From positions 96,001-160,000 of the IMG/VR virus record IMGVR_UViG_3300021256_000057: a stretch of 64,000 bases of DNA. One strand, given 5' to 3'. Below are positions 1 to 64,000 of this stretch, one piece after another. The DNA comes from a virus. Lineage: Duplodnaviria > Caudoviricetes. Positions within the stretch are counted from its first letter, which is position 1, and the number at the start of each line of letters is the position of its first letter. The notes beneath the pieces are model-generated. The model was given only the letters and a program-made list of their open reading frames with translations. It did no database searches and was not told the DNA's origin. The position numbers were made by a program, and so were the translations under genes.

Positions 1-777
1 ATACGCAACAGCAAATCTAGGCTCAGGATCAGTGAACTGGGCTACGCTCTCTACTTGCACCCAATTCTCTTCCAAAAACTCGTCAGAATGAAGTGTGGCC
101 TTAGACTTTAGCCAGATAGACCGCGTATCTATGTGCTGAGATGGAAGTTTGATAATGTATCCATTATTCTTGACCTGCTGTACTGAAACTGTACAGCTCC
201 GAAGTTCACCCTCTACTGCAACTCTTGTAACACTATCTCCTGGTGCAAGAGATACCCTATCGCTCGTTGCAAATACATTCGTATTATCTGTGACAAGCGA
301 TCGTGTGCTCTTTGTGGTGTTCATACCGTAGGAGCTGGACGTAGGCAAGATATTATATGTGATAACTCTTGGTTGCTGTGTAATATCTGTATATGCGTTC
401 AATGTGCAGAAGTTAGCGCCATTGAAGCCAAAATCGAGAAACATAGTGGTCTCACTTACATTTGTAAATGTTACCTCTGTCCTTGCTGCGGTGTACCATC
501 CAAGTGTATAGCCTACCAGACCAAAGATCTTTTCTGCGTTCTTCCTTTGCGTCACAGATGGAGCATACATCTCATTTGACATCCAGTCCAGATTGACAGA
601 GAGCATGTCCGCTGAACTGGCCAGTAGAGACATCAAAACATATCCTGGGTCTGCTGTAGCATCTGGAGACCATAGCTCTGTCAGCTTTGGTACAGCATCT
701 TTCATATCCTCTAATATGGAGTTATAGTCCCTACTTGTGTATCGTATCATTCCCCTGTTCGTGTCTGCCAACGTCAT
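1..777 (-). CDS. Baseplate wedge protein (T4 gp6 / baseplate J-like), runs off left edge
   Basis: Manual translation from ATG 777 (ATGA overlap with upstream gene): MTLADTNRGMIRYTSRDYNSILEDM...DPGYVLMSLLASSADMLSVNLD...NEMY...TQRKNAEKIFGLVGY, a typical gp6/J N-terminus; follows a gp25-like gene. Confidence 0.75.
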   Translation of the reverse strand, partial: MTLADTNRGMIRYTSRDYNSILEDMKDAVPKLTELWSPDATADPGYVLMSLLASSADMLSVNLDWMSNEMYAPSVTQRKNAEKIFGLVGYTLGWYTAARTEVTFTNVSETTMFLDFGFNGANFCTLNAYTDITQQPRVITYNILPTSSSYGMNTTKSTRSLVTDNTNVFATSDRVSLAPGDSVTRVAVEGELRSCTVSVQQVKNNGYIIKLPSQHIDTRSIWLKSKATLHSDEFLEENWVQVESVAQFTDPEPRFAVAY

Positions 778-1187
778 TCACCCACTTTCACAGTATCTCC
801 GTATATCGTTTTGATACCAACCGTCATTTCAAGTGTATTGTAATTCTGTACAACACTACCATCGCTACCAGATATCAACAGACCGTCTGCGTATGCAGTC
901 TCATCTGGTATACAACATGGTTCGTGGATACGGAGCTGTTCTTCTATCCTATCCTTTATAATGGCCTTTTGATTATCATTGTTGTACTGCCATAGATGCC
1001 GTTTTAGACCTACACCGAAGTTAGGTACATTGTATAGCTCTGTAGGCTCTGTCAATATCAATAGTCTGCTCCGATTTGCTATCGAGGCATTCCCTTCTAA
1101 AACTGCCACCTGACCATGTGCTACATTGAACATATCTGGAAACGCTATGCTTTTTGTCATTGATTCACACTCCGATCTCAGTTGCAC
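774..1187 (-). CDS. Baseplate wedge subunit, gp25-like (true start probably 1160)
   Basis: SIANRSRLLILTEPTELYNVPNFGVGL...IEEQLRIHEP pattern typical of GPW/gp25; context. Confidence 0.75.
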   Translation of the reverse strand: MQLRSECESMTKSIAFPDMFNVAHGQVAVLEGNASIANRSRLLILTEPTELYNVPNFGVGLKRHLWQYNNDNQKAIIKDRIEEQLRIHEPCCIPDETAYADGLLISGSDGSVVQNYNTLEMTVGIKTIYGDTVKVGE

Positions 1188-1464
1188 CTGAATAATAACT
1201 ACCGCCAGTCAAACCTATCACGATCCATTCTGAATTAGCTGGGTTTATCGCAGACAGCGCGGCGACCTCGCCCTCTGCTGGTAGATGTGGTAATAACAGA
1301 GACGGATACCATGGGAGATCCTTATCTCTTGTATAATTCCGTATCGTTCTACCTCTATAACTGGATTGATCATAAGGACCATGGATAGATGGTACTCTAA
1401 CTTGTATCATAAGTGTGCCATCACCGGTATATTTATAGTTTTTCACATATCCATATGTTATCAA
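1165..1464 (-). CDS. Baseplate spike/hub gp5 N-terminal OB-fold-like protein (stand-alone)
   Basis: IQVRVPSIHG...LPW...P.EGE.....IVIG matches the gp5/VgrG OB-domain pattern; adjacent to gp25. Confidence 0.6.
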   Translation of the reverse strand: MITYGYVKNYKYTGDGTLMIQVRVPSIHGPYDQSSYRGRTIRNYTRDKDLPWYPSLLLPHLPAEGEVAALSAINPANSEWIVIGLTGGSYYSGATEIGV

Positions 1465-1495
1465 GATAGTACACCACCTATCAAATGCAAAGATC

Positions 1496-1517
1496 GAGGG
1501 AGCTACAAAGCTCCCTC
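1496..1517. terminator. Hairpin GAGGGAGCT-acaa-AGCTCCCTC
   Basis: Perfect 9-bp inverted repeat just downstream of dam. Confidence 0.55.
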
Positions 1518-1529
1518 TTATATATAATG

Positions 1530-2387
1530 TTAGTCGTAGTTCATCAAGATAGCTTCTACCATCTTTGACCTGTTTGATTCTTTAGCACCAACATGATAGT
1601 AATGATCCACATTTAGTTTTTTACAAAAGCCCCATACGCTCTCCAAGTATGTGTTATGTCTATATTGATTATGATCCCAAGAAGACAGCATGAACCGACA
1701 TTTTGATGATACTAGAGCATCCCTTAAACTAGACTCACAACGCTCATCCCATGTATCATAGTAATCCACATGTCTATCAATATATGGAGGATCGCAGTAA
1801 ATAAACGCATCTTCATCACATTGTAGTATAGTTTCACGATAGTCCTGGCAAACAAATTTCCAGTCCTTGCAGGATAATTGATCTTCTACATACTTAACTT
1901 GGTTCACTATCTTTGTTATGTATGATTTTGAAAACCGATTAGGTTTATGACAATAAGGGACATTGAACTTATTATCCCTATTGAACCTCATCATGCCATT
2001 AAAGCAGGCTCTATTCAGAAAAAGAAAATCAAGTGGATCACCGCCATTATTGAACCTATCTCGAACCTCATAATAATACTCTGTATCCTGTTTTGACAAG
2101 ATCTGCCCCTGTTCTGTCAAGTATTCTCTAACTATACTCGATGTGACACGTTTATCCTTTATTGCATTGTAGAAACCAATAATGTGCGGATTTATATCAG
2201 AAAACACGGCAGTAGAAGCAGATACATTAAACCCAACAACACCAGAACCCATAAATGGCTCTACCCATGTTGTATTTGAGCTTATCTTGATGTTAGATTT
2301 TATTACAGGGACAAGTTTTGTCTTTATTCCTTGAATCTTAATTGGCGGCACATGTACTTTTCCAAACTCTGGAGTATTATCCATCAT
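1530..2387 (-). CDS. dam: Dam-family (D12 class) DNA adenine methyltransferase
   Basis: GIKTKL, EPFMGSGVV, SDIN, FLFLNRACFNG..RFN...FNVP, IYCDPPY motifs. Confidence 0.92.
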   Translation of the reverse strand: MMDNTPEFGKVHVPPIKIQGIKTKLVPVIKSNIKISSNTTWVEPFMGSGVVGFNVSASTAVFSDINPHIIGFYNAIKDKRVTSSIVREYLTEQGQILSKQDTEYYYEVRDRFNNGGDPLDFLFLNRACFNGMMRFNRDNKFNVPYCHKPNRFSKSYITKIVNQVKYVEDQLSCKDWKFVCQDYRETILQCDEDAFIYCDPPYIDRHVDYYDTWDERCESSLRDALVSSKCRFMLSSWDHNQYRHNTYLESVWGFCKKLNVDHYYHVGAKESNRSKMVEAILMNYD

Positions 2388-2734
2388 TCACCCTCTACGA
2401 TCTCAAAGTGTTCGAGCACAAACTTGATACGTTCCTGAACAGTATATACTTCATCATACCCTTTTACAACACGCTTCACGTTGGATCTTGCGCCATTAGT
2501 CTTTATAGGCACAAATCGGATAGAACAGGGATGGATGACATTATCGTATGTTGGATACAGTTCGAGCCATCCATCAGCATCTGTAATCGTATTGTGAAGT
2601 TTTGAGTTCAAGTATGTTTCAAGCTCACCGCTCAATACATCCACATACTCTCTAGTATAGGTAGAATTCTGGTCAATTAGCGAAAACCGCATACTGTCTA
2701 GATTCTTAACTCTTGAAGTATTTCTTGAATCCAT
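2384..2734 (-). CDS. Hypothetical protein
   Basis: 116-aa ORF with RBS (AAAGGAA), overlapping dam start. Confidence 0.6.
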   Translation of the reverse strand: MDSRNTSRVKNLDSMRFSLIDQNSTYTREYVDVLSGELETYLNSKLHNTITDADGWLELYPTYDNVIHPCSIRFVPIKTNGARSNVKRVVKGYDEVYTVQERIKFVLEHFEIVEGE

Positions 2735-2761
2735 CGTACAGTTCCTTTCTTGTAGTGCAAT

Positions 2762-3061
2762 TTATGGAAGTGGGTCGTAAGTTGCTTCACCAAGCACAGT
2801 AAGCCTAGCGATCACATTCTCGTTTTGTAGCATCTTAACAGCATAGTTATCATACCACTCCGCCTTTTGCAGATCCTGTTCTGATGGATTTCCGTCTTTA
2901 TCACCCTCACGGTATCTGTACTTAAAAGCGTTTAGGCGGCAGAAGTAGTACACCGCAAGTGGTCCGTACTTCTCTTCCATCTCCACGATACACTCTTTCC
3001 TACCAGGCTTGTTATAGTGGCTCGGATGGTCAACATTCTTTTTGATATCATCATTCATCAA
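2762..3061 (-). CDS. DUF3310-family phage protein
   Basis: VDHPSHYN...ECI...NAFKYRYR...K....DLQKAEWY. Confidence 0.85.
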   Translation of the reverse strand: MMNDDIKKNVDHPSHYNKPGRKECIVEMEEKYGPLAVYYFCRLNAFKYRYREGDKDGNPSEQDLQKAEWYDNYAVKMLQNENVIARLTVLGEATYDPLP

Positions 3062-3376
3062 TCAAACAGCTCCTTTGTAGTAGTCAGTGTCGATGCGATC
3101 AAACTTAGCAAGCAGACAATCTGCACACAGCACAGTATCCTTGTTATATCTGTAAAGCTCTTCTACATTTGCTCCGCAGTCATCACAGATCAGGATGCAC
3201 TGTTTCTCTTTACGACCACAATTGATGCATGTATCGCAATGTTCACAAGTGTCTTCAAATCTGATAGGCATAATAATCATCTCTTTCCTATTTTTCTTAT
3301 CGTTGCAGATATACGTTCGTTCTCTGCCAATTTGTCTTTGTATTTCTGATTGCGGTTCTTTTCGTACTCTTTCCAA
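3062..3376 (-). CDS. Small Cys-rich (Zn-binding) hypothetical protein; real start probably ~3280
   Basis: CEHCDTCINC, CDDCG, LCADC. Confidence 0.55.
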   Translation of the reverse strand: MERVRKEPQSEIQRQIGRERTYICNDKKNRKEMIIMPIRFEDTCEHCDTCINCGRKEKQCILICDDCGANVEELYRYNKDTVLCADCLLAKFDRIDTDYYKGAV

Positions 3377-3486
3377 GGAGTACAGTCTATCCTACATGTT
3401 GCAGAGCGATTTGGACAATCTGGTTTACATGGATGATCCACGATGGTCAGCTCCTTATTATTTATTTGGAAACAAATGAATGTCAC
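3277..3486 (-). CDS. Hypothetical protein (Cys-rich)
   Basis: PCKPDCPNRSATCRIDC; tightly packed operon. Confidence 0.5.
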   Translation of the reverse strand: MTFICFQINNKELTIVDHPCKPDCPNRSATCRIDCTPWKEYEKNRNQKYKDKLAENERISATIRKIGKR

Positions 3487-3806
3487 AAGTCTTTCTCAAC
3501 AACGACACACTTATCAGGATTTAAGTCAAACGCACCGTTCACCAATAATTTAAGTAGATTGTGTGCTGGTCTTAACTCTCTGTCAAGATTCTCACAATCT
3601 CCAAGTGTGATCTCGAACGGTTCGCCGACCTGCGGATAGATGAACAGGTGGTACCCGTATTCCGTAATAATTCTTAAGTCTGCAAAAACAACATTATGCG
3701 TGCTGATATATTCTACCCCTTCGTTAAGTTGCTCAATAATATCGCTATACGCTTCTGCTGTTGCATAGTGCTTATTGCCAAAGCAAACAACAAACTTCTT
3801 TTCCAC
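3483..3806 (-). CDS. Hypothetical protein
   Basis: ORF with RBS GAGGG, operon packing. Confidence 0.6.
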   Translation of the reverse strand: MEKKFVVCFGNKHYATAEAYSDIIEQLNEGVEYISTHNVVFADLRIITEYGYHLFIYPQVGEPFEITLGDCENLDRELRPAHNLLKLLVNGAFDLNPDKCVVVEKDL

Positions 3807-3824
3807 GGTGCAACCCTCACTTTC

Positions 3825-4142
3825 TCATAGTCTCATGATTGTTTCCGTTTCGTTTCGTATTTGCAATTCGTCCAGGATGACGGCTTTGAGCTCAGCCGGC
3901 GTCCGACGCTTTTCAGACAGGTAGTCTTTCAGCAGCTCTGACGGCAAGCCTCGCAGCAGCGCGATGGCGTCTTGTAGCCTGCCATAGGTGTAGTCGTGTT
4001 TGACGTCATAGTCTGCCGCGCAAATATTGTCATAGAAACAATACACGTCATTTTTGTCTTGGCACGATAGGTGGCACTTGCTGCACATACCTTCCATCTT
4101 CGCAACATAGTCCGTCTTAAGCTCTCCCCATGCTGTATTCAT
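3825..4142 (-). CDS. Hypothetical protein
   Basis: ORF with RBS GAGG. Confidence 0.6.
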   Translation of the reverse strand: MNTAWGELKTDYVAKMEGMCSKCHLSCQDKNDVYCFYDNICAADYDVKHDYTYGRLQDAIALLRGLPSELLKDYLSEKRRTPAELKAVILDELQIRNETETIMRL

Positions 4143-4154
4143 AGCCTCATTTCC

Positions 4155-4730
4155 TCACTTATGCCACCTCATCTTTAGAATGAATTTGATCATTTTCAAA
4201 TAGTTATCTCTAATTGTATCATAGGCTTTCTTAGATTCATCATCAGGCAGTCTATCGGATATGACATCAGATGTGGTATCAAGCCAGTCTTGATAGAACT
4301 TGGTCAGCTCCGATCTTGTCATCTCTTCAAGAGTTCTTAGAGCGCCATGATAAGAGTGAGCATCTACATTGATCAATTTGATGTACTTTGCTACTTCGTC
4401 AAATTCTTCCTTGCCGAAGAACTCAACAAGTACAGGCTCTAGCTGGATGATCTGTATATCATCTAGGAGGATGTCTACACCAGCTTGATCTACAGTAAAT
4501 ATCTTCATACTAGAGATACTAGCATTATCATCAATATAACCGTTCACTTTGTCAAAGAGCCAATTTACGCGACTTGCATCTCCATTGTTATGCCCGATAG
4601 ACCAAGATCGCAAGCTGATCGACTTGATCCTACAAAATGGAAGATTTTTCTCAATTAAGATACGTCTCTTATTATCTTTCAGGCCATTCTTCCATAACCT
4701 GACCCTAGCTATAAGCAGTCTAAGTGACAC
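4155..4730 (-). CDS. Hypothetical protein
   Basis: 191-aa ORF downstream of ACTCGTTATA motif at 4762-4771. Confidence 0.6.
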   Translation of the reverse strand: MSLRLLIARVRLWKNGLKDNKRRILIEKNLPFCRIKSISLRSWSIGHNNGDASRVNWLFDKVNGYIDDNASISSMKIFTVDQAGVDILLDDIQIIQLEPVLVEFFGKEEFDEVAKYIKLINVDAHSYHGALRTLEEMTRSELTKFYQDWLDTTSDVISDRLPDDESKKAYDTIRDNYLKMIKFILKMRWHK

Positions 4731-4848
4731 ACTATCACGCCTTTCGATTTGTGCTATCTATTATAACGAGTGTGAAAGAATCAAAAAGATGCAGTCCTAT
4801 TGAACTGCATCTATATGTAAATATTCTGTGAACGTATACACATCTATA

Positions 4849-4877
4849 TTGACTTATGTGGATTTATGTGCTATAAT
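4849..4877 (+). promoter_or_regulatory. sigma70/sigmaA-type promoter for the candidate acr operon
   Basis: TTGACT-17 bp-TATAAT, 31 nt upstream of ATG 4909 (RBS AAAGGTGG). Confidence 0.8.
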
Positions 4878-4908
4878 AAAGAAAACATGTAGAAAGGTGG
4901 CGATAGCC

Positions 4909-5649
4909 ATGACAAAAGAGACTGCATATTTGTTAGGGCAGGTCTATGGAAAACTGATCAGCCTTAACAAGAACTGGGACACGATGGCCAGACTAACGAT
5001 CGCTATGAGAAAGCCCATGCGAGCTATCACGGAGCTGCACTTGAATGCGATTCGTTCCAAATTTTTCACTGATGATGTACAAGAGTACATCATGTTCCGT
5101 CTTGCAGATGTGTCTGTAGATGATGCTATGAGCGATATGAACACAGAGACATCCAGCTCGTTCATGCTCGGTGTGCATTCCTTCGATCTGGATGCCCCAC
5201 AGCTCATCAAGAACATAGATCTAACACAGGAAGAGATCGCAGAAAAGCTCGGTGTGAGCGCAAACACTGTATCGAGATGGAAACTCGGTACATCATCGCC
5301 ATCTCAAAAGACGCTGTATAAATTGCAGAAGCTCAGGATCGATCCGTTCGGCTTTGAGAGATATGAGGATATGGTGCTGATAGACGAGGTATGGCATGAT
5401 CCGTCTCATCCGTATGAACTTATCGTAGAGGATCGTGGCAACTTCTATGTCTATGGTAAGCCGTTCATCAAATCCCCTAGTAGCAGTCAGTTCCGCAGAT
5501 TCCCCACAAGGCCGGTCGAAAAGGCAAGACCCGGATATCTCCATAGGTATGGCATCTGGGCAAGAGGATTATGCAGAAGAAAGGATGTAGATCTGTATGA
5601 AAAAGAAAAAGCCGGATCCGATGCCTCTGGCAGCGATCAAGAACCTTAA
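4909..5649 (+). CDS. Fusion: Cas8c C-terminal/Cas11-like helical domain (tentative) + XRE HTH + unknown C-terminal domain
   Basis: HTH clear (LTQEEIAEKLGVSANTVSRWKLGTSSP). N-terminus AYLLGQVYGKL...P..AITELHL...SSFMLG resembles the AYLxGRLFA...P..F..L...QGxFxLG pattern of Csd1/Cas11c. Confidence 0.55.
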   Translation: MTKETAYLLGQVYGKLISLNKNWDTMARLTIAMRKPMRAITELHLNAIRSKFFTDDVQEYIMFRLADVSVDDAMSDMNTETSSSFMLGVHSFDLDAPQLIKNIDLTQEEIAEKLGVSANTVSRWKLGTSSPSQKTLYKLQKLRIDPFGFERYEDMVLIDEVWHDPSHPYELIVEDRGNFYVYGKPFIKSPSSSQFRRFPTRPVEKARPGYLHRYGIWARGLCRRKDVDLYEKEKAGSDASGSDQEP

Positions 5650-6514
5650 AGAGAACCATCCTGATGTATGGCGGAAGGTCGATGCTAATGATATCAATTC
5701 TGCGGTAGAATATGCAAAGTCCCATAACATCCCTGAATCCGCATATATTATCGCTGCTCTGTCTCGGTGGAGACTCAGCAAGCAAATCTTTGAGGTCAAT
5801 GAGGAGCTGTGCAAGATCCTCATGAACTCGGATAAACTTGATGAGGAGATACCGAACGAAGTGATCAATAGATTGATCTACAACTCCTTTTACGTCAAAC
5901 TACCAGAGAATTTCTTGACAGTACGTTCTGTAAACGGAGAATCTATGGATCTTCCCATGGATGGCTTCTTCTACAATGTTATAAATAAATCCATCCTGAT
6001 CGTTATCATGTACAGTACAGGACACACCCAGAGCCTCGGATTTGACATCTACAATGACTTGTCGCTTAGGGCATGTATGGAGAAGCATATGACTGCTAAC
6101 AGTGATGTATACAAGACAGTCAACTTCTTCTTACAGATCGTTCTATATCTCTGTGCGGATAATGCGGACATTGAGGAAAACAAAGTTCAGCGCTCTGTGT
6201 ATAAGCAAAGTCCTATCGTAACAGATAGATACTCAGAAGTCCGTAAATGGGATGTTGGTTGGAGATATGGCAATGCTATTAAAAAGATGAGATCAAGTCA
6301 GGCTACGGATGGATCACACGCAGAAGCATCTCATGTTGGATCTCATACCAGGAAAAGGACACATGTCCGCAGAGGACACTATCATCATTACTGGGTAGGA
6401 TCTGAGAAGTCTGGTAACAGGGAGCTGATCTTAAAGTGGACATCACCAGTGGTAGTCAACGCAGAATACGAAAACACTGCAACTATCCACAGAGTTATCC
6501 ATAAAGTGAAGTAA
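5597..6514 (+). CDS. AcrVA2-like protein (AcrVA2/FinQ-related family)
   Basis: WRLSKQIFEV, LYLCADNADI, WDVGWRYG, KRTHVRRGHYHHYWVG, ELILKW..PVVVN follow the order of AcrVA2 motifs as I recall them (WR..GIYQL, LWLC..EPDI, YQIGERLG, PHIRRGHWHGYW, VRW..VFVN). Confidence 0.78.
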   Translation: MKKKKPDPMPLAAIKNLKENHPDVWRKVDANDINSAVEYAKSHNIPESAYIIAALSRWRLSKQIFEVNEELCKILMNSDKLDEEIPNEVINRLIYNSFYVKLPENFLTVRSVNGESMDLPMDGFFYNVINKSILIVIMYSTGHTQSLGFDIYNDLSLRACMEKHMTANSDVYKTVNFFLQIVLYLCADNADIEENKVQRSVYKQSPIVTDRYSEVRKWDVGWRYGNAIKKMRSSQATDGSHAEASHVGSHTRKRTHVRRGHYHHYWVGSEKSGNRELILKWTSPVVVNAEYENTATIHRVIHKVK

Positions 6515-6524
6515 GTAAAAAATG

Positions 6525-6603
6525 GGAGCTGTGCATCATAACAGATGTACAGCTCCTTTTCTATATCAATAAGAAATACCCTGCTAGTGTTATCCAGCAG
6601 GGC
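6525..6603. terminator. Two hairpins between convergent genes
   Basis: GGAGCTGT...ACAGCTCC followed by TTTT (6525-6560) and CCCTGCT...AGCAGGG-like stem (~6579-6602). Confidence 0.65.
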
Positions 6604-6613
6604 ATTGTCTTCA

Positions 6614-7042
6614 TCAAAGACCTAGTTTGTTTAGAATCCAAGCAGAAATGTTCGGAGCTGCATCTTCGGCCACCATGCGCTTGATCTGTTCAAGCTGCGC
6701 GTTGGTGACCGAGATCGACAATACAGTCTTCTCACCATCTTCATCAACATCACCGAAAATCTTTTCATACGCATCTACATCGAGATACTCCTCAGCCCAC
6801 TTCTTTGCGTCTGCGTATGACATCGGCATGATGCGCTCACCAGGAGCCCACTCAGACATACCAGCGGATTCAGCGTACTTGCTACCAGCATGGCCATATC
6901 CGTGCAGGAAGAACTCGCCACCGCGCTTGCGGTAGAGTGTCTCACAGTAGTAGTCATACTGTGATTTGGAGCTGTGCGTGTACTGTGCCAATTCCTGTGC
7001 TGTATCGGTGTCATACCGTTTTCCGTTAATAATCTTTTTCAT
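6614..7042 (-). CDS. Conserved phage protein (MKKIINGKRYDTxTA type), possible C-terminal ribbon-helix-helix
   Basis: Common phage N-terminus; C-terminal LSISVT...LEQIKRM...NISAWI. Confidence 0.6.
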   Translation of the reverse strand: MKKIINGKRYDTDTAQELAQYTHSSKSQYDYYCETLYRKRGGEFFLHGYGHAGSKYAESAGMSEWAPGERIMPMSYADAKKWAEEYLDVDAYEKIFGDVDEDGEKTVLSISVTNAQLEQIKRMVAEDAAPNISAWILNKLGL

Positions 7043-7064
7043 TGCATGTGATCCTCAATTCCGA

Positions 7065-7301
7065 TTATTCTCTAAAAAAGTCAACTCTGGAATTTCTGAA
7101 CGTTTTCGTAGTACCATCGGCGAATGTTACGATCGTGTACTCGTTGTATTCGTCGATTTCATCAATACCAGTGTTATGAGCTTCATCTGCACTGAGCTTT
7201 TTCACATCGAACGACCAGACATCCTTGTAAATACGCTCTTCGAGCTTCTTGCTTTCTACATTGTACTTGCAGCCATCGTAGATCTTTACCTTGATAACCA
7301 T
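7065..7301 (-). CDS. Small acidic hypothetical protein
   Basis: Strong RBS GGAGGTGG. Confidence 0.65.
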   Translation of the reverse strand: MVIKVKIYDGCKYNVESKKLEERIYKDVWSFDVKKLSADEAHNTGIDEIDEYNEYTIVTFADGTTKTFRNSRVDFFRE

Positions 7302-7330
7302 TGTACCACCTCCATTGTTTAATGTGCGTC

Positions 7331-7750
7331 TTACTGCATCAGCAGTTTCTTGATGATCTCCTGCTTGTGTTCTTTGATAGCATTCTTCGTATCTGCGGGC
7401 AGGATAGCCCAGCCAGGAACCAGGATGTGCTCACCGTCCTCGTGCATCCTAAGATGGTATTTTTCAATCAGCTCCTCGACATAGGACAGCGGAGTATGCT
7501 CTGCGATCCATCTCTCTGCGATCCAGCTCTCTGCGGTCTGTATGCTGTGCATCCCTGCGGTGATCTCGTCCCAGCCGCCCCACTCAGCATCATCGAGCAT
7601 CTCGATAACCTCACCGTCCCACAGGCGCTCTACCTTGTCACAGATCTCGTCATCGCTAAGGTCAAAGTCGATCACGGCAGTGCCACGGTCATCGTCCATC
7701 AGGATGAGATAGTTCATCGTGTTATCTTGGCCTACAAACAGTCTTCTCAT
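7331..7750 (-). CDS. Acidic hypothetical protein
   Basis: RBS AGGAGG; first gene after the sigma70 promoter at 7811-7839. Confidence 0.65.
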   Translation of the reverse strand: MRRLFVGQDNTMNYLILMDDDRGTAVIDFDLSDDEICDKVERLWDGEVIEMLDDAEWGGWDEITAGMHSIQTAESWIAERWIAEHTPLSYVEELIEKYHLRMHEDGEHILVPGWAILPADTKNAIKEHKQEIIKKLLMQ

Positions 7751-7810
7751 GATATGCCTCCTATTTCATGCAGATCTTCTGGGCATCCGCTAAACCCTAT
7801 CCTCTATTAC

Positions 7811-7839
7811 ATTATAGCATACTTTTGCATAAATGTCAA
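7811..7839 (-). promoter_or_regulatory. Consensus sigma70 (early) promoter
   Basis: Minus strand TTGACA-17 bp-TATAAT. Confidence 0.85.
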
Positions 7840-7908
7840 TCCATATAACAATTATGTAAATGTATATATGTAGAAAACAGAGTGAATATTTGTGCAGCAT
7901 GCTAATAG

Positions 7909-7948
7909 CAAAACCCGGCTACAGTCTAAACCATAGCCGGGTGTTTTG
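7909..7948. terminator. Rho-independent terminator
   Basis: CAAAACCCGGCTA...TAGCCGGGTGTTTTG inverted repeat after the 7958 gene. Confidence 0.7.
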
Positions 7949-7957
7949 TCACTGTGT

Positions 7958-8335
7958 TTACTCGTTGAGCATCTTCTTGAGGTCCTCGATGGACATGTTC
8001 ATCAGTGACTGATCCTCCTTGGCAGCGATGATCTCTGCGATACGCTGCTTCTTCTGCTTCTCCTGTGCGAGAGCCAGCTTCTTATCATTAGCGTCCTTCT
8101 TCGTAGCAAATACATCTTTGACGATCTCGATCTTGATGTCTACAGATGTGGGAGCTGTACCAACGTCAAGGAGAGAGTCACCAGACATCGCTTGCTTCTC
8201 CTTATTCAGGGACTTGTACAGAGCATCCAGCTCCTTCATGTTGAGATGGTACAGATCCTCTACACAGAGGTTTCCCTTATCGGTCTTGAACCGAAGTGCC
8301 TCCATTGCTGCGATCTTATAGATGTTAGTCTCCAT
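7958..8335 (-). CDS. Conserved phage coiled-coil protein (partner of the 686-aa gene)
   Basis: LRFKTDKGNLCVEDLYHL...KQRIAEIIAAKEDQSL..MSIEDL, a pattern common in lytic phages. Confidence 0.7.
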   Translation of the reverse strand: METNIYKIAAMEALRFKTDKGNLCVEDLYHLNMKELDALYKSLNKEKQAMSGDSLLDVGTAPTSVDIKIEIVKDVFATKKDANDKKLALAQEKQKKQRIAEIIAAKEDQSLMNMSIEDLKKMLNE

Positions 8336-8353
8336 TTGTAATACTTCCTTTCC

Positions 8354-10414
8354 TTAGAATTGAATCTTAAGCACCCTTTCAGTAGCGCCGATCACCTTTA
8401 CAACAAGCTCTGCCCTCTTATCGGTAGCAAAGCCAAGTCCAGACAACTGATCATCTGTGTCAGCTACACGCATCTTGTTACTGATAGCCTGCATCACACG
8501 ACGATTCTCATTCAGCTCCTGCACAAGATACTCGTTGAAGATACCGGAGGGATTCTCATCGTTCACACAGCCATCGAGCATGAAGAACACATGCTGATGA
8601 CCTACGTTCTTCTCCGCGGTAGACCAGTGGTTAGGAGAGTACATGATGCTTGTAACAGGTACAAACTTGTTGGTGTCGATAGACCACTTTGTCTTGCTGG
8701 CAACCCTTGTGTTATCAATTGCAGGGATGATCGAGAAGTTACCAGACTCATCAAGGAGAACATCTGCAACTACAACATCTTCATGGTATCTCATAGAATG
8801 CGGATAGTCGAAACTGTAGATCTCACCATCCATCTCGATCTCTGCGCGAAATCCATGCATTACAGATCCGCTAAACTGATTTACATAGAAGCTGTACACG
8901 CCAGGTGTCATTCGAGACTTGTTAGGCCATGTAATATTCTCTACGGCTGTCTTATCGACACCGCGAACATCAGATCTGGGATCGATAATGTCAACATCGA
9001 GATTTCCACCTGTCTTATAATCCTCCTTAGCGCCAAAGTAGATCTCAGCGCCATCAGGTGTACGAGCATGTGCATCAAGGTCATAGCTATCGTCCTGACT
9101 CTCGTTCCACTTGATAGAGAAGCGCAGAGCACCCTCTACATTACCACCGAACGACTTTACCTTTTCCTTGAAACTGTCGGTAACGTTGCCTGTGTACGCC
9201 CAGGAGAAGTTATTGCCCCACTTAAACATAGACTTGCTATCCTTGTTTACAGGAGCGATAAGAGATACAAAGTTACCAGAGTGCTTATTCTCGACATACG
9301 CTTCGATTCTTGTTGCAGTAGGGACGATGTCCTTGATGAACTTTTCAATAGAGACTGTTTCCACTCTATCAAACTTTTTGGGTTTGGTAGTAACATCCTT
9401 TGCAAGTGCATCAAAGATGGTTTCAGCTCCTTTGATCCGGTGTGCAGCAGAGCGGTCTGTAAAGAGGATGTCATTCACAGTGATGTCATCCAGAGTAGAA
9501 AACCGCCTAGGCAGAGAGTCCATATAGCCCATGTCAGTGATCTTCTTCTCAGCATCCTTTCGCATCCGCTCTGTGAAGATAGGCTTAGGATGCTTGTATA
9601 CCGTAGGATCTGTGATAGCTTCGTAATTCCTTACTGCATCCTCAAGATCCCTGCCGTTGCTGATGTCAATAAGAAGTACGCCGATCGAATGATTCTTGAT
9701 ACGGACAACTGGTGTATTAGCCAGCTTCGTGGAAGTGTACCATGCGTACAGATCTTTATGCCGTGAATCGAAGTTATCATACTCTGTTCTACACCACCAG
9801 AGCCTCTCAAGTGCCTTTTTCCACTCATTACCTCTATAGATAGAGTTGTCAGCGATCAGCTCCAAAACGGTATCGATCGCATCGATGCTGATCTCCTCTA
9901 GAGATCGCTTGAATACTTCCTTGGACGTTCTGAGTTCATTCAGTTTTGTGTTCTTCTCATCCGATCTTACGACATGCTTGCCAGCTAGGTCAATGAAGAA
10001 ATGATCGAATCTGAAATGGCTTACCTTTTCCAGAATCTCGAAGTTATGATGGCATCCGATCTTACTGAATGATGACAGGAATACATCACGAACATCATGC
10101 CTATGGACGAACTCAGACATTGCCTTGATAACAGGTCCATAGGTTTCATCATCGATATCGAAGTCCCAAATGGATACCATTTCACTTCCGATGATAGCTA
10201 CAACAGCTCCGATGTTCTTGATGAAGCCGCGGCAGCAAGAGCAGTCATGCTCTGTTCTTGTACGGAAGATCTTGTTTGTACCCTTTGGGAACGAACTGAG
10301 ATAGGTGTTCCACATCTCATCCTTGTTGACACCCACCTCAAAGAGGTAGTTTTGGTCGCGCATGACCTCATCAAAGTGCTTGATGAGCATGTCCCTCATT
10401 TCTGTAAACAGCAT
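8354..10414 (-). CDS. Conserved large phage protein with C-terminal YfaP/DUF2135-like region
   Basis: HDCSCCRGFI N-terminal motif; LRFSIKW..DLDAH..GGNLDVD..AVENITW. Confidence 0.7.
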   Translation of the reverse strand: MLFTEMRDMLIKHFDEVMRDQNYLFEVGVNKDEMWNTYLSSFPKGTNKIFRTRTEHDCSCCRGFIKNIGAVVAIIGSEMVSIWDFDIDDETYGPVIKAMSEFVHRHDVRDVFLSSFSKIGCHHNFEILEKVSHFRFDHFFIDLAGKHVVRSDEKNTKLNELRTSKEVFKRSLEEISIDAIDTVLELIADNSIYRGNEWKKALERLWWCRTEYDNFDSRHKDLYAWYTSTKLANTPVVRIKNHSIGVLLIDISNGRDLEDAVRNYEAITDPTVYKHPKPIFTERMRKDAEKKITDMGYMDSLPRRFSTLDDITVNDILFTDRSAAHRIKGAETIFDALAKDVTTKPKKFDRVETVSIEKFIKDIVPTATRIEAYVENKHSGNFVSLIAPVNKDSKSMFKWGNNFSWAYTGNVTDSFKEKVKSFGGNVEGALRFSIKWNESQDDSYDLDAHARTPDGAEIYFGAKEDYKTGGNLDVDIIDPRSDVRGVDKTAVENITWPNKSRMTPGVYSFYVNQFSGSVMHGFRAEIEMDGEIYSFDYPHSMRYHEDVVVADVLLDESGNFSIIPAIDNTRVASKTKWSIDTNKFVPVTSIMYSPNHWSTAEKNVGHQHVFFMLDGCVNDENPSGIFNEYLVQELNENRRVMQAISNKMRVADTDDQLSGLGFATDKRAELVVKVIGATERVLKIQF

Positions 10415-10429
10415 TGAATTAGCCCTCCA

Positions 10430-10621
10430 TTATAGTTTTTTCGCATATTTGATTGTGATAGTATTAACTGACTTTAAATACGAAACTGTCACCTCGTAAC
10501 CATTGCTGATCAACATATGGACGATGTCTTGATAGCCTTTTTCGTATTCGATCCTCATAACCCCTTGATCTTTTTCCATTGTTTCACCTCCTATCATTTG
10601 ATCATGTTCTTTATGATGCAC
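10430..10621 (-). CDS. Small hypothetical protein (start likely 10579)
   Basis: RBS AGGAGG before MEKDQG; operon packing. Confidence 0.55.
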   Translation of the reverse strand: MHHKEHDQMIGGETMEKDQGVMRIEYEKGYQDIVHMLISNGYEVTVSYLKSVNTITIKYAKKL

Positions 10622-11547
10622 ATCACAGTCCTTGAACAGATCTTACTGAAATTATCTACATTGTCTACAGTCTCCGGCTCTTCCTTGATGCAGTCATCGT
10701 ATACGAGCTTTGGAGCTGTTTTAGCAATAATTCCAAGGTCGTGTTCGTCCCATTCTTCACGGAGCTGCCCTGCATCTATCATCTTCTCGATGATCTTTGA
10801 TACTCTCCGCTCAGTAATGATCGTAGCGGCCAGCTCCTTATCTGCTTGCTCCTTTGCAGCTACATCAGGATCCTTTGGTGCTTTGGACTTGTGTGCCTTT
10901 GTCTCTGCAAACTCATCCGTTACGATTTTAACGTAGATAGGTCTATCACTGTTAGTAGGTAGTCCAAGTCTATCTTGAGACTTGATGACAATGCCCTCAC
11001 CAGTAGGCTCTGCATCAAGATGTGTTACACCACAAAAGCGGCTTACATCATCCCATCCAGTAAACTTACAAACATCAAGAACTGGTACAAAGTTGATGTG
11101 TGTGCAACCGCATACTCTTTGCAGTGCCTTGTACATAGCATTTGCATCCTCGATAGAGATGTACTGTTCTGTATCACAGTCCCATACATCAAACATGTAG
11201 AACTTATAGTATCTGTTATCTGGATACTTGATCGTATGCGGTGCGAGCCACTCACCAAATATGATATATCTTCCATACTCTGTGATCTCATTCAGACGTG
11301 TAGCAGGGATCTGCTGTGCCCACTCGTAGAAGCCGCGAAGAGGTTTATCTTCGGATAGCTCCGTGTTTCGGGAAAACGCCTTTACAATGCAGTTACCATC
11401 ATCATCTACATTGGTAGTAAACGATGCGTTAGCCCCATCGACCTTTTCCTCGATGACGATATTCTCACCGATTGCAAATGCATCTTTGTACTTATCCTTG
11501 AGACGTTCGATGTCCATATACTTCTTCATTTGTGTTACCTCACTCAA
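10594..11547 (-). CDS. RNA ligase, Rnl2 family
   Basis: Motifs I EEKVDGAN, III IFGEW, IIIa MFDVW, IV EGIVIK, V VKIV. Confidence 0.88.
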   Translation of the reverse strand: MSEVTQMKKYMDIERLKDKYKDAFAIGENIVIEEKVDGANASFTTNVDDDGNCIVKAFSRNTELSEDKPLRGFYEWAQQIPATRLNEITEYGRYIIFGEWLAPHTIKYPDNRYYKFYMFDVWDCDTEQYISIEDANAMYKALQRVCGCTHINFVPVLDVCKFTGWDDVSRFCGVTHLDAEPTGEGIVIKSQDRLGLPTNSDRPIYVKIVTDEFAETKAHKSKAPKDPDVAAKEQADKELAATIITERRVSKIIEKMIDAGQLREEWDEHDLGIIAKTAPKLVYDDCIKEEPETVDNVDNFSKICSRTVMCIIKNMIK

Positions 11548-12268
11548 AAGTTATTCTGCTCTCGATGTAGTCTCTATCCTGCGTAAATATCGGTGTTTCG
11601 TAGTCGATCGACCATCCAAAATCCGACTTAACACAGCAGGCGCCTCTCTTTTGATAGTTGGAGAAGTCCATTCCCCAATTGATGCCTTTCTCTTGGAACA
11701 ACTTCTCTTGGATCTCATCCATGTTAAGACCGTGCATCTCTTTCTCAGAGAAGTTAGCGTGTCCCACGGACTGGATAGAGTTTCTGGTTGCATCCTGCTG
11801 TCTCCAGATAAGATAGTTTGTAACCTCGTCCCTTGGTAGCGTAAATGCTCTTGCATCAAATGTAGCACCAAGTGCAATAGCTTCTTTGTATGGAGTTGTA
11901 TCTGAAAATACTTCGCTGGAAAACGCTCGGTTGAATGCTAATGTAGCCATACTCGCAGATACGCTCACGAGCTTTTGGAGTTCGTTTCCAAACCAAGGCT
12001 GCCTATCAATAGTCTGATAGTCACACAGTACAAAAGAAATCTCGTCAGACTGAGTGTAGCCAAGTACACACCCAGAGATGTTCTTACACAGATACTGCAT
12101 GGTACTTGTCATGCTTCTCTCGATAGTTACATCAAACGGCTTATCCATGTGTCTTGTGAACGTGTGGAACGCTCTTCCATCGATTCGGATGATAACAGGG
12201 GATCTACGCATCAGACTGATCTTGCTGCATTCCTCATACTGCTTCATTCGTTCTCCAAGTGTACTCAT
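11540..12268 (-). CDS. thg1: tRNA(His) guanylyltransferase Thg1-like (3'-5' polymerase)
   Basis: RIDGRAFHTFT, YTQSDEIS, FDAR, YLIWRQQDA.RNS. Confidence 0.93.
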   Translation of the reverse strand: MSTLGERMKQYEECSKISLMRRSPVIIRIDGRAFHTFTRHMDKPFDVTIERSMTSTMQYLCKNISGCVLGYTQSDEISFVLCDYQTIDRQPWFGNELQKLVSVSASMATLAFNRAFSSEVFSDTTPYKEAIALGATFDARAFTLPRDEVTNYLIWRQQDATRNSIQSVGHANFSEKEMHGLNMDEIQEKLFQEKGINWGMDFSNYQKRGACCVKSDFGWSIDYETPIFTQDRDYIESRITFE

Positions 12269-12283
12269 AATATCACATCCTTT

Positions 12284-12562
12284 CTACACAGAAACTTCAC
12301 GCCGACCAGCGGAGAACTCACCGATAAGATCATCCGACCGTACCCATGCAGGCTCAAACTTACCTACGCAAGAGAAGCAGAGCGGACCGGTGTAGATCTT
12401 TACGATGTCATACTCTCGTGCGCACTCATTTTTGAGAGCATCATTGTACTCCGATACCGCCCAGCATCCGCCGGACTGACCTACGAGCATACCCTTGACG
12501 ATGACACACAAGGTCTTGTCACGGAGCTGTACGAAACGTCCATCTTTCAACAAATCTTTCAT
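12284..12562 (-). CDS. Hypothetical protein
   Basis: RBS GGAGG; downstream of ACTCGTTATA at 12619-12628. Confidence 0.6.
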   Translation of the reverse strand: MKDLLKDGRFVQLRDKTLCVIVKGMLVGQSGGCWAVSEYNDALKNECAREYDIVKIYTGPLCFSCVGKFEPAWVRSDDLIGEFSAGRREVSV

Positions 12563-12642
12563 ATAATACCTCCATTTTGATATCTGTTGTATGATCGACC
12601 ATGTGATCGCTCACATACTATAACGAGTTCACATCATATGAT

Positions 12643-12930
12643 TCAGCCTACTCTATCCGCAGCACATACATTCTGTATGTACCTGTGATCGCGCTCATAG
12701 GTCTCTGTGAAATAGGCCAGTTCCTTCTCACGAAGTTCATCACGCTCGTGCTTGTAGAACTCGGTAGCAAACTTGTGTCTCTGGTAGTTACGCTCACCGA
12801 TGTAAGTCAGGACTGCACACAGCAAGCTGATGATGATGAACAGAACGTTATCAAATCCGGTCGCAGCGAATATGATAGAGTTTACGATGCTGATGATGAC
12901 GGTCAGCCGGTGCCACATAAAATGTTTCAT
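12643..12930 (-). CDS. Small two-TM membrane protein
   Basis: Two hydrophobic segments at the N-terminus. Confidence 0.55.
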   Translation of the reverse strand: MKHFMWHRLTVIISIVNSIIFAATGFDNVLFIIISLLCAVLTYIGERNYQRHKFATEFYKHERDELREKELAYFTETYERDHRYIQNVCAADRVG

Positions 12931-13592
12931 TTCGATACTTTCCTTTCTCTTGGTGGTGTTGTCAAAGCATCACTGAGATCCCACCCTCTCTCAATGCGCT
13001 TGCAGAACAATGTATTGGAGATGTTATAAGCTGCACACATCTCTGATTGGCTATCATAATGATTTCCAAAATGGTCTGTCGCTGGCTTTGTTAATGGTCT
13101 TGTCTCTTTTGTTAAGGCGTCCGCCTTTGACCAGTTCAACTTAATACGGCATGCATATTGCACTGGTTTTACACCGTAATGATCACACATAGACTTAATT
13201 GATGGGAACTGATTTCCTAAATGATCTTGTGTTGGTGTCCCCTTATGCCCCCGGTGTTTCTTGTATGTTCGCTTCCTGAAATGCCATTTTTCTGCGCTAA
13301 ATGCTTCTTCAATGGTAGCGCCTTGTTTTAGACGATATACCACTGTACCACGATTGATGCCGAGATTATTGCAAGCATCAGTGATAGATGCATATACACA
13401 TCCATTGACTGTTACTAGATCTGATACGCATGGTTTTCTTCTATACGATGCATGTCTAATGCATCGTTCTACTGCGGCATCTACAGAGTATCCATCCTTT
13501 AGTTGTCGAAGGAATAAATAGTATTTGATGCCATATTCTTGACACAGCTCCATTGCGGAGGCATATGTCTTATCATTATATGTGATCTTCAT
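12927..13592 (-). CDS. Protein of four tandem HTH-like DNA-binding repeats
   Basis: Repeats: YASAMELCQEYGI, YASITDACNNLGI, DHLGNQFPSIKSMCDHYGV, DHFGNHYDSQSEMCAAYNI, each followed by a GW/GY...AL-type segment. Confidence 0.7.
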   Translation of the reverse strand: MKITYNDKTYASAMELCQEYGIKYYLFLRQLKDGYSVDAAVERCIRHASYRRKPCVSDLVTVNGCVYASITDACNNLGINRGTVVYRLKQGATIEEAFSAEKWHFRKRTYKKHRGHKGTPTQDHLGNQFPSIKSMCDHYGVKPVQYACRIKLNWSKADALTKETRPLTKPATDHFGNHYDSQSEMCAAYNISNTLFCKRIERGWDLSDALTTPPRERKVSK

Positions 13593-14041
13593 GCAGTTTC
13601 CTCCCCTAGTGACAACATCAGTCTTGCACCATAGGTAGGATACTCAGGATCCAGACCGCCCACGATGCGAAACCTCGATAGTTCAACGTTCATACCTTTG
13701 TCGAGGAGGGTGGCTACTACTGCTGCCACTTTTGCAGGCAGATAACCGATCTTAGCACGATACTTGCTATGTACTACTGCGTATACAGCTACCGCATTAG
13801 AATCGTACTCGTTGGACTTCTCACGGCAGAGCTGAACTGCCACATCAGGATAGCATACAGCTACCTTATGCAGGACACGCTGACGGTTCTCGAACGTAAC
13901 ACCAGCGACCCTAGTCTCGATGTTATCGGCCTTGATAAGTCTCCATGCGGTACGCATCGCATTGCTCTGCACATATCCGCACTTGTGAAACAGATAGTTC
14001 GCGATCATCATGACCTTTCTGCGCATCTCCTTAGTGATCAT
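13589..14041 (-). CDS. HIRAN-domain protein
   Basis: VAGVTFENRQ...LCREKSNEYDSNAVAV...KIGYLP. Confidence 0.88.
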   Translation of the reverse strand: MITKEMRRKVMMIANYLFHKCGYVQSNAMRTAWRLIKADNIETRVAGVTFENRQRVLHKVAVCYPDVAVQLCREKSNEYDSNAVAVYAVVHSKYRAKIGYLPAKVAAVVATLLDKGMNVELSRFRIVGGLDPEYPTYGARLMLSLGEETA

Positions 14042-14092
14042 GTTTTCTCCTCCTCTCAGAATATATAACGAGTGACGGTATTAAAATTCAAA

Positions 14093-14250
14093 TTTGGTAT
14101 TTGACTTGTGTTTCTTGGTTATCTCCATCCTTCTTCTACAGTATACCACACATCAAATCATTTGTCAATGTCTGCAAACACATTTGACTATGTTATCTGG
14201 CAAAATCGTAACTTTGCACAAAACATATCAAATGATATTGTTTATATTGC
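14093..14250 (-). repeat. Repeated ~160-bp early-promoter module, copy 1
   Basis: Shares GGTATTTGACTTGT, TTGGTTATC, CATTTGTCAA, CATTTGA, TTTGCACAA, ATCAAATGATATT with 19759-19908 and partly 55612-55755; contains minus-strand TTGACA-17-TATACT. Confidence 0.75.
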
Positions 14251-14316
14251 CAAAAACAACTCAAATGCTTGCATCTATTGAATAATTCTGATATAATAAT
14301 AGGAGGAGGTGGTCAT

Positions 14317-14613
14317 ATGGCAATCACAGAATTGTTGAAAACACTTAGGGTAAAAAAGGGATACACGATGAAGCAGGTCGCAGAGCTGTGTGGTATGCAT
14401 GAACAGGTATATCGCAACTATGAAAATGGTGCTCGAAACCCAGGTGTTCCGGCTCTCTGCAAATTTGCAGATTTGTATGGTGTAACAGTAGACTTCTTGC
14501 TGGGTCGTGAGAGTAAGGATGCAGATGTGTCTAATGACAAGTATGTCAATCTACCAGATGAGGTCAAGTGCATCATAGATGCGATAGTGGATTATGCAAA
14601 TAACAAATCATAA
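14317..14613 (+). CDS. XRE-family HTH regulator
   Basis: LKTLRVKKGYTMKQVAELCG...YENGARNP...FADLYGVTVDFLLGR; RBS AGGAGGAGG. Confidence 0.9.
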   Translation: MAITELLKTLRVKKGYTMKQVAELCGMHEQVYRNYENGARNPGVPALCKFADLYGVTVDFLLGRESKDADVSNDKYVNLPDEVKCIIDAIVDYANNKS

Positions 14614-14841
14614 GGACAGCTCCGATGTAGATCTGCACGAGCAGCTTGTTCGGACGGTAGCTGGTACACTAGCTATCGAGGGCATCGAGCTGAGTGAGAA
14701 CAGCAAGCGTAACCTAGAGAGATACGCAAACGGTGAAGCCGATGCACAGCAACTGCTTGAAATGGGGTCAACCGCAATCCCACCGGATTTAGACGGTGGG
14801 TTAAGGTTGACAAATGGTATCAAAAATGATATACTGTAATT

Positions 14842-15246
14842 ATGAATAAATGGAAATAAAAAAACAGACATAAATATTTGTTGCAGTATCATGTGATATT
14901 TGTTTGTAAATACAGAAAGAAATTACTTTCAGCAAAAGAAATTTCAGATGATATAAAGCGATTGTCTTGCGAAATATGTCAAAAACATAATATAACTATC
15001 AAATATATGTGGACAGATAAAGACCATATACATTACATGATAGAAACAGAACCAACAATTTCGATAAGTAAATCTGTAAATTTAATGAAAAGTTATACAA
15101 CGTATCACATTTGGCAAAATCATAGTTATTATCTGTCAAAACATTTTTGGAAAGAACGTACATTTTGGACTGACGGATATTTTGTTTGCAGCGTTGGAAA
15201 TGTATCGGAGAAAATACTCAAATAGTATGTAGAAAATCAAGGATAA
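14842..15246 (+). pseudogene. tnpA: TnpA Y1 (HUH) transposase with two nonsense codons
   Basis: MNKWK*KNRHKYLLQYHVIFVCKYR...DHIH...KILK*YVENQG; stops TAA 14857-59 and TAG 15223-25, the latter directly before the catalytic Tyr. Confidence 0.88.
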
Positions 15247-15261
15247 GGGGGTGGGCAGTAA

Positions 15262-16359
15262 ATGTTAAAAGCATACAAATACAGAATATATCCAAATAAA
15301 GAACAGATGATGCAGATTATAAAGACATTTGGCTGCTGCCGATTTGTATATAATCAAATTCTGGCCTATCGAAAAAATCAATACGAAACAGAAAAGAAGA
15401 GCATGAGTAAAACTGCCTGTAACAATTACTGCAATCAAGTATTAAAAGCACAGTATGAGTGGCTGAAAGATGTGGATAAATTTGCCTTGACAAATGCGAT
15501 TTACGATATGGATACAGCTTATCAAAAATTTTTCAGAGAGCACACAGGTTATCCAAGATTCAAAAGCAGACACAATAAAAGAAAGTCATATACAACAAAT
15601 TTTACAAATAATAATATAGAAGTATTTGATAACAGCGTAAAGCTGCCGTATCTGAAAAATGTAAAAGCAAAAATACACCGAAAGTTTTCAGGTCAAATAA
15701 AATCTGCAACGATTTCACAAACACCAAGCGGAAAGTATTTTGTATCTGTTCTTGTAGAAACTGAACATAATGCACTTGCACATACTGATAAGAACATCGG
15801 AATTGATTTAGGAATAAAAGATTTGTGCATTACTTCCGACGGCAAAAAATATGAAAATCCTAAAACTTTGCGTAAATATGAGAAAAGGCTTGTAAAAGAA
15901 CAGCGGAAACTTGCACACAAGAAAAAATTAAGCAAGAACAGAGAAAAACAAAGAATCAGAGTGGCAAGACTTCACGAAAAAATAACAAATATCAGAAAAG
16001 ATTATCTGCATAAAATTTCTCATGAGATTATTAGCGAAAACAAAGTGATAGTTTCTGAAAATTTGCAGATAAGCAATATGATAAAAAATCATCATCTTGC
16101 AAAAAGCATAGCAGATGCATCATGGTATGAACTTACAAGGCAACTGGAATACAAGGCTTTATGGAACAACAGACAGTATGTAAAAGTTGATACGTTTTAT
16201 GCAAGCAGTCAGTTATGTTCCTGTTGCGGCTATCAGAATCCCAAAACCAAGGATTCATCTGTAAGAAATTGGATATGTCCAAACTGTGGAGAAAATCATG
16301 ACAGAGATATCAATGCTGCTAAAAATATACTTTCAGAAGGATTAAGGCTGTTAGCCTAA
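15262..16359 (+). CDS. tnpB: TnpB RNA-guided nuclease (IS605 type), RuvC residues intact
   Basis: [32 protein letters not shown] Zn finger, [10 protein letters not shown]. Confidence 0.95.
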
Positions 16360-16488
16360 AATAGTACGATATAGGGCAGGGACTGTCCGAATTTACGCCT
16401 GTGGAGTTAGTAGGTTACGAGGACTATGAAACAGGAAGCCCATTGGCTTTAGACAATGGGTAGTTCACGAGATCAAGAACCGATACAA
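16340..16488 (+). ncRNA. Predicted omegaRNA/reRNA of the IS605 TnpB (boundaries approximate); guide about GAGATCAAGAACCGATACAA
   Basis: Position between tnpB 3' end and right end; established TnpB architecture. Confidence 0.55.
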
Positions 16489-16500
16489 ACAATAACAAAA

Positions 16501-16527
16501 CGGAGCTGCACGACATGTACAGCTCCG
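16501..16527. terminator. Bidirectional hairpin CGGAGCTG...CAGCTCCG
   Basis: Inverted repeat between convergent genes, A/T runs on both sides. Confidence 0.65.
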
Positions 16528-16533
16528 ATTTCT

Positions 16534-17547
16534 TTATTTTACTTTGTGGCTTGTAACATCGATCTCACCAGCAGCTCCATTTACGAAGCACTCCGATACC
16601 CATTTCACAACAAGTTCTTTGCTATCTCTCTTACCTACCCAGTACCGATGCCAATGTGCTCGGCGTAGATGCGGTCTAACTGTGCCGGTAGATTCTGTAT
16701 GGTCTCTAGATGCACCGAGACTTCCCTTTGTCCACTTACGGAATGCAGCTCCAAATCGTTCGCCTACATGATACTCTCTACCAGGTTTATTAGCTGGATC
16801 ACGATGCTTTTGTCTCTTGTAGCTTGCGTTCAGTGCTTTTGAAGTTGTAGTCTCACGGATGTCAGGAGCATATGAACACATGTATTCAAGAGTGTGCAGC
16901 AAAAGACTCCATAGTTTCTCGCGAACTTCAAAGAGATCAGGATCATCTACTCTGCTGATCTTCAATTGGCTCTCTACAAATTCTTCTGCTGTGCAGTCAA
17001 TGTCTTCATCTTTCAGGAATAGTACATGTGACGCACACATATATTCTTTGTCGAACATGTTGTGAAAAGATGCTCTGATCATCCAATAATTCCCGTACTG
17101 CTTGACGTTTACGATTCCACCTGCTACATTTGTTTTGTCGACCGCATATTGACAGTTTGCATAATCAATAGCGAATGTATCGACTGGAAGTCTTGATAGC
17201 ATGCCTTTAAGCATATTGATGTTCTGAGTGTCCATCAGTTCTTTTGTGAAATCGGAATCAAAAACGTAGATCTGCTTCTTCCTTTCCCACTGTGTATTCA
17301 GGAAATACTGATTCAGAGCACGGAACATCTGGTCGTAGCCATTCCTATCACAGTTCTTGTATACAAGATTCAGGAATCCAGTATGGTCGTGGCCATCTGC
17401 GATAGGGATTCCATTTGCCATAGCATAATAAATGTAAATAGCATCTTCCATCTCAACAGATGGTGTGGTTTTCAATATGTGGTCTGTAGCTTCAAACTTA
17501 TTCTTGAACTCTCGTATGCTGGCTCTCAGATCAAACATAGACGACAT
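16534..17547 (-). CDS. Second AcrVA2-like protein
   Basis: WERKKQIYVF, RLPVDTFAI, LEYMCSYAPDI, YHVGERFG, VRPHLRRAHWHRYWVG, ELVVKW..CFVN. Confidence 0.8.
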   Translation of the reverse strand: MSSMFDLRASIREFKNKFEATDHILKTTPSVEMEDAIYIYYAMANGIPIADGHDHTGFLNLVYKNCDRNGYDQMFRALNQYFLNTQWERKKQIYVFDSDFTKELMDTQNINMLKGMLSRLPVDTFAIDYANCQYAVDKTNVAGGIVNVKQYGNYWMIRASFHNMFDKEYMCASHVLFLKDEDIDCTAEEFVESQLKISRVDDPDLFEVREKLWSLLLHTLEYMCSYAPDIRETTTSKALNASYKRQKHRDPANKPGREYHVGERFGAAFRKWTKGSLGASRDHTESTGTVRPHLRRAHWHRYWVGKRDSKELVVKWVSECFVNGAAGEIDVTSHKVK

Positions 17548-17557
17548 CCCCCATCCG

Positions 17558-18064
17558 TTACAATCTCATTGTGTCATCTGTATCATTGCATCTCTGCATC
17601 TGATTCATCAGCACTGGTATCCACTTGTTACCTAGGTTTTCATCTCGAATCACTTGTATGCTGTTGAGGCATGTCGATTTTAGATGAATCATGTCAATGA
17701 TGTCTTTTGCGTATCGTTCGTTATCAAGGACTAAATAGTATACTGTTAAGAACAAAAGAAGCTCGTCCTGATCCTCTACATTCAAAGAACAGAATCGAAT
17801 AGATGACAGAATCGCATCTTTCGGAGATTTGAGTTCATTCGTAGTGATAACCATGTATTCTCTCAATGCGTCCAATCGGCTATTCAACGGTTCAATGAAT
17901 GTAGATGGGTGGTGTCCCTGTATCATAATCATTACATACAGTACATTAGTATTATTGTATAAGAAATTGCTGCGCATACATTTGTTTAATACTCGAAGTC
18001 TATACCTAGCACTTAGGCCTCTAGGATATATCAGATATTCATTCAATTTCCTCACCTCTACCAA
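17558..18064 (-). CDS. Hypothetical protein (start uncertain)
   Basis: 168-aa ORF next to ACTCGTTATA at 18066-18075. Confidence 0.5.
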   Translation of the reverse strand: MVEVRKLNEYLIYPRGLSARYRLRVLNKCMRSNFLYNNTNVLYVMIMIQGHHPSTFIEPLNSRLDALREYMVITTNELKSPKDAILSSIRFCSLNVEDQDELLLFLTVYYLVLDNERYAKDIIDMIHLKSTCLNSIQVIRDENLGNKWIPVLMNQMQRCNDTDDTMRL

Positions 18065-18131
18065 CTATAACGAGTAATTATGACATGATTGGAGCTGCCC
18101 TATATTCCGGACAGCTCCAATTGTTTCTACA

Positions 18132-19292
18132 TCAGAGCCGCAAATCGTTTCTGGAGCAGAGCTTACCGTGCTTACGCAGGAGATCCAGCAGTTCTGCTCT
18201 GATAGCTACATTCTCGATGTGGTCGAGGTTGTCCTTTACCACATCAAGGAAATCCTGCTCGAACTCATCCGTGGTATCGTTCTGGAACATCCTATAGATG
18301 TCAAAGGCCTCTCTGGAAGTTGTGAACACGCAGGAGAGATCCGCAATCAGGCAGGAGTAGGCGATGTTCTTATCGTTAGATACTTCTCGAACGCACTTTC
18401 TCCACTCATCGATGACCTTGTAGCAATCTGCAATATTGCTAACGCATGGTACAGCTCCGTGTGTACGGATACAAACAACTGCGTTTCTGTATCTTACCAT
18501 CTCCAGATAGTGGTCGCTCACATTGATATACCGGAGCACAGACTTTGCATCTCTATAAGCTGCGTTCTGCGCAGCTTTTAGGGCGTCCTTGTAGTAAGGA
18601 GAAGTAACAGGGATCACACACTCATCGGTCTCGAAATAATCAGTCATGCTGTCAGACCCGTTGGTTGGGTCCAGCTCAGCCGGGATGTGCCCATCATAAT
18701 CCTTTGCATGGAGCTGGATCGGGCTCTTGTCATCGGTGCATCTATACCAGCATCGGATGATGTTACCACCATCTACCTTGATGCCGTTGTAGTAGAACTT
18801 GATACCCTTCTTCTTGTCGCTCATCTTCGGAGCTGCACAGTCCGCACCAGACCTCATGAGCCGATTTACTACACCTTGGTAGAAGTTGTACTTTCTCTGT
18901 TCCAGCTCTCTGTTGGCTTCATCGTAGTAGATTTTATCTTCCAGTCTGTCATGGATCATGATGCACTCTTTGTTGAAGTATTCTATGATACCATGAACGT
19001 TCTTGATGCCGACTACCTCGATCTTTGCGTTTGCCGCGTTCCACTGCTTTGCTTCTGCGTTCTTTGCATAGTTGTTGGTGTACGAGTGGATCGGCCAGAA
19101 GTTCGTCGTGTTCTTCGAGATCGCGAGACTTCCGTTCTTGCAGAGCCTATGCAGACACAAGTCAGACCCTCGATAGCCGGGTACTTCAGAGGAGTGTGCT
19201 ACGAAGTACAGGCCATTATCAGTCTTGAAGTAGGCACCTGTGATCTGCACCACATCGCCTACTCTGATTTCGTTTCCATTTTTGTCTTTCAT
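18132..19292 (-). CDS. Hypothetical multi-domain protein
   Basis: 386-aa ORF, RBS AAAGGAG; N-terminal DKNGNEIRVGDVV (SH3/KOW-like). Confidence 0.7.
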   Translation of the reverse strand: MKDKNGNEIRVGDVVQITGAYFKTDNGLYFVAHSSEVPGYRGSDLCLHRLCKNGSLAISKNTTNFWPIHSYTNNYAKNAEAKQWNAANAKIEVVGIKNVHGIIEYFNKECIMIHDRLEDKIYYDEANRELEQRKYNFYQGVVNRLMRSGADCAAPKMSDKKKGIKFYYNGIKVDGGNIIRCWYRCTDDKSPIQLHAKDYDGHIPAELDPTNGSDSMTDYFETDECVIPVTSPYYKDALKAAQNAAYRDAKSVLRYINVSDHYLEMVRYRNAVVCIRTHGAVPCVSNIADCYKVIDEWRKCVREVSNDKNIAYSCLIADLSCVFTTSREAFDIYRMFQNDTTDEFEQDFLDVVKDNLDHIENVAIRAELLDLLRKHGKLCSRNDLRL

Positions 19293-19304
19293 GATGATCT
19301 CCTT

Positions 19305-19757
19305 TCACTTATCGTACTCTTTCCAGCAATTGGGAAGAGGGCATATATCGATACGATTTTCTATAAGCGTGTATTTATTTCCATCTACGATCGTTCTGTA
19401 ATAATAGTTCCGACCATCATCAGACGCATACTTAGCAAACTTCTCGAACCAGTACCGCTGTTTGTATGTCATGAACTGGTTGTGACGAAGATCCTTGCAG
19501 AATGCTCTGAACCACTCGTTCTTTGGCTGATTTGCGGTTGACAGGTAGCACACGAGTTTCCGCCTTGGTGCAATCATCGCATTGCGAAATGAGCACGCTT
19601 CCTGATCCAATTTAGCCCAGATGCCGTTATCCTCCACAGCATCTGCACGTTCTTGCATGAGGTTATATTCCTTTTCCATGCGTTCGATGTCTTTCTTGAT
19701 CTTTGCTTTGCTCATCATGTATATCACCACCACTCTATTCATATAACGATTTCTCAT
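19305..19757 (-). CDS. Hypothetical protein
   Basis: First gene after early-promoter module copy 2. Confidence 0.6.
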   Translation of the reverse strand: MRNRYMNRVVVIYMMSKAKIKKDIERMEKEYNLMQERADAVEDNGIWAKLDQEACSFRNAMIAPRRKLVCYLSTANQPKNEWFRAFCKDLRHNQFMTYKQRYWFEKFAKYASDDGRNYYYRTIVDGNKYTLIENRIDICPLPNCWKEYDK

Positions 19758-19758
19758 A

Positions 19759-19908
19759 TTTGGTATTTGACTTGTATCTTTTGGTTATCTATAACCTTCT
19801 ATTATAGTATAGCACAAATCATATCATTTGTCAATGCATATCAACCCATTTGATATGCTTTTCAAAGAAAATCGACGGTTTGCACAATTTCCATCAAATG
19901 ATATTATT
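19759..19908 (-). repeat. Repeated early-promoter module, copy 2
   Basis: As copy 1; minus-strand TTGACA-17-TATACT at ~19806-19834. Confidence 0.75.
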
Positions 19909-19922
19909 CAGATAAAAGATGA

Positions 19923-19949
19923 TGCCCCAGAGTATGTTTCTCTGGGGCA
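19923..19949. terminator. Hairpin TGCCCCAGAG...CTCTGGGGCA
   Basis: 10-bp perfect stem after the lysin gene. Confidence 0.7.
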
Positions 19950-19953
19950 ATTG

Positions 19954-22020
19954 TTACTTCATGATGATACTGATTTGTTTCCATAGAGCAGATGCGGTAT
20001 TTTGTCTTGATTGAGATTCTCTATCTATATTTGCTGGTACTTCAAACTTACGGACAAATACATCTGCGGCCTCTCTCGCCCCCTGTTCTGTATTTGCTAC
20101 TGTAACAAGTTTCGCAAGCACTCTATCTTTATATGAGCCGTTGAGTTCATACCATAGATAATTTAACTGTCCTGTTAGGTTGTTTGCCCAGTCAGACCCG
20201 GCCATAGACTTCATAGCTGTACCTCGTTCATAATGCCACTGGCATATACCAAATGATGTAGGTACTCCACCTTGATAGTCTCCCTTGGATTCAGGATTGA
20301 ATGAGCTTTCATGCTTGATATTAGCGGCGATAGCGATACTAGCAGCGGCGTTAAGCCCCTTACTCAATAGGAACTGTACGATTATCTTGCAATTCTGATT
20401 CTGCATAGCATCTAGGGATACTGTATTGCTGTTGTCTGTACCAATGGAAGATAGGTCAGCTCCGCCGATAGATACGCCACTGAATGCACCACTAGATAGT
20501 GCTGTAGTATAGTTTATCACAGATACTCGGATATTAGAAATCTTTGCCACGGTCAGTGCATTATCATCAATGTATCCGAACTCACGAACGATCGCATCTT
20601 CTTTTGTACACATCGTAGTGTATAGCGGCTGTACAGCTCCGGCATCCCCATATACATCAAAGATATCACCATCTTCGCTACTGTCCTGCACGTCCTCCCA
20701 CTTTGGCCGATAGTATGCACATATCTTCTTATCACTTTTGCTGTAGTCGCGTTCTACGACCTTACCCCCATTATCACCTTCGACAACATGGACAGTATTA
20801 TTATTCTTTACAGACAGTACGATAGCAACTTTATCGCATTCATATGTAGAGTAGTCTTGTCCGATTTTAGTTCTCAGCATCATCAGATCTCCTACTTTCG
20901 GAGATGTCTTTGATGTGATCCACGATCCTATCTTGCTATGCTCTGCGTTTTTACCTATATCACTAGGGCAATTTGACATCGGTATCGCTTTGCCTAGTAA
21001 ATCATTCTTTTTAGCGCAAGCCATTACATATTTGCAGGACCAAGGCTCTGTTGTTCGATACCCACCTATCTGACTTGCTATAAATGAAGCATAGTCCTTG
21101 ATGTGTTCTAGTGCAGTTTGTGTGAAGTTGGATACTTTATTTGTTGGTTGACCTCCGCCAGGATTGTAGATAAAGCCCTGGAAATGAAACTTGCTACTCC
21201 ATGTATAGAGCGGTGGTTTCAGCGTCTGCATATAAAATCTTTTACCTTGCCATGCAGAATTTGATGTTTCAATCGTACCATCTGGGTATACTTTCTCAAC
21301 GATAGCTACATGCCCAGCTCCACCATCTTTGCTCCAGCAAGCTACAGCACCAAGTCTAGGTGTTTTACCCCGTTCATATCCATCTTGAGTATAGCTTATC
21401 CATGTACCTGCATTATGCCATGACAATTTGCACTTTGTTACGCCCATAATCTCCATAAATCGTCCATATGCGTATCCGACACAGTTACCAGTCAGCTCTC
21501 CGTTCTCAAGGGTCATCATGTGTGTCTCTGGTTCTACAGCACAATATACTTTCTTAGTCCGCCTTGTCTCCTTTATATGATCTACCATGATAAACAAGTT
21601 ATACTTTGAATATCGGATAGCCATACCTCGAACGAGATCTACTGTCTCAACGATATGCCAATTTACCCGGTCATCATCAAATATGACCCACCGATGATTA
21701 CCAGAACACTTGTAAACTGATCCATTCTGAAGATGAACTTCATATATCTTCTGCTTACCAAAACAAGATACAGTTGCATCTCGCATAACTCCATCCATAG
21801 TTGGTATCTTTATCTGAAGCCCCTCTAACTTCTTCAAAGGGAAAACTCCCTTATCGGTCTGTATCTTTGTATCTCCTGTAAAACAGTTTGGTAGGACAGA
21901 TCCAGAAGATGCGCTTGCGTGCCACCCAAGGATGCATGGGCTATATCCGCCCTTTGATTGCTGTATCCATAATTTATTTGTATATCCTGGGTCAGTTGTT
22001 CTAGGTACAAAAGCCATCAT
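19954..22020 (-). CDS. Virion-associated peptidoglycan hydrolase: CHAP (intein-interrupted) + degenerate CHAP + phage tail lysozyme domain
   Basis: PN|CVGYAYGRF...GAGHVAIVE...SNS (CHAP); PWSCKYV...KVAIV...VEGDN (degenerate); ANIKHESSFNP...GICQWH..R (Phage_lysozyme2-like). Confidence 0.85.
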   Translation of the reverse strand: MMAFVPRTTDPGYTNKLWIQQSKGGYSPCILGWHASASSGSVLPNCFTGDTKIQTDKGVFPLKKLEGLQIKIPTMDGVMRDATVSCFGKQKIYEVHLQNGSVYKCSGNHRWVIFDDDRVNWHIVETVDLVRGMAIRYSKYNLFIMVDHIKETRRTKKVYCAVEPETHMMTLENGELTGNCVGYAYGRFMEIMGVTKCKLSWHNAGTWISYTQDGYERGKTPRLGAVACWSKDGGAGHVAIVEKVYPDGTIETSNSAWQGKRFYMQTLKPPLYTWSSKFHFQGFIYNPGGGQPTNKVSNFTQTALEHIKDYASFIASQIGGYRTTEPWSCKYVMACAKKNDLLGKAIPMSNCPSDIGKNAEHSKIGSWITSKTSPKVGDLMMLRTKIGQDYSTYECDKVAIVLSVKNNNTVHVVEGDNGGKVVERDYSKSDKKICAYYRPKWEDVQDSSEDGDIFDVYGDAGAVQPLYTTMCTKEDAIVREFGYIDDNALTVAKISNIRVSVINYTTALSSGAFSGVSIGGADLSSIGTDNSNTVSLDAMQNQNCKIIVQFLLSKGLNAAASIAIAANIKHESSFNPESKGDYQGGVPTSFGICQWHYERGTAMKSMAGSDWANNLTGQLNYLWYELNGSYKDRVLAKLVTVANTEQGAREAADVFVRKFEVPANIDRESQSRQNTASALWKQISIIMK
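21484..21885 (-). mobile_element. Mini-intein (134 aa, no homing endonuclease), aa 46-179 of the lysin
   Basis: Block A CFTGDTKI, block B CSGNHRW, block F VYCAVEPETH, C-terminal LTGN followed by +1 Cys. Confidence 0.9.
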
Positions 22021-22082
22021 ATCACCTCAATATATTCAAGATCGGAGCTGCCCAACTCTATCGGACAGCTCCGTGTCGCCTA

Positions 22083-24359
22083 TCATTTCAATCCGCTCCA
22101 TTTACCGTGATTTGTAACACTTGCTACCTTTTTACCTTTCCACCCTGTTAGGTCGATGACGGTAGACTGGTCTGTTGCATATGCGGATGAGCCATTTTTC
22201 TCCCACTCTATGATGTCGATCTTACCGCCGTAAAGATGACCCCATGATGTAGGTGCATCTGCCCCTTTTGAATCCGCCATAATAGCAGTAAACTTTGTGC
22301 CATCTTCTAGTGTAATGGTCAATAGATCTCCTGTAATTCCAAACCGAGGAACCATCGCCAATAGATAATGTCCAGAAATTGTAGCTATATTTCGACTGCT
22401 TGGACGTCCCTGAGAGTTCCAAATATCAGCAAGCTGTCTTTGAACAGTACGCGCTTTCCACTTCGGATACCAATAACTATAGTTAGTATAGTTTTCTGCA
22501 ACACCTTTCTGATCGACATTTGCAGGAATTGTAACTGTAGTTCCTCCTGCTGGTGGTGTTGTATCATACACCATACCCTCAGTAGGATAATAACCAGTTA
22601 TCGTATGGGATTCCACATCAGATGGATCAAGCATAAAGAACTCTGGATATAGGAGCTGTTCAACTTCTGATATCTCCTCTACATGCTCTACCATCCACCA
22701 GTAGAAGTCCTCTTTCCACTCGTCCCACGAAATAGTTGCTATCTGATCTCGGTCTACATAGAAGCCCATCTTACTTACAAGACCGAGTTTTGTCAATCTC
22801 TCCTTGTATGTCTTGATGATGCTGTCATTCATCGTTTTATCCTCTTCCTTGAATGCAAATGTAAGCCAGCATCCGAGAGGAGGTGTATATTTCTGTATGA
22901 TGAACTGTAGCTCTTGCAGTTCTGCCTTGGCTTCATCTACATTTCTAGCTCGAATATCAAAATACAGAGCATAGGGCATCTCAGCATCTTTAGCAAGTTT
23001 CACTTGTTCATCTATCTTCGGATTTCTATATCGAGCTACTACCATATGGGATTTATCATATAAAAAGCCGCCCTCTATCATGAGAGCTACGACTTTTATC
23101 TCTTTGAGCTTGTCTATATCTATATCTTCACTCTTGCGGTCTATAGTAGCGATATAAGGAGTAAATGTAGTCCAATCTACATTGACAGCTCCGCCGAATG
23201 CAGCTCCGAACGCGGTTAGTCCGTTTAGGCCAGCAGTCGTTGTATAGCCACCAGCAGTATATCTAAATGCAGTAAACCACTTATCGTTATAGTAGTTATG
23301 TACCCAAACTTCCCAGCCTGTCTGATCTCCCTCTTTACCGCCATGTGCTCCCTTAAACTCGTTCTGAGATGCTTCGACAAGTTGCCCATCTCCAACATAC
23401 ATTGCTGTATGCCCATGAGCTAACAGCACATCGCCTCTAATTAGATTTGCATAACTAGATGGATTGAAATTAGGAACATATGAGAAACCAGTCTTTATGA
23501 AAATGGCTTCCATATTTCTTGTATTTGAGGCATGATTTGTTTTAACAGGAACACCTGCGTTCTCATATGCCGATATCACAAGAGATGAGCAGTCATAATC
23601 TGGACCCCATCGTGAGCCCTGGTCATATCCGTGAGAATCATCGTTTGCTATATTGATAGCCCACTGTACTGCATACTCTACTTTTGTTATCTGTGTAACA
23701 GGTGGATAGTAGGCTACACCAGATGTAGGATTGCTACCACCAGCAGTAGCACCATAGTCATAATCAAGATCTACGTTCCCATGTATGCCTGGAATAGTCC
23801 CTCTCTCTGAATACTGCCACATGCAGTATGTTCCTTTTTTATAGTAGGAAGGAGAACTGCCTCCGAACTGTGCGACCCACACCTTGTATCCAGTCAATAG
23901 ATCATTTGAAAAGAAATCGTTCAGTGCAGATGCGTTAGAATATAAGCCAAGGTTTCTAACACCAGACATTTTCATCGTATTGAAAAACGCCCTTGTATTA
24001 TTTGAGACTCTATCTGCACCAAGGCTAATTAGTTTGTGAGGGTTCGGATTTTTCCCTCCAACATCCTCCACATCATAGAAGATAGGATACTCAAATGTTT
24101 TACCTCGAATCGCATTTAAGCAGGCGGATGCTTCTTTCACGCATCCTGCCTCATTTGATGCTTGACAGAACCAATATATACCGCATGGTATATGATACTG
24201 TTTACAACTCGCGTATGAGGCTTCAAATTTAGGGTCAGTAGATGTACCATACCCAGCTTGTATGATCACAAATTGAACTTTTCCAGACGAAACGACCTGT
24301 TGCCAGTTGATAGGTCTATCATAATTGTGTTTAGAGATATCTATACCCATCAATGCCAT
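22083..24359 (-). CDS. Multi-domain peptidoglycan hydrolase: GH25 + NlpC/P60 + degenerate GH25-like barrel + C-terminal domain
   Basis: GIDISKHN, YDVED, WQYS..G..PGI.GNVDLD; YDCSSLV...GDVLL..GHTAMY. Confidence 0.85.
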   Translation of the reverse strand: MALMGIDISKHNYDRPINWQQVVSSGKVQFVIIQAGYGTSTDPKFEASYASCKQYHIPCGIYWFCQASNEAGCVKEASACLNAIRGKTFEYPIFYDVEDVGGKNPNPHKLISLGADRVSNNTRAFFNTMKMSGVRNLGLYSNASALNDFFSNDLLTGYKVWVAQFGGSSPSYYKKGTYCMWQYSERGTIPGIHGNVDLDYDYGATAGGSNPTSGVAYYPPVTQITKVEYAVQWAINIANDDSHGYDQGSRWGPDYDCSSLVISAYENAGVPVKTNHASNTRNMEAIFIKTGFSYVPNFNPSSYANLIRGDVLLAHGHTAMYVGDGQLVEASQNEFKGAHGGKEGDQTGWEVWVHNYYNDKWFTAFRYTAGGYTTTAGLNGLTAFGAAFGGAVNVDWTTFTPYIATIDRKSEDIDIDKLKEIKVVALMIEGGFLYDKSHMVVARYRNPKIDEQVKLAKDAEMPYALYFDIRARNVDEAKAELQELQFIIQKYTPPLGCWLTFAFKEEDKTMNDSIIKTYKERLTKLGLVSKMGFYVDRDQIATISWDEWKEDFYWWMVEHVEEISEVEQLLYPEFFMLDPSDVESHTITGYYPTEGMVYDTTPPAGGTTVTIPANVDQKGVAENYTNYSYWYPKWKARTVQRQLADIWNSQGRPSSRNIATISGHYLLAMVPRFGITGDLLTITLEDGTKFTAIMADSKGADAPTSWGHLYGGKIDIIEWEKNGSSAYATDQSTVIDLTGWKGKKVASVTNHGKWSGLK

Positions 24360-24374
24360 GATCGGACAGCTCCC

Positions 24375-24890
24375 TTACTTCTCCATTGTCTCAAAGATCT
24401 CTACAGCATCATTGTATCCTAGGTCTCGAAGTTCACGGCACATAAGAGTGATAGCTTCTGCGTATCGATACTTCTTTGGACAGAAGTCCTTTATCCGCTT
24501 CATCTCTTCAGTGAACTTTGTTGTATCTCTCGGAGCTGTACGAATATCTGTTGATGGCTCTGTCAGTATAACGATCGAAGCAGCAGATGTGCCTGTTTCA
24601 TATATGCCTCTATCTAGGATGATTATGCCGCCATCATTTGTTAGATGGTCCTCCAAACGTTCCTCTATCAAGGACAAAGCAGTTTGAAATACATCCGTAT
24701 CTGAAGGAGATGGTGTCTTGTTTAGAGGCCGAGCCTGCATGTACTTGACCATGATATCAAAAACAAATCGTTCACATGCATCTTTAGCGGATCGGATGTC
24801 GTGGTCATTATCTACTGCATAGCAAAACGTCTCTTCTTTCTGATAGTTTGTAAACGCACCTTTAGGTGTGATCTTTATTGTGATCTTCAT
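24375..24890 (-). CDS. Hypothetical protein
   Basis: 171-aa ORF in the structural operon. Confidence 0.6.
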   Translation of the reverse strand: MKITIKITPKGAFTNYQKEETFCYAVDNDHDIRSAKDACERFVFDIMVKYMQARPLNKTPSPSDTDVFQTALSLIEERLEDHLTNDGGIIILDRGIYETGTSAASIVILTEPSTDIRTAPRDTTKFTEEMKRIKDFCPKKYRYAEAITLMCRELRDLGYNDAVEIFETMEK

Positions 24891-24894
24891 GTTA

Positions 24895-25293
24895 TCACTC
24901 CATTCGCAATTCGTTCTTGATGTACTTTGTAGGATCCTGCTTATAAAAGGTGCTAGACCCTATTCTTACAGGAAAATGCTTGTCACCCACACTTTTTGAT
25001 AAAAGTTCTACATGAACATATTTAGAAGCATGACCAATGCGATATCGCATTTGAAGTGCATCGTTCAGCTCCACGTTGATATCTTTCAGATGCATATAGC
25101 GGAACAGATGCTCACCATCGTACTGTATGGTCACACCGAATAAGCCATCACCATCTTTGAGAATAGAGACCACAACGCCATTGCACATCGTACAGACATC
25201 ATCAGTCTTTACATCTACGCCTAGATGCTTTGATGACCATGGAGTTATGATCTCTATCGGTTCAAATGACAGCATAGAATATGAGATTTTCAT
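24895..25293 (-). CDS. M23/LytM-like peptidase fold, second Zn motif altered
   Basis: HLGVD, RYMHL, YVHVE (HxH to YxH); start taken at ATG 25293. Confidence 0.6.
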   Translation of the reverse strand: MKISYSMLSFEPIEIITPWSSKHLGVDVKTDDVCTMCNGVVVSILKDGDGLFGVTIQYDGEHLFRYMHLKDINVELNDALQMRYRIGHASKYVHVELLSKSVGDKHFPVRIGSSTFYKQDPTKYIKNELRME

Positions 25294-25300
25294 TTTCTTC

Positions 25301-26761
25301 TTATCCCACCATGAAGTTTGTAGACAGATGCTCAAAGTTAGGATACATCGTACCAAAGTCTACTTTATATGGAGTAATGATATTATTTGTTTTCTCGGAG
25401 CTGCCCACGAATGTCCGCCTACCAGATACATAAATCCCTTGTGTAGAAGCGACCGCATTTGCGTTACTGATAACAAGTCTCTGTAGCTTCAAAGAGGTGA
25501 TAAATGTATTTGATATCGTATGTGTTACGGACATGATGTTGTATACGCCCGTAACAGGAGATATGCTATTCCCTGACATCACAAGGAGAGAAACAGGCTG
25601 TGCCAGCTCGAAATTCTTTACAGTACCAACTATCTGCACAGTAAAGTCACCGCTAAACTGTGTAGCAAGTGCATTGATGTCATTGATGATGTTGGATGCC
25701 TGATAGGTATCTGCTACGGAGCTGGACCAGGAGTTTACGACCTCCCAATCTCTTGTGATATCTTGACCGCTGCCATCTACAGCAAATCCAACTTGTGTAA
25801 AGTTCATATCAGACAGATTATAAGCAACACCATCATAATTACCGCTCATAGTCAGGATATTTGTATTTGATGTACCATATTCTAGCAGCTCTAGTCCCTG
25901 CCCTGTCTGAAGCGCAGCAGATGATTTATAGTGGATGATACCAGGAGAAGTCATCGTCGGCTCTTCTACCCAGTATGAGAATGAAGTACACTGAGGAGCT
26001 GTATCTGCATTACTGTGCCTCAAATACTCATTTACTGGTGTTACGGAATGATTATTCAGCACACTATTCAAAGAATGGTATCCGTACCGTAGGCCAGCGG
26101 CATCTCTAGATGCACTATAAGACCGTGACAGTTTTATCAATCCAGGGAACTGATCATAGTCGTCCTTTGTAGAATAAGTGCCACGAATATAAGAATTGAA
26201 ACTTGTCGTTAAGTTACCATGCGATATTAGTGTAGGTGCATCATTGTGATCTATATCTAGCTCATAATAATAGTTGGCCTTTACCGCCTTTGCAAGAGCT
26301 TCAGCGACCGCAGATGGTTGTACAAACCCAGATAGTGCTGGTATACGCAAAACAGGCATACTGCTCTGTACAGACAAAGTAGCAAAGCCTTTTATCGTAT
26401 ACCTCATATACAGACCATCCGTTGATACCTTGAATGTAAGGGTAAACCCTTGATATGATCTATACTCTAATACATTACCAAAGTCATCTAACCAACCGAA
26501 TGCAAAGGATACTGGGATACCGCTGGAATTAGGATATCTGCTTGCGTCTTGTGCTGCACTATATATCAATGCTTCAAACGATGATGCATTTACCCCTCTT
26601 GAAGCATCTCCACCTACGATGCAAGCTAGTGTGAATGAGGTCATGGAGGTTATCTCACTATTGGACAGCTCCAAGGATGTGAATGGAGAGGGTATCAATA
26701 GACCATAGTCAGTAAGAGATACCCCAGCCAATGTAAAATTACAAAATGCTGTTTTCTTCAC
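25301..26761 (-). CDS. Baseplate hub protein (gp27/gpD-like)
   Basis: FAFGW, C-terminal TGVYNIMSVTHTISNTFITSLKLQR typical of hub proteins; context. Confidence 0.65.
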   Translation of the reverse strand: MKKTAFCNFTLAGVSLTDYGLLIPSPFTSLELSNSEITSMTSFTLACIVGGDASRGVNASSFEALIYSAAQDASRYPNSSGIPVSFAFGWLDDFGNVLEYRSYQGFTLTFKVSTDGLYMRYTIKGFATLSVQSSMPVLRIPALSGFVQPSAVAEALAKAVKANYYYELDIDHNDAPTLISHGNLTTSFNSYIRGTYSTKDDYDQFPGLIKLSRSYSASRDAAGLRYGYHSLNSVLNNHSVTPVNEYLRHSNADTAPQCTSFSYWVEEPTMTSPGIIHYKSSAALQTGQGLELLEYGTSNTNILTMSGNYDGVAYNLSDMNFTQVGFAVDGSGQDITRDWEVVNSWSSSVADTYQASNIINDINALATQFSGDFTVQIVGTVKNFELAQPVSLLVMSGNSISPVTGVYNIMSVTHTISNTFITSLKLQRLVISNANAVASTQGIYVSGRRTFVGSSEKTNNIITPYKVDFGTMYPNFEHLSTNFMVG

Positions 26762-26784
26762 ATCGTCAGCTCCTTCTACCTTAT

Positions 26785-26850
26785 TATAACGAGTTGAAAA
26801 AAAGAAATGGTGATAAGCACGTTATATGCCTATCACCATTATATAAGGTT
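26785..26850 (-). promoter_or_regulatory. Tandem phage promoter motifs ACTCGTTATA (26785-94) and AACCTTATA (26842-50) with a hairpin between
   Basis: Recurrent motifs directly upstream of the hub gene; AATGGTGATA...TATCACCATT stem. Confidence 0.6.
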
Positions 26851-26865
26851 TAATACAAATCACGT

Positions 26866-27240
26866 TCAGATATAAATCAATGAGGTATTCACATGAGTGC
26901 TCGATCCTATTTTCAAATCTTGATGTGTGCCAATTCTGACACATTCAATTACGTTGTCAACTATTCTATAAATCAGGACAAGGTCCCCCTTGATATGAAT
27001 TGTATTACAAACCCCATAGGAATGCCCATTTCAAGAATACGAATAAGCATGTGCCTGATACCCGCCTGGTAGATCTCTAATATTAGGAGTTCTTCTTATA
27101 ACATCGATTCTTTCTGATAGTTTAGTAAGATTCTCATGTGCTCCAAGTAATTGAAGTATGTCTTTCTAATACAATGAAGTGCATCGAATCTGCATGTACG
27201 AATCTGAATATTGCCTTTTCTTACTTGAGTAAATCTTCAA
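26866..27240 (-). pseudogene. YafQ/RelE-family toxin-like gene with two in-frame stops (absent from the ORF track)
   Basis: Manual translation: MKIYSSKKRQYSDSYMQIRCTSLY*KD...LPGGYQAHAYSYS*NG...IHIKGDLVLIYRIVDNVIECVRIGTHQDL...; TAG 27166-68, TGA 27031-33. Confidence 0.8.
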
Positions 27241-27448
27241 TGGAATCACCATACATTTCATATCTCGTTTGGATAGCTTTCATCATATCAGCAGCACTGT
27301 TATATGGGCCAAATGTGAAGTCAGGATCTGCAAGTGCAGCTCTGTATTCTTCTACGGTCATTGGTACAGGATTATTATAAGCCATCCCAAATATCTTTTT
27401 CATCTCTGCGATTTTATCTGCATCTGACATGCCAATGAACTTTTTCAT
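27221..27448 (-). CDS. Putative cognate antitoxin (DinJ/RelB C-terminus-like)
   Basis: Small ORF overlapping the toxin start; GPYNSAADMMKAI resembles the DinJ C-terminal toxin-binding segment. Confidence 0.5.
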   Translation of the reverse strand: MKKFIGMSDADKIAEMKKIFGMAYNNPVPMTVEEYRAALADPDFTFGPYNSAADMMKAIQTRYEMYGDSIEDLLK

Positions 27449-27466
27449 AAGACCACCCCCATAAAT

Positions 27467-27889
27467 CTACATGTATTTTAGAAGCTCTTTTACTGAAAAC
27501 GGCATCTCATGTTTAGTATCTTCTGGAATCAACTGCGCTATCTCTTCTACTGAGTAACGACAGTTGTTCTTAATGGCCTCAAACATTGCATACTGTATGT
27601 CCTTAACTATTTCACTATGGGAGCTGCACCAATCGTGTACAGTGTGCTTCAGCGAATCAAGAGCAACTATTTCATCATGAGGCCTCTTCTTCCAGGAAAA
27701 AGCTGCATATGCTTTTTGCGCTGTTTTATACCCAAATCCCTGTGCATCGTCAAACACTTCTCCAGTATCGCTATCTATGATGATATATCGATACTCCGTA
27801 TAGAAGTCTTGTGTCTTTTCAAGACGAATGACTTTTACATTCTCAGGTACAGGACGGTTGTATCCAGTATATGGCTTTTTCTTTCTCAT
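27467..27889 (-). CDS. Hypothetical protein
   Basis: 140-aa ORF with an upstream TAGACA-17-TATAAT promoter. Confidence 0.6.
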   Translation of the reverse strand: MRKKKPYTGYNRPVPENVKVIRLEKTQDFYTEYRYIIIDSDTGEVFDDAQGFGYKTAQKAYAAFSWKKRPHDEIVALDSLKHTVHDWCSSHSEIVKDIQYAMFEAIKNNCRYSVEEIAQLIPEDTKHEMPFSVKELLKYM

Positions 27890-28069
27890 AGTGCCTACCC
27901 TCTTAATTATAGCACGATTGATTCACCATGTCTATACACACAATGCACAAATACCACTCGGATAGTTGTGCATTGTGTAACAGTCTATTTTACTCGTAGA
28001 TAGTTCCGCAGAGCGTAAGCTCGGATTTACCAAGCTCGGAGCTGAAGTTATTGTCTGCTGTATATGGCA

Positions 28070-28672
28070 TCAATAGCCGTATCTATCGCGGTCTTCAAGC
28101 TCGTTGATCGTTTGTTCAAGGGCGATTTCTGCTCCCTCATATGCCTCAGAGATGCTCTCATTCCACATATCATCCATCATCTTATCAAATGCATCCTGAT
28201 TGTAATTGAACAGCTCCTTTTCAATGTCGATCTCATGATACAGTTCATCAATAGTACCACAATCGCGTTCTACACGAAGCTGCTCAAGGTAATTGTAAAT
28301 GCTATCATCGTAATCTGCAAACATCTCTACAATATCAGAAGATTCGATGTTATCAAGGTCGGAATAATACTCTTGTCCTCTAGTAGAATAAATGACTATA
28401 CTATCACTATCCTCCCAAGAGTTTCCGCCTGGATTCCAAAATACACTTGTAGTACCATCGGGATACAGATATAGATCCTGCTGAGGTCGTCCATTAGCAT
28501 CCTTCATAAGCGCAATGATATCGTCCTTTAGAGAATCCCACTTATCATAAATCAGCTTGATCCAGAACTGATTATCATGTGCCTCCTCTGATGCGCGGAC
28601 ATACTTACGGTATCTTGTATTCTTAGAAGCAGATACTCGATTTGACTTGTTATTTGAACGATAAATTCTCAT
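28070..28672 (-). CDS. Acidic protein with basic leader (candidate internal virion protein)
   Basis: MRIYRSNNKSNRVSASKNTRYRKYVRAS then a highly acidic body; both phage promoter motifs upstream (28716, 28752). Confidence 0.6.
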   Translation of the reverse strand: MRIYRSNNKSNRVSASKNTRYRKYVRASEEAHDNQFWIKLIYDKWDSLKDDIIALMKDANGRPQQDLYLYPDGTTSVFWNPGGNSWEDSDSIVIYSTRGQEYYSDLDNIESSDIVEMFADYDDSIYNYLEQLRVERDCGTIDELYHEIDIEKELFNYNQDAFDKMMDDMWNESISEAYEGAEIALEQTINELEDRDRYGY

Positions 28673-28771
28673 ATTTAGCCCTCCTAATTGATATGGTACA
28701 CTGTACCTACCGATATATAAGGTTGTATACTGTCAAGTATTCTTTAATTATTATAACGAGTGGAAAGATGA

Positions 28772-29209
28772 TCATTCGCTTCCAAGCTGGAGCTGCATAG
28801 GTGGTATGGATGCAAGAAGTTCCCCCTTGTTGAACAGATCAGTAAAGTTCTTTAGTATGCGGATTCGCTGCCCCTCAAATACTGTGAAGCCATCTTCGAT
28901 ATTATTGAAATATGAGATGATCCAGCTATACTGTGCAGATCCATAGAATTTGTATGCGATAAGGTCCAATCTGTTCTCTTCCATGAGAGGTACTGTATAC
29001 CAATCAAAGACTGCGTTTGAAACAAAGGCATTTGGTGTTTCCAGTGTCATAAATCTATCATCACTCACAGGCCCATGAACGACTTGTCTAAGACCTCTGT
29101 ATCTGCTGATATGATCAAAGTCACGGCACACAGTATATTCTATACCAGTATGATCTATTACTTTATATGGTTTTAATGTGTCATAATAAATTGGTTTACT
29201 ATATCTCAT
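28772..29209 (-). CDS. Baseplate wedge protein, gp53/LysM-like
   Basis: RLDLIAYKFYGSAQYSWIISYFNNIED. Confidence 0.72.
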   Translation of the reverse strand: MRYSKPIYYDTLKPYKVIDHTGIEYTVCRDFDHISRYRGLRQVVHGPVSDDRFMTLETPNAFVSNAVFDWYTVPLMEENRLDLIAYKFYGSAQYSWIISYFNNIEDGFTVFEGQRIRILKNFTDLFNKGELLASIPPMQLQLGSE

Positions 29210-30240
29210 CCTATGATCCCTCGCTTTTGGATAGATGAGTAATTTACTGGCTCGTTTGCTATCTCTGTGATAGTAATTGATAGATTTACTTCGAGAGGCA
29301 TGTCGTCAAGACCGATAGGACTTTCTTCATTGTACTCCCACTCCACATTTGTTAGTATGCCTGTGATTAGAGCAGCTCCCTTGATGTATAGCGTAACTTT
29401 GGAGGTCAGAACCGCAGCTCCATTGAATTGTGGATAGCAGTTAGCCTCGCAGAAGCGTATCAGCTCGTTGCACTTACCATCTCGATGATCGCCTGTCCAC
29501 ATGTCTCTATGCATATGGAATGAGTAAGTATTCGTTCTGGGGCCGGAGGATCTGTATACATATGTGGGCTCATATTGATACAGCATATCAGGCATGGTAT
29601 CATAAGTAGCAGCTACACCATCTTTTATACCAATAGGGAAAACAGGGAAGTCGATGGATGATCCACTCAACGATGAATATAGTGTTATCTCGCCCCATGG
29701 TAGCTTGAACCACTGCATGAATGAAGAAGATGATGTGCTATTTACGATCGCACCGCCAGCTCCACGCCCTGCAAATGAAGTAGAATCAAAAATAGTCTGC
29801 GGTATAGTGCCACTAGAATCCTTTGAGAAATACTTCATTGCATTAGAGTAAGTATCGCTCGATACAGGGATCCCATTCCCAAGCACATTTGTACTTGTTT
29901 TTATCTCCACGTCATCTGGTATCATAAGATAGCCTGGGATCGACCCGATCGTATGCATCACTTTCCATCCATCTTCGGACTGTGTTGCAACAGCTTCAAA
30001 TATATCGCTGTTATCTGTCATCCGGCCCAATATCTCACGTTTACGCTGATTCGGTACATTTCCTCCGCTAGATATATTATAATTATCTATCGCGTAGTTG
30101 CATACCTCTTTATACTCTTTCCCAACATTCTTTGTTCTTGGGAGCCAGTTTGTCGCCAATACCTCATCAACATTCCTCGAACCTACCATATCGGACAGCT
30201 CCGACAATGTAGTTTTATCGTCTATTTTAAGGAGTTTCAA
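29206..30240 (-). CDS. Tail tube initiator/baseplate-tube junction-like protein
   Basis: N-terminal LysM-like segment; C-terminal tube-fold pattern (YRSSGPR..SF...YP...ITGILTNV). Confidence 0.55.
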   Translation of the reverse strand: MKLLKIDDKTTLSELSDMVGSRNVDEVLATNWLPRTKNVGKEYKEVCNYAIDNYNISSGGNVPNQRKREILGRMTDNSDIFEAVATQSEDGWKVMHTIGSIPGYLMIPDDVEIKTSTNVLGNGIPVSSDTYSNAMKYFSKDSSGTIPQTIFDSTSFAGRGAGGAIVNSTSSSSFMQWFKLPWGEITLYSSLSGSSIDFPVFPIGIKDGVAATYDTMPDMLYQYEPTYVYRSSGPRTNTYSFHMHRDMWTGDHRDGKCNELIRFCEANCYPQFNGAAVLTSKVTLYIKGAALITGILTNVEWEYNEESPIGLDDMPLEVNLSITITEIANEPVNYSSIQKRGIIG

Positions 30241-30839
30241 TTGTTATTCACCGCCAATTCTGGAGCTGACCGTTTCAAACGTATACTCTTTACAACATGT
30301 GGTTCACCGAACATCGTAGGTGGACGGAGATCAATGACAGCTCCAGTAGATTCGATCGTAACTGTCTGTGCAAGCAGCTTTCTCCGTATCCACTCTTTGC
30401 TTTCTTTTAAGCAAGCCTTTGCTGATGCAGCATCGAACACATCATCTACATTATCTGTACCTAAAGGAAGTATCAGATCATGGATATCTTTTATATCCGA
30501 TGTTGGTCCTATGACAGCTCCTAGCATATAGGAGTACACCCAATTGGGTATTACATAAGTCCCCTTGGTCTCGATATATTGATCAATATGATATTGGATA
30601 GCAGTAACAAGTTTCGCATGTGCGGTACTCAATTCTAGGTCAGCCTCATCTGGGTTACTATAATTCACCCAAAAGAAGCCCTCAAAAGATGGACTAAACG
30701 TATCACCAGTCGCGTCCTGCGAGTATTCTAGTTTGCGAAACGCTTCAAACATTTCTTCATCCGATATCAGATGATAAGGATAATTTGGCAGATATCCTTG
30801 ATCGATATATCGTATCTTTATTACATCATGAATAAACAT
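30237..30839 (-). CDS. Hypothetical structural-region protein
   Basis: Operon packing between tail genes. Confidence 0.6.
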   Translation of the reverse strand: MFIHDVIKIRYIDQGYLPNYPYHLISDEEMFEAFRKLEYSQDATGDTFSPSFEGFFWVNYSNPDEADLELSTAHAKLVTAIQYHIDQYIETKGTYVIPNWVYSYMLGAVIGPTSDIKDIHDLILPLGTDNVDDVFDAASAKACLKESKEWIRRKLLAQTVTIESTGAVIDLRPPTMFGEPHVVKSIRLKRSAPELAVNNN

Positions 30840-30852
30840 AGGACAGCTCCCA

Positions 30853-33504
30853 TCATACCATTAGTGTGGATCCTGAGAAGTAATGGAACGAGTTTGTTGA
30901 CCAGGCATCAATGAACTTTGGATCTGTATCTTCAACGATACTTGCAGTAATGAAGAACGCGATCGAGCCAGGAGTTATCGTATTCTCATATGCATCATAG
31001 CTCGGTGTAAGCAAAGAGAACCTAGTGTCCTGCACCATATAGCTAGATGGGTTTGTTAGTACATAGGATGCAATAAACTGGCCTGTCACCTTTATCTGGT
31101 TAGGCATCCTCCTCTTTGGGTAGTAGAGGCTAGGTCCTTGCGGCAATTCAAACGATGTTCTGATGATAAAGTTACCAGTGCGGACATTTGATGTAGATGC
31201 GTTTCTCACAAGAACGGATGCGCCTACAACATCGCCGTTTGACTTGAATGTGATGCTCTTTAGAGCTACCATGAAGTGATTATCATTAGGAGAAGATGTA
31301 CTCCAGGATTCACTTGTAGTGACATTCAGCTCCTCATAAACAGATGTGCTTGCGCTGCATATTACTTCCATACCATCTACAACGAGATCCGGATCAGTCA
31401 GAGCAAACCGCTGATACCACAAGGTCATGTCTACGATATTCGTAAGATAGTTAATGATACTGCTATCATAATAGAGACAAGAGCGATATAGATTGATATT
31501 AGGCGTACCAGATATCTTATTCTCAACACGGATACGAGAACAGTCAGAGATATTGATCGTAATATTACTGCTTGCGTTCCCATATAGATGTAGATATACA
31601 GAGGTATTAAATCTGCTGTCTATATCGTAGATGTCGATCGTCTCTGCATCATCTGAATCAGTGACTGTCACATTGATATGGATCACATTTGGATTTTCTG
31701 CGTTCTGGATCTGATTTGCGTTAGGGAATGCTACACGCTGATTTACATACTCATTGAGGTACGCCTGTACTTCTTCATTTGAGGCACCAGAGGGTGTTGT
31801 AAAGTCCTCACCGAGCTGATATGCCAATACACCAGTACGGAGCAGAGCGTAGTCCATCAATCGCAGATGACCATCTTCATCCAGATATACATAGCCATAG
31901 TCTGTTGCAGTATCTGGTACGTTCAGAAATCCGCCAACGATATCTTCTGAAGCTACTGGAATAGGACCAGACAATACGATCGCATCAGAATACTCTTTTG
32001 CAGATGTGACAGTTACTGTGTAATAATACTTTTTAACTTCCCCATTCTCATCTGTATAAGTATATAGGAAGTAATCTATGTTCTTACGACCTCTATACTG
32101 AGTTAGATCACCCCAATACTCACTATATACCTCTGGATCATCTGTAGATGGCGGATCAGCTCCGTCTTCAAACGATGAGGATACAACGTTCAGCTCCAAG
32201 CCCTCACCGCCATCATAATCCTCTGAATACGCGATCTCTTGCACATACCCTGGTATGATGACATACATGGTAGAAGGTTTCTTATCTATCACGGTAGACT
32301 CATAGATGACTGTGTTATCTTGATTTACAAGGATATAATCGCCAGGATTCCAATTATCATTGATCGATGGAAGATCCTCTACAGCATCAAGGTAGTCGAT
32401 GTAGAATATCTGCTTACCTCCTACGGACATCCGATAGGTATTAACATCTTCGCGCAGCTTCTTGATAACATTTGTGTACTTGCTATCGACTGTACCACCT
32501 GTACCTAGGTTATAGTCTGCCTTTGGTATAGCCAATGATACTGGATCAAAATACAATGTTTGCCCATGCTCATCAGTGACACTGTACCCAGCAGAGCCAT
32601 CTATCTGCTTGTGTGGTAGGTATAGTCGTACTGATTCATTAGCGTCAAGACCAAATCTCGCAGATTCCAATTCAGGCTTTGTGGTGCTCTTATGAGGAAA
32701 TGCATCCCATACGATAAGAGAATCATCTACAGCACACCATGTATCAGACTTCGTTTCAGTTCTACCCTTACCTGCATATACATAATGACTTCCGGGGTCA
32801 AGGCCTGTCTTTTTGATAAATTCATCAGACAGTAGATCATCTGCGCTTCCAGTTCTTATTGCATCAAAAATACGACACTTTGCTGGATAGTTGTTTGATA
32901 CATTTGAGATACCAGAAGATGTGAACAAGAATGAGCCTAGTTTGATGTGCGCGGTCACTTCTGCCTCATCGTTTGGCACATCACTAGGCAATTTGAACTC
33001 ATCGCTTGGGAGAATTACTACTTGGATACCCTCGAATAGATACTCACCGGCACCTGTTGCATCTGTTACTTCTGGCTTCAGCGACCCTGCCATAGTAGAC
33101 TCTGTACTGTATATGGCAATAAGTCCTATTGAGATCTCGCCTTCGAGGATAGACTTGCCCTCAGCACGGAGCTGTTCATTGATCTCGAACATATCAAGGG
33201 AGATAGGGACAAGAGATTCGATAAAGTGTCCATTTACAACAGCTCTGCCAGGTTGGATCTCAATGATGCCGTTTGCAGGGATAGCAGCATCTTCTCCGAA
33301 ATCCAGTGCATTCGAGCTAGCGAGAAGGTAAAAGTCCTTCTCACCATGTACGAATGACTGACCAATGTAGTAGTTTACGCTCTCTGATGTAGCAACACTA
33401 TCAATGGAGCGCAGATTATACTCCGTGAGGAGCTGTCCTCCAGTCGATGTGTTCGTCATCGGGAAGATGTTTGTGGTATTCACAGAAAAACATGTCAAAT
33501 TCAT
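30853..33504 (-). CDS. Large virion structural protein (baseplate/tail associated)
   Basis: 883 aa, acidic, IQPGRAVVNGHFIE motif; directly downstream of the tape measure gene. Confidence 0.55.
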   Translation of the reverse strand: MNLTCFSVNTTNIFPMTNTSTGGQLLTEYNLRSIDSVATSESVNYYIGQSFVHGEKDFYLLASSNALDFGEDAAIPANGIIEIQPGRAVVNGHFIESLVPISLDMFEINEQLRAEGKSILEGEISIGLIAIYSTESTMAGSLKPEVTDATGAGEYLFEGIQVVILPSDEFKLPSDVPNDEAEVTAHIKLGSFLFTSSGISNVSNNYPAKCRIFDAIRTGSADDLLSDEFIKKTGLDPGSHYVYAGKGRTETKSDTWCAVDDSLIVWDAFPHKSTTKPELESARFGLDANESVRLYLPHKQIDGSAGYSVTDEHGQTLYFDPVSLAIPKADYNLGTGGTVDSKYTNVIKKLREDVNTYRMSVGGKQIFYIDYLDAVEDLPSINDNWNPGDYILVNQDNTVIYESTVIDKKPSTMYVIIPGYVQEIAYSEDYDGGEGLELNVVSSSFEDGADPPSTDDPEVYSEYWGDLTQYRGRKNIDYFLYTYTDENGEVKKYYYTVTVTSAKEYSDAIVLSGPIPVASEDIVGGFLNVPDTATDYGYVYLDEDGHLRLMDYALLRTGVLAYQLGEDFTTPSGASNEEVQAYLNEYVNQRVAFPNANQIQNAENPNVIHINVTVTDSDDAETIDIYDIDSRFNTSVYLHLYGNASSNITINISDCSRIRVENKISGTPNINLYRSCLYYDSSIINYLTNIVDMTLWYQRFALTDPDLVVDGMEVICSASTSVYEELNVTTSESWSTSSPNDNHFMVALKSITFKSNGDVVGASVLVRNASTSNVRTGNFIIRTSFELPQGPSLYYPKRRMPNQIKVTGQFIASYVLTNPSSYMVQDTRFSLLTPSYDAYENTITPGSIAFFITASIVEDTDPKFIDAWSTNSFHYFSGSTLMV

Positions 33505-33547
33505 ATCGGACAGCTCCTTATTTAGCTATTTACCCATATAAATGGTT

Positions 33548-36500
33548 TTACATTGAAGTTAAGCCAAGTGCCATTCCTGACAGAGAATCAGGTATGGTCG
33601 TGCCGTTTGGTGTGTTTGTAGCGTTCAAGATAGCGTTAGCTACCTTCAAGATCTGTGACAGCAATGCATTTGTCTGTACTGTTGGATCAAGAAGATCAAC
33701 TGTGTTCTTTGTAAGAGCATCAGCAAGCGCATATACAGCATCTTCAGATTCTGCCTTTTCTTCTCTCTGTATCTTACTTACCTCTTCATGGTCATACGCA
33801 GATGAATAAGCTGTATGATCCACATAGTAATCTACCCACGAGGCATAGAATTTCAAGAACTCATCGTAGATCTTGCTATTCATATCAAAGATGTTAGTCA
33901 GTATCTCATTTGTGATAGTCTTGAAATCGATCGTTTCGAGAAGATGTGCCTCTCCTGTTTGCCGGATAAGGTCTGTAATATCTCTAATTGAAACTGATGT
34001 CTCATTGATAGCGACTATATTTTCCTTATTGATATTCCAGAAATCCTCTTCCCTTGCCTCTCTATCTGCACGAATCTGAGCGCCGATCTGCATCTTTAGA
34101 CCATCAAAGTGTGTTCTCAATTTCTCATCAGTAATACCCGCATCCTCTATCGCAGCACTAAAGTCAGAGATACCATACTTCTTTGCAGTTGATACCCAAT
34201 CCTCATAGGTTGCATCGTAGTCTTTATCATTGAGGACATAATTATTCATGTTATCTATCATGTCCTGAAGGTTTTGAACTGCTTTTGCCTGTGCAAGAGC
34301 AGTATTATTGACTTCTGATGCCTGCTCCTGTATATCGCTGAGTCCTGTCAAATGCGGTCCTACAGTAGATGCGTTCAAGGTAGATGCTGTACTTTTCCCA
34401 ATAGTACCCCAATTGTACGAAGACTTAGCCTGCTTACCATTGATAACAGCGAGCTGACCAAGCTGAATAATAGATTCCGTGGTCGTCAGATGGTTTCTAT
34501 TTGCGATCGTTGACACAGGATTATCAAAAAAGCTAAAAACATTACCAATGCCATTTACGATTCTATAATCCGATAGTCCTCCCATGAGGCTAACAAGATC
34601 CGTGGTTAGTTTAAGATTCTTGTTCCTCGTGGTCAACTGATGCTGTGATAGTTCTTGACCTGTTCCGACTTTACCAAGCTCTAGCATCTGTCTTATATCA
34701 TGATCCATGGCTTCTGGTTCTGCCGTAGAAACGATCAGCCTACCTAATTGACCGAAAAATCCGATGGGGTTCAAATATTTCGCGACGTTATCGACTGCAC
34801 CCTCGATGCTCTCAAGCAATTGCAGCGATGATCCTGTGAGATCAACGGCATACTGAGATTCCATGATCTGTCGTGCTATCTGCTCATCCCACATATGCTG
34901 TTGGATCATCTGAGCGGCCTCGTTGTCGATCACATAAGCGAGACCCTCATCGATCATGTATTTATTGATCTGCTGAATCTTCAACTGCTCTGCGGTCGTG
35001 GTCGTCTGACCAGACATGAGCAGCTCCAAGTTTTCATCAATGGCATTGCTTGTCGTGGACATATTAGCGATCGACCTTGCAAGATACTCAAAGTCTACTC
35101 TTGCAAAAGTATCCATTGACAGACCAAATATACTAGATAGACCCTCTGCGACCTCCATGTAGGCCTCCTGGGACATGTTTTGCATCCTACCGAGGTTCTC
35201 AAACAGGTCTACAAATACCTTTTTAGGGTCATCCGTAAGCTGACGAAGGAACTCTGTGTTGCTTGCATTGATACCAGCAAGAGATCGCAATGCTACAAGC
35301 TCGGAGCTGTTCCCACCTACTGCGGCTTTGTAAACAGCATCGGTCATGGCACTTGCAAGATCAGGAGCTATTGCGCCAACGATAGCAGATACAGATGTCA
35401 TGACACCGCTGATAGCTACTGCATTGTCAGTTCGTCCTGCCTGTGCGATCTGGATCGAACGCTCCATAATAGATTGAGCATCCTTTAGGCCAGTTGTAAC
35501 GCCGCTTGTAAGTTCTCTGCTTGCATACAGTACGTTGCTTGCCATCTGCATCATCGTATCATTTGCGAGTTTGATAGCATCCGCCTGGGACTTGCCATCC
35601 TTTACTGCATTGGCTACTATAGATGCGTAACTACTTGCAGACTGGAAGAAATCTTGCGTAGGTACTGCGGCATTTAGTTTGGTAGCAATATAAGCGAACT
35701 CCTCTGCTACTTGTCCGCTTAGGCCATCCTTTAGGACATTCGCCAAATTAGCAGAGATATCAGATGCGCTTACATAGGATTCAAGGCCCTCTCTACGCAG
35801 TCTCTCAGCATAATTGCCCATGAGTGTCTGTAGATCTGCTTTGCTATATCCCTGAGTAGCACTAATGACTTTTAGATTACTATTCCATGTTGAATACCAT
35901 TCCTCAGCAGCAGTTTGCAAGATCTCAAAAGGTTTCTTGACCATTGTCTCGACATCTTTTTGAAGTCTCTCAGTAGCTAGGTCAACATCTTTAGTTCTGC
36001 TTTCTTTAGCGCGATTTGCAGTACGTTTCACTGTATCGGACAACTTTTTGAAGTTCTCACGAACTGGTTCAAGTATCTTGTCAAGTTTCTCAAATGCGAT
36101 CACCGCAGCTACAACACCTAGCCCAACTGTTGGCAATGCGGCAGCGATTGGAGCCAATGCTGTGCCAGTAGCAGTCAATCCACTTATTATCTCTGGCCCT
36201 AACGTTGTAGTGGCCTGCTCTAGCATAGGTATTGCTGCATCTATTACACTTGTAAATCCAGCTACAGCAGCGCTACCCTCACCAGAAGACTGAGCGGCCA
36301 CTGTGGTAATATCTGATATAGCTGAACTGCTATCGCCAAGAACACTTGTAACAGTATCTATGATATCAGTATAATTACCATTAGTTGCATCAGCTAACTT
36401 CTCTGCAATATTGCCAACCGAGTCACTAATGGAATCTCCTGTAATATCGGATAGATGATCCAATGCTGAAGATAGAATATCATCCGTACCGGACGTCATA

Positions 36501-37471
36501 TCTGCATTACAGCAACAGCAATTCTTTAAGTTGATGACAGATTTATCTGATACAGCAGAAGACGGCGTTACACTGTTTAGATACCTAGCATTTCCGATTA
36601 TGCTTGATATATCTCCAATGCTGCTGATAATATCAATAAAACTGGATGCTTGACTGTTCAGAGGATCTAAGTTCTGTCCTGTAGTAGTGTGTTGTGTGAT
36701 AGCAGGTATAAGCAGCTTTGAAAGATCTTGTACACTTGATATTGCCTGTGCAAGACCTTGAACCTGTGTGGGTTGTTGATCAGATGCACCTTTATCTTGT
36801 TGTGGTATCTGAGGATGTATATTCTCACTAGATGGGAGCTGACCTGCGGCATCCCTACCTTGTATATAAGCATTTTTGAGTTTCTCAATAGGCTCTGCAA
36901 GAGATGTACTACCTATAAATTTGTTATACAAATGGTCTCGCAGACCATGTGTGGCATCCCTAAGCGTGTTTTCAAGTGCAGTATCAATACCCGTGGTTCT
37001 TAAACTGTTTCGCAGTTTTAGACCAACAGCTTTTCCAAGAGCATTTGGGGCGTCTTTGAGAGATATACCCAGCTCCTTTGTAATGTCGTCGTAAATGCCA
37101 CCTATCTGTTTTCTAAATTGAGTTCCGATGTCTCTCTTGATCTTATCGGTAAATTCTGACTGAAATCCAGATACAAATGAATCTTGGACACTACTAAAGC
37201 CATTTCTCTTACGAGCGGTCGGAGCTGTACTACTCTTAGACTGTCCGTTTCTATCTCTGAACCTATCTTGAAATGTGGTCGCAGTAGACCTATCGTTCCT
37301 CTGTTTCCTGGCGTTTGATTTACCATCATCATTCATCTCAGCAAGGGTATCATTTATCTGTCTAATGTATTTGAGAATCTGGTCGCTCTGACTTTGTGTA
37401 CCTCTGCCAAGCAATTTTGATAGGATGTCTGCCTGTTCATTTATATTGTTGTTATCCGGCATTGATACCAC
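33548..37471 (-). CDS. Tail tape measure protein
   Basis: 1307 aa, A/S/Q-rich helical, hydrophobic mid-segment, follows chaperone genes. Confidence 0.75.
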   Translation of the reverse strand: MVSMPDNNNINEQADILSKLLGRGTQSQSDQILKYIRQINDTLAEMNDDGKSNARKQRNDRSTATTFQDRFRDRNGQSKSSTAPTARKRNGFSSVQDSFVSGFQSEFTDKIKRDIGTQFRKQIGGIYDDITKELGISLKDAPNALGKAVGLKLRNSLRTTGIDTALENTLRDATHGLRDHLYNKFIGSTSLAEPIEKLKNAYIQGRDAAGQLPSSENIHPQIPQQDKGASDQQPTQVQGLAQAISSVQDLSKLLIPAITQHTTTGQNLDPLNSQASSFIDIISSIGDISSIIGNARYLNSVTPSSAVSDKSVINLKNCCCCNADMTSGTDDILSSALDHLSDITGDSISDSVGNIAEKLADATNGNYTDIIDTVTSVLGDSSSAISDITTVAAQSSGEGSAAVAGFTSVIDAAIPMLEQATTTLGPEIISGLTATGTALAPIAAALPTVGLGVVAAVIAFEKLDKILEPVRENFKKLSDTVKRTANRAKESRTKDVDLATERLQKDVETMVKKPFEILQTAAEEWYSTWNSNLKVISATQGYSKADLQTLMGNYAERLRREGLESYVSASDISANLANVLKDGLSGQVAEEFAYIATKLNAAVPTQDFFQSASSYASIVANAVKDGKSQADAIKLANDTMMQMASNVLYASRELTSGVTTGLKDAQSIMERSIQIAQAGRTDNAVAISGVMTSVSAIVGAIAPDLASAMTDAVYKAAVGGNSSELVALRSLAGINASNTEFLRQLTDDPKKVFVDLFENLGRMQNMSQEAYMEVAEGLSSIFGLSMDTFARVDFEYLARSIANMSTTSNAIDENLELLMSGQTTTTAEQLKIQQINKYMIDEGLAYVIDNEAAQMIQQHMWDEQIARQIMESQYAVDLTGSSLQLLESIEGAVDNVAKYLNPIGFFGQLGRLIVSTAEPEAMDHDIRQMLELGKVGTGQELSQHQLTTRNKNLKLTTDLVSLMGGLSDYRIVNGIGNVFSFFDNPVSTIANRNHLTTTESIIQLGQLAVINGKQAKSSYNWGTIGKSTASTLNASTVGPHLTGLSDIQEQASEVNNTALAQAKAVQNLQDMIDNMNNYVLNDKDYDATYEDWVSTAKKYGISDFSAAIEDAGITDEKLRTHFDGLKMQIGAQIRADREAREEDFWNINKENIVAINETSVSIRDITDLIRQTGEAHLLETIDFKTITNEILTNIFDMNSKIYDEFLKFYASWVDYYVDHTAYSSAYDHEEVSKIQREEKAESEDAVYALADALTKNTVDLLDPTVQTNALLSQILKVANAILNATNTPNGTTIPDSLSGMALGLTSM

Positions 37472-37507
37472 TCCCTTATAATAACGAATAGGGATGCCGA
37501 AACATCC

Positions 37508-37792
37508 CTATCGTTTTGCCTTCCGTTGTGCATTAGATTCAAGACGTTTCTTTCTTTCATCTACCTCTCTGGTAAACGATTCAACGTACTTTTTTCGTAT
37601 GAATATGGGTTGCTGATACAACCACTCTGCTGAGATAGCACCCTCGGAAGCTCTAGCGATGAACATTACCTCATCGGTGATATTCTCATACAGTTTTTGC
37701 CTTACCTCGTGCAGGCTTTTCATTTCCCCCTGCACTTCTATCATGTTTCCAGGCTCTGAGATCTCCCACGGTCGGACGAAAGAAACGATCAT
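37508..37792 (-). CDS. Tail/baseplate assembly chaperone 2 (gp51-like)
   Basis: ISAEWLYQQPIFIRKKYVE pattern; lies between gp26-like gene and tape measure. Confidence 0.55.
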   Translation of the reverse strand: MIVSFVRPWEISEPGNMIEVQGEMKSLHEVRQKLYENITDEVMFIARASEGAISAEWLYQQPIFIRKKYVESFTREVDERKKRLESNAQRKAKR

Positions 37793-38504
37793 CTGTCAGA
37801 GCGATGAAACTTGCACGATTAGAATGGCATATAGGACACTGTGTAACACCAGCGAGCTTTAGACCATAGTTAGTCTTGGAGCTGGCCGTATCTCTCAATG
37901 CGATGTAGTCAGCAGATGATAGATGATTCTGGATGTACATCTTCACTTCAAACGGTGTCATGCCGTTCTTTGTGCCAATAGATCGAATGCTATAGCACAA
38001 TCTGGCCAGCTCCCTATTAACAGAACCATTCTCACGCTTGAACACATCATCATTATACGCAGCAAGCACTTCCTTCATGGTAAGGAGCTGTAGTGTAATA
38101 TCACCATCAAAGTCGATAAGATCATCTCTACTGATAACGATCTCATTCTTAAAGCCCTCTGGAAGTGGGACACACTCGATCGTATTCAGATTTACTTGAT
38201 ACTCACCATCTGATGATCTCTGACCACAATCCCGACAAAGAATAAGATTTGTCGTATAATATGGACCGTAGTTCAAGATACGCAGGCACCGGCAGAGCCA
38301 ATAATAATCTATCTCCAGCAATTGGTTGCAGTCGATCTTCTCCTCAATAGCAGATGGTAGGATCTTTTCGATCATTGTCTTGTCGAAGTCCTCACTGCCT
38401 ACATAGTCCAGCTCCGAGATAGTAGGCAAGCTATGAAGTGTGAGTTGATCTGGGATAGAAGTATACAGACCCTTACCAAGCAATTCGATCTTCTCTGAAA
38501 TCAT
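37686..38504 (-). CDS. Baseplate hub assembly chaperone (T4 gp26-like)
   Basis: LLEIDYYWLCRCLRILNYG..Y, CRDCG, VNLNTI, CPICH, FFRP; AACCTTATA motif upstream at 38580. Confidence 0.72.
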   Translation of the reverse strand: MISEKIELLGKGLYTSIPDQLTLHSLPTISELDYVGSEDFDKTMIEKILPSAIEEKIDCNQLLEIDYYWLCRCLRILNYGPYYTTNLILCRDCGQRSSDGEYQVNLNTIECVPLPEGFKNEIVISRDDLIDFDGDITLQLLTMKEVLAAYNDDVFKRENGSVNRELARLCYSIRSIGTKNGMTPFEVKMYIQNHLSSADYIALRDTASSKTNYGLKLAGVTQCPICHSNRASFIALTDDRFFRPTVGDLRAWKHDRSAGGNEKPARGKAKTV

Positions 38505-38608
38505 GATGACACTCTCCTTAAACGGTTTTTAGGGATATTAAAAAAAATATCAGTGAGTATGTCTTTTTACTCACTGATATATAAGGTTATTGATGCGGAT
38601 GCATTCTT

Positions 38609-40570
38609 TTACCCTACTTCGCGCTCCCCGACGATCAAACGCTGCTCGCGGTCATAGACTTCATCGAACTCCTCCATGATCGGATCATACTGGATGTCGG
38701 ATAAACGATCAGCCGTCTGCACTCCGACCCTTCCGTCATCATTGCGAAACAGAGAGATGAAACGGATATCCATTGGATGCTCATCAGCCTCATGATCCTG
38801 ATAGACTGCCGCCATATTGAATGCCTGCTGCACAAAATAGCTATGTGTCGTCACAAACACCTGTACACCGATCCTGGAGAGGTTGATCAATGCCTTGGCG
38901 ACCGGGTAGATCATCTTGGGATTCATATTAGCCTCCAGCTCATCCCAAAACAGGATCGAGTTGTTCGCCAGTCCACCGGACATTACGAGATACATCAGTG
39001 TAGCCAGCTTACGGTATCCCTCAGAGACAAGGCTCATCTCAAAATTGCCCTCGCCATGGATCTTCAGGAAAAACTGATCGTTATCTTGTGAGATGTTTCC
39101 CTTGATGATGTCAGAAAATAGCGTAAGGACCGAGTTTTGCTCCTCGCTATCACGTCCCTTCTGTAATGGCCATAATAGCAGCTTTGCAAGATCATAATAC
39201 GTTTCATCGAATCCGATCTCGTACCGCTCATACAGCGAACAAAAAGCACCAGCAGTGGAAATGATCTCCTTGGGCGGGATATAGACCGGGGTAAACTCCG
39301 TTTCCACTCCGTGATCCAACTGGTAGTCTAGATGGTTGATCTGCTTATTCGAGAACGAAAGCCTCACATCGGCATCATTGTCAAATACAGTATGGATACT
39401 GGCTCTTGTTGCTCCTGTGCGCGTCACAAGTCGATGAAGGGCATGATTGCTAGGCTTAAAAACATTTATCAGCTTTTTAACAAACGCACCTTCAACCGCC
39501 GCCTTGGTTTGATCAGCGTGCAGTTCACGTCCGAGTTTTGACAACACAGCAGCCTGCGTATACAGCAGCTTCATCAACGCTGTTTTACCTGTGCTATTCT
39601 CCCCAAATATGACGTTCACATCTTTAGAGAGATCAATATTCAATTCCTGAAACAGCATAAAGTTCTGGATATCCACATTCTTGATCTTCATCGATATGGG
39701 CATGTCATGTGTATGTGCAGGAGTCTGCTCAGTCTTGCCGTAGCCGTTCAGCCCCCTGCCCTTGATGATGGCCGGGAAATCCTTATTGCAGATATCCAGA
39801 TCCACATTGCCGTTGATGCCTGCAACCTTGCCATTCTTAGAATGGTGCCAAAGGCCGTAAGCACCGCTGTAATTTGTCTCATCGACCCAGTTCGCCAGCC
39901 AGATGGTGTAGCGGCTCTTGATGTCATCGGAGGTGTGTGTGGTCAGCGAAGAAGCCGAGCCGTGCAGACCGACAAAATAGCCTTCCGCTTCCACCCTTTC
40001 AAGGAACGCCCGCATGATCGCCGACACCTTCTCCTTGCCGAGAGCAAACTGCTTTTGTTCCTCCACAGCATAGTACACAGGGAACTCGAACTGTTTTCCC
40101 TTGATGACAGACAGGAAAACATCCGCCTCCAATCGTGCCTCGTCCTCACTCATGGCGTAGGAATACCAGTATGCACCGACCAGAACGCCAGCCGCCTTTG
40201 CGCCGAAGTAGTTCTGCTCGAAACACTCGTCCTTCTGCGATGCAAGTCTGCCGTACCCTGCATGCAGGATGGCATAATCAATGCCGTCAGCCTTGACATT
40301 ACCCCAGTCAATATCGCCGTTGTGTACGCTCACAACAATACCCTTCATATCCTCGCCTCCAAAATACTTGTAAAAATCATCGGTCACGGTGTTGTTACCG
40401 TGGACTTCATCGCCATACCACTTGCCGTTCGGGCGCACATCGACATGAGTGTACTGATATGCCGCCGTGATGTTTGCGATACCCGTGAAGCCAATATCTT
40501 GTGCAACTTGCACAGTGCGGTTTTTATTTTCCCTAGGGGAAATACAATACAGCATGTGCAAGTTGCACAA
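38609..40570 (-). CDS. Chimera: truncated M15-like peptidase tail + GH25 with mutated catalytic Asps (from 40348) + AAA_21/AbiEii-type ABC ATPase (from 39691)
   Basis: THVDVR; MKGIVVSVHNG, YYAVEE, NGNVDLD; GENSTGKT, VSEGYRK, LFWDELEANMNP, VTTHS; GC content visibly higher than flanks. Confidence 0.78.
   Translation of the reverse strand: MCNLHMLYCISPRENKNRTVQVAQDIGFTGIANITAAYQYTHVDVRPNGKWYGDEVHGNNTVTDDFYKYFGGEDMKGIVVSVHNGDIDWGNVKADGIDYAILHAGYGRLASQKDECFEQNYFGAKAAGVLVGAYWYSYAMSEDEARLEADVFLSVIKGKQFEFPVYYAVEEQKQFALGKEKVSAIMRAFLERVEAEGYFVGLHGSASSLTTHTSDDIKSRYTIWLANWVDETNYSGAYGLWHHSKNGKVAGINGNVDLDICNKDFPAIIKGRGLNGYGKTEQTPAHTHDMPISMKIKNVDIQNFMLFQELNIDLSKDVNVIFGENSTGKTALMKLLYTQAAVLSKLGRELHADQTKAAVEGAFVKKLINVFKPSNHALHRLVTRTGATRASIHTVFDNDADVRLSFSNKQINHLDYQLDHGVETEFTPVYIPPKEIISTAGAFCSLYERYEIGFDETYYDLAKLLLWPLQKGRDSEEQNSVLTLFSDIIKGNISQDNDQFFLKIHGEGNFEMSLVSEGYRKLATLMYLVMSGGLANNSILFWDELEANMNPKMIYPVAKALINLSRIGVQVFVTTHSYFVQQAFNMAAVYQDHEADEHPMDIRFISLFRNDDGRVGVQTADRLSDIQYDPIMEEFDEVYDREQRLIVGEREVG
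40499..40570. repeat. Palindromic site A: 16-bp terminal IR around a TATTTTCCCTAGGGGAAATA core
   Basis: TTGTGCAACTTGCACA (40499-514) / TGTGCAAGTTGCACAA (40555-570); CCCTAGGG at 40531-38. Confidence 0.8.
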
Positions 40571-40573
40571 ATA

Positions 40574-41269
40574 TCACACAAATGGAAATGAGATTTGGGA
40601 GCTGTCCGCATCCCACCCATACATGATATCACCGCCGATGAAGTTCCGTCTTGTCTGTCTACATGCATCGAACACTGAGTATCCACCGCTTGCTGGGTCG
40701 CAAACATAGTCTCCTTCATTGGTAACAGCAAGGATAAGTTGCTTTTGCAGCTCTATGGGCTTAGAATGAGGATGTACTTTTATTACCTTTTCATCCCATA
40801 CATCGGGGATGTTATGAAGAGTCCATGTAGACTTCGCCAAGATGGGCTTCTTCTGGATAACAATTAGATATTCGCACTTGCGCCGTGTCCGATAGCCCAT
40901 GCCAATCTTTTGCTTATTCCATGTAATGAGGTCAACACATTGCATATCGGGCAGCTTCTTGAACCACTCTTGTACGCCCTCTACCAGATGGAACTTGTCC
41001 ACCCAGAGGAACAGATATCCGCTCGGCGCAAGGATTCGATTGATACCATGAAGAAACTCGATGATCGTATCATTATCCATCTGCTCTAAGTCACAGCGAG
41101 CTTTACCCCTCTGTTCTCCCTCATTACCATAGGATAGTTTATCAAGAACACCGCGGTACTGAGGATCAAAGAATACTGCCTTGATGCAGGAATCCTCGAT
41201 CTCTCCGAGCAGCTCTCGGCCATCACATTTATTCTGGTGGTTCACTTTGAATTTGTCAGATCTAAGCAT
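40574..41269 (-). CDS. DNA methyltransferase, N4/N6 beta class
   Basis: FFDPQY (motif IV variant), ITWNK, HPHSKP, VCDPASGG. Confidence 0.82.
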   Translation of the reverse strand: MLRSDKFKVNHQNKCDGRELLGEIEDSCIKAVFFDPQYRGVLDKLSYGNEGEQRGKARCDLEQMDNDTIIEFLHGINRILAPSGYLFLWVDKFHLVEGVQEWFKKLPDMQCVDLITWNKQKIGMGYRTRRKCEYLIVIQKKPILAKSTWTLHNIPDVWDEKVIKVHPHSKPIELQKQLILAVTNEGDYVCDPASGGYSVFDACRQTRRNFIGGDIMYGWDADSSQISFPFV

Positions 41270-41361
41270 AAATAAAAACAGCTCCCTTACTCCAAAATAC
41301 TATCACTTATTATAACGAGTGGTAGTATCATGAAATAAGGGAGCTGTCCGATGTGTATGTA

Positions 41362-41844
41362 TCACATATCTGTCTCGTAGTAAAACTGGTCAAGAGCAGG
41401 GTTTCCAGTCAGCTTCATGATCCCATAATGATGCAACGGCACAAAATCATATCTGTTTCCAGATAGATTAAAGTATTTGATGCAGTTCTCACGGAACTTT
41501 GCATTTTGGCAAAGCGCTTCGCTACAAATGATCTCATAGCTCTGAGTGCGGATATTGTAGATAACACGGCCACGCTCTATAGACTTGTATCCATTATTGA
41601 TGATATTCTGCCGCTCAGAAGGAGATTCAATATACTTAGCTACGGCTGATCTCCATAGGTTAAGATGGTTCTTCTCATTGGAGTATTGTAGATAACCGTT
41701 GGATTCTACGGCATTATCAAGATCTGTTGAGTAGTCCCAGAACTCACCGTGATCTGTATACCACCAGATAGATACAAGCCCCGTTTTGTATCCGCTTGTA
41801 ATTGGGGTCTTTTTAACTCTTGTTCTGATAAGGATCTTAGCCAT
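41362..41844 (-). CDS. Hypothetical protein with basic leader
   Basis: RBS AGGAG; TTGACT-17-TATAAT upstream (~41913-41941). Confidence 0.65.
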   Translation of the reverse strand: MAKILIRTRVKKTPITSGYKTGLVSIWWYTDHGEFWDYSTDLDNAVESNGYLQYSNEKNHLNLWRSAVAKYIESPSERQNIINNGYKSIERGRVIYNIRTQSYEIICSEALCQNAKFRENCIKYFNLSGNRYDFVPLHHYGIMKLTGNPALDQFYYETDM

Positions 41845-41995
41845 GTTCTCATCTCCTATCGATTCAATGCTTTGTTTTACAACATCAATTCGGAGCTGTA
41901 CTCCCTACTATTATTATACCATATCTACGAGATGAAGTCAATAATTATTATAGATATAGCGGTCATACTTTTGCATATGACCGCTATTTGATGTG

Positions 41996-42241
41996 TTATT
42001 CGTCGTTCCGCTCGTCCCACTTACGGAAGTCCCACATACGAAACAGATACGCAAGGGAGCTGGCCAATTCAGATGTGCTTAGAGTTTCAACGATTTCATG
42101 ATCGACATCCTCCTGCCCATATGTGTCACAGGCCAGCTCGTAGGATTCATCGACTTCATTATTCTCTACTACCCATCCATAGCTCTCAGCGGCAGTAATA
42201 CGGCGAGCTGGCTCCTTATATTTTGTACATGATCTGTGCAT
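41996..42241 (-). CDS. Small acidic protein, possibly 5'-truncated by palindromic site B
   Basis: RRITAAESYGWVVE...; its ATG lies inside the palindrome arm and no RBS is visible. Confidence 0.5.
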   Translation of the reverse strand: MHRSCTKYKEPARRITAAESYGWVVENNEVDESYELACDTYGQEDVDHEIVETLSTSELASSLAYLFRMWDFRKWDERNDE

Positions 42242-42308
42242 CTTATATAATCGTGTTTGTATTTACCCTAGGGAAAATATTATACGATTTGACGTTATGC
42301 ACAGATCA
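42230..42308. repeat. Palindromic site B: 12-bp terminal IR around a TATTTACCCTAGGGAAAATA core
   Basis: TGATCTGTGCAT (42230-41) / ATGCACAGATCA (42297-308); CCCTAGGG at 42266-73. Confidence 0.8.
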
Positions 42309-43406
42309 ATCATTGAAACCATCATCGTAGAGTTCATCGTTGCTGTTCCAAACGACATCACCATCGTCATCATAATAGTCCTCGATGTCTCCATAATAGT
42401 TTACTCTGTAATGTACAATCACTACTGTGATCTCATCATCAGCATACTGAGGGTTCGCAGCGTACTGCTTGGCAGTTTCGATAGCATCATCCAAATCCTC
42501 AATGGCATTTCCCTGATAGTCTCCATTGATGCAGATTTCATAATACATTTCAACTGTTTCACCATGAGCCCATCTATTGAGCCAGTCTACAAGTTCCTTA
42601 TCAGGAATCTCCACCTTGAGGAGCACAGTAGAATGATAAGTATATGCAGTAACATCGAACTTACCATCGAATGTGATAGTTACCCATCCACCACCGATAT
42701 GGATAGTGTCCTCGATGCCGTCAATGTCATCGATGACTTCCTTTAGGCTCAGACCAATCATATCTTCGCCCTCTTCATAGGTATCAGGACGAACCTCATA
42801 TACTTGGATATTTACAGGGATATCACCAAGTTCTGGATCTCCGCCATCATAGTAAGTACCGATGGACTTGATATCGATAGTACCCTTGCACCATCCGTTC
42901 TCTGGTTCTAGGAAGTTATGAGCTCCATTGTATTCCTGATAGAAACCACCGTTGGGTACTTCTGTAAACTGGATATCATTGAGCTTTAATGTAATAGCAG
43001 AACCTGGGCCTGCCATGATTGCCTTCTTAGTTGAACGCTTATTAGTATTAGCATTTACATATTTACCGGATGAACGCTTGCTTGAATTAACACCTACATA
43101 CAGGCTTGCAGCCTTTTTCTTCAGCATATCAGCAATCTGCTTATTCGGACGGCGATCAAAAGAGCTATTAACTCCAAGATACTGAATAACATTATCCGGG
43201 GTTATATCTGACTTATGCATTCCGAACGGAAGATCCAATATAATAAATCCACGGTTATTATAGCCAAGTCCATTATCGGATGAGTCCCACCATGTAGCTA
43301 CTGCATTACCATAATCACCTTGCTCCATCTGAATATAATAGGTAACACCGTTACGCTTAAACGATGCATCATACGTCCCATCTGCCCAATTTGAATAGAT
43401 CTTCAT
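42306..43406 (-). CDS. Acidic multi-segment protein with MKIYS start and basic linkers (candidate internal virion polyprotein)
   Basis: GVNSS twice, YVNAN, AIMAG within a basic linker; acidic domains on either side. Confidence 0.6.
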   Translation of the reverse strand: MKIYSNWADGTYDASFKRNGVTYYIQMEQGDYGNAVATWWDSSDNGLGYNNRGFIILDLPFGMHKSDITPDNVIQYLGVNSSFDRRPNKQIADMLKKKAASLYVGVNSSKRSSGKYVNANTNKRSTKKAIMAGPGSAITLKLNDIQFTEVPNGGFYQEYNGAHNFLEPENGWCKGTIDIKSIGTYYDGGDPELGDIPVNIQVYEVRPDTYEEGEDMIGLSLKEVIDDIDGIEDTIHIGGGWVTITFDGKFDVTAYTYHSTVLLKVEIPDKELVDWLNRWAHGETVEMYYEICINGDYQGNAIEDLDDAIETAKQYAANPQYADDEITVVIVHYRVNYYGDIEDYYDDDGDVVWNSNDELYDDGFND

Positions 43407-43427
43407 AATACATTCCTCATTTCTTCA

Positions 43428-43745
43428 TCAATAGCCAATAGTATCCATGATGTCATAATAGATCCACTCTGCTCTTCTGATCAGCCACGAGCGGTTCTTT
43501 TTATCAAGATTATTAAAATCGTCCCCAAAAAACATAATATGGTCGGCATCAAGATAATCCCAGTGTAGATAAACATTGCCGTCATCATCCGGATCATCAA
43601 AGTAAATCTCACGCAGGTTAGGATTATCAAGCAGAAAATCAATGATCTTATCGACTGCGACTTCCTCACTGTCATTTACGTTGAAATAGCCATTAGAGCC
43701 ATATGCGCTTACTGCTACATAACGGTTATTAGAATATATCTTCAA
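43428..43745 (-). CDS. Acidic protein with MKIYS leader (TTG start 43745)
   Basis: RBS AAAGGGTG before TTG AAG ATA TAT; LKIYSNNRYVAVSAY. Confidence 0.6.
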   Translation of the reverse strand: MKIYSNNRYVAVSAYGSNGYFNVNDSEEVAVDKIIDFLLDNPNLREIYFDDPDDDGNVYLHWDYLDADHIMFFGDDFNNLDKKNRSWLIRRAEWIYYDIMDTIGY

Positions 43746-43809
43746 AATCGTACACCCTTTTATTGATTCTGTCTCCGAGCTTCTGTGATTGCTTCTTTCC
43801 ACCATTATA

Positions 43810-44136
43810 TTATATAACGAACACACCGTATCCTTTTTCAAGATACTCCGCACTTTCATCCTTGTACTCTTCACCGATAGCTCTGAATAGCCTTGCGGCA
43901 TCTTCATTATCTGGTGCTACTACGATAGTATCGAATTTATCGGACAATAGTTTCATTGTAGCTGTGCCGTATCCGTAGTTTCTGTATTGAGGCATAATAT
44001 CTATCCTCTCACAGAACGCTACATCATCTACAGCTATTGTACAATCACCTATTGTAATACCGTCTGTTTTTATAGAGTACAGGATGTAAATGTACGGAGT
44101 ATCATAGGAGGTGTTTTCTTCTACCAGCTCAACCAT
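43810..44136 (-). CDS. GNAT-family acetyltransferase-like protein
   Basis: ERIDIMPQYRNYGYGTATMK (acetyl-CoA motif A), AARLFRAIG. Confidence 0.7.
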   Translation of the reverse strand: MVELVEENTSYDTPYIYILYSIKTDGITIGDCTIAVDDVAFCERIDIMPQYRNYGYGTATMKLLSDKFDTIVVAPDNEDAARLFRAIGEEYKDESAEYLEKGYGVFVI

Positions 44137-44137
44137 A

Positions 44138-44725
44138 TCAGCGGAAGTCAGATGGCTTCATGTAAATGGCCTGGGAGATAATAAATGGTACTTGTACCTT
44201 TACTACATCTCCGCCTGTCTGATTCATGCTGCCGTTGTCAAGAGCCCCGATCCATGTACCGGGGCAGCGGATGACGTCTCTTACATTCCACTGGCCGTCA
44301 TACTTGATAAAGTATACCTGCTTCATGTACTGAGACGGAAGTCCCATCTTCTGGGTCTCTGGGTCGTATACGAGCTTTCTCCATGCCCGTAGGTTCTCTA
44401 GGACGTTAGGTTCGCAGTAGCAGTTGAGTGTCCACGTTACATCACCATACGATACCTTGGATGGGAACTTGATAAGTCCGTTTCCATAGTGTACGGTAAT
44501 ACTATCCTGCTGTTCCTGAATTGAACCTACTTCATCGGTCGATAGTGTCAGGAGTTCGTTGAACTCGGTCGGGAGAGATCCGTCCATGTTGTAGACGCGA
44601 ACTTCAAAGTTATTTGTGGTCAGAGGTACGAAATTATCGATGCCAAGCATATGATTCGTCCCCATCTGCAGTGGAGTAAACATCCGATCATTTCCTTTCA
44701 ATAAGATTTTTATTTTTGAGTGCAT
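44138..44725 (-). CDS. Tail tube protein (T4 gp19-like); start probably 44682
   Basis: NNFEV...VHYGN..IKFP...VTWT...LRAWRKLVYDPETQKMGLP..Y...G.W; AACCTTATA upstream. Confidence 0.8.
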   Translation of the reverse strand: MHSKIKILLKGNDRMFTPLQMGTNHMLGIDNFVPLTTNNFEVRVYNMDGSLPTEFNELLTLSTDEVGSIQEQQDSITVHYGNGLIKFPSKVSYGDVTWTLNCYCEPNVLENLRAWRKLVYDPETQKMGLPSQYMKQVYFIKYDGQWNVRDVIRCPGTWIGALDNGSMNQTGGDVVKVQVPFIISQAIYMKPSDFR

Positions 44726-44845
44726 GAGGGAATGTTTATGGTTTTTCTCCCTCTACTTATATATAAGGTTTTTTGTTTTTCAATTTTTTTTGATGTAATA
44801 AAAAAAACAGCTCCTACCGTTAGGGTAGAAGCTGCTATGCTATAT

Positions 44846-46507
44846 TTACTTTATCCAGACGTAAACTCCTTGACCACAATCATATACTGGTAGCCATCCA
44901 TGGGAGAGCATCAGTTCTTCATTATCTACTCCTTTGCCATAGTCTGTATTAAACAGTTGATCAAATCCTCGTCTCAGCAAGAGGTTGTTTGTTATCTTTT
45001 CCGACCCATGAGACCAGACTTTTGTTGGTGCTGTGTCATGATGATGTGTGAAGCCTAGTTTTGTGTACACATCTCCTGAGAATTTTGCTTTGTCACAGTA
45101 TGAGATGATCGATATAGGGTCGTGGTCTTTGAGGAAGTGCTTGAATAGTCGTTCTGCTCCACCTACTACATAGTATCCTGTCTTGGTACAAAGGCGCAAT
45201 AGCTCCCATTGGTAGTTTTTGTTGTATCGTGGTAGACCGAAGGTCATGATCTGCATTAGCCCATCCTGGTAGTACAGGCCATAGCAAACTGTTTGACCGC
45301 GGCAGTAACCTTGTAGATGGTAGTTAGATTCAAACTCTTTGATAACTGAGGCGTCTGAGATCTCTTTTACGCTGCAAGCTCTTGCCTGTATCCTTTGCTT
45401 GTCTAATAGGAGATTTACAATGTCAAACTGATTGTCCCAGTCGAAGATGTGGATGCATCTGTAACCAGCATCGGTCGCTACATTTGTTTTGTCTAAATGG
45501 TACTTAGGTGAGATGCCTTTGTGATTCCAATGATTTCCGATAGTATTGTGTGTATAAGTTGGATCGATCTCGATAACAACATTCTTGCTTGGGATGAGCA
45601 CGTCATATCTCTTTGTGCCGATAACATGCTCGAACTCGCAATGGATTCCATATGCCTCAAGTATCCTTGCGAATTTCCTGTTTGCTGTAGAGACAACAAA
45701 ATGTCCGTTGTTCATCAGGTATTCATCTGTCAGAACAAAGTACGGAACACCATATCGAGCTAGGGTAGTCTGCTTCATCTTCTCTGCGAACTCTGGTACA
45801 TGAACAGCCCGTTTTACTCCGTATCTTCTGATCGTGGTATCCCGAGACTTCAAAGCAAACTTCTTCTTGTACTCAGTACCGTATCTAGCGACTTTAGTAG
45901 CAACTCCCTTCTCTGCAATCTCTCTAAGCTGCATCGGGTTTGGAACTCCGTACTTAGCAATATTTGTGGCGCGGATACGTTCAACTATCTCAGGCACTCT
46001 TGATGCATTATCCACACCGTACTTTTCTTGCATGGTTGCTTTAACTTTGTCTGCAAGAGCTGGAGATTGCAATGTATAAGATGCACCATATCTATCTTCC
46101 ATTGTCTTACGACCAGCAGAGTAAACATCTGGATTTCCAATAGCCCAGTCTGTTCCAAACTTCTGTTGATTAGTACGGATAGCTCTCTGCTTGATTGCAT
46201 CAGACTGCAATGGGGATTCTACCCCATAGGTGCAAAGCATGGATTCTTTGAAGTGCTCCTTTACTGATTCGTTTTGCATAGGATGTTCTACACCATACTT
46301 CTCAATGTTCTGCTTCTTCGTAAATGCTCTGCTGCACTCTCGTGAGCAGAAGACGTTACGATCACTAGGACGTTTGAATGGTATTGGTGTACCGCAATTC
46401 TTACAAGGTCGGTAGTGCTGTTTGTCGCAGATCTTTTGAGTTTTGCAGGAAGTTACAAATTGTTCACCACATATCTTACAAACTCTCTTGTACTCAAAGT
46501 CCATCAC
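44846..46507 (-). CDS. Putative homing endonuclease: Zn finger + KYGV repeats + PD-(D/E)xK-like nuclease + GNAT-like C-terminus
   Basis: CKICG, FCSREC, about seven KYGVEHPMQ-type repeats, RYDVL...VIEID...H, IHIFDWD, WELLRLCTK...VVGGAERLF. Confidence 0.72.
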   Translation of the reverse strand: MMDFEYKRVCKICGEQFVTSCKTQKICDKQHYRPCKNCGTPIPFKRPSDRNVFCSRECSRAFTKKQNIEKYGVEHPMQNESVKEHFKESMLCTYGVESPLQSDAIKQRAIRTNQQKFGTDWAIGNPDVYSAGRKTMEDRYGASYTLQSPALADKVKATMQEKYGVDNASRVPEIVERIRATNIAKYGVPNPMQLREIAEKGVATKVARYGTEYKKKFALKSRDTTIRRYGVKRAVHVPEFAEKMKQTTLARYGVPYFVLTDEYLMNNGHFVVSTANRKFARILEAYGIHCEFEHVIGTKRYDVLIPSKNVVIEIDPTYTHNTIGNHWNHKGISPKYHLDKTNVATDAGYRCIHIFDWDNQFDIVNLLLDKQRIQARACSVKEISDASVIKEFESNYHLQGYCRGQTVCYGLYYQDGLMQIMTFGLPRYNKNYQWELLRLCTKTGYYVVGGAERLFKHFLKDHDPISIISYCDKAKFSGDVYTKLGFTHHHDTAPTKVWSHGSEKITNNLLLRRGFDQLFNTDYGKGVDNEELMLSHGWLPVYDCGQGVYVWIK

Positions 46508-46644
46508 ATATCACCACCAGGAATAATCTGCAAATGTCCACCAGAATTTATTATTATACCACAAATGATTGTAAAAAGCAAGCAGCTTCATCAAGCGTGT
46601 TATATGGCGGCACTGAAATACCAATAGACATTTACATCCATCGG

Positions 46645-47415
46645 CTAGAGCTCCATACCTATCAACTCTTTCACCTTAGCTTTATATGCGTCTATGGCAT
46701 CAAAATCTGTATATCCATCACCGCATAAGCAATGCTTTAGCGGAAACTGTAACAAATCGTGTAGGTTCTTGATCTCTTCCTTGTATTCGCTTATTCTTTG
46801 TTCGCTTACATTAGCTTGTCTTTTGTGTTCGGCAGTAGCAAGAGCTTTCAATTTTGATGTACCACTTGCAGATGCAGAACCCTTACCAATTGTGGCATCT
46901 AGGCTACTATACTCGACAACATCCCACGGTAGAGGCCTTGTATAATACTTTTGGCACAAGGACTTAGCTTTGACCACATCGTAAACGAATGGAACTGTGT
47001 CATTTAAGAATCTTTGGACTCGTGAATCTTGTGATAACTCTGGAAGGTAGTACCTGCCAGTACCATCTGGCAAAGTAAATGTGGCAACTTGTAGTCCAGA
47101 CAATAATTCTTTAATGAATGCATGGAATGATTCTGTCCGTGCCATTGCTGGCTTGGTACGCACACCATCACCAATGTGAACGGTAATATTCGTTACTGCA
47201 TAACAAGATACTACATTGCTTATGTCTGTAATCGAAACCCCGTCACGTCCATACTTGCCAGATTCTTCGATTCCACCCCAGATGCTATGTAGCATTTTAC
47301 TTGATGGCATAGATCCATCCCATGGATATATTTTCAATGTGTCCCAATTGGAGTCATACTTCCACAAAAGTTTCTCCTTCGGGCACATGCCGTAATAAGA
47401 TTTACTCATTTTCAT
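46645..47415 (-). CDS. Hypothetical protein, N-terminal domain paralogous to 50101-50916
   Basis: YYGMCPKEKLLWK...IYPWD...FHAFIKEL...VATFTL.DGT.R...ELS...RVQRFLNDTVPFV. Confidence 0.7.
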   Translation of the reverse strand: MKMSKSYYGMCPKEKLLWKYDSNWDTLKIYPWDGSMPSSKMLHSIWGGIEESGKYGRDGVSITDISNVVSCYAVTNITVHIGDGVRTKPAMARTESFHAFIKELLSGLQVATFTLPDGTGRYYLPELSQDSRVQRFLNDTVPFVYDVVKAKSLCQKYYTRPLPWDVVEYSSLDATIGKGSASASGTSKLKALATAEHKRQANVSEQRISEYKEEIKNLHDLLQFPLKHCLCGDGYTDFDAIDAYKAKVKELIGMEL

Positions 47416-47429
47416 CGCTCCCGCAATTC

Positions 47430-47663
47430 TTAATCTCTAAGTATCTCTTCTCCGATTTCAAGATCAGATTCAAATAGCGGTGTTCTGGCACCATTTGAAG
47501 ATTGACAGATACTGGTATTTACAGGTACAAAAATGATGTTCTGTGTAAGATTTTGCCAATCCAAGGTCTGACTGTTTTTACGCAGTTGTTTCATCATTTC
47601 GCAATCTGATTTTGGCATAGAGACCGACATATTTAATGTAAATACCTTTTCAAATGTCTCCAT
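47430..47663 (-). CDS. Hypothetical protein
   Basis: 77-aa ORF in operon. Confidence 0.5.
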   Translation of the reverse strand: METFEKVFTLNMSVSMPKSDCEMMKQLRKNSQTLDWQNLTQNIIFVPVNTSICQSSNGARTPLFESDLEIGEEILRD

Positions 47664-47701
47664 TTAAAATCACATTCTTTCTATAATAGGAGAAGCGAAT
47701 T

Positions 47702-48088
47702 TTACGAGTTCAGAAGTTTTAGCAACAAGCCGAGCATAAACGGCGCCCAAGCCAAAGCGGCCAATATCAATAGCTCATACCATTTGACATTGATCTTTTC
47801 CTTATATACGGACTCTGGCTCAGGAAATGGCTCCGGTTCTGTTTTTGGCATGTACTGTGCATCCTGGCAAATGCTCGTGTCTAATGGATTACAACCCGTA
47901 GCCTTGCAAATGTTCATGTCTAGTTTTTGTTGCGCCACAGCCCGGTCTATTGCAAGTTGTTGTTTTGCTGTTTCACGCGCAAAGTCCAAGTACGAATAGC
48001 TATCCGTGCATAACCTTTCGACAGTCATAAAGGGGACGCCGTCGGCATATAGGGTATGCTCTACATATCTAGCAACCATTGTCAACAC
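47702..48088 (-). CDS. Hypothetical protein with C-terminal TM; 5' context removed by IS607
   Basis: WYELLILAALAWAPFMLGLLL; begins at the IS right end. Confidence 0.55.
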   Translation of the reverse strand: MLTMVARYVEHTLYADGVPFMTVERLCTDSYSYLDFARETAKQQLAIDRAVAQQKLDMNICKATGCNPLDTSICQDAQYMPKTEPEPFPEPESVYKEKINVKWYELLILAALAWAPFMLGLLLKLLNS

Positions 48089-48251
48089 CGATACTGAAAA
48101 CTTACATAAAGCCTATAAATAGGACATTTAATGTTCCATTCCTGCTTCACCCTGTCTGATTTTGCCAAAAGGCTACTCTCATTTGGTGTGACAATCCACA
48201 GGCTTAAATTCCCGACTATCGAATCGGTACATAGCATAATATCGCTTGTTT

Positions 48252-49433
48252 TTAAACTACGATATTGCTTTTAGCGTAGTTTCTTAGATTTATGGCCGCT
48301 TGTAGATCTCTGTCTATGGTGTTGCCACATTCAGAGCATACATATATTCTATCAGATAGTTTCAAGTCTCTTTTGATGTTACCACAACATGAACATAATT
48401 TGCTTGATGGATAAAATCTGTCTGCTGTGATAAACTTGATGTTGCCCCACTCAGACTTGTACTTCATCTGCCGATATAGCTCATAAAAACTCTGCTCTTG
48501 CACTGCTTTTGCTAGATGCCGATTCTTCATCATTCCTACTACATTCAAGTCTTCCATAACAATGAACTTTGGTTTTCGGCTCACAATTTCGGTAGTTACT
48601 TGATGAAGATAGTTATGACGAATATTTGTCAGTTTTCTGGAAACGACAAGCAATGCCCTCTGTGCTTTTGTAATGTTGCTTGTTTTACAGTATCTTTCTC
48701 CTTTCTTGTTTTTAAGGTATTTCCTTGATACCCTACGCTGCAACCTGCGTTTCTTCTTAGTCAGTTTCTTGACCCTTTTCGACTTATTGATGTTCTTATA
48801 GGTACGACCATCAGAGCATATTGCGAGATCCTTGATACCAATATCTATGCCGATGCCATCGTTTTTAGGTAGCTCATTACATCCCTCGCACTCAACACCT
48901 ACTGATATCCACCAATTAAGACCATCAAATGTTATTCTTGGATTTGAATAATGTGCATCCACTGGTATCCTACCATGCTCTGCAAGTCTGATCCAATTCA
49001 ACGATTGCCGATTTGCTTTTCTGCTATCAGTTATCTTCTCAAGTTTCACATGAGTATCTGTAAATTTGATTTTTACATTATCCATGTAGAAACTAGGTCG
49101 AGATTTACGCTTACTCTTGAACTTTGGAAACTTTGCTCTGCCGGAAAAGAAGTTTTTGTATGCGGTACAAGCATCTTTAATAGCCTGTTTTGCTATATTG
49201 TTGCTGTACTCTTTTAGCCATTGATACTCTTCTGTCTGTTTCAACTGAGTGAAGATTCTCCTCAGATCACAATCGGATAGGAACTTGCCACCAGATTCAT
49301 AGTTTGATTTTTGATACCCCAAAGCCCAGTTATAGGCAAAGCGAGCTACACCAGCATTTTGAAACAGCCTAGTCCTCTGTTTGTTGTTTGGGCAAAGTTG
49401 GACTTTGAATGTCCGAATCATATGTATCATCAC
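48252..49433 (-). CDS. tnpB: TnpB RNA-guided nuclease (IS607 type), RuvC residues intact
   Basis: GIDIGIKD, VMEDL, YPSSKLCSCCG, CSECG, IDRDLQAAINL. Confidence 0.95.
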   Translation of the reverse strand: MMIHMIRTFKVQLCPNNKQRTRLFQNAGVARFAYNWALGYQKSNYESGGKFLSDCDLRRIFTQLKQTEEYQWLKEYSNNIAKQAIKDACTAYKNFFSGRAKFPKFKSKRKSRPSFYMDNVKIKFTDTHVKLEKITDSRKANRQSLNWIRLAEHGRIPVDAHYSNPRITFDGLNWWISVGVECEGCNELPKNDGIGIDIGIKDLAICSDGRTYKNINKSKRVKKLTKKKRRLQRRVSRKYLKNKKGERYCKTSNITKAQRALLVVSRKLTNIRHNYLHQVTTEIVSRKPKFIVMEDLNVVGMMKNRHLAKAVQEQSFYELYRQMKYKSEWGNIKFITADRFYPSSKLCSCCGNIKRDLKLSDRIYVCSECGNTIDRDLQAAINLRNYAKSNIVV

Positions 49434-50040
49434 CTACCAACTCTTTGATCATCTTCTTGGCTCTACCGGCTCTCTTACCTTGAAGTCTGCAACTGAAAAC
49501 AGTGATTATTTGAACAAGGTCTTCAACAAGCTCCTGCTGTTCTGATTTCTCTGTGTTATCAATTACTTCGATCTTACACCCATGAATCTCAGCAATGGAT
49601 TCAATTAGCTCAAACCCAAATCGGACAAGCCTATCTTTATACAAGACAACAACTTTATCTACCTCGTAAGAGCATATTTTTTGGATCAGAGTATTCAATC
49701 CCGACTTAGTGTAATTTATCCCGCTTCCGATGTCTGTGATTATTTCAAATGGATGCCCCTGTGCCATAAGATACATCTTCATGTTCTCAACTTGTCGTTC
49801 AAGATCATCCTTTTGTTTATAGCTAGATACACGACAATATCCGATCGTAGGCCGCAGTTTATCATTTCGTTCACCAACGATTTGATGTAGCTGCTCTTCT
49901 GAATAATACCGATACCCACTGTCAGACCTATGATGTGGGATAAGTTTTCCAGAGATCTCCCAGTTCCTCAATGTCTGAGAAGTTACACCGATTATTTTAG
50001 CGAACTTGTTTATAGGATAATACCTTTCCATGATCATCAC
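49369..50040 (-). CDS. tnpA: IS607 transposase (MerR-like HTH + serine recombinase)
   Basis: GVTSQTLRNWE, GYCRVSS..QKDDLERQ, DIGSGIN, YKDRLVRFGF, FSCRLQGKR. Confidence 0.95.
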   Translation of the reverse strand: MMIMERYYPINKFAKIIGVTSQTLRNWEISGKLIPHHRSDSGYRYYSEEQLHQIVGERNDKLRPTIGYCRVSSYKQKDDLERQVENMKMYLMAQGHPFEIITDIGSGINYTKSGLNTLIQKICSYEVDKVVVLYKDRLVRFGFELIESIAEIHGCKIEVIDNTEKSEQQELVEDLVQIITVFSCRLQGKRAGRAKKMIKELVGDDTYDSDIQSPTLPKQQTED

Positions 50041-50100
50041 CTCAGCTATATATAAGGTTAGAAAATCATGGGATATTATAAAGGATTTGTAATCTTTATA

Positions 50101-50916
50101 TTAACTGTTAATTACCTCCTCGCCCTTCTTATAGTTCTCGATAGCCCTATTGATATACAGTTTAGCCATCTCGAGATCCTGAATGGGCTTACCATTGTTA
50201 CGGTAGCGGCAGATATACTTGATAGCGTTGCCGATCGCATAAGCCTCGTCACCTGGCAGATCACAGATTACGGCCTCTATAATATCAATGACCTCCATAC
50301 CGCTGCGCGTCTTGTAGTGGGACTGATGGTTGACGAGATCGTTGTCACAGTTCTTAATAATCTGCATGGTGTCGAAATAAAATGTTTCAACGTCGCCTTT
50401 CCTGATTTTTTCAAGCTGGCGTACAATCTTGGGCTCGTGGTTATCAGTCATACGCTTATCGAAAACCCGATCACTTTTGATCTTCTGTACCCGTCCCCAA
50501 ATATAGGGAACAGCGTCATTCATAAATTTCTTGATTCGCTGCCCTCTCGATAGCTCTTCAGTAGAGATCCGGCTAGTTCCATTGGAAAGGGTATACTCCG
50601 CGACCAATACGCCATCGTTAAGCATTTTGATAAACTGCCTAAAAGACACGGTCAAAATATTCCCAAACCCCCCGTACATGACGAGAATGGTAACTTCGAG
50701 ATCGATAGTGGCTTGAAGGATACGATCGCGCCACTCCCCTCCGTATCCGGCGCTATCCCAGATTATAGCCCAAATATCCTCGAGGCTCTTATTCGTCTGT
50801 AACGTGTCAAAGGGCCAGATCTCTATATCGCTACCATCGCAAGCACACTTCCACACGAGACCCTCCGCAGGACACGAGCCATAATACAATTCTGTCATAT
50901 TCCTTTCTCCTTTCAA
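50101..50916 (-). CDS. Hypothetical N-terminal domain (paralogue of 46645) fused to DUF3310
   Basis: YYGSCPAEGLVWK...IWPFD; VNHQSHY...EVIDII...GNAIKYICR...DLEMAKLY. Confidence 0.75.
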   Translation of the reverse strand: MKGERNMTELYYGSCPAEGLVWKCACDGSDIEIWPFDTLQTNKSLEDIWAIIWDSAGYGGEWRDRILQATIDLEVTILVMYGGFGNILTVSFRQFIKMLNDGVLVAEYTLSNGTSRISTEELSRGQRIKKFMNDAVPYIWGRVQKIKSDRVFDKRMTDNHEPKIVRQLEKIRKGDVETFYFDTMQIIKNCDNDLVNHQSHYKTRSGMEVIDIIEAVICDLPGDEAYAIGNAIKYICRYRNNGKPIQDLEMAKLYINRAIENYKKGEEVINS

Positions 50917-50921
50917 ACATA

Positions 50922-51284
50922 TCAGTCTTCGAGTATTGCTTCTTCGACTTCAAGGTACATGGCAAGATAACTGTGTTCTGAGATCATCTCGGCTCTTTCT
51001 TTTTCAGCGCCATCTTTAGTACGATGTATGCCGTAAATTCGCGAACCATCATAGTTGTCTTTGATCCATAGAATGTAAACTGACCCACTGTCAGAATAGA
51101 TCGGCCCTTTACCTTCTTTTGCATCTTCCGTCCAGTCAGTAAGCTGCCGGAGGATATTTCTGAAGTGTCTAAGAGCTAGTTCCTTGATCGATGCACCAGA
51201 GGTATAGAACCAAGCATCTTTCTTGAGCTGCTCACGCTCACGCTGCACAAGGTTCATTACATCTTTTAGTTTAATATATTTCAT
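50922..51284 (-). CDS. Hypothetical protein
   Basis: RBS AGGAG. Confidence 0.6.
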   Translation of the reverse strand: MKYIKLKDVMNLVQREREQLKKDAWFYTSGASIKELALRHFRNILRQLTDWTEDAKEGKGPIYSDSGSVYILWIKDNYDGSRIYGIHRTKDGAEKERAEMISEHSYLAMYLEVEEAILED

Positions 51285-51303
51285 GATCGCATCTCCTATT
51301 GTT

Positions 51304-51909
51304 TTAGTGATTCACATCAAAGTGGCGCGCTTGTTTACTTGCATGATTTGTTGTGAATGTAACAGCATCTCCGACGTCAAAGCCATACCACATATCTGCA
51401 TCTACCTCATACTTATCGCCGTCAACAACTATGTACAGATGCTCGTTGAGGTCATTTGAAATCTCATTTGCATTGTCTCTTTCAGGCCAGTAAGGTACTT
51501 TATCCGTGCCAGATGCTTCAGCATTGCCGATGCTCCTGCTCCATGACATCTCGGAGATACTTCCAGATACTTTGTACGGACAAAATAGGTAAACCAGTCC
51601 AACCAATGCAGCGCATAACAAAAGCCGCTTAATTGGCATGAAATCTACAGGCTTTTTTGTGGTATCCATATCCACATCGATGTCAATGCTATACTGTACA
51701 TGAGGATCTCTTCCGATGTTACACTTCATGCAGTACATGTCGGCAGACCAATTGAACTGACCACACCGAGTACATACCCAGGCACATGGATCAGACTGCT
51801 CTGGTGATTCATACATTGATGTATCTCTGTACTGGTCGCATCTCGGGCATTGAAGAACCTCGATCGGGATACCGCTTCTTCCGCATTTACAAGTCCAATG
51901 GAATGACAT
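51304..51909 (-). CDS. Zn-ribbon (RanBP2-like WxC..C) plus single-TM membrane protein
   Basis: WTCKCG...CPRC, WVCTRCG...CMKC; LLLCAALVGLVYLF. Confidence 0.65.
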   Translation of the reverse strand: MSFHWTCKCGRSGIPIEVLQCPRCDQYRDTSMYESPEQSDPCAWVCTRCGQFNWSADMYCMKCNIGRDPHVQYSIDIDVDMDTTKKPVDFMPIKRLLLCAALVGLVYLFCPYKVSGSISEMSWSRSIGNAEASGTDKVPYWPERDNANEISNDLNEHLYIVVDGDKYEVDADMWYGFDVGDAVTFTTNHASKQARHFDVNH

Positions 51910-52481
51910 TACCGTTCACCAGCCTTCTTTACAGTTTTTCCGTAGATGAAGAAATACATTGTATTGTCTATCATGTTTCCTATGGTAGCTATCACTATCA
52001 TAACATGGAAATCAAGGGATAGGTATATCGCTATCAATGATCCTATGATAGTAGCCGCCGCGGCAGCAGAATTATCTCTATTGTCAAAAGAATTCCTGCT
52101 ATCTTCCGTAGTGTATCTCCGTGCCTTTAGTTTGATATATCCACAAATGATGTTACGAGTGATCAGAGCAAAGAACAGAGTGTCCAAAATATAGTAGGCT
52201 CTGACATCATCGGTTATCAGTATTACAGATGTAGCAATGATGGTCGTTAGAGATTCAACTATGCAAATCACAGGGAAAAATCGAAACAGCGTGTCACCCA
52301 CTCTATTCCATGCTGCACTGAATACGATGATGGAAACACAATTGACGATCTGCTGAGTAGCTATGTAGCTCTCTGGAATGATAGATATGATGTATTTATT
52401 GATATATGGCCATGTTGCAGAGTAGAACAGAGTGGTTAGGAACGTTGCAAGTATCATGCCATCAATTTTTACCTTCTTCAT
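51909..52481 (-). CDS. Polytopic membrane protein (half-MFS-like, about 6 TM)
   Basis: Alternating hydrophobic segments. Confidence 0.6.
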   Translation of the reverse strand: MKKVKIDGMILATFLTTLFYSATWPYINKYIISIIPESYIATQQIVNCVSIIVFSAAWNRVGDTLFRFFPVICIVESLTTIIATSVILITDDVRAYYILDTLFFALITRNIICGYIKLKARRYTTEDSRNSFDNRDNSAAAAATIIGSLIAIYLSLDFHVMIVIATIGNMIDNTMYFFIYGKTVKKAGER

Positions 52482-52686
52482 TGGATTCTCCTAACCACTT
52501 GATGTAGCACTCTGGGTGCATATTTGCTCCGTTTGTAAGATGCACATACTCCTCTGTGCTGATGTTCTTGTTACAGTAAGTACATGTTCGTTCTTCTGAG
52601 GATGCAACATAAAACATCAAGCAGACCAGTATTGTTAAAACAAATGCCATAATTGCACACTTGATGATTTCACCATGCTTGTTCAC
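52462..52686 (-). CDS. Small membrane-anchored Zn-finger protein
   Basis: N-terminal TM, CTYC...HPEC. Confidence 0.55.
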   Translation of the reverse strand: MNKHGEIIKCAIMAFVLTILVCLMFYVASSEERTCTYCNKNISTEEYVHLTNGANMHPECYIKWLGESNEEGKN

Positions 52687-52713
52687 GTTCTCACCCCCAA
52701 TTATAACGATTAC

Positions 52714-53580
52714 TCATCCATTGTTTACATCGATTCCGGTGATCTCTTTGAATATCTCTGCATCAAAATTAGGTAGAGCTGTTACCATCTGCTTTTGCAT
52801 ATCTGTAAATTTATTCCACATATTACGAAATGCAGTCTTATAATCATAAGACTTTAGATATCCACCCATTGCTACATACTCAGGATGCTCCTGTTTTTCT
52901 TTCCTTGTCATTCTGCTTTCAACAACCCATTCACTCAAATGAAAATTTCTTCGTAGTACCCTATACCCAGGCAATTTCTGAAACTCCGAGTGAGTCATGC
53001 TCGTTGGCTTATTGAATACAAACAAAGGTGCTTCTTCAGTGTTGAAGTATCCAGAAGAATAATCAGTGGAGTTGAAATCACCGCTGTTCCAATCACCGCT
53101 GTTGCAATCACCGCTATTGCGATAACCGCTGTTGTAAAAACCGCTGTTGTAATCACCACTGTTTTTATTGCCGCTATTGGAAAGGCCACTGTTGAAATCG
53201 CCGCTGTTGAGATCACCACGGTTATAATTACCGCTGTTGGAAAAACCTCTGTTGCGATAACCCGTACATGCTTTACTTGTATTTACCAAATCCAGCACTT
53301 CATACCACGACATCTCTTTTAATATCGTGATAACATCAGTTGCACATATACCATCGGATTCTGCAATAGTCCCAGAAGCCTCGATCACAGCGACTTTGTT
53401 TTCTGGATCAAACTTATCGTAGTCGAAGCAATCAGATAGTTTTTTACAAAAGTGAAACCCACGCACACAAATCTGAAGATCGCCATCCAAAATATAGGTC
53501 TTACCTACTTCGTATTGAAATCCACTGCACGTCCAATCTGGATTGAATACTTTGTACCCGATTACGCCCATATAGTTCAC
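52714..53580 (-). CDS. Pentapeptide-repeat phage protein
   Basis: GYKVFNPDWTC.GFQYEVGK, GFHFC; about 13 NSGxx repeats (15-bp DNA repeats ~53070-53260). Confidence 0.85.
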   Translation of the reverse strand: MNYMGVIGYKVFNPDWTCSGFQYEVGKTYILDGDLQICVRGFHFCKKLSDCFDYDKFDPENKVAVIEASGTIAESDGICATDVITILKEMSWYEVLDLVNTSKACTGYRNRGFSNSGNYNRGDLNSGDFNSGLSNSGNKNSGDYNSGFYNSGYRNSGDCNSGDWNSGDFNSTDYSSGYFNTEEAPLFVFNKPTSMTHSEFQKLPGYRVLRRNFHLSEWVVESRMTRKEKQEHPEYVAMGGYLKSYDYKTAFRNMWNKFTDMQKQMVTALPNFDAEIFKEITGIDVNNG

Positions 53581-53591
53581 CCTTTCATTGA

Positions 53592-54026
53592 TTATGACTC
53601 TTCAACTGGTACTGCACTGTCAAGATCGATATGAAACTCACCACCATCGATATGCGCTTCAAAGGACTTCCAGTTTTTAGTATCAGTAGCATACTTAACT
53701 ACTACGGCTTGTGGAAATGTGAGTTCCACACGACCGGCAACAAAACCAATACCGTGGGCATGGTTTTCTACCTTAAAAGAGAACTTCTGGTTTTCATCGT
53801 ATCTTTCACCATCAATGATGATATGAAAACCGTTTGAAATGCTCCTCCAAGAAACAACATCCCTATTACCATACATGTCAAATACATTTGAATCCTTAGC
53901 ATATTTGTAGCTGCCGTAGTGAATGCTGTACTCATCATCAGGGTCATTATTACTAATGACTAGACGAGTGTCATCGCAAAACCCCTCTTGGAGTTTGAGC
54001 ATTTTGATCAGATCATTGAGTGTCAT
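53592..54026 (-). CDS. Hypothetical protein, tandem paralogue B
   Basis: MTLNDLIKMLKL...GSY..A...MYG.R.V..W...QKF.FKV...AGRV.LT..QA..V.YAT...NW. Confidence 0.72.
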   Translation of the reverse strand: MTLNDLIKMLKLQEGFCDDTRLVISNNDPDDEYSIHYGSYKYAKDSNVFDMYGNRDVVSWRSISNGFHIIIDGERYDENQKFSFKVENHAHGIGFVAGRVELTFPQAVVVKYATDTKNWKSFEAHIDGGEFHIDLDSAVPVEES

Positions 54027-54046
54027 ATTAAAACCATCCTATCAAT

Positions 54047-54499
54047 TCAATCTTCTACTGGTTCTGCGCTTTTGATGTCGATGCCAAAAACTGGGGTGTC
54101 ATACGAATCATCCTCGTAATCTAGCCAATTCTCTGAATTTGTAGCATAATCTACCGCCAATGCCTGATCCATTGTCAGTTTTACTCGACCCGCTGCATAT
54201 CCCTCACAAGATCCGATTGATACCTTGAAGTAAAACTTCTGATCGGGCTTATAACGATCCCCCTCTATGCCGATACGAACACCATCTGCAGTGTCCTCCC
54301 AAATCGATACATTCCGCGTCCCATACATAACAAAAAGGCTTGTTCTCCTAGCATCGGCATAGCTACCATCGAAAATGTTGCCTTTTCCGTCAAAGTTCAT
54401 CAGGTAAACAATCAGCGAAGTTTTAAAATCAAACCCCTTCATGAGCTTGAGCATTTCGATCAGATCATTGAGTGTCATTTCCATTTTCCTCCTATCCAT
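54047..54499 (-). CDS. Hypothetical protein, tandem paralogue A
   Basis: MTLNDLIEMLKL...same motif series; ACTCGTTATA at 54514. Confidence 0.72.
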   Translation of the reverse strand: MDRRKMEMTLNDLIEMLKLMKGFDFKTSLIVYLMNFDGKGNIFDGSYADARRTSLFVMYGTRNVSIWEDTADGVRIGIEGDRYKPDQKFYFKVSIGSCEGYAAGRVKLTMDQALAVDYATNSENWLDYEDDSYDTPVFGIDIKSAEPVED

Positions 54500-54539
54500 G
54501 TTTTGTTGTTATGTATAACGAGTTGTCACACATAAGATG

Positions 54540-54857
54540 TCAGATGGAGTACACAACTTTCCCCCAGCGCATGGACTCGGGGAAATACTCGCACCAGGAC
54601 TTCTTCGGGTGCGACATACACCTACAAGTACCTGCATACCCATTAAGGCAGGTGTAATCGTTGTAGAACACACGTCCACCGACGGCCACGAAGTCTGGTG
54701 TATCCCGGTTATCCTTGATATCATCAAACTTCTCCATAGACATCTCGACTGCTTCGTACTCAAACGGCCCCATACCGTTACAATACGCCTTGATCTTCAT
54801 AGTCTTCTCCATTTCTCCCCGTCTTGCCGATAGGTCAGCGGCTATGCTTAATTTCAA
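54540..54857 (-). CDS. Hypothetical protein
   Basis: ORF in early operon; RBS GGGGAG before an internal Met. Confidence 0.5.
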   Translation of the reverse strand: MKLSIAADLSARRGEMEKTMKIKAYCNGMGPFEYEAVEMSMEKFDDIKDNRDTPDFVAVGGRVFYNDYTCLNGYAGTCRCMSHPKKSWCEYFPESMRWGKVVYSI

Positions 54858-55234
54858 TCTTCCCAGTATTCTGGTGGCACTAACTCCTGCCCGTACAGGT
54901 TATACCATCTTCCGCATCGACGGCATTGACACGCTCCCATATACTCATCCGTAAGATACACGATTTCACCGCAGGAACAAGTACCATGAGCTGGTTCGAT
55001 GATCGTTCTTGTCCATCTCTTCACTACGTTGTATTCTGCATGGTAAAGCTCTGGATGCTCCATAGCATACATGTAATTGAGCCTTGCCGCTTCACATGCA
55101 AATTTTGGAGTTCCGTTCTCATCGCAGTCAAAACAGAAGCCAGCGCCCTCCTCGTTTGTGAAGTCGATGGACCTCTCCTCAATCTCAACAGGATGCCTTT
55201 GGATTATGTTTTTTAGCATGACATTCCACCTCAT
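54854..55234 (-). CDS. Hypothetical protein with C-terminal Zn ribbon
   Basis: GTCSCG...CQCRRCGRWYN..GQEL..PEYWE. Confidence 0.65.
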   Translation of the reverse strand: MRWNVMLKNIIQRHPVEIEERSIDFTNEEGAGFCFDCDENGTPKFACEAARLNYMYAMEHPELYHAEYNVVKRWTRTIIEPAHGTCSCGEIVYLTDEYMGACQCRRCGRWYNLYGQELVPPEYWED

Positions 55235-55270
55235 TTTCTAGTAGCGCAGTGATCAGAGCTGATATTACAT

Positions 55271-55609
55271 TTAGAAAGTCGTCCAATCAATAAGCCCAAG
55301 GTTATCCATTGTCGACTCATAGCACTCACGCGCAATCTTATAATCGTTAAATGCAGAGTGTACGTCAAGCTGTGCAGGTCTCTCTTCTTCACGAAAGGCA
55401 TCAAGCATGGCATCAAGTTCCGCCTTGGAAGCCCCCTCGTTCTTTCGACGCTCATACAGGCTTTGGTGATGGTCGCACATCTTTGCATATACATCGGAGG
55501 CCTTCTGCCAAGCGTCATAATACTTCTTCCCTTCGGTCTTAATGAACTCAGTGGAAATATCTCCCCAGTTAATTGCATTATTCTTCTTCATAACATACGC
55601 CCCTTTCAA
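55271..55609 (-). CDS. Hypothetical coiled-coil protein
   Basis: First gene after promoter module copy 3. Confidence 0.6.
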   Translation of the reverse strand: MKGAYVMKKNNAINWGDISTEFIKTEGKKYYDAWQKASDVYAKMCDHHQSLYERRKNEGASKAELDAMLDAFREEERPAQLDVHSAFNDYKIARECYESTMDNLGLIDWTTF

Positions 55610-55611
55610 TA

Positions 55612-55755
55612 TGATACTTGGTTATTCATATCCTTTACTATATTGTACCACAAACAAAGTCATTTGTCAACGTCTCAAACTCATTTGATGTGCTTTTTGC
55701 AGAAGTTTGTATGATTACACAAATAGCATCATTTGATATTGTGAATTATGTCAAT
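55612..55755 (-). repeat. Repeated early-promoter module, copy 3 (more diverged)
   Basis: TTGGTTAT, CATTTGTCAA, CATTTGA, ATCATTTGATATT; minus-strand TTGACA-17-TACAAT. Confidence 0.65.
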
Positions 55756-55819
55756 TGTATATCATTTGATTTGCATGGGTAGATAATTTCACACTATCCA
55801 CCCATGCGAATACCAATGA

Positions 55820-56680
55820 TCATTCAGTGCTGAGTACCTTGAGTCCATACGCTCTGCTCATGGGGACAACGTAATCGAACTCAGGTCCCTCGAATACGAA
55901 GAGGGTATCGCCAGTAGTCTTGTTGACACGCTGCTCACCAAAGTAGCAAGCTGCTGTACCATCATCCATCTTGACGGTGATGCACTCATACTGGTTGCTA
56001 ATGACATCACCGAAGACAGGATCATCATGATAGTGTTCCGGCATAAATACCGACTTATACGGTGCAAGTACCACACGGAGCTGGTCGATGATTTTATCCT
56101 CCTTGGTCATGAGACGCTTTCCGAGCTTCTCGTTGCTCAGGATCTTATCCACATAGGCAAGCGCATCGTTGTCAAGATCAGCGATCATCTTCCAGAACGG
56201 GCCTACATTCTTCTTGCGGATGCAGATGTCAAGGAAATCATACTCATCGCCGATGTAGGTCTGGAACAGGTCTACCTCGCTATTGCCACCGCTGACGATG
56301 TTGCTGATCTCGTTCTCTACAGGCTCCTGGTCACGCTTGATCTTACGAACATCAGCGTATGCATTGGAGATGATACGGCGCATATACCTCTCATTGTATG
56401 CTTTCTTAGACGGCTTGTTTACAAACCTAGTAAATGTCTTGAACAGCTCGTTGATGCACATTGCAGCATCCATCCAGAACGCACCGCTGTCCATGGTCTT
56501 TACGATCTCATTATACACAACATCGTAGAAATTGACAAAAAGAGCCGCCTGACGGAGGTCGATGGGGAGCTTGAGCCAGCTCTCATAGTCGAGCGGATAA
56601 GTAGCACCTGCCGCGGTAGTGGCAGCGTAGTAGCGCTTCTTAGTTTCATTAAACTGAGTGAGGTCTAGATACGGTTTCAT
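55820..56680 (-). CDS. Putative phage sigma-factor-like protein
   Basis: ALFVNFYDVV...CINELF...YMRRIISNAYADVRK resembles sigma70 region 2; weak support. Confidence 0.4.
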   Translation of the reverse strand: MKPYLDLTQFNETKKRYYAATTAAGATYPLDYESWLKLPIDLRQAALFVNFYDVVYNEIVKTMDSGAFWMDAAMCINELFKTFTRFVNKPSKKAYNERYMRRIISNAYADVRKIKRDQEPVENEISNIVSGGNSEVDLFQTYIGDEYDFLDICIRKKNVGPFWKMIADLDNDALAYVDKILSNEKLGKRLMTKEDKIIDQLRVVLAPYKSVFMPEHYHDDPVFGDVISNQYECITVKMDDGTAACYFGEQRVNKTTGDTLFVFEGPEFDYVVPMSRAYGLKVLSTE

Positions 56681-56806
56681 TGTATTACTTCCTTTCTTTA
56701 TATATGTGATTGGCGGATCTCAATTTATATAACGAGTGATGTGTTCAAATAATCTTTGTTCACTATACTCGTTATAGTATGCAAGATACACTCGTTGCAG
56801 TTAAAT

Positions 56807-56940
56807 TACACGTCTTGCCGTGTATCTTGATTATATTATACACGGTTTGTCGTGTAATGTCAATCGTCAAAGCGCTAAAATATTTACACGGATTTTAGTG
56901 TAATATCTACATTGACAAACGTGTAATAATATGTTATACT
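56807..56940. promoter_or_regulatory. Divergent sigma70 promoters overlapped by four TACACG-N6-CGTGTA operators
   Basis: Leftward TTGACA-17-TATAAT (56835-63); rightward TTGACA-17-TATACT (56912-40); operators 56807-24, 56839-56, 56885-902, 56908-25. Confidence 0.85.
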
Positions 56941-56969
56941 ATATATATCTTTATTTATGGAGGGATACT

Positions 56970-57176
56970 ATGCCTATCAAGTACAAAAAGGACATTCTTG
57001 CAGAACTTAAAAAGGCCGGATATAATACGAATCGTATCAGAAAAGAGAAACTGTTATCAGAGAGCACACTTCAATATCTTAGAAGTGGTAAAATGATCTC
57101 TATTGATGCCGTTGGGAAGATATGTGGCCTGCTGCACTGCCAACCCGGAGATTTAATTGAATATTCAGAGGAATAA
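56970..57176 (+). CDS. Cro/C1-type HTH (YozG/HTH_26-like) regulator
   Basis: LSESTLQYLRSGK...KICGLLHCQPGDLIEY; RBS GGAGGG. Confidence 0.88.
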   Translation: MPIKYKKDILAELKKAGYNTNRIRKEKLLSESTLQYLRSGKMISIDAVGKICGLLHCQPGDLIEYSEE

Positions 57177-57183
57177 ACTAATT

Positions 57184-57387
57184 ATGTCTATTTCTTACGA
57201 AAAACTGTTCACTTTACTCAAGGAGCGTGGAAAAACTGAATACTATCTAAGAAAAAATGGTGTTAGTCCATCTATTCTTGCTAAGATCAAAAAGAAGACT
57301 GGTGGACTTGATTACCGAACGATCAATAAGATTTGTGAACTTCTCGACTGACAGCCCGGTGACATCATGGAGTATATTAAAGATTGA
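57184..57387 (+). pseudogene. Second Cro-like HTH with TGA at the conserved Cys codon
   Basis: ISYEKLF...KICELLD*QPGDIMEYIKD; TGA at 57349-51. Confidence 0.75.
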
Positions 57388-57608
57388 TAATTGAATTATT
57401 CATATTAAGCACAAAAATGACATTATTGCAGAGAAAAAGAGCATCCAGATTTACACGGATGCTCTTTACTATTGCAAATTTGGATGTCAAATGATACAAA
57501 ATTGATGAGGTTATTTTATCATGTTTGTCAATTGTTTATACTATAAGTTTGTGCTATAATAAAAAAGTGGTCGTTATGACCAATATCACACTGTATGGAG
57601 GTGTACCG

Positions 57609-59009
57609 ATGACCGTTGATAAACTAAATTCCTTACGACAACAGGATGTCAGCAAGATTCAATGGAAACTGGCAGACAAAGTAAGGGGACGTGTAAAGCC
57701 GGATGATGTGGAGACTCTTCTGGTAGCTGCATACTTGGCTCTTAGAGCGGATAACAACAGTAGCATCAAATCTGACATCTTTGCTAAGTTCGATGAAGAG
57801 ATGCGTGACCACATCGAAAAAGATTTATCTCTCTATGAAGAGATAGCAAAAGCAATGAATGAGGCAGTTTCAAAGGATGAGTTGCTTGCGTTCTTCATGT
57901 TCGGTGAGTACATGGATACTGACCGTAACATTGAACCGCAGGCATGTGTATGCAGATTGATTGCAAGACTGCTGGATGTACAGGAAACAGACTCTGTTGT
58001 GGAGATAGGTAATACGCACGGAGCATTCATCGTAGAGGCGGAAGGATGCGGCATCCACACAGTATACGGAAACTCGTTTGATACTGTTGCCAAGTTGCGT
58101 GCAGATATGCTTGGTGTGCAACTGCGTGAAGTCGAGCAGGACAAAGTGTATGACAAATCTGTGATAATCCATCCAATCTACGACCACAAGCACGCAGATA
58201 CTGTATATGATGAGATCATTCATGATGCGAAACTCTGCAAAACGAGCGCTGTTTTTGTGCTCAATGGATTCACGTTCTCCACGAAGAGATCGGATGTAGA
58301 GCGCAGAAAACAGATATTCGATAGGATCAAAGCGGTCATCGAACTCCCTCCTGGCATGTGTAAAAGCTCTATGGTGTCAACATCAATCATAATTGTCGAC
58401 AATGAACCCAGCAACATCCGACTCATTGATGCACAAATGATGTACACTGGAGAAGGAAGGCGTAGATATTTATCTATCGACGATATCGAGAGCATCAATA
58501 ATATGATGCAAACAGATACAGAAAAAGCCCATACCTTGGACAAGTCAGCGATAGACAAGGAAAAGTGCATCATCATTCCATCTCACTACTATAATGTTAC
58601 TGCTGGAAGACCTATGATGAATATCAGTGAGGCAGTAGTCAGCGTTTACGGAAGAAGAGAGTTGCTAAATCTTAATGAATATGATAATGGACTGGTTTTT
58701 TCAGGGAGAGACATCAAGGTTCTGACAGAAGATACAGACATCTCTAAAGCAAGATTGGTCGTTCTTCTGGATAGTTCAAAACTTCTTGCAGAGTATACTT
58801 CACTTTTCTTCAGCACCCAAGCTGGGCAAGACCTTATCAATTCTATCTCCTACACTGCTACAATGCCCATGTGGTCGAAAAACATGCTCGAACTGCTCTC
58901 TGTACCGGAAATGAGCATCGATGATCAGAAGAAAACGATAGCAGAGGCTAAATCGCTCAAGGAAACGATCGATGATGCTACAAACAGGCTAAATTCTTTA
59001 TTTGACTAA
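57609..59009 (+). CDS. Degenerate Type I HsdM-like methyltransferase fused to a partial HsdS-like region
   Basis: HsdM C-terminal pattern (NGFTF..RKQI..IKAVIELP..VSTSIII..IRLIDA..RRYLS.DDI), but motif I reads EIGNTHGAF and motif IV reads IHPIY; tail LLSVPEMSIDDQKK; start taken at ATG 57609 (RBS GGAGG). Confidence 0.68.
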   Translation: MTVDKLNSLRQQDVSKIQWKLADKVRGRVKPDDVETLLVAAYLALRADNNSSIKSDIFAKFDEEMRDHIEKDLSLYEEIAKAMNEAVSKDELLAFFMFGEYMDTDRNIEPQACVCRLIARLLDVQETDSVVEIGNTHGAFIVEAEGCGIHTVYGNSFDTVAKLRADMLGVQLREVEQDKVYDKSVIIHPIYDHKHADTVYDEIIHDAKLCKTSAVFVLNGFTFSTKRSDVERRKQIFDRIKAVIELPPGMCKSSMVSTSIIIVDNEPSNIRLIDAQMMYTGEGRRRYLSIDDIESINNMMQTDTEKAHTLDKSAIDKEKCIIIPSHYYNVTAGRPMMNISEAVVSVYGRRELLNLNEYDNGLVFSGRDIKVLTEDTDISKARLVVLLDSSKLLAEYTSLFFSTQAGQDLINSISYTATMPMWSKNMLELLSVPEMSIDDQKKTIAEAKSLKETIDDATNRLNSLFD

Positions 59010-59013
59010 AACA

Positions 59014-59048
59014 AATTGCCTGAGAGATCATGTGTCTCTCAGGCAATT
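59014..59048. terminator. Bidirectional terminator hairpin
   Basis: AATTGCCTGAGAGA...TCTCTCAGGCAATT between convergent genes. Confidence 0.8.
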
Positions 59049-59066
59049 ATGCTACATGGATTTAAT

Positions 59067-59606
59067 TCAGTAAACTTCAAACAGCTCTCGCTCGATTCTA
59101 GTGACTTCTATGTAAATCGGTGCAAGCCGCTTCAACACCCCTTCATACGGCTCTGCATATGATCTTTGTATCTCGATGTCCTCTTCGATCTCGATGTCCT
59201 TCATCTCTTCAATATCGCGTTCGAGGTCAATGCCGTATGGAGGCCTATCTGCATCATAGTTGAACGTACTACCGTTAAGCATGGATTCAACATACATTGG
59301 GTCTACTTTATCGGTATCGATCACAAATACCAATGCTTTGAAATTGATGTATACCCTCTCACCATCATTGGGAATCAGTGCGATAGCTCTGCCATGGTCA
59401 GATGGTATCACGATACAAGGAGCATCTACACAATACTGCTCTGGTACTTCTGCATATCTGTCTACAGAGTAGAGATAATTGGTATTGATGTACCTTGTAA
59501 GGTCTATTCTCCTAAGAAGTCGAGTTCCAGTTGGTTTTGGACATGGTGTGACATCTATTCCGTGCTTTGTCATAAAGCACTTTTTTGATGCATCAGTTAA
59601 AGTCAT
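59067..59606 (-). CDS. Possible HsdS TRD-like half subunit
   Basis: IVIP...FVIDTDKVDPMYVESMLN...IEI...IEIQRSY + helix, like a TRD plus conserved helix. Confidence 0.45.
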   Translation of the reverse strand: MTLTDASKKCFMTKHGIDVTPCPKPTGTRLLRRIDLTRYINTNYLYSVDRYAEVPEQYCVDAPCIVIPSDHGRAIALIPNDGERVYINFKALVFVIDTDKVDPMYVESMLNGSTFNYDADRPPYGIDLERDIEEMKDIEIEEDIEIQRSYAEPYEGVLKRLAPIYIEVTRIERELFEVY

Positions 59607-59739
59607 AATATCACTTCCATCTCTAGTATAATATGGTTAGGATGATCCTTATTTATATTATACAAGAAATGTCACAAAAAGTATATTGACACAACGTACA
59701 AAATTACCACGGATTATTTGGATGGATGGAAAAACAATT

Positions 59740-59766
59740 AGAGGGGTCAGATGATCCGACCCCTCT
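59740..59766 (-). terminator. Terminator after the sheath gene
   Basis: AGAGGGGTC...GACCCCTCT, T-rich tail on the minus strand. Confidence 0.75.
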
Positions 59767-59788
59767 TGTGTTATTGTATTGTGTTCGA

Positions 59789-61726
59789 TCAAGCACCAAA
59801 CTGTGATAGGTCAGTTCCAGGCGGCAGAGCGATGAGGTCGATGGTAATATCATTGATAACACCAGGGATGACCAGATAGATCTTACCGATAACTGAATTT
59901 GCATTTACCTGAGCCAGACCATCGATATCTGCTGCCATTGTAATGTAGTAATCATTGATAGCGCCTACATTCTTCATGGTATCAAGGAGTGGTGTCATGC
60001 CAGCGTAGAACTTATCATAAGCCGCATTGTTGTTGTACTGGAATGTGATCGAGATACCGCAGCGATATGATCTATCCTCAACGGCATTTACAAGCCAACG
60101 TGTAGAGAGATTTGCAAGTGCCTGGTACGTTGCAAGCGGCTTGTTGAACAGAGTGGAGTTGCCCCAGATGTTAGTACCGAGGTCAGGAATCTGAGTAAGA
60201 GCATTTACACCTACGCCGTAGTTGTTATTCTGCCATACATCCATGATCTTCTTCGGGACTTTATACTCAAGTTTTCCGATCTTCAAATTGTGTTTGCGGT
60301 TGGTAGGCAATGCCCACTCATATTGTACAGCCTGATTGAGGATCTGTGCTCTCTCAATAAGGAGAGCAATCAAGGATGGGGATGTAAGAACAGACTTGCC
60401 CATGCCTGCAAGTGTGTAATACGCCCACGGAGCGAACAACGCAGAGTTCGTTGTATAGAGCTTACCGTTGTTCTCTAGCAGAACAGTAGCAGGCGTGCTT
60501 GCAGCGAGCTTCTGTGCGTATCCGCCGTTTGTTTCATCACATACATACTTTCTTGCACAGGACTTTGGAATATCAAGATACGCTGTAGCGCAGCGGCTAT
60601 AGTATGCTGTGAGCATCAGCTTATGATGGAGCGGAGATACTACAGCAAGAGGAGTAGCCATCTTCTCAGAAGAATCATTGATCCACTGGATATCCTGATC
60701 ATCCCAGCCAGGGCAGATCACACGATTAGGAGCATAGTTGAGCTTGTCCTCAAGGCAGCTATATGCGAAATATGCATATGTGTATAGCCACTCTCTGTAA
60801 TAGATCAGATTTGCACGAGCAGGTGAAACACTTGAAGAAGCTGATGAGCCAAGATTATTTATCGCAGTATAATACTGCATCGTTGTCCAACTATCTGCTG
60901 GGTAGCCTGCCCCAAGAGGGTCTGGAGATGTATATCTTATCTGTGCAAGAGCAAGGACTTTCTTCTTGATCGTGCTATCCGAATGCTCTTGGTCGTCCCA
61001 AACACCCTCAGATACTACCGTATAGTCAGACCCATTTATTAGCGACATAGGATCTTCCGTACCCGGTTTGAACATAAAAGTATCATCAAGATCGGATGGC
61101 TTTGTAAATACAACATAATTAGACTCGACCTCACCAATATATGGAATGGTGTCTGTGGAGTTTGTAGGATCCATGCAGAATACAAGATTCTCTACAGCAG
61201 ATCGAGCGCCTGAAGAGTCTTTTACATACACAATTGCAGTGCAATATGTTGTATCAGCCTGCTTAATAAACGTAACAAGGATATTATTACCAAATGAGCC
61301 TGGATACTTTGCGGCTACAGTAAGTTGACGAACAACTGGCTGTCCACCAGAAGTACCGGCTTTCTCAAAATTAAATCCTCTAGATGCCGTAGCGCCAGGA
61401 GACAATCTACATGCCAGAACATCGTATCCAGCGGTAAGCAATGTAATGGCCATCTGATATGAGTAGTCATTTGCTAGACGATACTCCGTAGATGGACCGC
61501 GATACGTTGCAACAAACTGTTCCAAGCCCTCTCGGGTTGCCGGGAAGTGAAGCCACTGTGTCTCTTCCAATGCATCAGCTACAGTATCAGTAGAGATGGT
61601 ACCGCTGATATTGGTCAGCGCTGGACCCCATGAAGCTGTAATTGGAAGTGCTACAGTACAGTATTCAGATGCACCGATATTAAACGTGTAATTCTGGCTA
61701 AATTCATTGATCACTATCTGTGCCAT
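59789..61726 (-). CDS. Contractile tail sheath protein
   Basis: WGP, AAKYPGSFGNNI, FAPW, VNAL..IP..G..IWGNSTL, LSTRWL, GAINDY, IGKIYL. Confidence 0.92.
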   Translation of the reverse strand: MAQIVINEFSQNYTFNIGASEYCTVALPITASWGPALTNISGTISTDTVADALEETQWLHFPATREGLEQFVATYRGPSTEYRLANDYSYQMAITLLTAGYDVLACRLSPGATASRGFNFEKAGTSGGQPVVRQLTVAAKYPGSFGNNILVTFIKQADTTYCTAIVYVKDSSGARSAVENLVFCMDPTNSTDTIPYIGEVESNYVVFTKPSDLDDTFMFKPGTEDPMSLINGSDYTVVSEGVWDDQEHSDSTIKKKVLALAQIRYTSPDPLGAGYPADSWTTMQYYTAINNLGSSASSSVSPARANLIYYREWLYTYAYFAYSCLEDKLNYAPNRVICPGWDDQDIQWINDSSEKMATPLAVVSPLHHKLMLTAYYSRCATAYLDIPKSCARKYVCDETNGGYAQKLAASTPATVLLENNGKLYTTNSALFAPWAYYTLAGMGKSVLTSPSLIALLIERAQILNQAVQYEWALPTNRKHNLKIGKLEYKVPKKIMDVWQNNNYGVGVNALTQIPDLGTNIWGNSTLFNKPLATYQALANLSTRWLVNAVEDRSYRCGISITFQYNNNAAYDKFYAGMTPLLDTMKNVGAINDYYITMAADIDGLAQVNANSVIGKIYLVIPGVINDITIDLIALPPGTDLSQFGA

Positions 61727-61964
61727 TTTCCATGCTCTCCTTTACATTAAGTGATTTTCTGGAACGATGCTTTGTGACCTCAGACTTTTCTGACTCATCA
61801 GTCACAGGAACTTGTTCCGTCTTTGTATTATCTACAGGTGGATCATTTACACGGATAAGATCTCTACTCCAGATAGGCTCTGGTAGTCCTCGAACCTCTC
61901 CGGCAGGAATGGTAATACCAAATGCGACCTTATCTATGCTTGTCCTATTATAATAGAAGTACAT
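61704..61964 (-). CDS. Small protein upstream of the sheath gene
   Basis: RBS AGGAG; AACCTTATA at 61998. Confidence 0.65.
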   Translation of the reverse strand: MYFYYNRTSIDKVAFGITIPAGEVRGLPEPIWSRDLIRVNDPPVDNTKTEQVPVTDESEKSEVTKHRSRKSLNVKESMENGTDSDQ

Positions 61965-62004
61965 TATCTCACGCTCCTAATAATGGATTCAATAGTATAT
62001 AAGG

Positions 62005-62607
62005 TTAGCTTTCGTGAATAGCAACTTCATGTGTCATTCGTTTTAGATGTGCGGGAGTATAATTAACAAGAACTGCACCATCACACACCAAGTTAAGAAT
62101 GCTTTGATATAATCTTCCTGTCTCAAGGTACTCACCAGAGGATGACTGTACTGCGCCACTACTATTTTCAAGCCTTACTCCAAACCGAACACGTCTATTA
62201 CACTCATACGGGAGAGTGATAGTGTAAAAATACTCAGATGTATATTTGAATACTAATTCTCGTATGATCTCATCCATATCCTCTTGATTTGTTGTAAGGA
62301 TGGTCATAGCGTAGGTTAGCCGTATAGGTATGACTTTTTCATAATACAAATTATTAGTTTTTGGATCAATGACTGATACTACGCCAGCTTGCGCCCAGCT
62401 CGAATTTGGATGATCGGAATTGAGATCATATTCTCGTGACAAGGCAACTATCGGAAATTTGATGTTATCATTCTGAATCTGAGCGGCTAGACCTACCATC
62501 TGCTCTGGGCTAATGACTCTTACAACAGGCTCATCCACTTCGCCAGGATTGAAGCTATTTATCAGATCATCTACGATAGCTCTATCATATAAATACACCA
62601 TGCACAC
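62005..62607 (-). CDS. Tail terminator/sheath stabiliser (gp15/gp3-like)
   Basis: FPIVALSR...IPIRLTY.MTI.T..QEDMDEI.REL; position. Confidence 0.6.
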   Translation of the reverse strand: MCMVYLYDRAIVDDLINSFNPGEVDEPVVRVISPEQMVGLAAQIQNDNIKFPIVALSREYDLNSDHPNSSWAQAGVVSVIDPKTNNLYYEKVIPIRLTYAMTILTTNQEDMDEIIRELVFKYTSEYFYTITLPYECNRRVRFGVRLENSSGAVQSSSGEYLETGRLYQSILNLVCDGAVLVNYTPAHLKRMTHEVAIHES

Positions 62608-62608
62608 A

Positions 62609-63169
62609 TCACCGCTTGTAATTGTCCGTATCGTAGGTATCTCCTCGATAGTCGGTCTTTGGCTTTAAGAACGTATTAGACTTATTGAACTTCTTCTCGA
62701 TCTCTTTTTCAGTTCTTCCAACAGTCTGCTTCTCATATGCTGGAACGACCTGGGCAATAATATGATCAGGTGCTTGCATATCTGTTGTAAGCTCTGTCAC
62801 ACGGAACACTCTATCTGGCATACCAGTATATTGACCTGAGATATGAAACAAGCAATCCTTCTGGAGATTGTGGAGATGGAAGCTGCAGTGGATCAAGAAT
62901 GGGAGGTCAGTATTCCCCTCAACGACCCATCCTAGACGCTTGTACGTTTTTATCTTTGGGTTTCCGTCAAAGAATATATGTATGTTCTCAAACTCAGAAT
63001 AGCTGTCTATGACTGGCTCTCCTTGTGTAGAACTGGATGCCATATGAGGAAATTGATATTTTGCCGGGATTCCTTGGAGTTCAAGTGCTTCATCATAATA
63101 ATACCGGAGTATCTCAATATCCTCGCCAATTAGATTAGCCATTTTCATTCTCCTCAAGAATATCATCAA
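62609..63169 (-). CDS. Neck/head-closure protein (gp14-like); start probably 63140
   Basis: YYDEALELQGI...Y, LGWVVE, FRVTEL; position. Confidence 0.55.
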   Translation of the reverse strand: MMIFLRRMKMANLIGEDIEILRYYYDEALELQGIPAKYQFPHMASSSTQGEPVIDSYSEFENIHIFFDGNPKIKTYKRLGWVVEGNTDLPFLIHCSFHLHNLQKDCLFHISGQYTGMPDRVFRVTELTTDMQAPDHIIAQVVPAYEKQTVGRTEKEIEKKFNKSNTFLKPKTDYRGDTYDTDNYKR

Positions 63170-63749
63170 TATTAGCTACGAAATCGAGCCATCCCCAGTC
63201 CCATTTATTTGTAGTCTCCGTAGATGAGATGTTAATACAACTTCCCTCTCGCAAGGCTCGTACAAATTCATGCTCGCTGCATATGTATGTATTATTGATC
63301 CATGCAGGGTTCTGCTTGATCTGGAATACAACAATGGAGCTTTTTACCTTATATGTGCCATTCTTAGATCGGTATACAGGAAGAATGCGTAGTTTGTCAA
63401 ATCCGAGCGATCTCAGTTCAGACAAATATTCCAACTGAGCAGAAGGAAGATGCTTATATTGAACATAAGTAACAAAAAATCCATATGTATACAAGGATTT
63501 CAATATCTGCTCCGTAGTCAAGTACATAGAAGAGGATTCATCATCAGTTATTACAGCACTACCAGATGGATCGATGATACAAGTGAATACAGGACCATAT
63601 GTTTCATGTGAAACATTTATTCTCAATCCAGTCAGTTCTGTGTTATTGATGATATCAGCGACCTTGACGGATAGTTTTGCACTTGTGTTTGATTTGATTC
63701 CAGATAGCTGATGCCAGTCTGTAATTTCATATCTGAGTGGTTCACTCAT
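63135..63749 (-). CDS. Hypothetical structural-region protein
   Basis: Start taken at ATG 63749, overlapping the upstream stop. Confidence 0.6.
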   Translation of the reverse strand: MSEPLRYEITDWHQLSGIKSNTSAKLSVKVADIINNTELTGLRINVSHETYGPVFTCIIDPSGSAVITDDESSSMYLTTEQILKSLYTYGFFVTYVQYKHLPSAQLEYLSELRSLGFDKLRILPVYRSKNGTYKVKSSIVVFQIKQNPAWINNTYICSEHEFVRALREGSCINISSTETTNKWDWGWLDFVANIDDILEENENG

Positions 63750-64000
63750 CAGTATCACCGCCAATGTAGCATCTCAGCTCAGTCTGAAACGCTCTCAGGT
63801 CATCTTGATTGGTATTTGGGAAATTCGAGAAGAAGCGAGCGATCATATCTATCTTCAACTGGAACCAAAGCATATTCTTTTCTAATTCAGAATACTCTGG
63901 ATGCTTCTCGCAGAAGATAAGATATCTCGTAGGTACGCTACTAAATGCTTTCAGGCTCTTTGGGTCAAGCTCTTCAAGATCAGCTCGTTCCAGCTCGTGG
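63742..64000 (-). CDS. Hypothetical protein, C-terminal part (enters from the right edge)
   Basis: Open frame ...HELERADLEELDPKSL...ELRCYIGGDTDE*. Confidence 0.6.
   Translation of the reverse strand, partial: HELERADLEELDPKSLKAFSSVPTRYLIFCEKHPEYSELEKNMLWFQLKIDMIARFFSNFPNTNQDDLRAFQTELRCYIGGDTDE

Follow-up and report, generated by a model that had tools for sequence, protein, structure and literature searches.

AcrIB4, which is carried by mobile elements of Listeria seeligeri, is homologous to the final 90 residues of Cas8b; it blocks type I-B CRISPR-Cas and inhibits target DNA recognition by Cascade (10.1101/2023.06.24.545427). Here we describe a two-gene cassette of a tailed phage whose first gene (gene 1) encodes a protein with an N-terminal domain of a comparable kind. 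Like AcrIB4, this domain is an orphan borne on a mobile genetic element, and in both cases the homology covers only the part of the Cascade large subunit that is equivalent to the small subunit, its C-terminal ~90 residues. The two differ however in origin and context. AcrIB4 stems from Cas8b (type I-B), with which it shares 38% identity, and has been reported from Listeria only, whereas the gene 1 domain stems from Cas8c/Cas11c (type I-C), is far more diverged and is fused to a helix-turn-helix (HTH) and a third domain.

The gene 1 product would also resemble fusions of an Acr with an Aca, AcrIIA1 and AcrIF24 for example, in that an inhibitor domain and an HTH autoregulating the acr promoter are joined in one polypeptide. 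An inhibitor domain together with an HTH is likewise present in AcrIIC9 and in the HTH-bearing Acrs of Listeria (10.1101/2023.06.24.545427), and Aca12 constitutes a domain of AcrIIA36 (PMC13551039). None of the Acr-Aca fusions found has a Cas-subunit homologue as its inhibitor domain, and the regulation proposed for gene 1 is deduced from a conserved inverted repeat.

Viral genes derived from cas8c have been noted before: a published table for IMG/VR contains 24 such orphan hits (10.1101/2023.06.24.545427, Table S3). Like the family described here, these reside on viral contigs that have no CRISPR-Cas locus and have a proposed function in anti-defence. They are however larger Cas8c fragments whose similarity is at the BLAST level (24-26% identity over ~320-540 aa), whereas the present family consists of a minimal, Cas11c-sized domain that is detectable only by profile or fold and that is often fused to an HTH.

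A two-gene cassette with its own promoter and terminator

The cassette is located on a ~184-kb tailed phage (183.6-kb record). In the window, by which we mean the whole 64,000-nt stretch of DNA analysed, nearly all long open reading frames are on the minus strand, as are the neighbouring genes on both sides of the cassette, each of which possesses a separate terminator (4812-4787 and 6606-6575). The two cassette genes are on the plus strand and form a self-contained unit. The initial annotation had described this unit as one of the few plus-strand operons, with its own near-consensus promoter and a terminator, and each of these elements was recovered. A sigma-70-type promoter with an extended -10 region (TGc) spans positions 4849-4877 of the plus strand; its -35 box TTGACT (4849-4854) and its -10 hexamer TATAAT (4872-4877) are separated by 17 nt. 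This promoter matches the consensus at 11 out of 12 positions, is the best and the sole 11/12 site within positions 4000-7500, and is conserved at the orthologous loci L001-L003. The Shine-Dalgarno sequence AAGGTGG (4894-4900), positioned 8 nt upstream of the ATG of gene 1, is invariant in four aligned loci.

Gene 1 (P0001; 4909-5649, plus strand) encodes a protein of 246 residues that comprises a Cas11c-like domain, an XRE-type HTH and a C-terminal domain without assigned fold. It overlaps by 53 nt with gene 2 (P0002; 5597-6514, plus strand), which encodes a 305-residue member of the AcrVA2/FinQ family (PF26125). A longer gene 1 reading frame starting at GTG-4828 was rejected because this start precedes the -10 box and the homologues all begin with MTK or MNN. 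Downstream of gene 2, an intrinsic terminator (6524-6557, plus strand) is formed by a 14-bp stem containing 7 GC pairs, a 6-nt loop and the T-run TTTTCTATATC.

The cassette, including the same overlap, is conserved in four related metagenomic contigs, in which gene 1 identity ranges from 54 to 92%. No match to the cassette DNA was obtained by blastn against phages. A possible RNA anti-CRISPR was considered as well in the form of a handle (GTGGATTGAAAY) resembling type I-C repeats, whose matches were at chance level. We read the cassette as an autonomous early or accessory operon (a "moron") of a tailed phage that serves in anti-defence and has two components.

The N-terminal domain of gene 1 resembles Cas11c

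Residues 1-97 of gene 1 (4909-5199, plus strand; hereafter N-domain) form a predicted five-helix bundle for which AF2, Foldseek, VIA and hhalign indicate homology to the Cas8c C-terminal domain, Cas11c. This region gave no direct hit in Pfam, NCBIfam or PADLOC, and an ESM Atlas feature search returned nothing. A HMMER scan with an N-domain profile yielded 17 distant relatives, which are either proteins of ~150 aa made up of the N-domain and an HTH, or lone N-domains of 84-110 aa; the lone forms without HTH are P0055, P0056, P0062 and P0066. When a 21-sequence N-domain profile was compared with PDB sequences the top four matches were Cas11c chains (E 0.2-0.3), and the Pfam family matched by most N-domain members was Cas_Csd1 (best E 0.041). 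The AF2 model built from the 21-sequence alignment (pLDDT 89.8, pTM 0.83) retrieved exclusively type I-C Cas8c/Cas11c structures among its top ten Foldseek matches (TM 0.56-0.73, E at least 0.14). These direct statistics are weak and middling Z scores are common for helical bundles, as would be expected if the N-domain were a generic small helical bundle that resembles Cas11c by chance or convergence.

Four further results argue against such a fortuitous resemblance. In VIA, the N-domain aligned with type I-C Cas11c/Cas8c at Z 9.3-10.7 (rmsd 2.7-3.2 Å, 89-94 of the 97 residues), the Cas11c chains 8dex_J, 9jhc_A, 7kha_K and 9jhb_B giving Z 10.2-10.7, whereas the best unrelated fold reached Z 4.8; identity to solved Cas11c chains is 15-19%. 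The hhalign comparison of the N-domain family with Cas8c C-termini gave 82% when these were from Desulfovibrionales only, and 97.6% (E 4.3e-12, 91 columns, across the whole domain) after Clostridia sequences had been added, as compared to at most 3.2% for reversed and shuffled controls and at most 2.7% for ten neighbouring proteins. A profile based on the mobile-element family only was then applied to 400 Clostridia genomes, and seven of its eight hits fell exactly on the C-terminal ends of Cas8c; each of the seven lies at the 3' end of a cas8c gene that was confirmed with Pfam and is followed by cas7c and cas4. Finally, the end motifs Y.LG..(F/Y) and QG.F.(L/I)GYY are common to the N-domain family and Cas11c, with like order and spacing. 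We regard a chance resemblance as extremely improbable, and the domain identities assigned to the cassette proteins as nearly certain.

A Cas11/Cas8c mimic fold had been suggested initially for an N-terminal helical domain of ~90 aa, together with a structural comparison as a check. That comparison found the similarity, and the profile-profile alignment and the genome scan support it. The N-domain of the phage in the window is itself a divergent family member, which scores only 6.7 bits against a Cas11c HMM and in which the GYY motif has decayed to GVHS; for this phage, it is thus the family profile and the predicted fold that connect the domain with Cas11c.

Differences between the phage domain and functional Cas11c

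The phage domain shares its helical-bundle fold and terminal motifs with Cas11c and the Cas8c C-terminal domain (PDB 7KHA, 8DEX, 8G9S, 9JHC), but differs from them in several respects. It lies outside any cas operon and is joined to an HTH; the 183.6-kb record contains no Cas8c, Cas7 or Cas5 and no other cas gene. Residues 1-97 of P0001 are acidic (net charge -3, pI 5.2), as is most of the N-domain family, whereas the Cas11c equivalents have net charges of 0 to +4 (pI 7.1-9.2) and end in an (F/Y)-x-K-K tail. In Desulfovibrio vulgaris Cas11c, the tail residues F605, K607 and K608 touch the non-target strand (10.1101/2022.06.15.496202). The phage N-domain has neither this tail, by which Cas11c grips the displaced strand, nor the TIKDRY segment, and its last helix continues through HSFDLDAP into the linker to the HTH. 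Thus, three features of a bona fide Cas11c, location in a cas8c/cas operon, a basic surface and an aromatic-x-Lys-Lys tail, are absent. The phage protein does share one feature with anti-CRISPRs of the AcrIB3/AcrIB4 kind, being an orphan Cascade-subunit homologue on a mobile element. By analogy with AcrIB4, we regard an anti-type-I-C inhibitor of the defective-subunit kind as the likeliest product of gene 1, with about an even chance of this being correct.

HTH, candidate operator and C-terminal domain

The XRE-type HTH that had been noted in the middle of gene 1 was confirmed at residues 98-142 (5200-5334, plus strand) by matches to Pfam HTH_3 (E 1e-10) and phrog_8 (3.5e-11); its matches among PDB sequences are HTH proteins of the XRE/PezA/MqsA type. 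A candidate operator is present around the -35 box in the form of the inverted repeat ATACACAT-N12-ATGTGGAT (4836-4863, plus strand). At the orthologous loci L001-L003 the arms form a perfect 8-bp inverted repeat (ATACACAT/ATGTGTAT), and in L003 they are retained despite a diverged spacer between them. The pattern ATACACAT-N12-ATGTG(G/T)AT flanking the -35 box is retained in four loci, which are closely related to one another. An HTH dimer binding to this repeat would be expected to switch the strong promoter off after an early burst, in an Aca-like manner. Such autorepression would make gene 1 an Acr-Aca fusion.

The initial annotation had also pointed to a third domain without recognisable family. 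This domain (residues 143-246; 5335-5649, plus strand) is characterised by the motifs LIVEDRGNFYVYGKP ... QFRR ... RKDV.LYE.EK, which are conserved in five out of five full-length homologues, and it had no match in Pfam, NCBIfam, PADLOC, the PDB or the ESM Atlas. An AF2 model of full-length gene 1 based on five sequences had a pLDDT of 52, with low confidence for the C-terminal domain, and a search of viral contigs with the full-length alignment gave HTH-level matches only.

Relatives of gene 1 and host of the phage

Shorter relatives of gene 1, in which the Cas11c-like domain is joined to an HTH or stands alone, are present on other phages and on mobilisable elements: one is located next to a prophage lysis module, one on a phage contig and one on a Mob_Pre/zeta-toxin element. 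No match to the N-domains was found by tblastn in isolate phages and plasmids, and a search of genome contigs for related loci with P0052 returned nothing. To the initial annotation, the arrangement was not known to have been described. We found no paper that describes a Cas11c-HTH fusion, but the shorter relatives demonstrate that the arrangement is not unique to this phage.

At two of the loci with shorter relatives, L015 and L051, a homologous acidic protein of ~90 aa (BLASTP E 2e-5) is encoded first and the Cas11c-like-HTH protein second. A plain Aca regulator, rather than an Acr, would occupy this second position. The C-terminal domain of gene 1 and the small acidic protein show no significant similarity (E 0.43 and 6.2), and the idea that the former arose by fusion of a copy of the latter was rejected.

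The gene order at L015 and L051, which is that of a classical acr-aca pair, would be explained if gene 1 were a regulator only. In that case it would be the repressor of the cassette (Aca-like or C-protein-like), and the exapted Cas11c-like bundle would serve as a dimerisation or partner-binding module that does not affect Cascade; the effector would be gene 2 in this phage and the upstream acidic protein in the shorter relatives. This explanation is in line with the presence of the HTH and of the inverted repeat flanking the promoter, and a domain that has departed from CRISPR biology could likewise have lost the DNA-holding features of Cas11c. Ordinary XRE repressors, however, dimerise without such a domain. 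Moreover, lone N-domain proteins lacking an HTH would be unexpected for a mere dimerisation module, and the whole Cas11c bundle has been kept over 91-94 of the 97 residues, not just a helical hairpin. We view a purely regulatory gene 1 as a real but minor possibility.

The phage probably infects Clostridia. It carries GH25 endolysins, and an IS605/TnpB element in the window has DNA that is 73-74% identical to copies in Clostridia genomes; its tail sheath had only a 25%-identity match, to a Stenotrophomonas phage. Type I-C systems are present in 46 out of 401 sampled Clostridia genomes. A scan of 20 kb of the phage DNA against 400 Clostridia genomes revealed IS copies and no convincing spacer match.

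Gene 2, a member of the AcrVA2/FinQ family

Gene 2 matches phrog_6160 (1e-35) and, on the KR.H.RRGH.H.YW motif, the PDB entry 7ci1 of AcrVA2 (E 9e-6). The precomputed annotation PF26125 ("AcrVA2-like") is borne by 39 out of 39 gene 2 homologues and by the L001-L003 orthologues. According to a 12-sequence family alignment, gene 2 contains the invariant residues R254, H256, R258, H261 and H263 as well as the near-invariant W58. Its residues H256, R258, H261 and W58 correspond to H286, R288, H291 and W79 of AcrVA2, which are functionally essential (10.1101/2022.11.29.518452). The catalytic-type H-x-R...H motif is therefore intact, and the AcrVA2 motif series that had been read in gene 2 at the outset holds. 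Gene 2 is thus in the same family as AcrVA2 of Moraxella bovoculi (PDB 7CI1) and FinQ, with which it shares the conserved C-terminal domain. Sequence similarity to AcrVA2 is however confined to the C-terminal ~80 residues, D89 of AcrVA2 is replaced by Asn, and the N-terminal half is different and not alignable; this half is known to diverge across the family (10.1101/2022.11.29.518452).

AcrVA2 homologues occur mostly in hosts without Cas12a, and they include FinQ, an inhibitor of F conjugation that acts on plasmid transfer genes (10.1101/2022.11.29.518452). Hence, the target of gene 2 may be a protein other than a CRISPR protein, and gene 2 by itself is no marker of an anti-CRISPR cassette. 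Homologues of gene 2 are encoded, as unnamed proteins, by Erwinia jumbo phages and by Lactobacillus and Leptospira phages. In addition, this phage carries a second, diverged AcrVA2-like paralogue with another N-terminal half, which suggests several targets. Partners of other AcrVA2-like genes and the neighbours of the cassette were found to contain no Cas11c-like domain (at most 2.7% in hhalign).

The wide distribution of the family where Cas12a is absent, the activity of FinQ, the homologues in these diverse phages and the second paralogue would all be compatible with a cassette that serves competition between mobile elements or host takeover instead of anti-CRISPR activity. Gene 2 would then silence an unrelated target in a FinQ-like manner under the regulation of gene 1, and the Cas11c ancestry of the latter would be of historical interest only. 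This would leave unexplained why several unrelated phages and mobilisable elements have retained an orphan homologue of a Cascade subunit, and the sole tested precedent, a small-subunit homologue that is likewise an orphan, acts as an Acr (10.1101/2023.06.24.545427). We consider a function unrelated to CRISPR improbable.

Discussion

We consider the cassette to be a strong candidate anti-CRISPR operon that would regulate itself. [quoted passage not shown] The resulting complex would be defective because the phage domain would be unable to stabilise the R-loop and would bring along two bulky extra domains. This is the mechanism that has been proposed for AcrIB3 and AcrIB4 in type I-B. Gene 2 would act as AcrVA2 does, recognising the nascent N-terminus of a protein of the host or of a rival element, upon which the corresponding mRNA would be lost. 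In this way gene 2 would stop new synthesis, and gene 1 would deal with pre-existing complexes.

A more elaborate version, which we judge quite improbable, is that both proteins form a two-layer weapon against a single system and that gene 1 is in addition a sensor. Docking of its Cas11c-like domain on type I-C Cascade would then both poison existing complexes and release the repressor from its operator; the expression level of the cassette would thereby follow the amount of Cascade, while gene 2 would recognise a nascent type I-C Cas protein and destroy the cas mRNA. If true, this would mirror the "existing complexes plus biogenesis" combination of AcrVA1 and AcrVA2, directed here against a class 1 system.

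Anti-CRISPR activity of co-opted Cas subunits has been demonstrated only for type I-B (AcrIB3 and AcrIB4) and for Cas3 homologues. Should the Cas11c-derived family prove to be inhibitory, the "faulty subunit" principle would be extended to type I-C, which is among the commonest CRISPR types and is in use for genome editing by large deletions. Neither BLAST nor Pfam detects the family at normal thresholds, and searches combining profiles and folds can therefore find cas-derived inhibitors that are missed by catalogue searches. The fusion to an HTH would provide a compact, possibly self-limiting off-switch, and the association with a member of the AcrVA2/FinQ family may offer a handle on the targets of that widespread family.

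Organization of the cassette

The window spans bases 96001-160000 of a 183,567-bp IMG/VR virus record, and nearly all its long ORFs are located on the - strand. Among its products are GH25 endolysins, a tail-sheath-like protein and tape-measure-like proteins; no close relative of the phage was found among the isolate phages searched. The window has three + strand islands, among them the cassette (4849-6557, +), whose neighbours on either side are - strand genes that end in terminators of their own. Its promoter, TTGACT-17-TATAAT with a TG extension (4849-4877, +), is the sole 11/12 match within 3.5 kb. Gene 1 (4909-5649, +; 246 aa) starts downstream of it in the context AAGGTGG-N8-ATG (ATG at 4909, +) and overlaps gene 2 (5597-6514, +; 305 aa) by 53 nt, and gene 2 is followed by a terminator with a 14-bp stem (6524-6557, +). 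These features agree with the initial annotation, which had described a + strand two-gene operon with its own near-consensus promoter and a terminator. The same pair, with the same overlap and at the same position, is present in related phages on four metagenomic contigs, whose gene 1 copies share 54-92% identity with that of the window. An inverted repeat of 8 bp, ATACACAT-N12-ATGTGTAT (4836-4863; one mismatch in the window copy), flanks the -35 box on both sides, and its arms are retained despite an altered spacer in L003, a related locus carrying the cassette. Judged from its sequence and position, this repeat is a candidate operator of the cassette.

The N-terminal domain of gene 1 is homologous to Cas11c

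Direct searches of Pfam, NCBIfam, PADLOC and the ESM Atlas with the N-domain of gene 1 matched nothing. An exhaustive HMMER search with a five-sequence profile of this domain recovered 17 further distant relatives, which consist either of the N-domain plus an HTH (~150 aa) or of the N-domain alone (84-110 aa). The motif of the resulting 21-sequence alignment is Y.LG.(I/V)YG.L ... P ... (E)LQG.F.(I/L)GYY, and AF2 produced a confident model from it (pLDDT 89.8, pTM 0.83). The ten best Foldseek matches of this model were all type I-C Cas8c or Cas11c (TM 0.56-0.73), and those below had TM <0.3. An independent all-against-representatives structural search aligned 92-93 of 97 residues to Cas8c (Z 9.6, 9.4 and 9.3), the regions matched being residues 464-571 of the N. 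lactamica protein and 495-606 of that of D. vulgaris; the next fold scored Z 4.8, and type I-A Cas11 and Cse2 3.5-4.7. Free Cas11c chains, which correspond to the C-terminal domain of Cas8c, gave Z 10.2-10.7.

Sequence comparison pointed in the same direction. The top four PDB matches of the 21-sequence profile were four different Cas11c chains, but with E values of just 0.2-0.3, and Cas_Csd1 was the Pfam family matched by most members (3/21, best E 0.041). For profile-profile comparison, Cas8c sequences were fetched with a 72-residue Cas11c fragment. Using hhalign, the N-domain family matched 15 Desulfovibrionales Cas8c C-termini at 82% (E 1e-5), and at 97.6% (E 4.3e-12, 91 columns) when six from Clostridia were added; reversed or column-shuffled templates gave at most 3.2% and ten unrelated neighbouring proteins at most 2.7%. 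Finally, a six-frame scan of 400 Clostridia genomes with the profile of the mobile-element family (the phage- and element-borne relatives of the N-domain) yielded eight matches, seven of which are the final ~100 codons of ORFs ~600 aa long with cas7c and cas4 downstream, and coincide with PF09709 matches in the same genomes. Because fold, profile-profile comparison and genome scan agree, we conclude that the N-domain is genuinely homologous to Cas11c, though diverged, as the central inference of the initial annotation had it. That inference withstood the refuting condition set for it there, a lack of structural similarity to the Cas11/Cas8c C-terminus, and that the likeness arose by chance is very improbable. 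In one Clostridia genome (L043, G289:C1:1794526-1797565) cas8c is split by an IS-type transposase ORF into a 469-aa N-terminal and a 189-aa C-terminal part.

The N-domain is followed by the XRE-type HTH that had been proposed (residues 98-142; HTH_3, 1e-10). Residues 143-246 are conserved across five full-length homologues, had no match in family, PDB or Atlas searches, and their predicted fold is of low confidence (AF2).

Differences from Cas11c

No Cas8c, Cas7 or Cas5 was found in the 183,567-bp record, and the Cas11c-like domain is therefore an orphan. Whereas the charge of Cas11c equivalents ranges from neutral to basic (net 0 to +4, pI 7.1-9.2), the mobile-element family is mostly acidic (net -3 and pI 5.2 for the window protein). 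The TIKDRY segment conserved in Cas11c is missing as well. Cas11c equivalents end in GYYHQ and an aromatic-x-K-K tail, of which D. vulgaris F605, K607 and K608 touch the displaced non-target strand; among residues that do so, they show the highest conservation (10.1101/2022.06.15.496202). In place of this tail, the last helix of the window protein continues into HSFDLDAP and a linker to the HTH. Such changes would be expected for a subunit still able to occupy its slot yet unable to support R-loop locking.

Gene 2 belongs to the AcrVA2 family

Gene 2 matched phrog_6160 (1e-35) and, over KR.H.RRGH.H.YW, the solved AcrVA2 structure (7ci1, E 9e-6). PF26125 'AcrVA2-like' is annotated on 39/39 of its database homologues and on orthologues in related contigs. 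A 12-member family alignment shows no variation at R254, H256, R258, H261 and H263 and almost none at W58; H256, R258, H261 and W58 are the equivalents of AcrVA2 H286, R288, H291 and W79, mutation of which abolishes or reduces mRNA down-regulation (10.1101/2022.11.29.518452). The AcrVA2 motifs noted initially are thus borne out. This family occurs mostly where Cas12a is absent, takes in FinQ and has a divergent N-terminal part (10.1101/2022.11.29.518452), and membership therefore does not reveal the target of gene 2. We consider a role of the cassette outside CRISPR rather improbable. Phages of Lactobacillus, Leptospira and Pasteurella and jumbo phages of Erwinia encode unnamed homologues of gene 2. 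More distant homologues have varying genes upstream, which code for a Cys-rich protein, one of 190 aa or one with a metallo-beta-lactamase fold; being paired with gene 1 is thus a particularity of this phage group.

The window contains a second, strongly diverged AcrVA2-like paralogue (16534-17547, -; 337 aa), of which only the C-terminal 125 residues match gene 2 (E 3.9e-13, 34% identity); the 168-aa gene preceding it (17558-18064) is not Cas11c-like by profile comparison. Another AcrVA2-like gene, at locus L008, adjoins a TnpB. At locus L005, a 168-aa protein (3498-4004, +) with the Cys pattern C.C.CG...SCGC lies directly upstream of an AcrVA2-like gene (4-nt overlap) and resembles, by eye only, the CapR zinc-finger domain of CasPR proteins, recently described DNA-binding anti-CRISPRs (10.64898/2026.02.23.707548).

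Host class and distribution of the family

GH25 lysins, IS605/TnpB copies and the taxonomy of the elements carrying relatives point to Clostridia as the probable host class. Type I-C is common there (46/401 sampled genomes). The IS605/TnpB element (14771-16479; ORF 15262-16359, +), with OrfB_IS605 and Cas12f1-like TNB domains, lies in a low-GC patch (35%) adjoining the second AcrVA2-like gene, and its DNA shares 73-74% identity with elements that occur in multiple copies in two Clostridia genomes. It is one of several selfish elements in the phage; others in the window are a further transposase (48252-49433, -; phrog_506, 9e-112) and a large endonuclease of the homing/HNH type (44846-46507, -; phrog_3339, 6e-88). 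In an unusual 653-aa ORF (38609-40570, -), a GH25 lysozyme domain (aa 80-252) is fused to an AbiEii/OLD-like ATPase (AAA_15/AAA_21), and a second GH25 protein (22083-24359) has ELLD/NlpC-P60.

Neither the 400 Clostridia genomes nor isolate phage and plasmid collections contained a member of the mobile-element family itself, which is therefore rare and so far seen in metagenomes only. Of its distant members, P0055, without HTH, is on a phage contig; P0054 adjoins a CHAP endolysin, in opposite orientation to it, where a prophage-like contig ends; and P0052 is on a Mob_Pre/zeta-toxin/serine-recombinase element whose relaxase has relatives in Ruminococcus, Oscillospiraceae and Lachnospiraceae genomes. 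At the P0052 and P0054 loci, homologous ~90-aa acidic proteins (E 2e-5; L015 3698-3982 and L051 931-1194) directly precede the Cas11c-like-HTH gene, an acr-aca-like order; they had no PDB match by sequence and are candidates for a further Acr family. This order in the shorter relatives favours the main alternative, in which gene 1 is a regulator only, but N-domains standing alone without HTH argue against it and we regard it as unlikely.

A possible Cas11c-derived anti-CRISPR

Acrs derived from Cas proteins, orphan cas8c genes of viruses (Table S3 of Katz et al., 10.1101/2023.06.24.545427, has 24) and Acr-Aca fusions are each already known. In the literature searched, we found neither a domain of Cas11c size and type I-C origin fused to an HTH nor such a fusion paired with an AcrVA2-family gene. 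Tested precedents are AcrIB3, a Cas5 homologue, and AcrIB4, a homologue of the Cas8b C-terminus (10.1101/2023.06.24.545427); AcrIB4 derives from Cas8b, whereas the phage domain derives from Cas11c of type I-C. We put the chances that gene 1 works against type I-C at roughly even. The best-supported reading of the cassette has three parts, a mimic, an autorepressor and an AcrVA2-like effector: the Cas11c-like domain would serve type I-C Cascade as a small subunit with dominant-negative effect, the HTH would autoregulate the strong promoter, like Aca proteins and Acr-Aca fusions, and the product of gene 2 would remove the mRNA of some target.

Follow-up and report, generated by a model that had tools for sequence, protein, structure and literature searches.

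Two AcrVA2-like genes from separate subfamilies in the genome of one large gut phage

The locus described here raises the question of whether two diverged open reading frames of one phage, designated ORF A and ORF B, are both AcrVA2-like, how they came to reside in the same genome, and whether they would act on one target or on two. They lie in the window, a stretch of 64,000 nucleotides that corresponds to bases 96001–160000 of a 183,567-bp IMG/VR virus record rated complete by CheckV. The phage turns up in metagenomes from animal guts, bovine gut samples giving partial matches, and a search of the complete ~184-kb genome gave exactly two AcrVA2-like copies, A and B. We know of no bacterial protein other than AcrVA2 that has been shown to destroy an mRNA on recognizing its nascent product, FinQ is to our knowledge the one further member of the family for which a phenotype has been described, and the only family targets known to us are Cas12a and, loosely, the F transfer genes. 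AcrVA2 recognizes nascent Cas12a and triggers the decay of its mRNA, members of the family usually occur without Cas12a in a survey, and FinQ, which belongs to the family and is encoded on IncI-type plasmids, lowers the mRNA of the F transfer genes (Marino et al., bioRxiv 10.1101/2022.11.29.518452). The initial annotation gave the background on nascent Cas12a, mRNA decay, and homologues beyond Cas12a hosts correctly, and it is already published, as is the idea of a conserved effector module with diverged recognition and targets other than Cas12a (Marino et al.). AcrVA2-like genes in large phages (jumbo/megaphages) are also already known (Al-Shayeb et al. 2019 preprint; Marino et al.). The Pfam family and the mechanistic idea are thus prior knowledge; what is new here is that the two genes belong to separate subfamilies, are under selection with key residues retained, that one of them sits in a variable cassette, and that the pairing is uncommon and recurring.

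A and B are intact, real new members of the known AcrVA2-like family (PF26125), an assignment that follows from three independent routes, namely sequence, predicted fold, and the annotation of relatives. At the level of sequence, phmmer against the PDB aligned B78–324 with residues 71–318 of the AcrVA2 chain 7ci1 (E 3.3e-11) and matched A to AcrVA2 in its C-terminal part only (E 9.1e-6), whereas FinQ as annotated on IncI-type plasmids was matched by B in tblastn (E 1e-5 over B87–307). A and B also have in common a PHROG family without assigned function, phrog_6160, which they match with E values of 5e-27 and 1e-35. The AF2 models of B and A are confident (pLDDT 86.6 and 86.9), and with Foldseek their sole PDB match was AcrVA2 (7ci1/7ci2; probability 1.0, TM 0.52–0.58), with E values of 6.7e-12 for B and 6.2e-12 for A. 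An aligner independent of Foldseek, VIA, superimposed 252 residues spanning B3–323 on AcrVA2 with a Z score of 15.3 and an rmsd of 4.3, the runner-up for the B model having a Z score of 5.0, and the three-domain fold of AcrVA2 is present in the predicted models of both proteins. Among the precomputed gene-table hits of a 5.8-billion-protein collection, every homologue carries PF26125 ("AcrVA2-like"), including orthologues that are 81–94% identical to B and 80–93% identical to A. Pfam and NCBIfam profile scans of A and B themselves gave nothing useful, the Pfam copy scanned being one without PF26125. The family comprises 2,536 representative clusters at E <= 1e-3. The initial reading of both genes as AcrVA2-like is borne out by the homology in sequence and fold, the PF26125 hits on orthologues, and the FinQ match.

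The likeness to AcrVA2, which is encoded by a prophage of Moraxella bovoculi, consists of the same predicted fold over the whole length, a similar length (322 residues as compared with 305–337 for A and B), and a phage-borne gene. A and B differ from it in being only ~15–20% identical, in coming from a gut Bacillota phage rather than a Moraxella prophage, and in occurring as two copies of different subfamilies in one genome. The analysis identified no AcrVA1-like partner. FinQ is of this family, has the motif KRPHIRRGHWH, and sets a precedent for lowering the mRNA of a non-CRISPR target, but it is plasmid-borne in Enterobacteriaceae, is shorter (259 residues as annotated), and acts in conjugation, whereas A and B are phage-borne.

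The coordinates of both genes and their surroundings are collected in Table 1. Translation of B probably begins at the ATG at 17538 (MFDLRAS...), which would give a protein of 334 residues; GGGGGA precedes this ATG by 8 nt, and 334 residues is also the length called for the orthologues. B is the last gene of a four-gene minus-strand unit, and the three ORFs upstream of it in this unit matched no Pfam or PHROG family. A rides on a self-contained, HTH-led cassette that is present or absent between close relatives, and the XRE-type HTH gene that precedes it is a candidate regulator of the cassette. The terminator-like hairpins after B and after A are built on one stem, GGAGCTG...CAGCTCC. In comparison with L008, a 94% relative, an IS200/IS605 element has inserted just downstream of B; it lies outside the AcrVA2-like unit of B. 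The best bacterial relatives of this element are in Ruminococcus MAGs (84% amino acid identity) and Lachnospiraceae (~76%) from animal guts. Naming the host from the element was rejected because the best identity, 84% in the Ruminococcus MAGs, is too low, and it serves as a weak host clue.

Table 1. Features of the two AcrVA2-like genes and their neighborhoods (positions in the window), followed by A–B identity along the residues of B
Feature	Position	Strand	Remarks
Variable segment: HTH-A cassette and three small ORFs	4847..7912		absent from L008, which has ~0.9 kb instead
Promoter-like site TTGACT-17-TATAAT with TG, 11/12	4849..4877	+	HTH-A unit
XRE-type HTH gene, 246 aa from ATG at 4909	4909..5649	+	overlaps start of A by 53 nt
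ORF A, AcrVA2-like	5597..6514	+	305 aa, frame open
C-terminal module of A with HVRRGH	6356..6469	+	H256, R258, H261
Terminator-like hairpin, 14-bp stem GGGAGCTG...CAGCTCC	6524..6557	+	directly 3' of A
IS200/IS605 element, complete, 1.7 kb	14762..16468	+	tnpA 14878-15225 (phrog_2577), tnpB 15262-16359
Terminator-like hairpin, 11-bp stem CGGAGCTG...CAGCTCCG, then T run	16501..16527	-	7 nt past stop codon of B
ORF B, AcrVA2-like	16534..17547	-	337 aa as listed, frame open
B residues 286-323, basic His-rich beta-hairpin module with HLRRAH	16579..16692	-	H293, R295, H298
B residues 1-85, N-terminal helical domain, least conserved part	17293..17547	-	family column conservation 0.24
Three ORFs (150, 386, 168 aa) upstream of B in four-gene unit	17558..19757	-	syntenic in relatives
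Promoter-like site TTGACA-17-TATACT with TG, 11/12	19806..19834	-	ahead of four-gene unit
A-B identity, N-terminal helical domain	B1-85		5%, 48 gap columns
A-B identity, W-KQ strand	B86-108		30%
A-B identity, middle beta domain	B109-200		14%
A-B identity	B201-285		17-20%
A-B identity, HxRRxH hairpin module	B286-323		47%

Five ordered motifs had been noted as shared by the two ORFs, and all five are found in both: WERKKQIY, LEYMCSYAPDI, VGERFG, HLRRAHWHRYWVG, and ELVVKW in B, corresponding to WRLSKQIF, LYLCADNADI, VGWRYG, HVRRGHYHHYWVG, and ELILKW in A. The similarity is far above chance, with a BLASTP E value of 2e-15 at 24% identity, over B85–337 and A56–305 and extending to both C termini, and with phrog_6160 in common. 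In AcrVA2, His286, Arg288, and His291 are required for mRNA down-regulation and not for binding, and Trp79 and Asp89 contribute, the D89A mutant being moderately weaker (Marino et al.). In HMMER and family alignments, AcrVA2 W79, D89, H286, R288, and H291 correspond to W87, D97, H293, R295, and H298 of B, and W79, H286, R288, and H291 to W58, H256, R258, and H261 of A, so that A keeps four of the five. At the D89 position A has N68, where its own orthologues have Asp; Asn occurs there in 5 of 65 family members. Among these 65 members, the functional residues are invariant or at least 90% conserved, and the two His and the Arg of the C-terminal module are invariant or nearly so. At the AcrVA2 peptide-contact residues E98, D129, and D195, B aligns in HMMER with low posterior probability.

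The strong difference between the N-terminal halves described in the initial annotation is evident, with 5% identity over B1–85 and 14% over B109–200, as compared with 47% over B286–323. Likewise, the conserved effector module that it proposed is backed by this conservation profile and by the His and Arg residues kept in A and B. Its further suggestion that the module is joined to variable recognition domains holds in part: the N-terminal and middle sequences have diverged, but the AcrVA2 fold is kept throughout (B3–323 in the VIA superposition) with no domain swap. The variable part of A and B is, judging from the models, sequence divergence within one predicted fold rather than a different domain. 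Eighteen alignment columns are conserved within each subfamily and yet differ between the A and B subfamilies; these are candidate positions for setting specificity. The C-terminal third is basic and His-rich in both proteins, with a net charge of +8 in B and +9 in A, as opposed to an acidic middle with −5 in each. In a 2026 account, as summarized in PMC13728456, the AcrVA2 C terminus associates with ribosomes or polysomes and recruits a cellular enzyme, with target recognition elsewhere in the protein; the charge distribution of A and B fits this account.

In a tree of 45 family members built under a mixture model, the clade that contains A has 16 rows (support 94) and the one that contains B has 23 rows (96*), while FinQ has a long branch and is poorly placed. 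Constraining the lineages of A and B to group together lowered the log-likelihood by 214 units (AU p 9e-76), and, because the tested group was named after a first look with FastTree, the formal p value is weakened whereas the 214-unit likelihood gap is not. A and B had been called paralogues, and if this is taken to mean copies that arose by duplication inside the phage, the term does not apply, as the two come from different deep subfamilies; local duplication as the source of the pair is rejected by the tree and by the AU test. The relatives of the two genes also have different contexts. The nearest relative of A outside the phage lineage (61%) is on a Rep3 plasmid-like contig. A 42% relative of B adjoins a TraG-like gene, and its ~35% relatives are on phage contigs of 75–243 kb near RNA ligase, Thg1, helicase, and exonuclease genes. 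In view of the separate clades, the AU test, and these contexts, A and B were acquired separately, from different deep subfamilies. The B subfamily is also represented in other large gut phages. In IMG/VR, no close relative of B was found besides its own record.

The pair occurs in the same order in three related phages, the window phage and two relatives. Between the window and one relative, L169, A is 79% identical at the amino acid level with saturated dS and B is 90% identical with a dS of 0.45, and the greater divergence of A again marks it as an exchanged cassette. The dN/dS ratio is 0.038–0.057 for A and 0.087–0.124 for B, values that indicate strong purifying selection on both genes. 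Pairs of AcrVA2-like genes in a single phage are uncommon. All 10 of the other large phage records with the family that were searched whole (113–210 kb) have one copy, and cultured-phage records have the family in one place each (35/35), so that the AcrVA2-like genes of jumbo/megaphages, which match phrog_6160 as A and B do, are single in these records, in contrast to two in this lineage. In 85 viral loci, the flanks of up to 10 kb, which only just span the distance between A and B, contained no second copy, and the plasmid records with the family have 611 places in 605 records.

By homology, A and B would each act in the manner of AcrVA2. The C-terminal hairpin module (HxRxxH), which is basic and His-rich, would associate with translating ribosomes, the acidic N-terminal and middle body would capture a particular nascent peptide, and this capture would lead the module to make a host RNase destroy the mRNA concerned. 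Such a mechanism is carried over by analogy from a protein that is ~20% identical. Because the bodies are 5–17% identical, the module is 47% identical, and both genes are under purifying selection, A and B most likely silence two different proteins, which might belong to a host defense or to a competing mobile element. It is conceivable that the diverged bodies of A and B could recognize one conserved peptide, since AcrVA2 copes with Cas12a orthologues that are 35% identical. Taken as a whole, the explanation that A and B are a separately acquired and selected AcrVA2-like pair with an AcrVA2-type action and likely different targets is, on balance, the probable one. The more specific proposal of a two-piece arsenal for silencing nascent chains, in which a common ribosome-docking module is combined with unlike bodies directed at different non-CRISPR targets (defense or competitor proteins) and one piece travels on an HTH-regulated cassette mobile among phages and plasmids, is tentative and in our estimate falls somewhat short of an even chance.

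A different account is that A and B act on proteins of mobile elements that compete with the phage, such as co-infecting phages, resident prophages, or plasmids, in a FinQ-like exclusion rather than in a counter to host defense. FinQ lowers F transfer mRNA and its annotated form is matched by B, the nearest outside relatives of A are on the Rep3 plasmid-like contig, the 42% relative of B is beside the TraG-like gene, and a block of new synthesis is well matched to proteins whose production starts only once a competitor has entered or been induced. Nevertheless, the wider subfamily of B is found in large phages among replication and repair genes, a setting that is uninformative on the target, and we regard this account as rather unlikely. 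That only one copy is active, the other being redundant, in the process of being lost, or in a role without mRNA decay, seems highly improbable: the 94% relative does without the A cassette, and A has the D-to-N replacement at the AcrVA2 D89 position, but both genes are intact with promoter-like and terminator-like signals, both keep the two His and the Arg at dN/dS values of 0.04–0.12, the pair recurs in three phages, and Asn at the D89 position is shared by 5 of 65 members.

It is also quite improbable, though a little less so, that A, B, or both are classical anti-CRISPRs against a host Cas12a, the two copies covering different orthologues or giving redundancy. Cas12a (TIGR04330) scored over the cut-off in just 0/201 and 4/201 genomes of two candidate host families, and this rarity indicates that the target of A and B probably differs from that of AcrVA2. 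In addition, the family usually lacks an accompanying Cas12a in the published survey (Marino et al.), and A and B are ~15–20% identical to AcrVA2 and 5–14% identical to each other outside the C-terminal module. In favor of Cas12a as the target are the full-length homology to AcrVA2 and the presence of Cas12a in Lachnospiraceae-type genomes from the gut, relatives of which share the IS element of the phage; one such Cas12a has LQKT where the motif recognized by AcrVA2 is LSKT (Marino et al.). A complex prediction for B with the first 120 residues of the Cas12a of a Lachnobacterium MAG gave a score of 0.00 in a run without controls and carries no weight either way. Profile A1, run with a positive control, found no family members in 301 genomes of the family of the Lachnobacterium MAG and so offers no lead to the host.

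If the favored explanation of separately acquired silencers with different targets is considered from the side of the phage, blocking new synthesis would help little against proteins already present, which makes the benefit doubtful for a phage that is possibly lytic. The genome contains one tyrosine recombinase gene, and a temperate or plasmid-prophage lifestyle may on this basis be envisaged, in which stopping new synthesis would bring the greatest benefit. Since they have the same effector module, A and B form a matched pair for finding targets and for mapping the parts that set specificity and, if the two-piece arsenal is real, a natural experiment from which the specificity code of the family could be read. 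Should the targets prove to be non-CRISPR defenses, the published hypothesis would be extended and no new one opened.

Several other features of the window were noted. Adjoining the site of the HTH-A cassette is a mosaic swap, in which two small ORFs at 3466–4159 occupy the place where L008 has a PAPS-reductase-family gene of 342 aa (19591–20619). Between the two AcrVA2-like genes, a 686-aa protein (8354–10414) matches phrog_1735 almost end to end (E 7e-241); it is kept at this place in all relatives, and proteins related to it have PF26675 (DUF8224). An RNA ligase gene beside a Thg1-like (tRNA-His guanylyltransferase family) gene at 10594–12268 is likewise kept in all relatives, and the same two genes are near B-subfamily genes in L087, an unrelated large phage contig; the pair is a candidate tRNA-repair counter-defense. 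An XRE-type HTH gene at 14269–14613 is followed by a small VbhA-like ORF (14594–14839) containing TLAIEG, which fits the inhibitory motif (S/T)xxxE(G/N) of Fic antitoxins. No Fic toxin gene was seen near this ORF, which could be an orphan Fic inhibitor, and when the IS element inserted at 14762, its sequence took the place of the last codons of the ORF, lengthening it to 81 aa as compared with 58–64 aa in relatives. Just upstream of the unit of B, two large multi-domain peptidoglycan hydrolases are encoded in tandem at 19954–24359, one with CHAP and phage tail lysozyme domains (688 aa) and the other with GH25 and NlpC/P60-like domains (758 aa). At 48252–50040, a second TnpB-type transposase gene (phrog_506) adjoins a serine-recombinase ORF with a PF00239 match at ~49456–49845, as in an IS607-type element.
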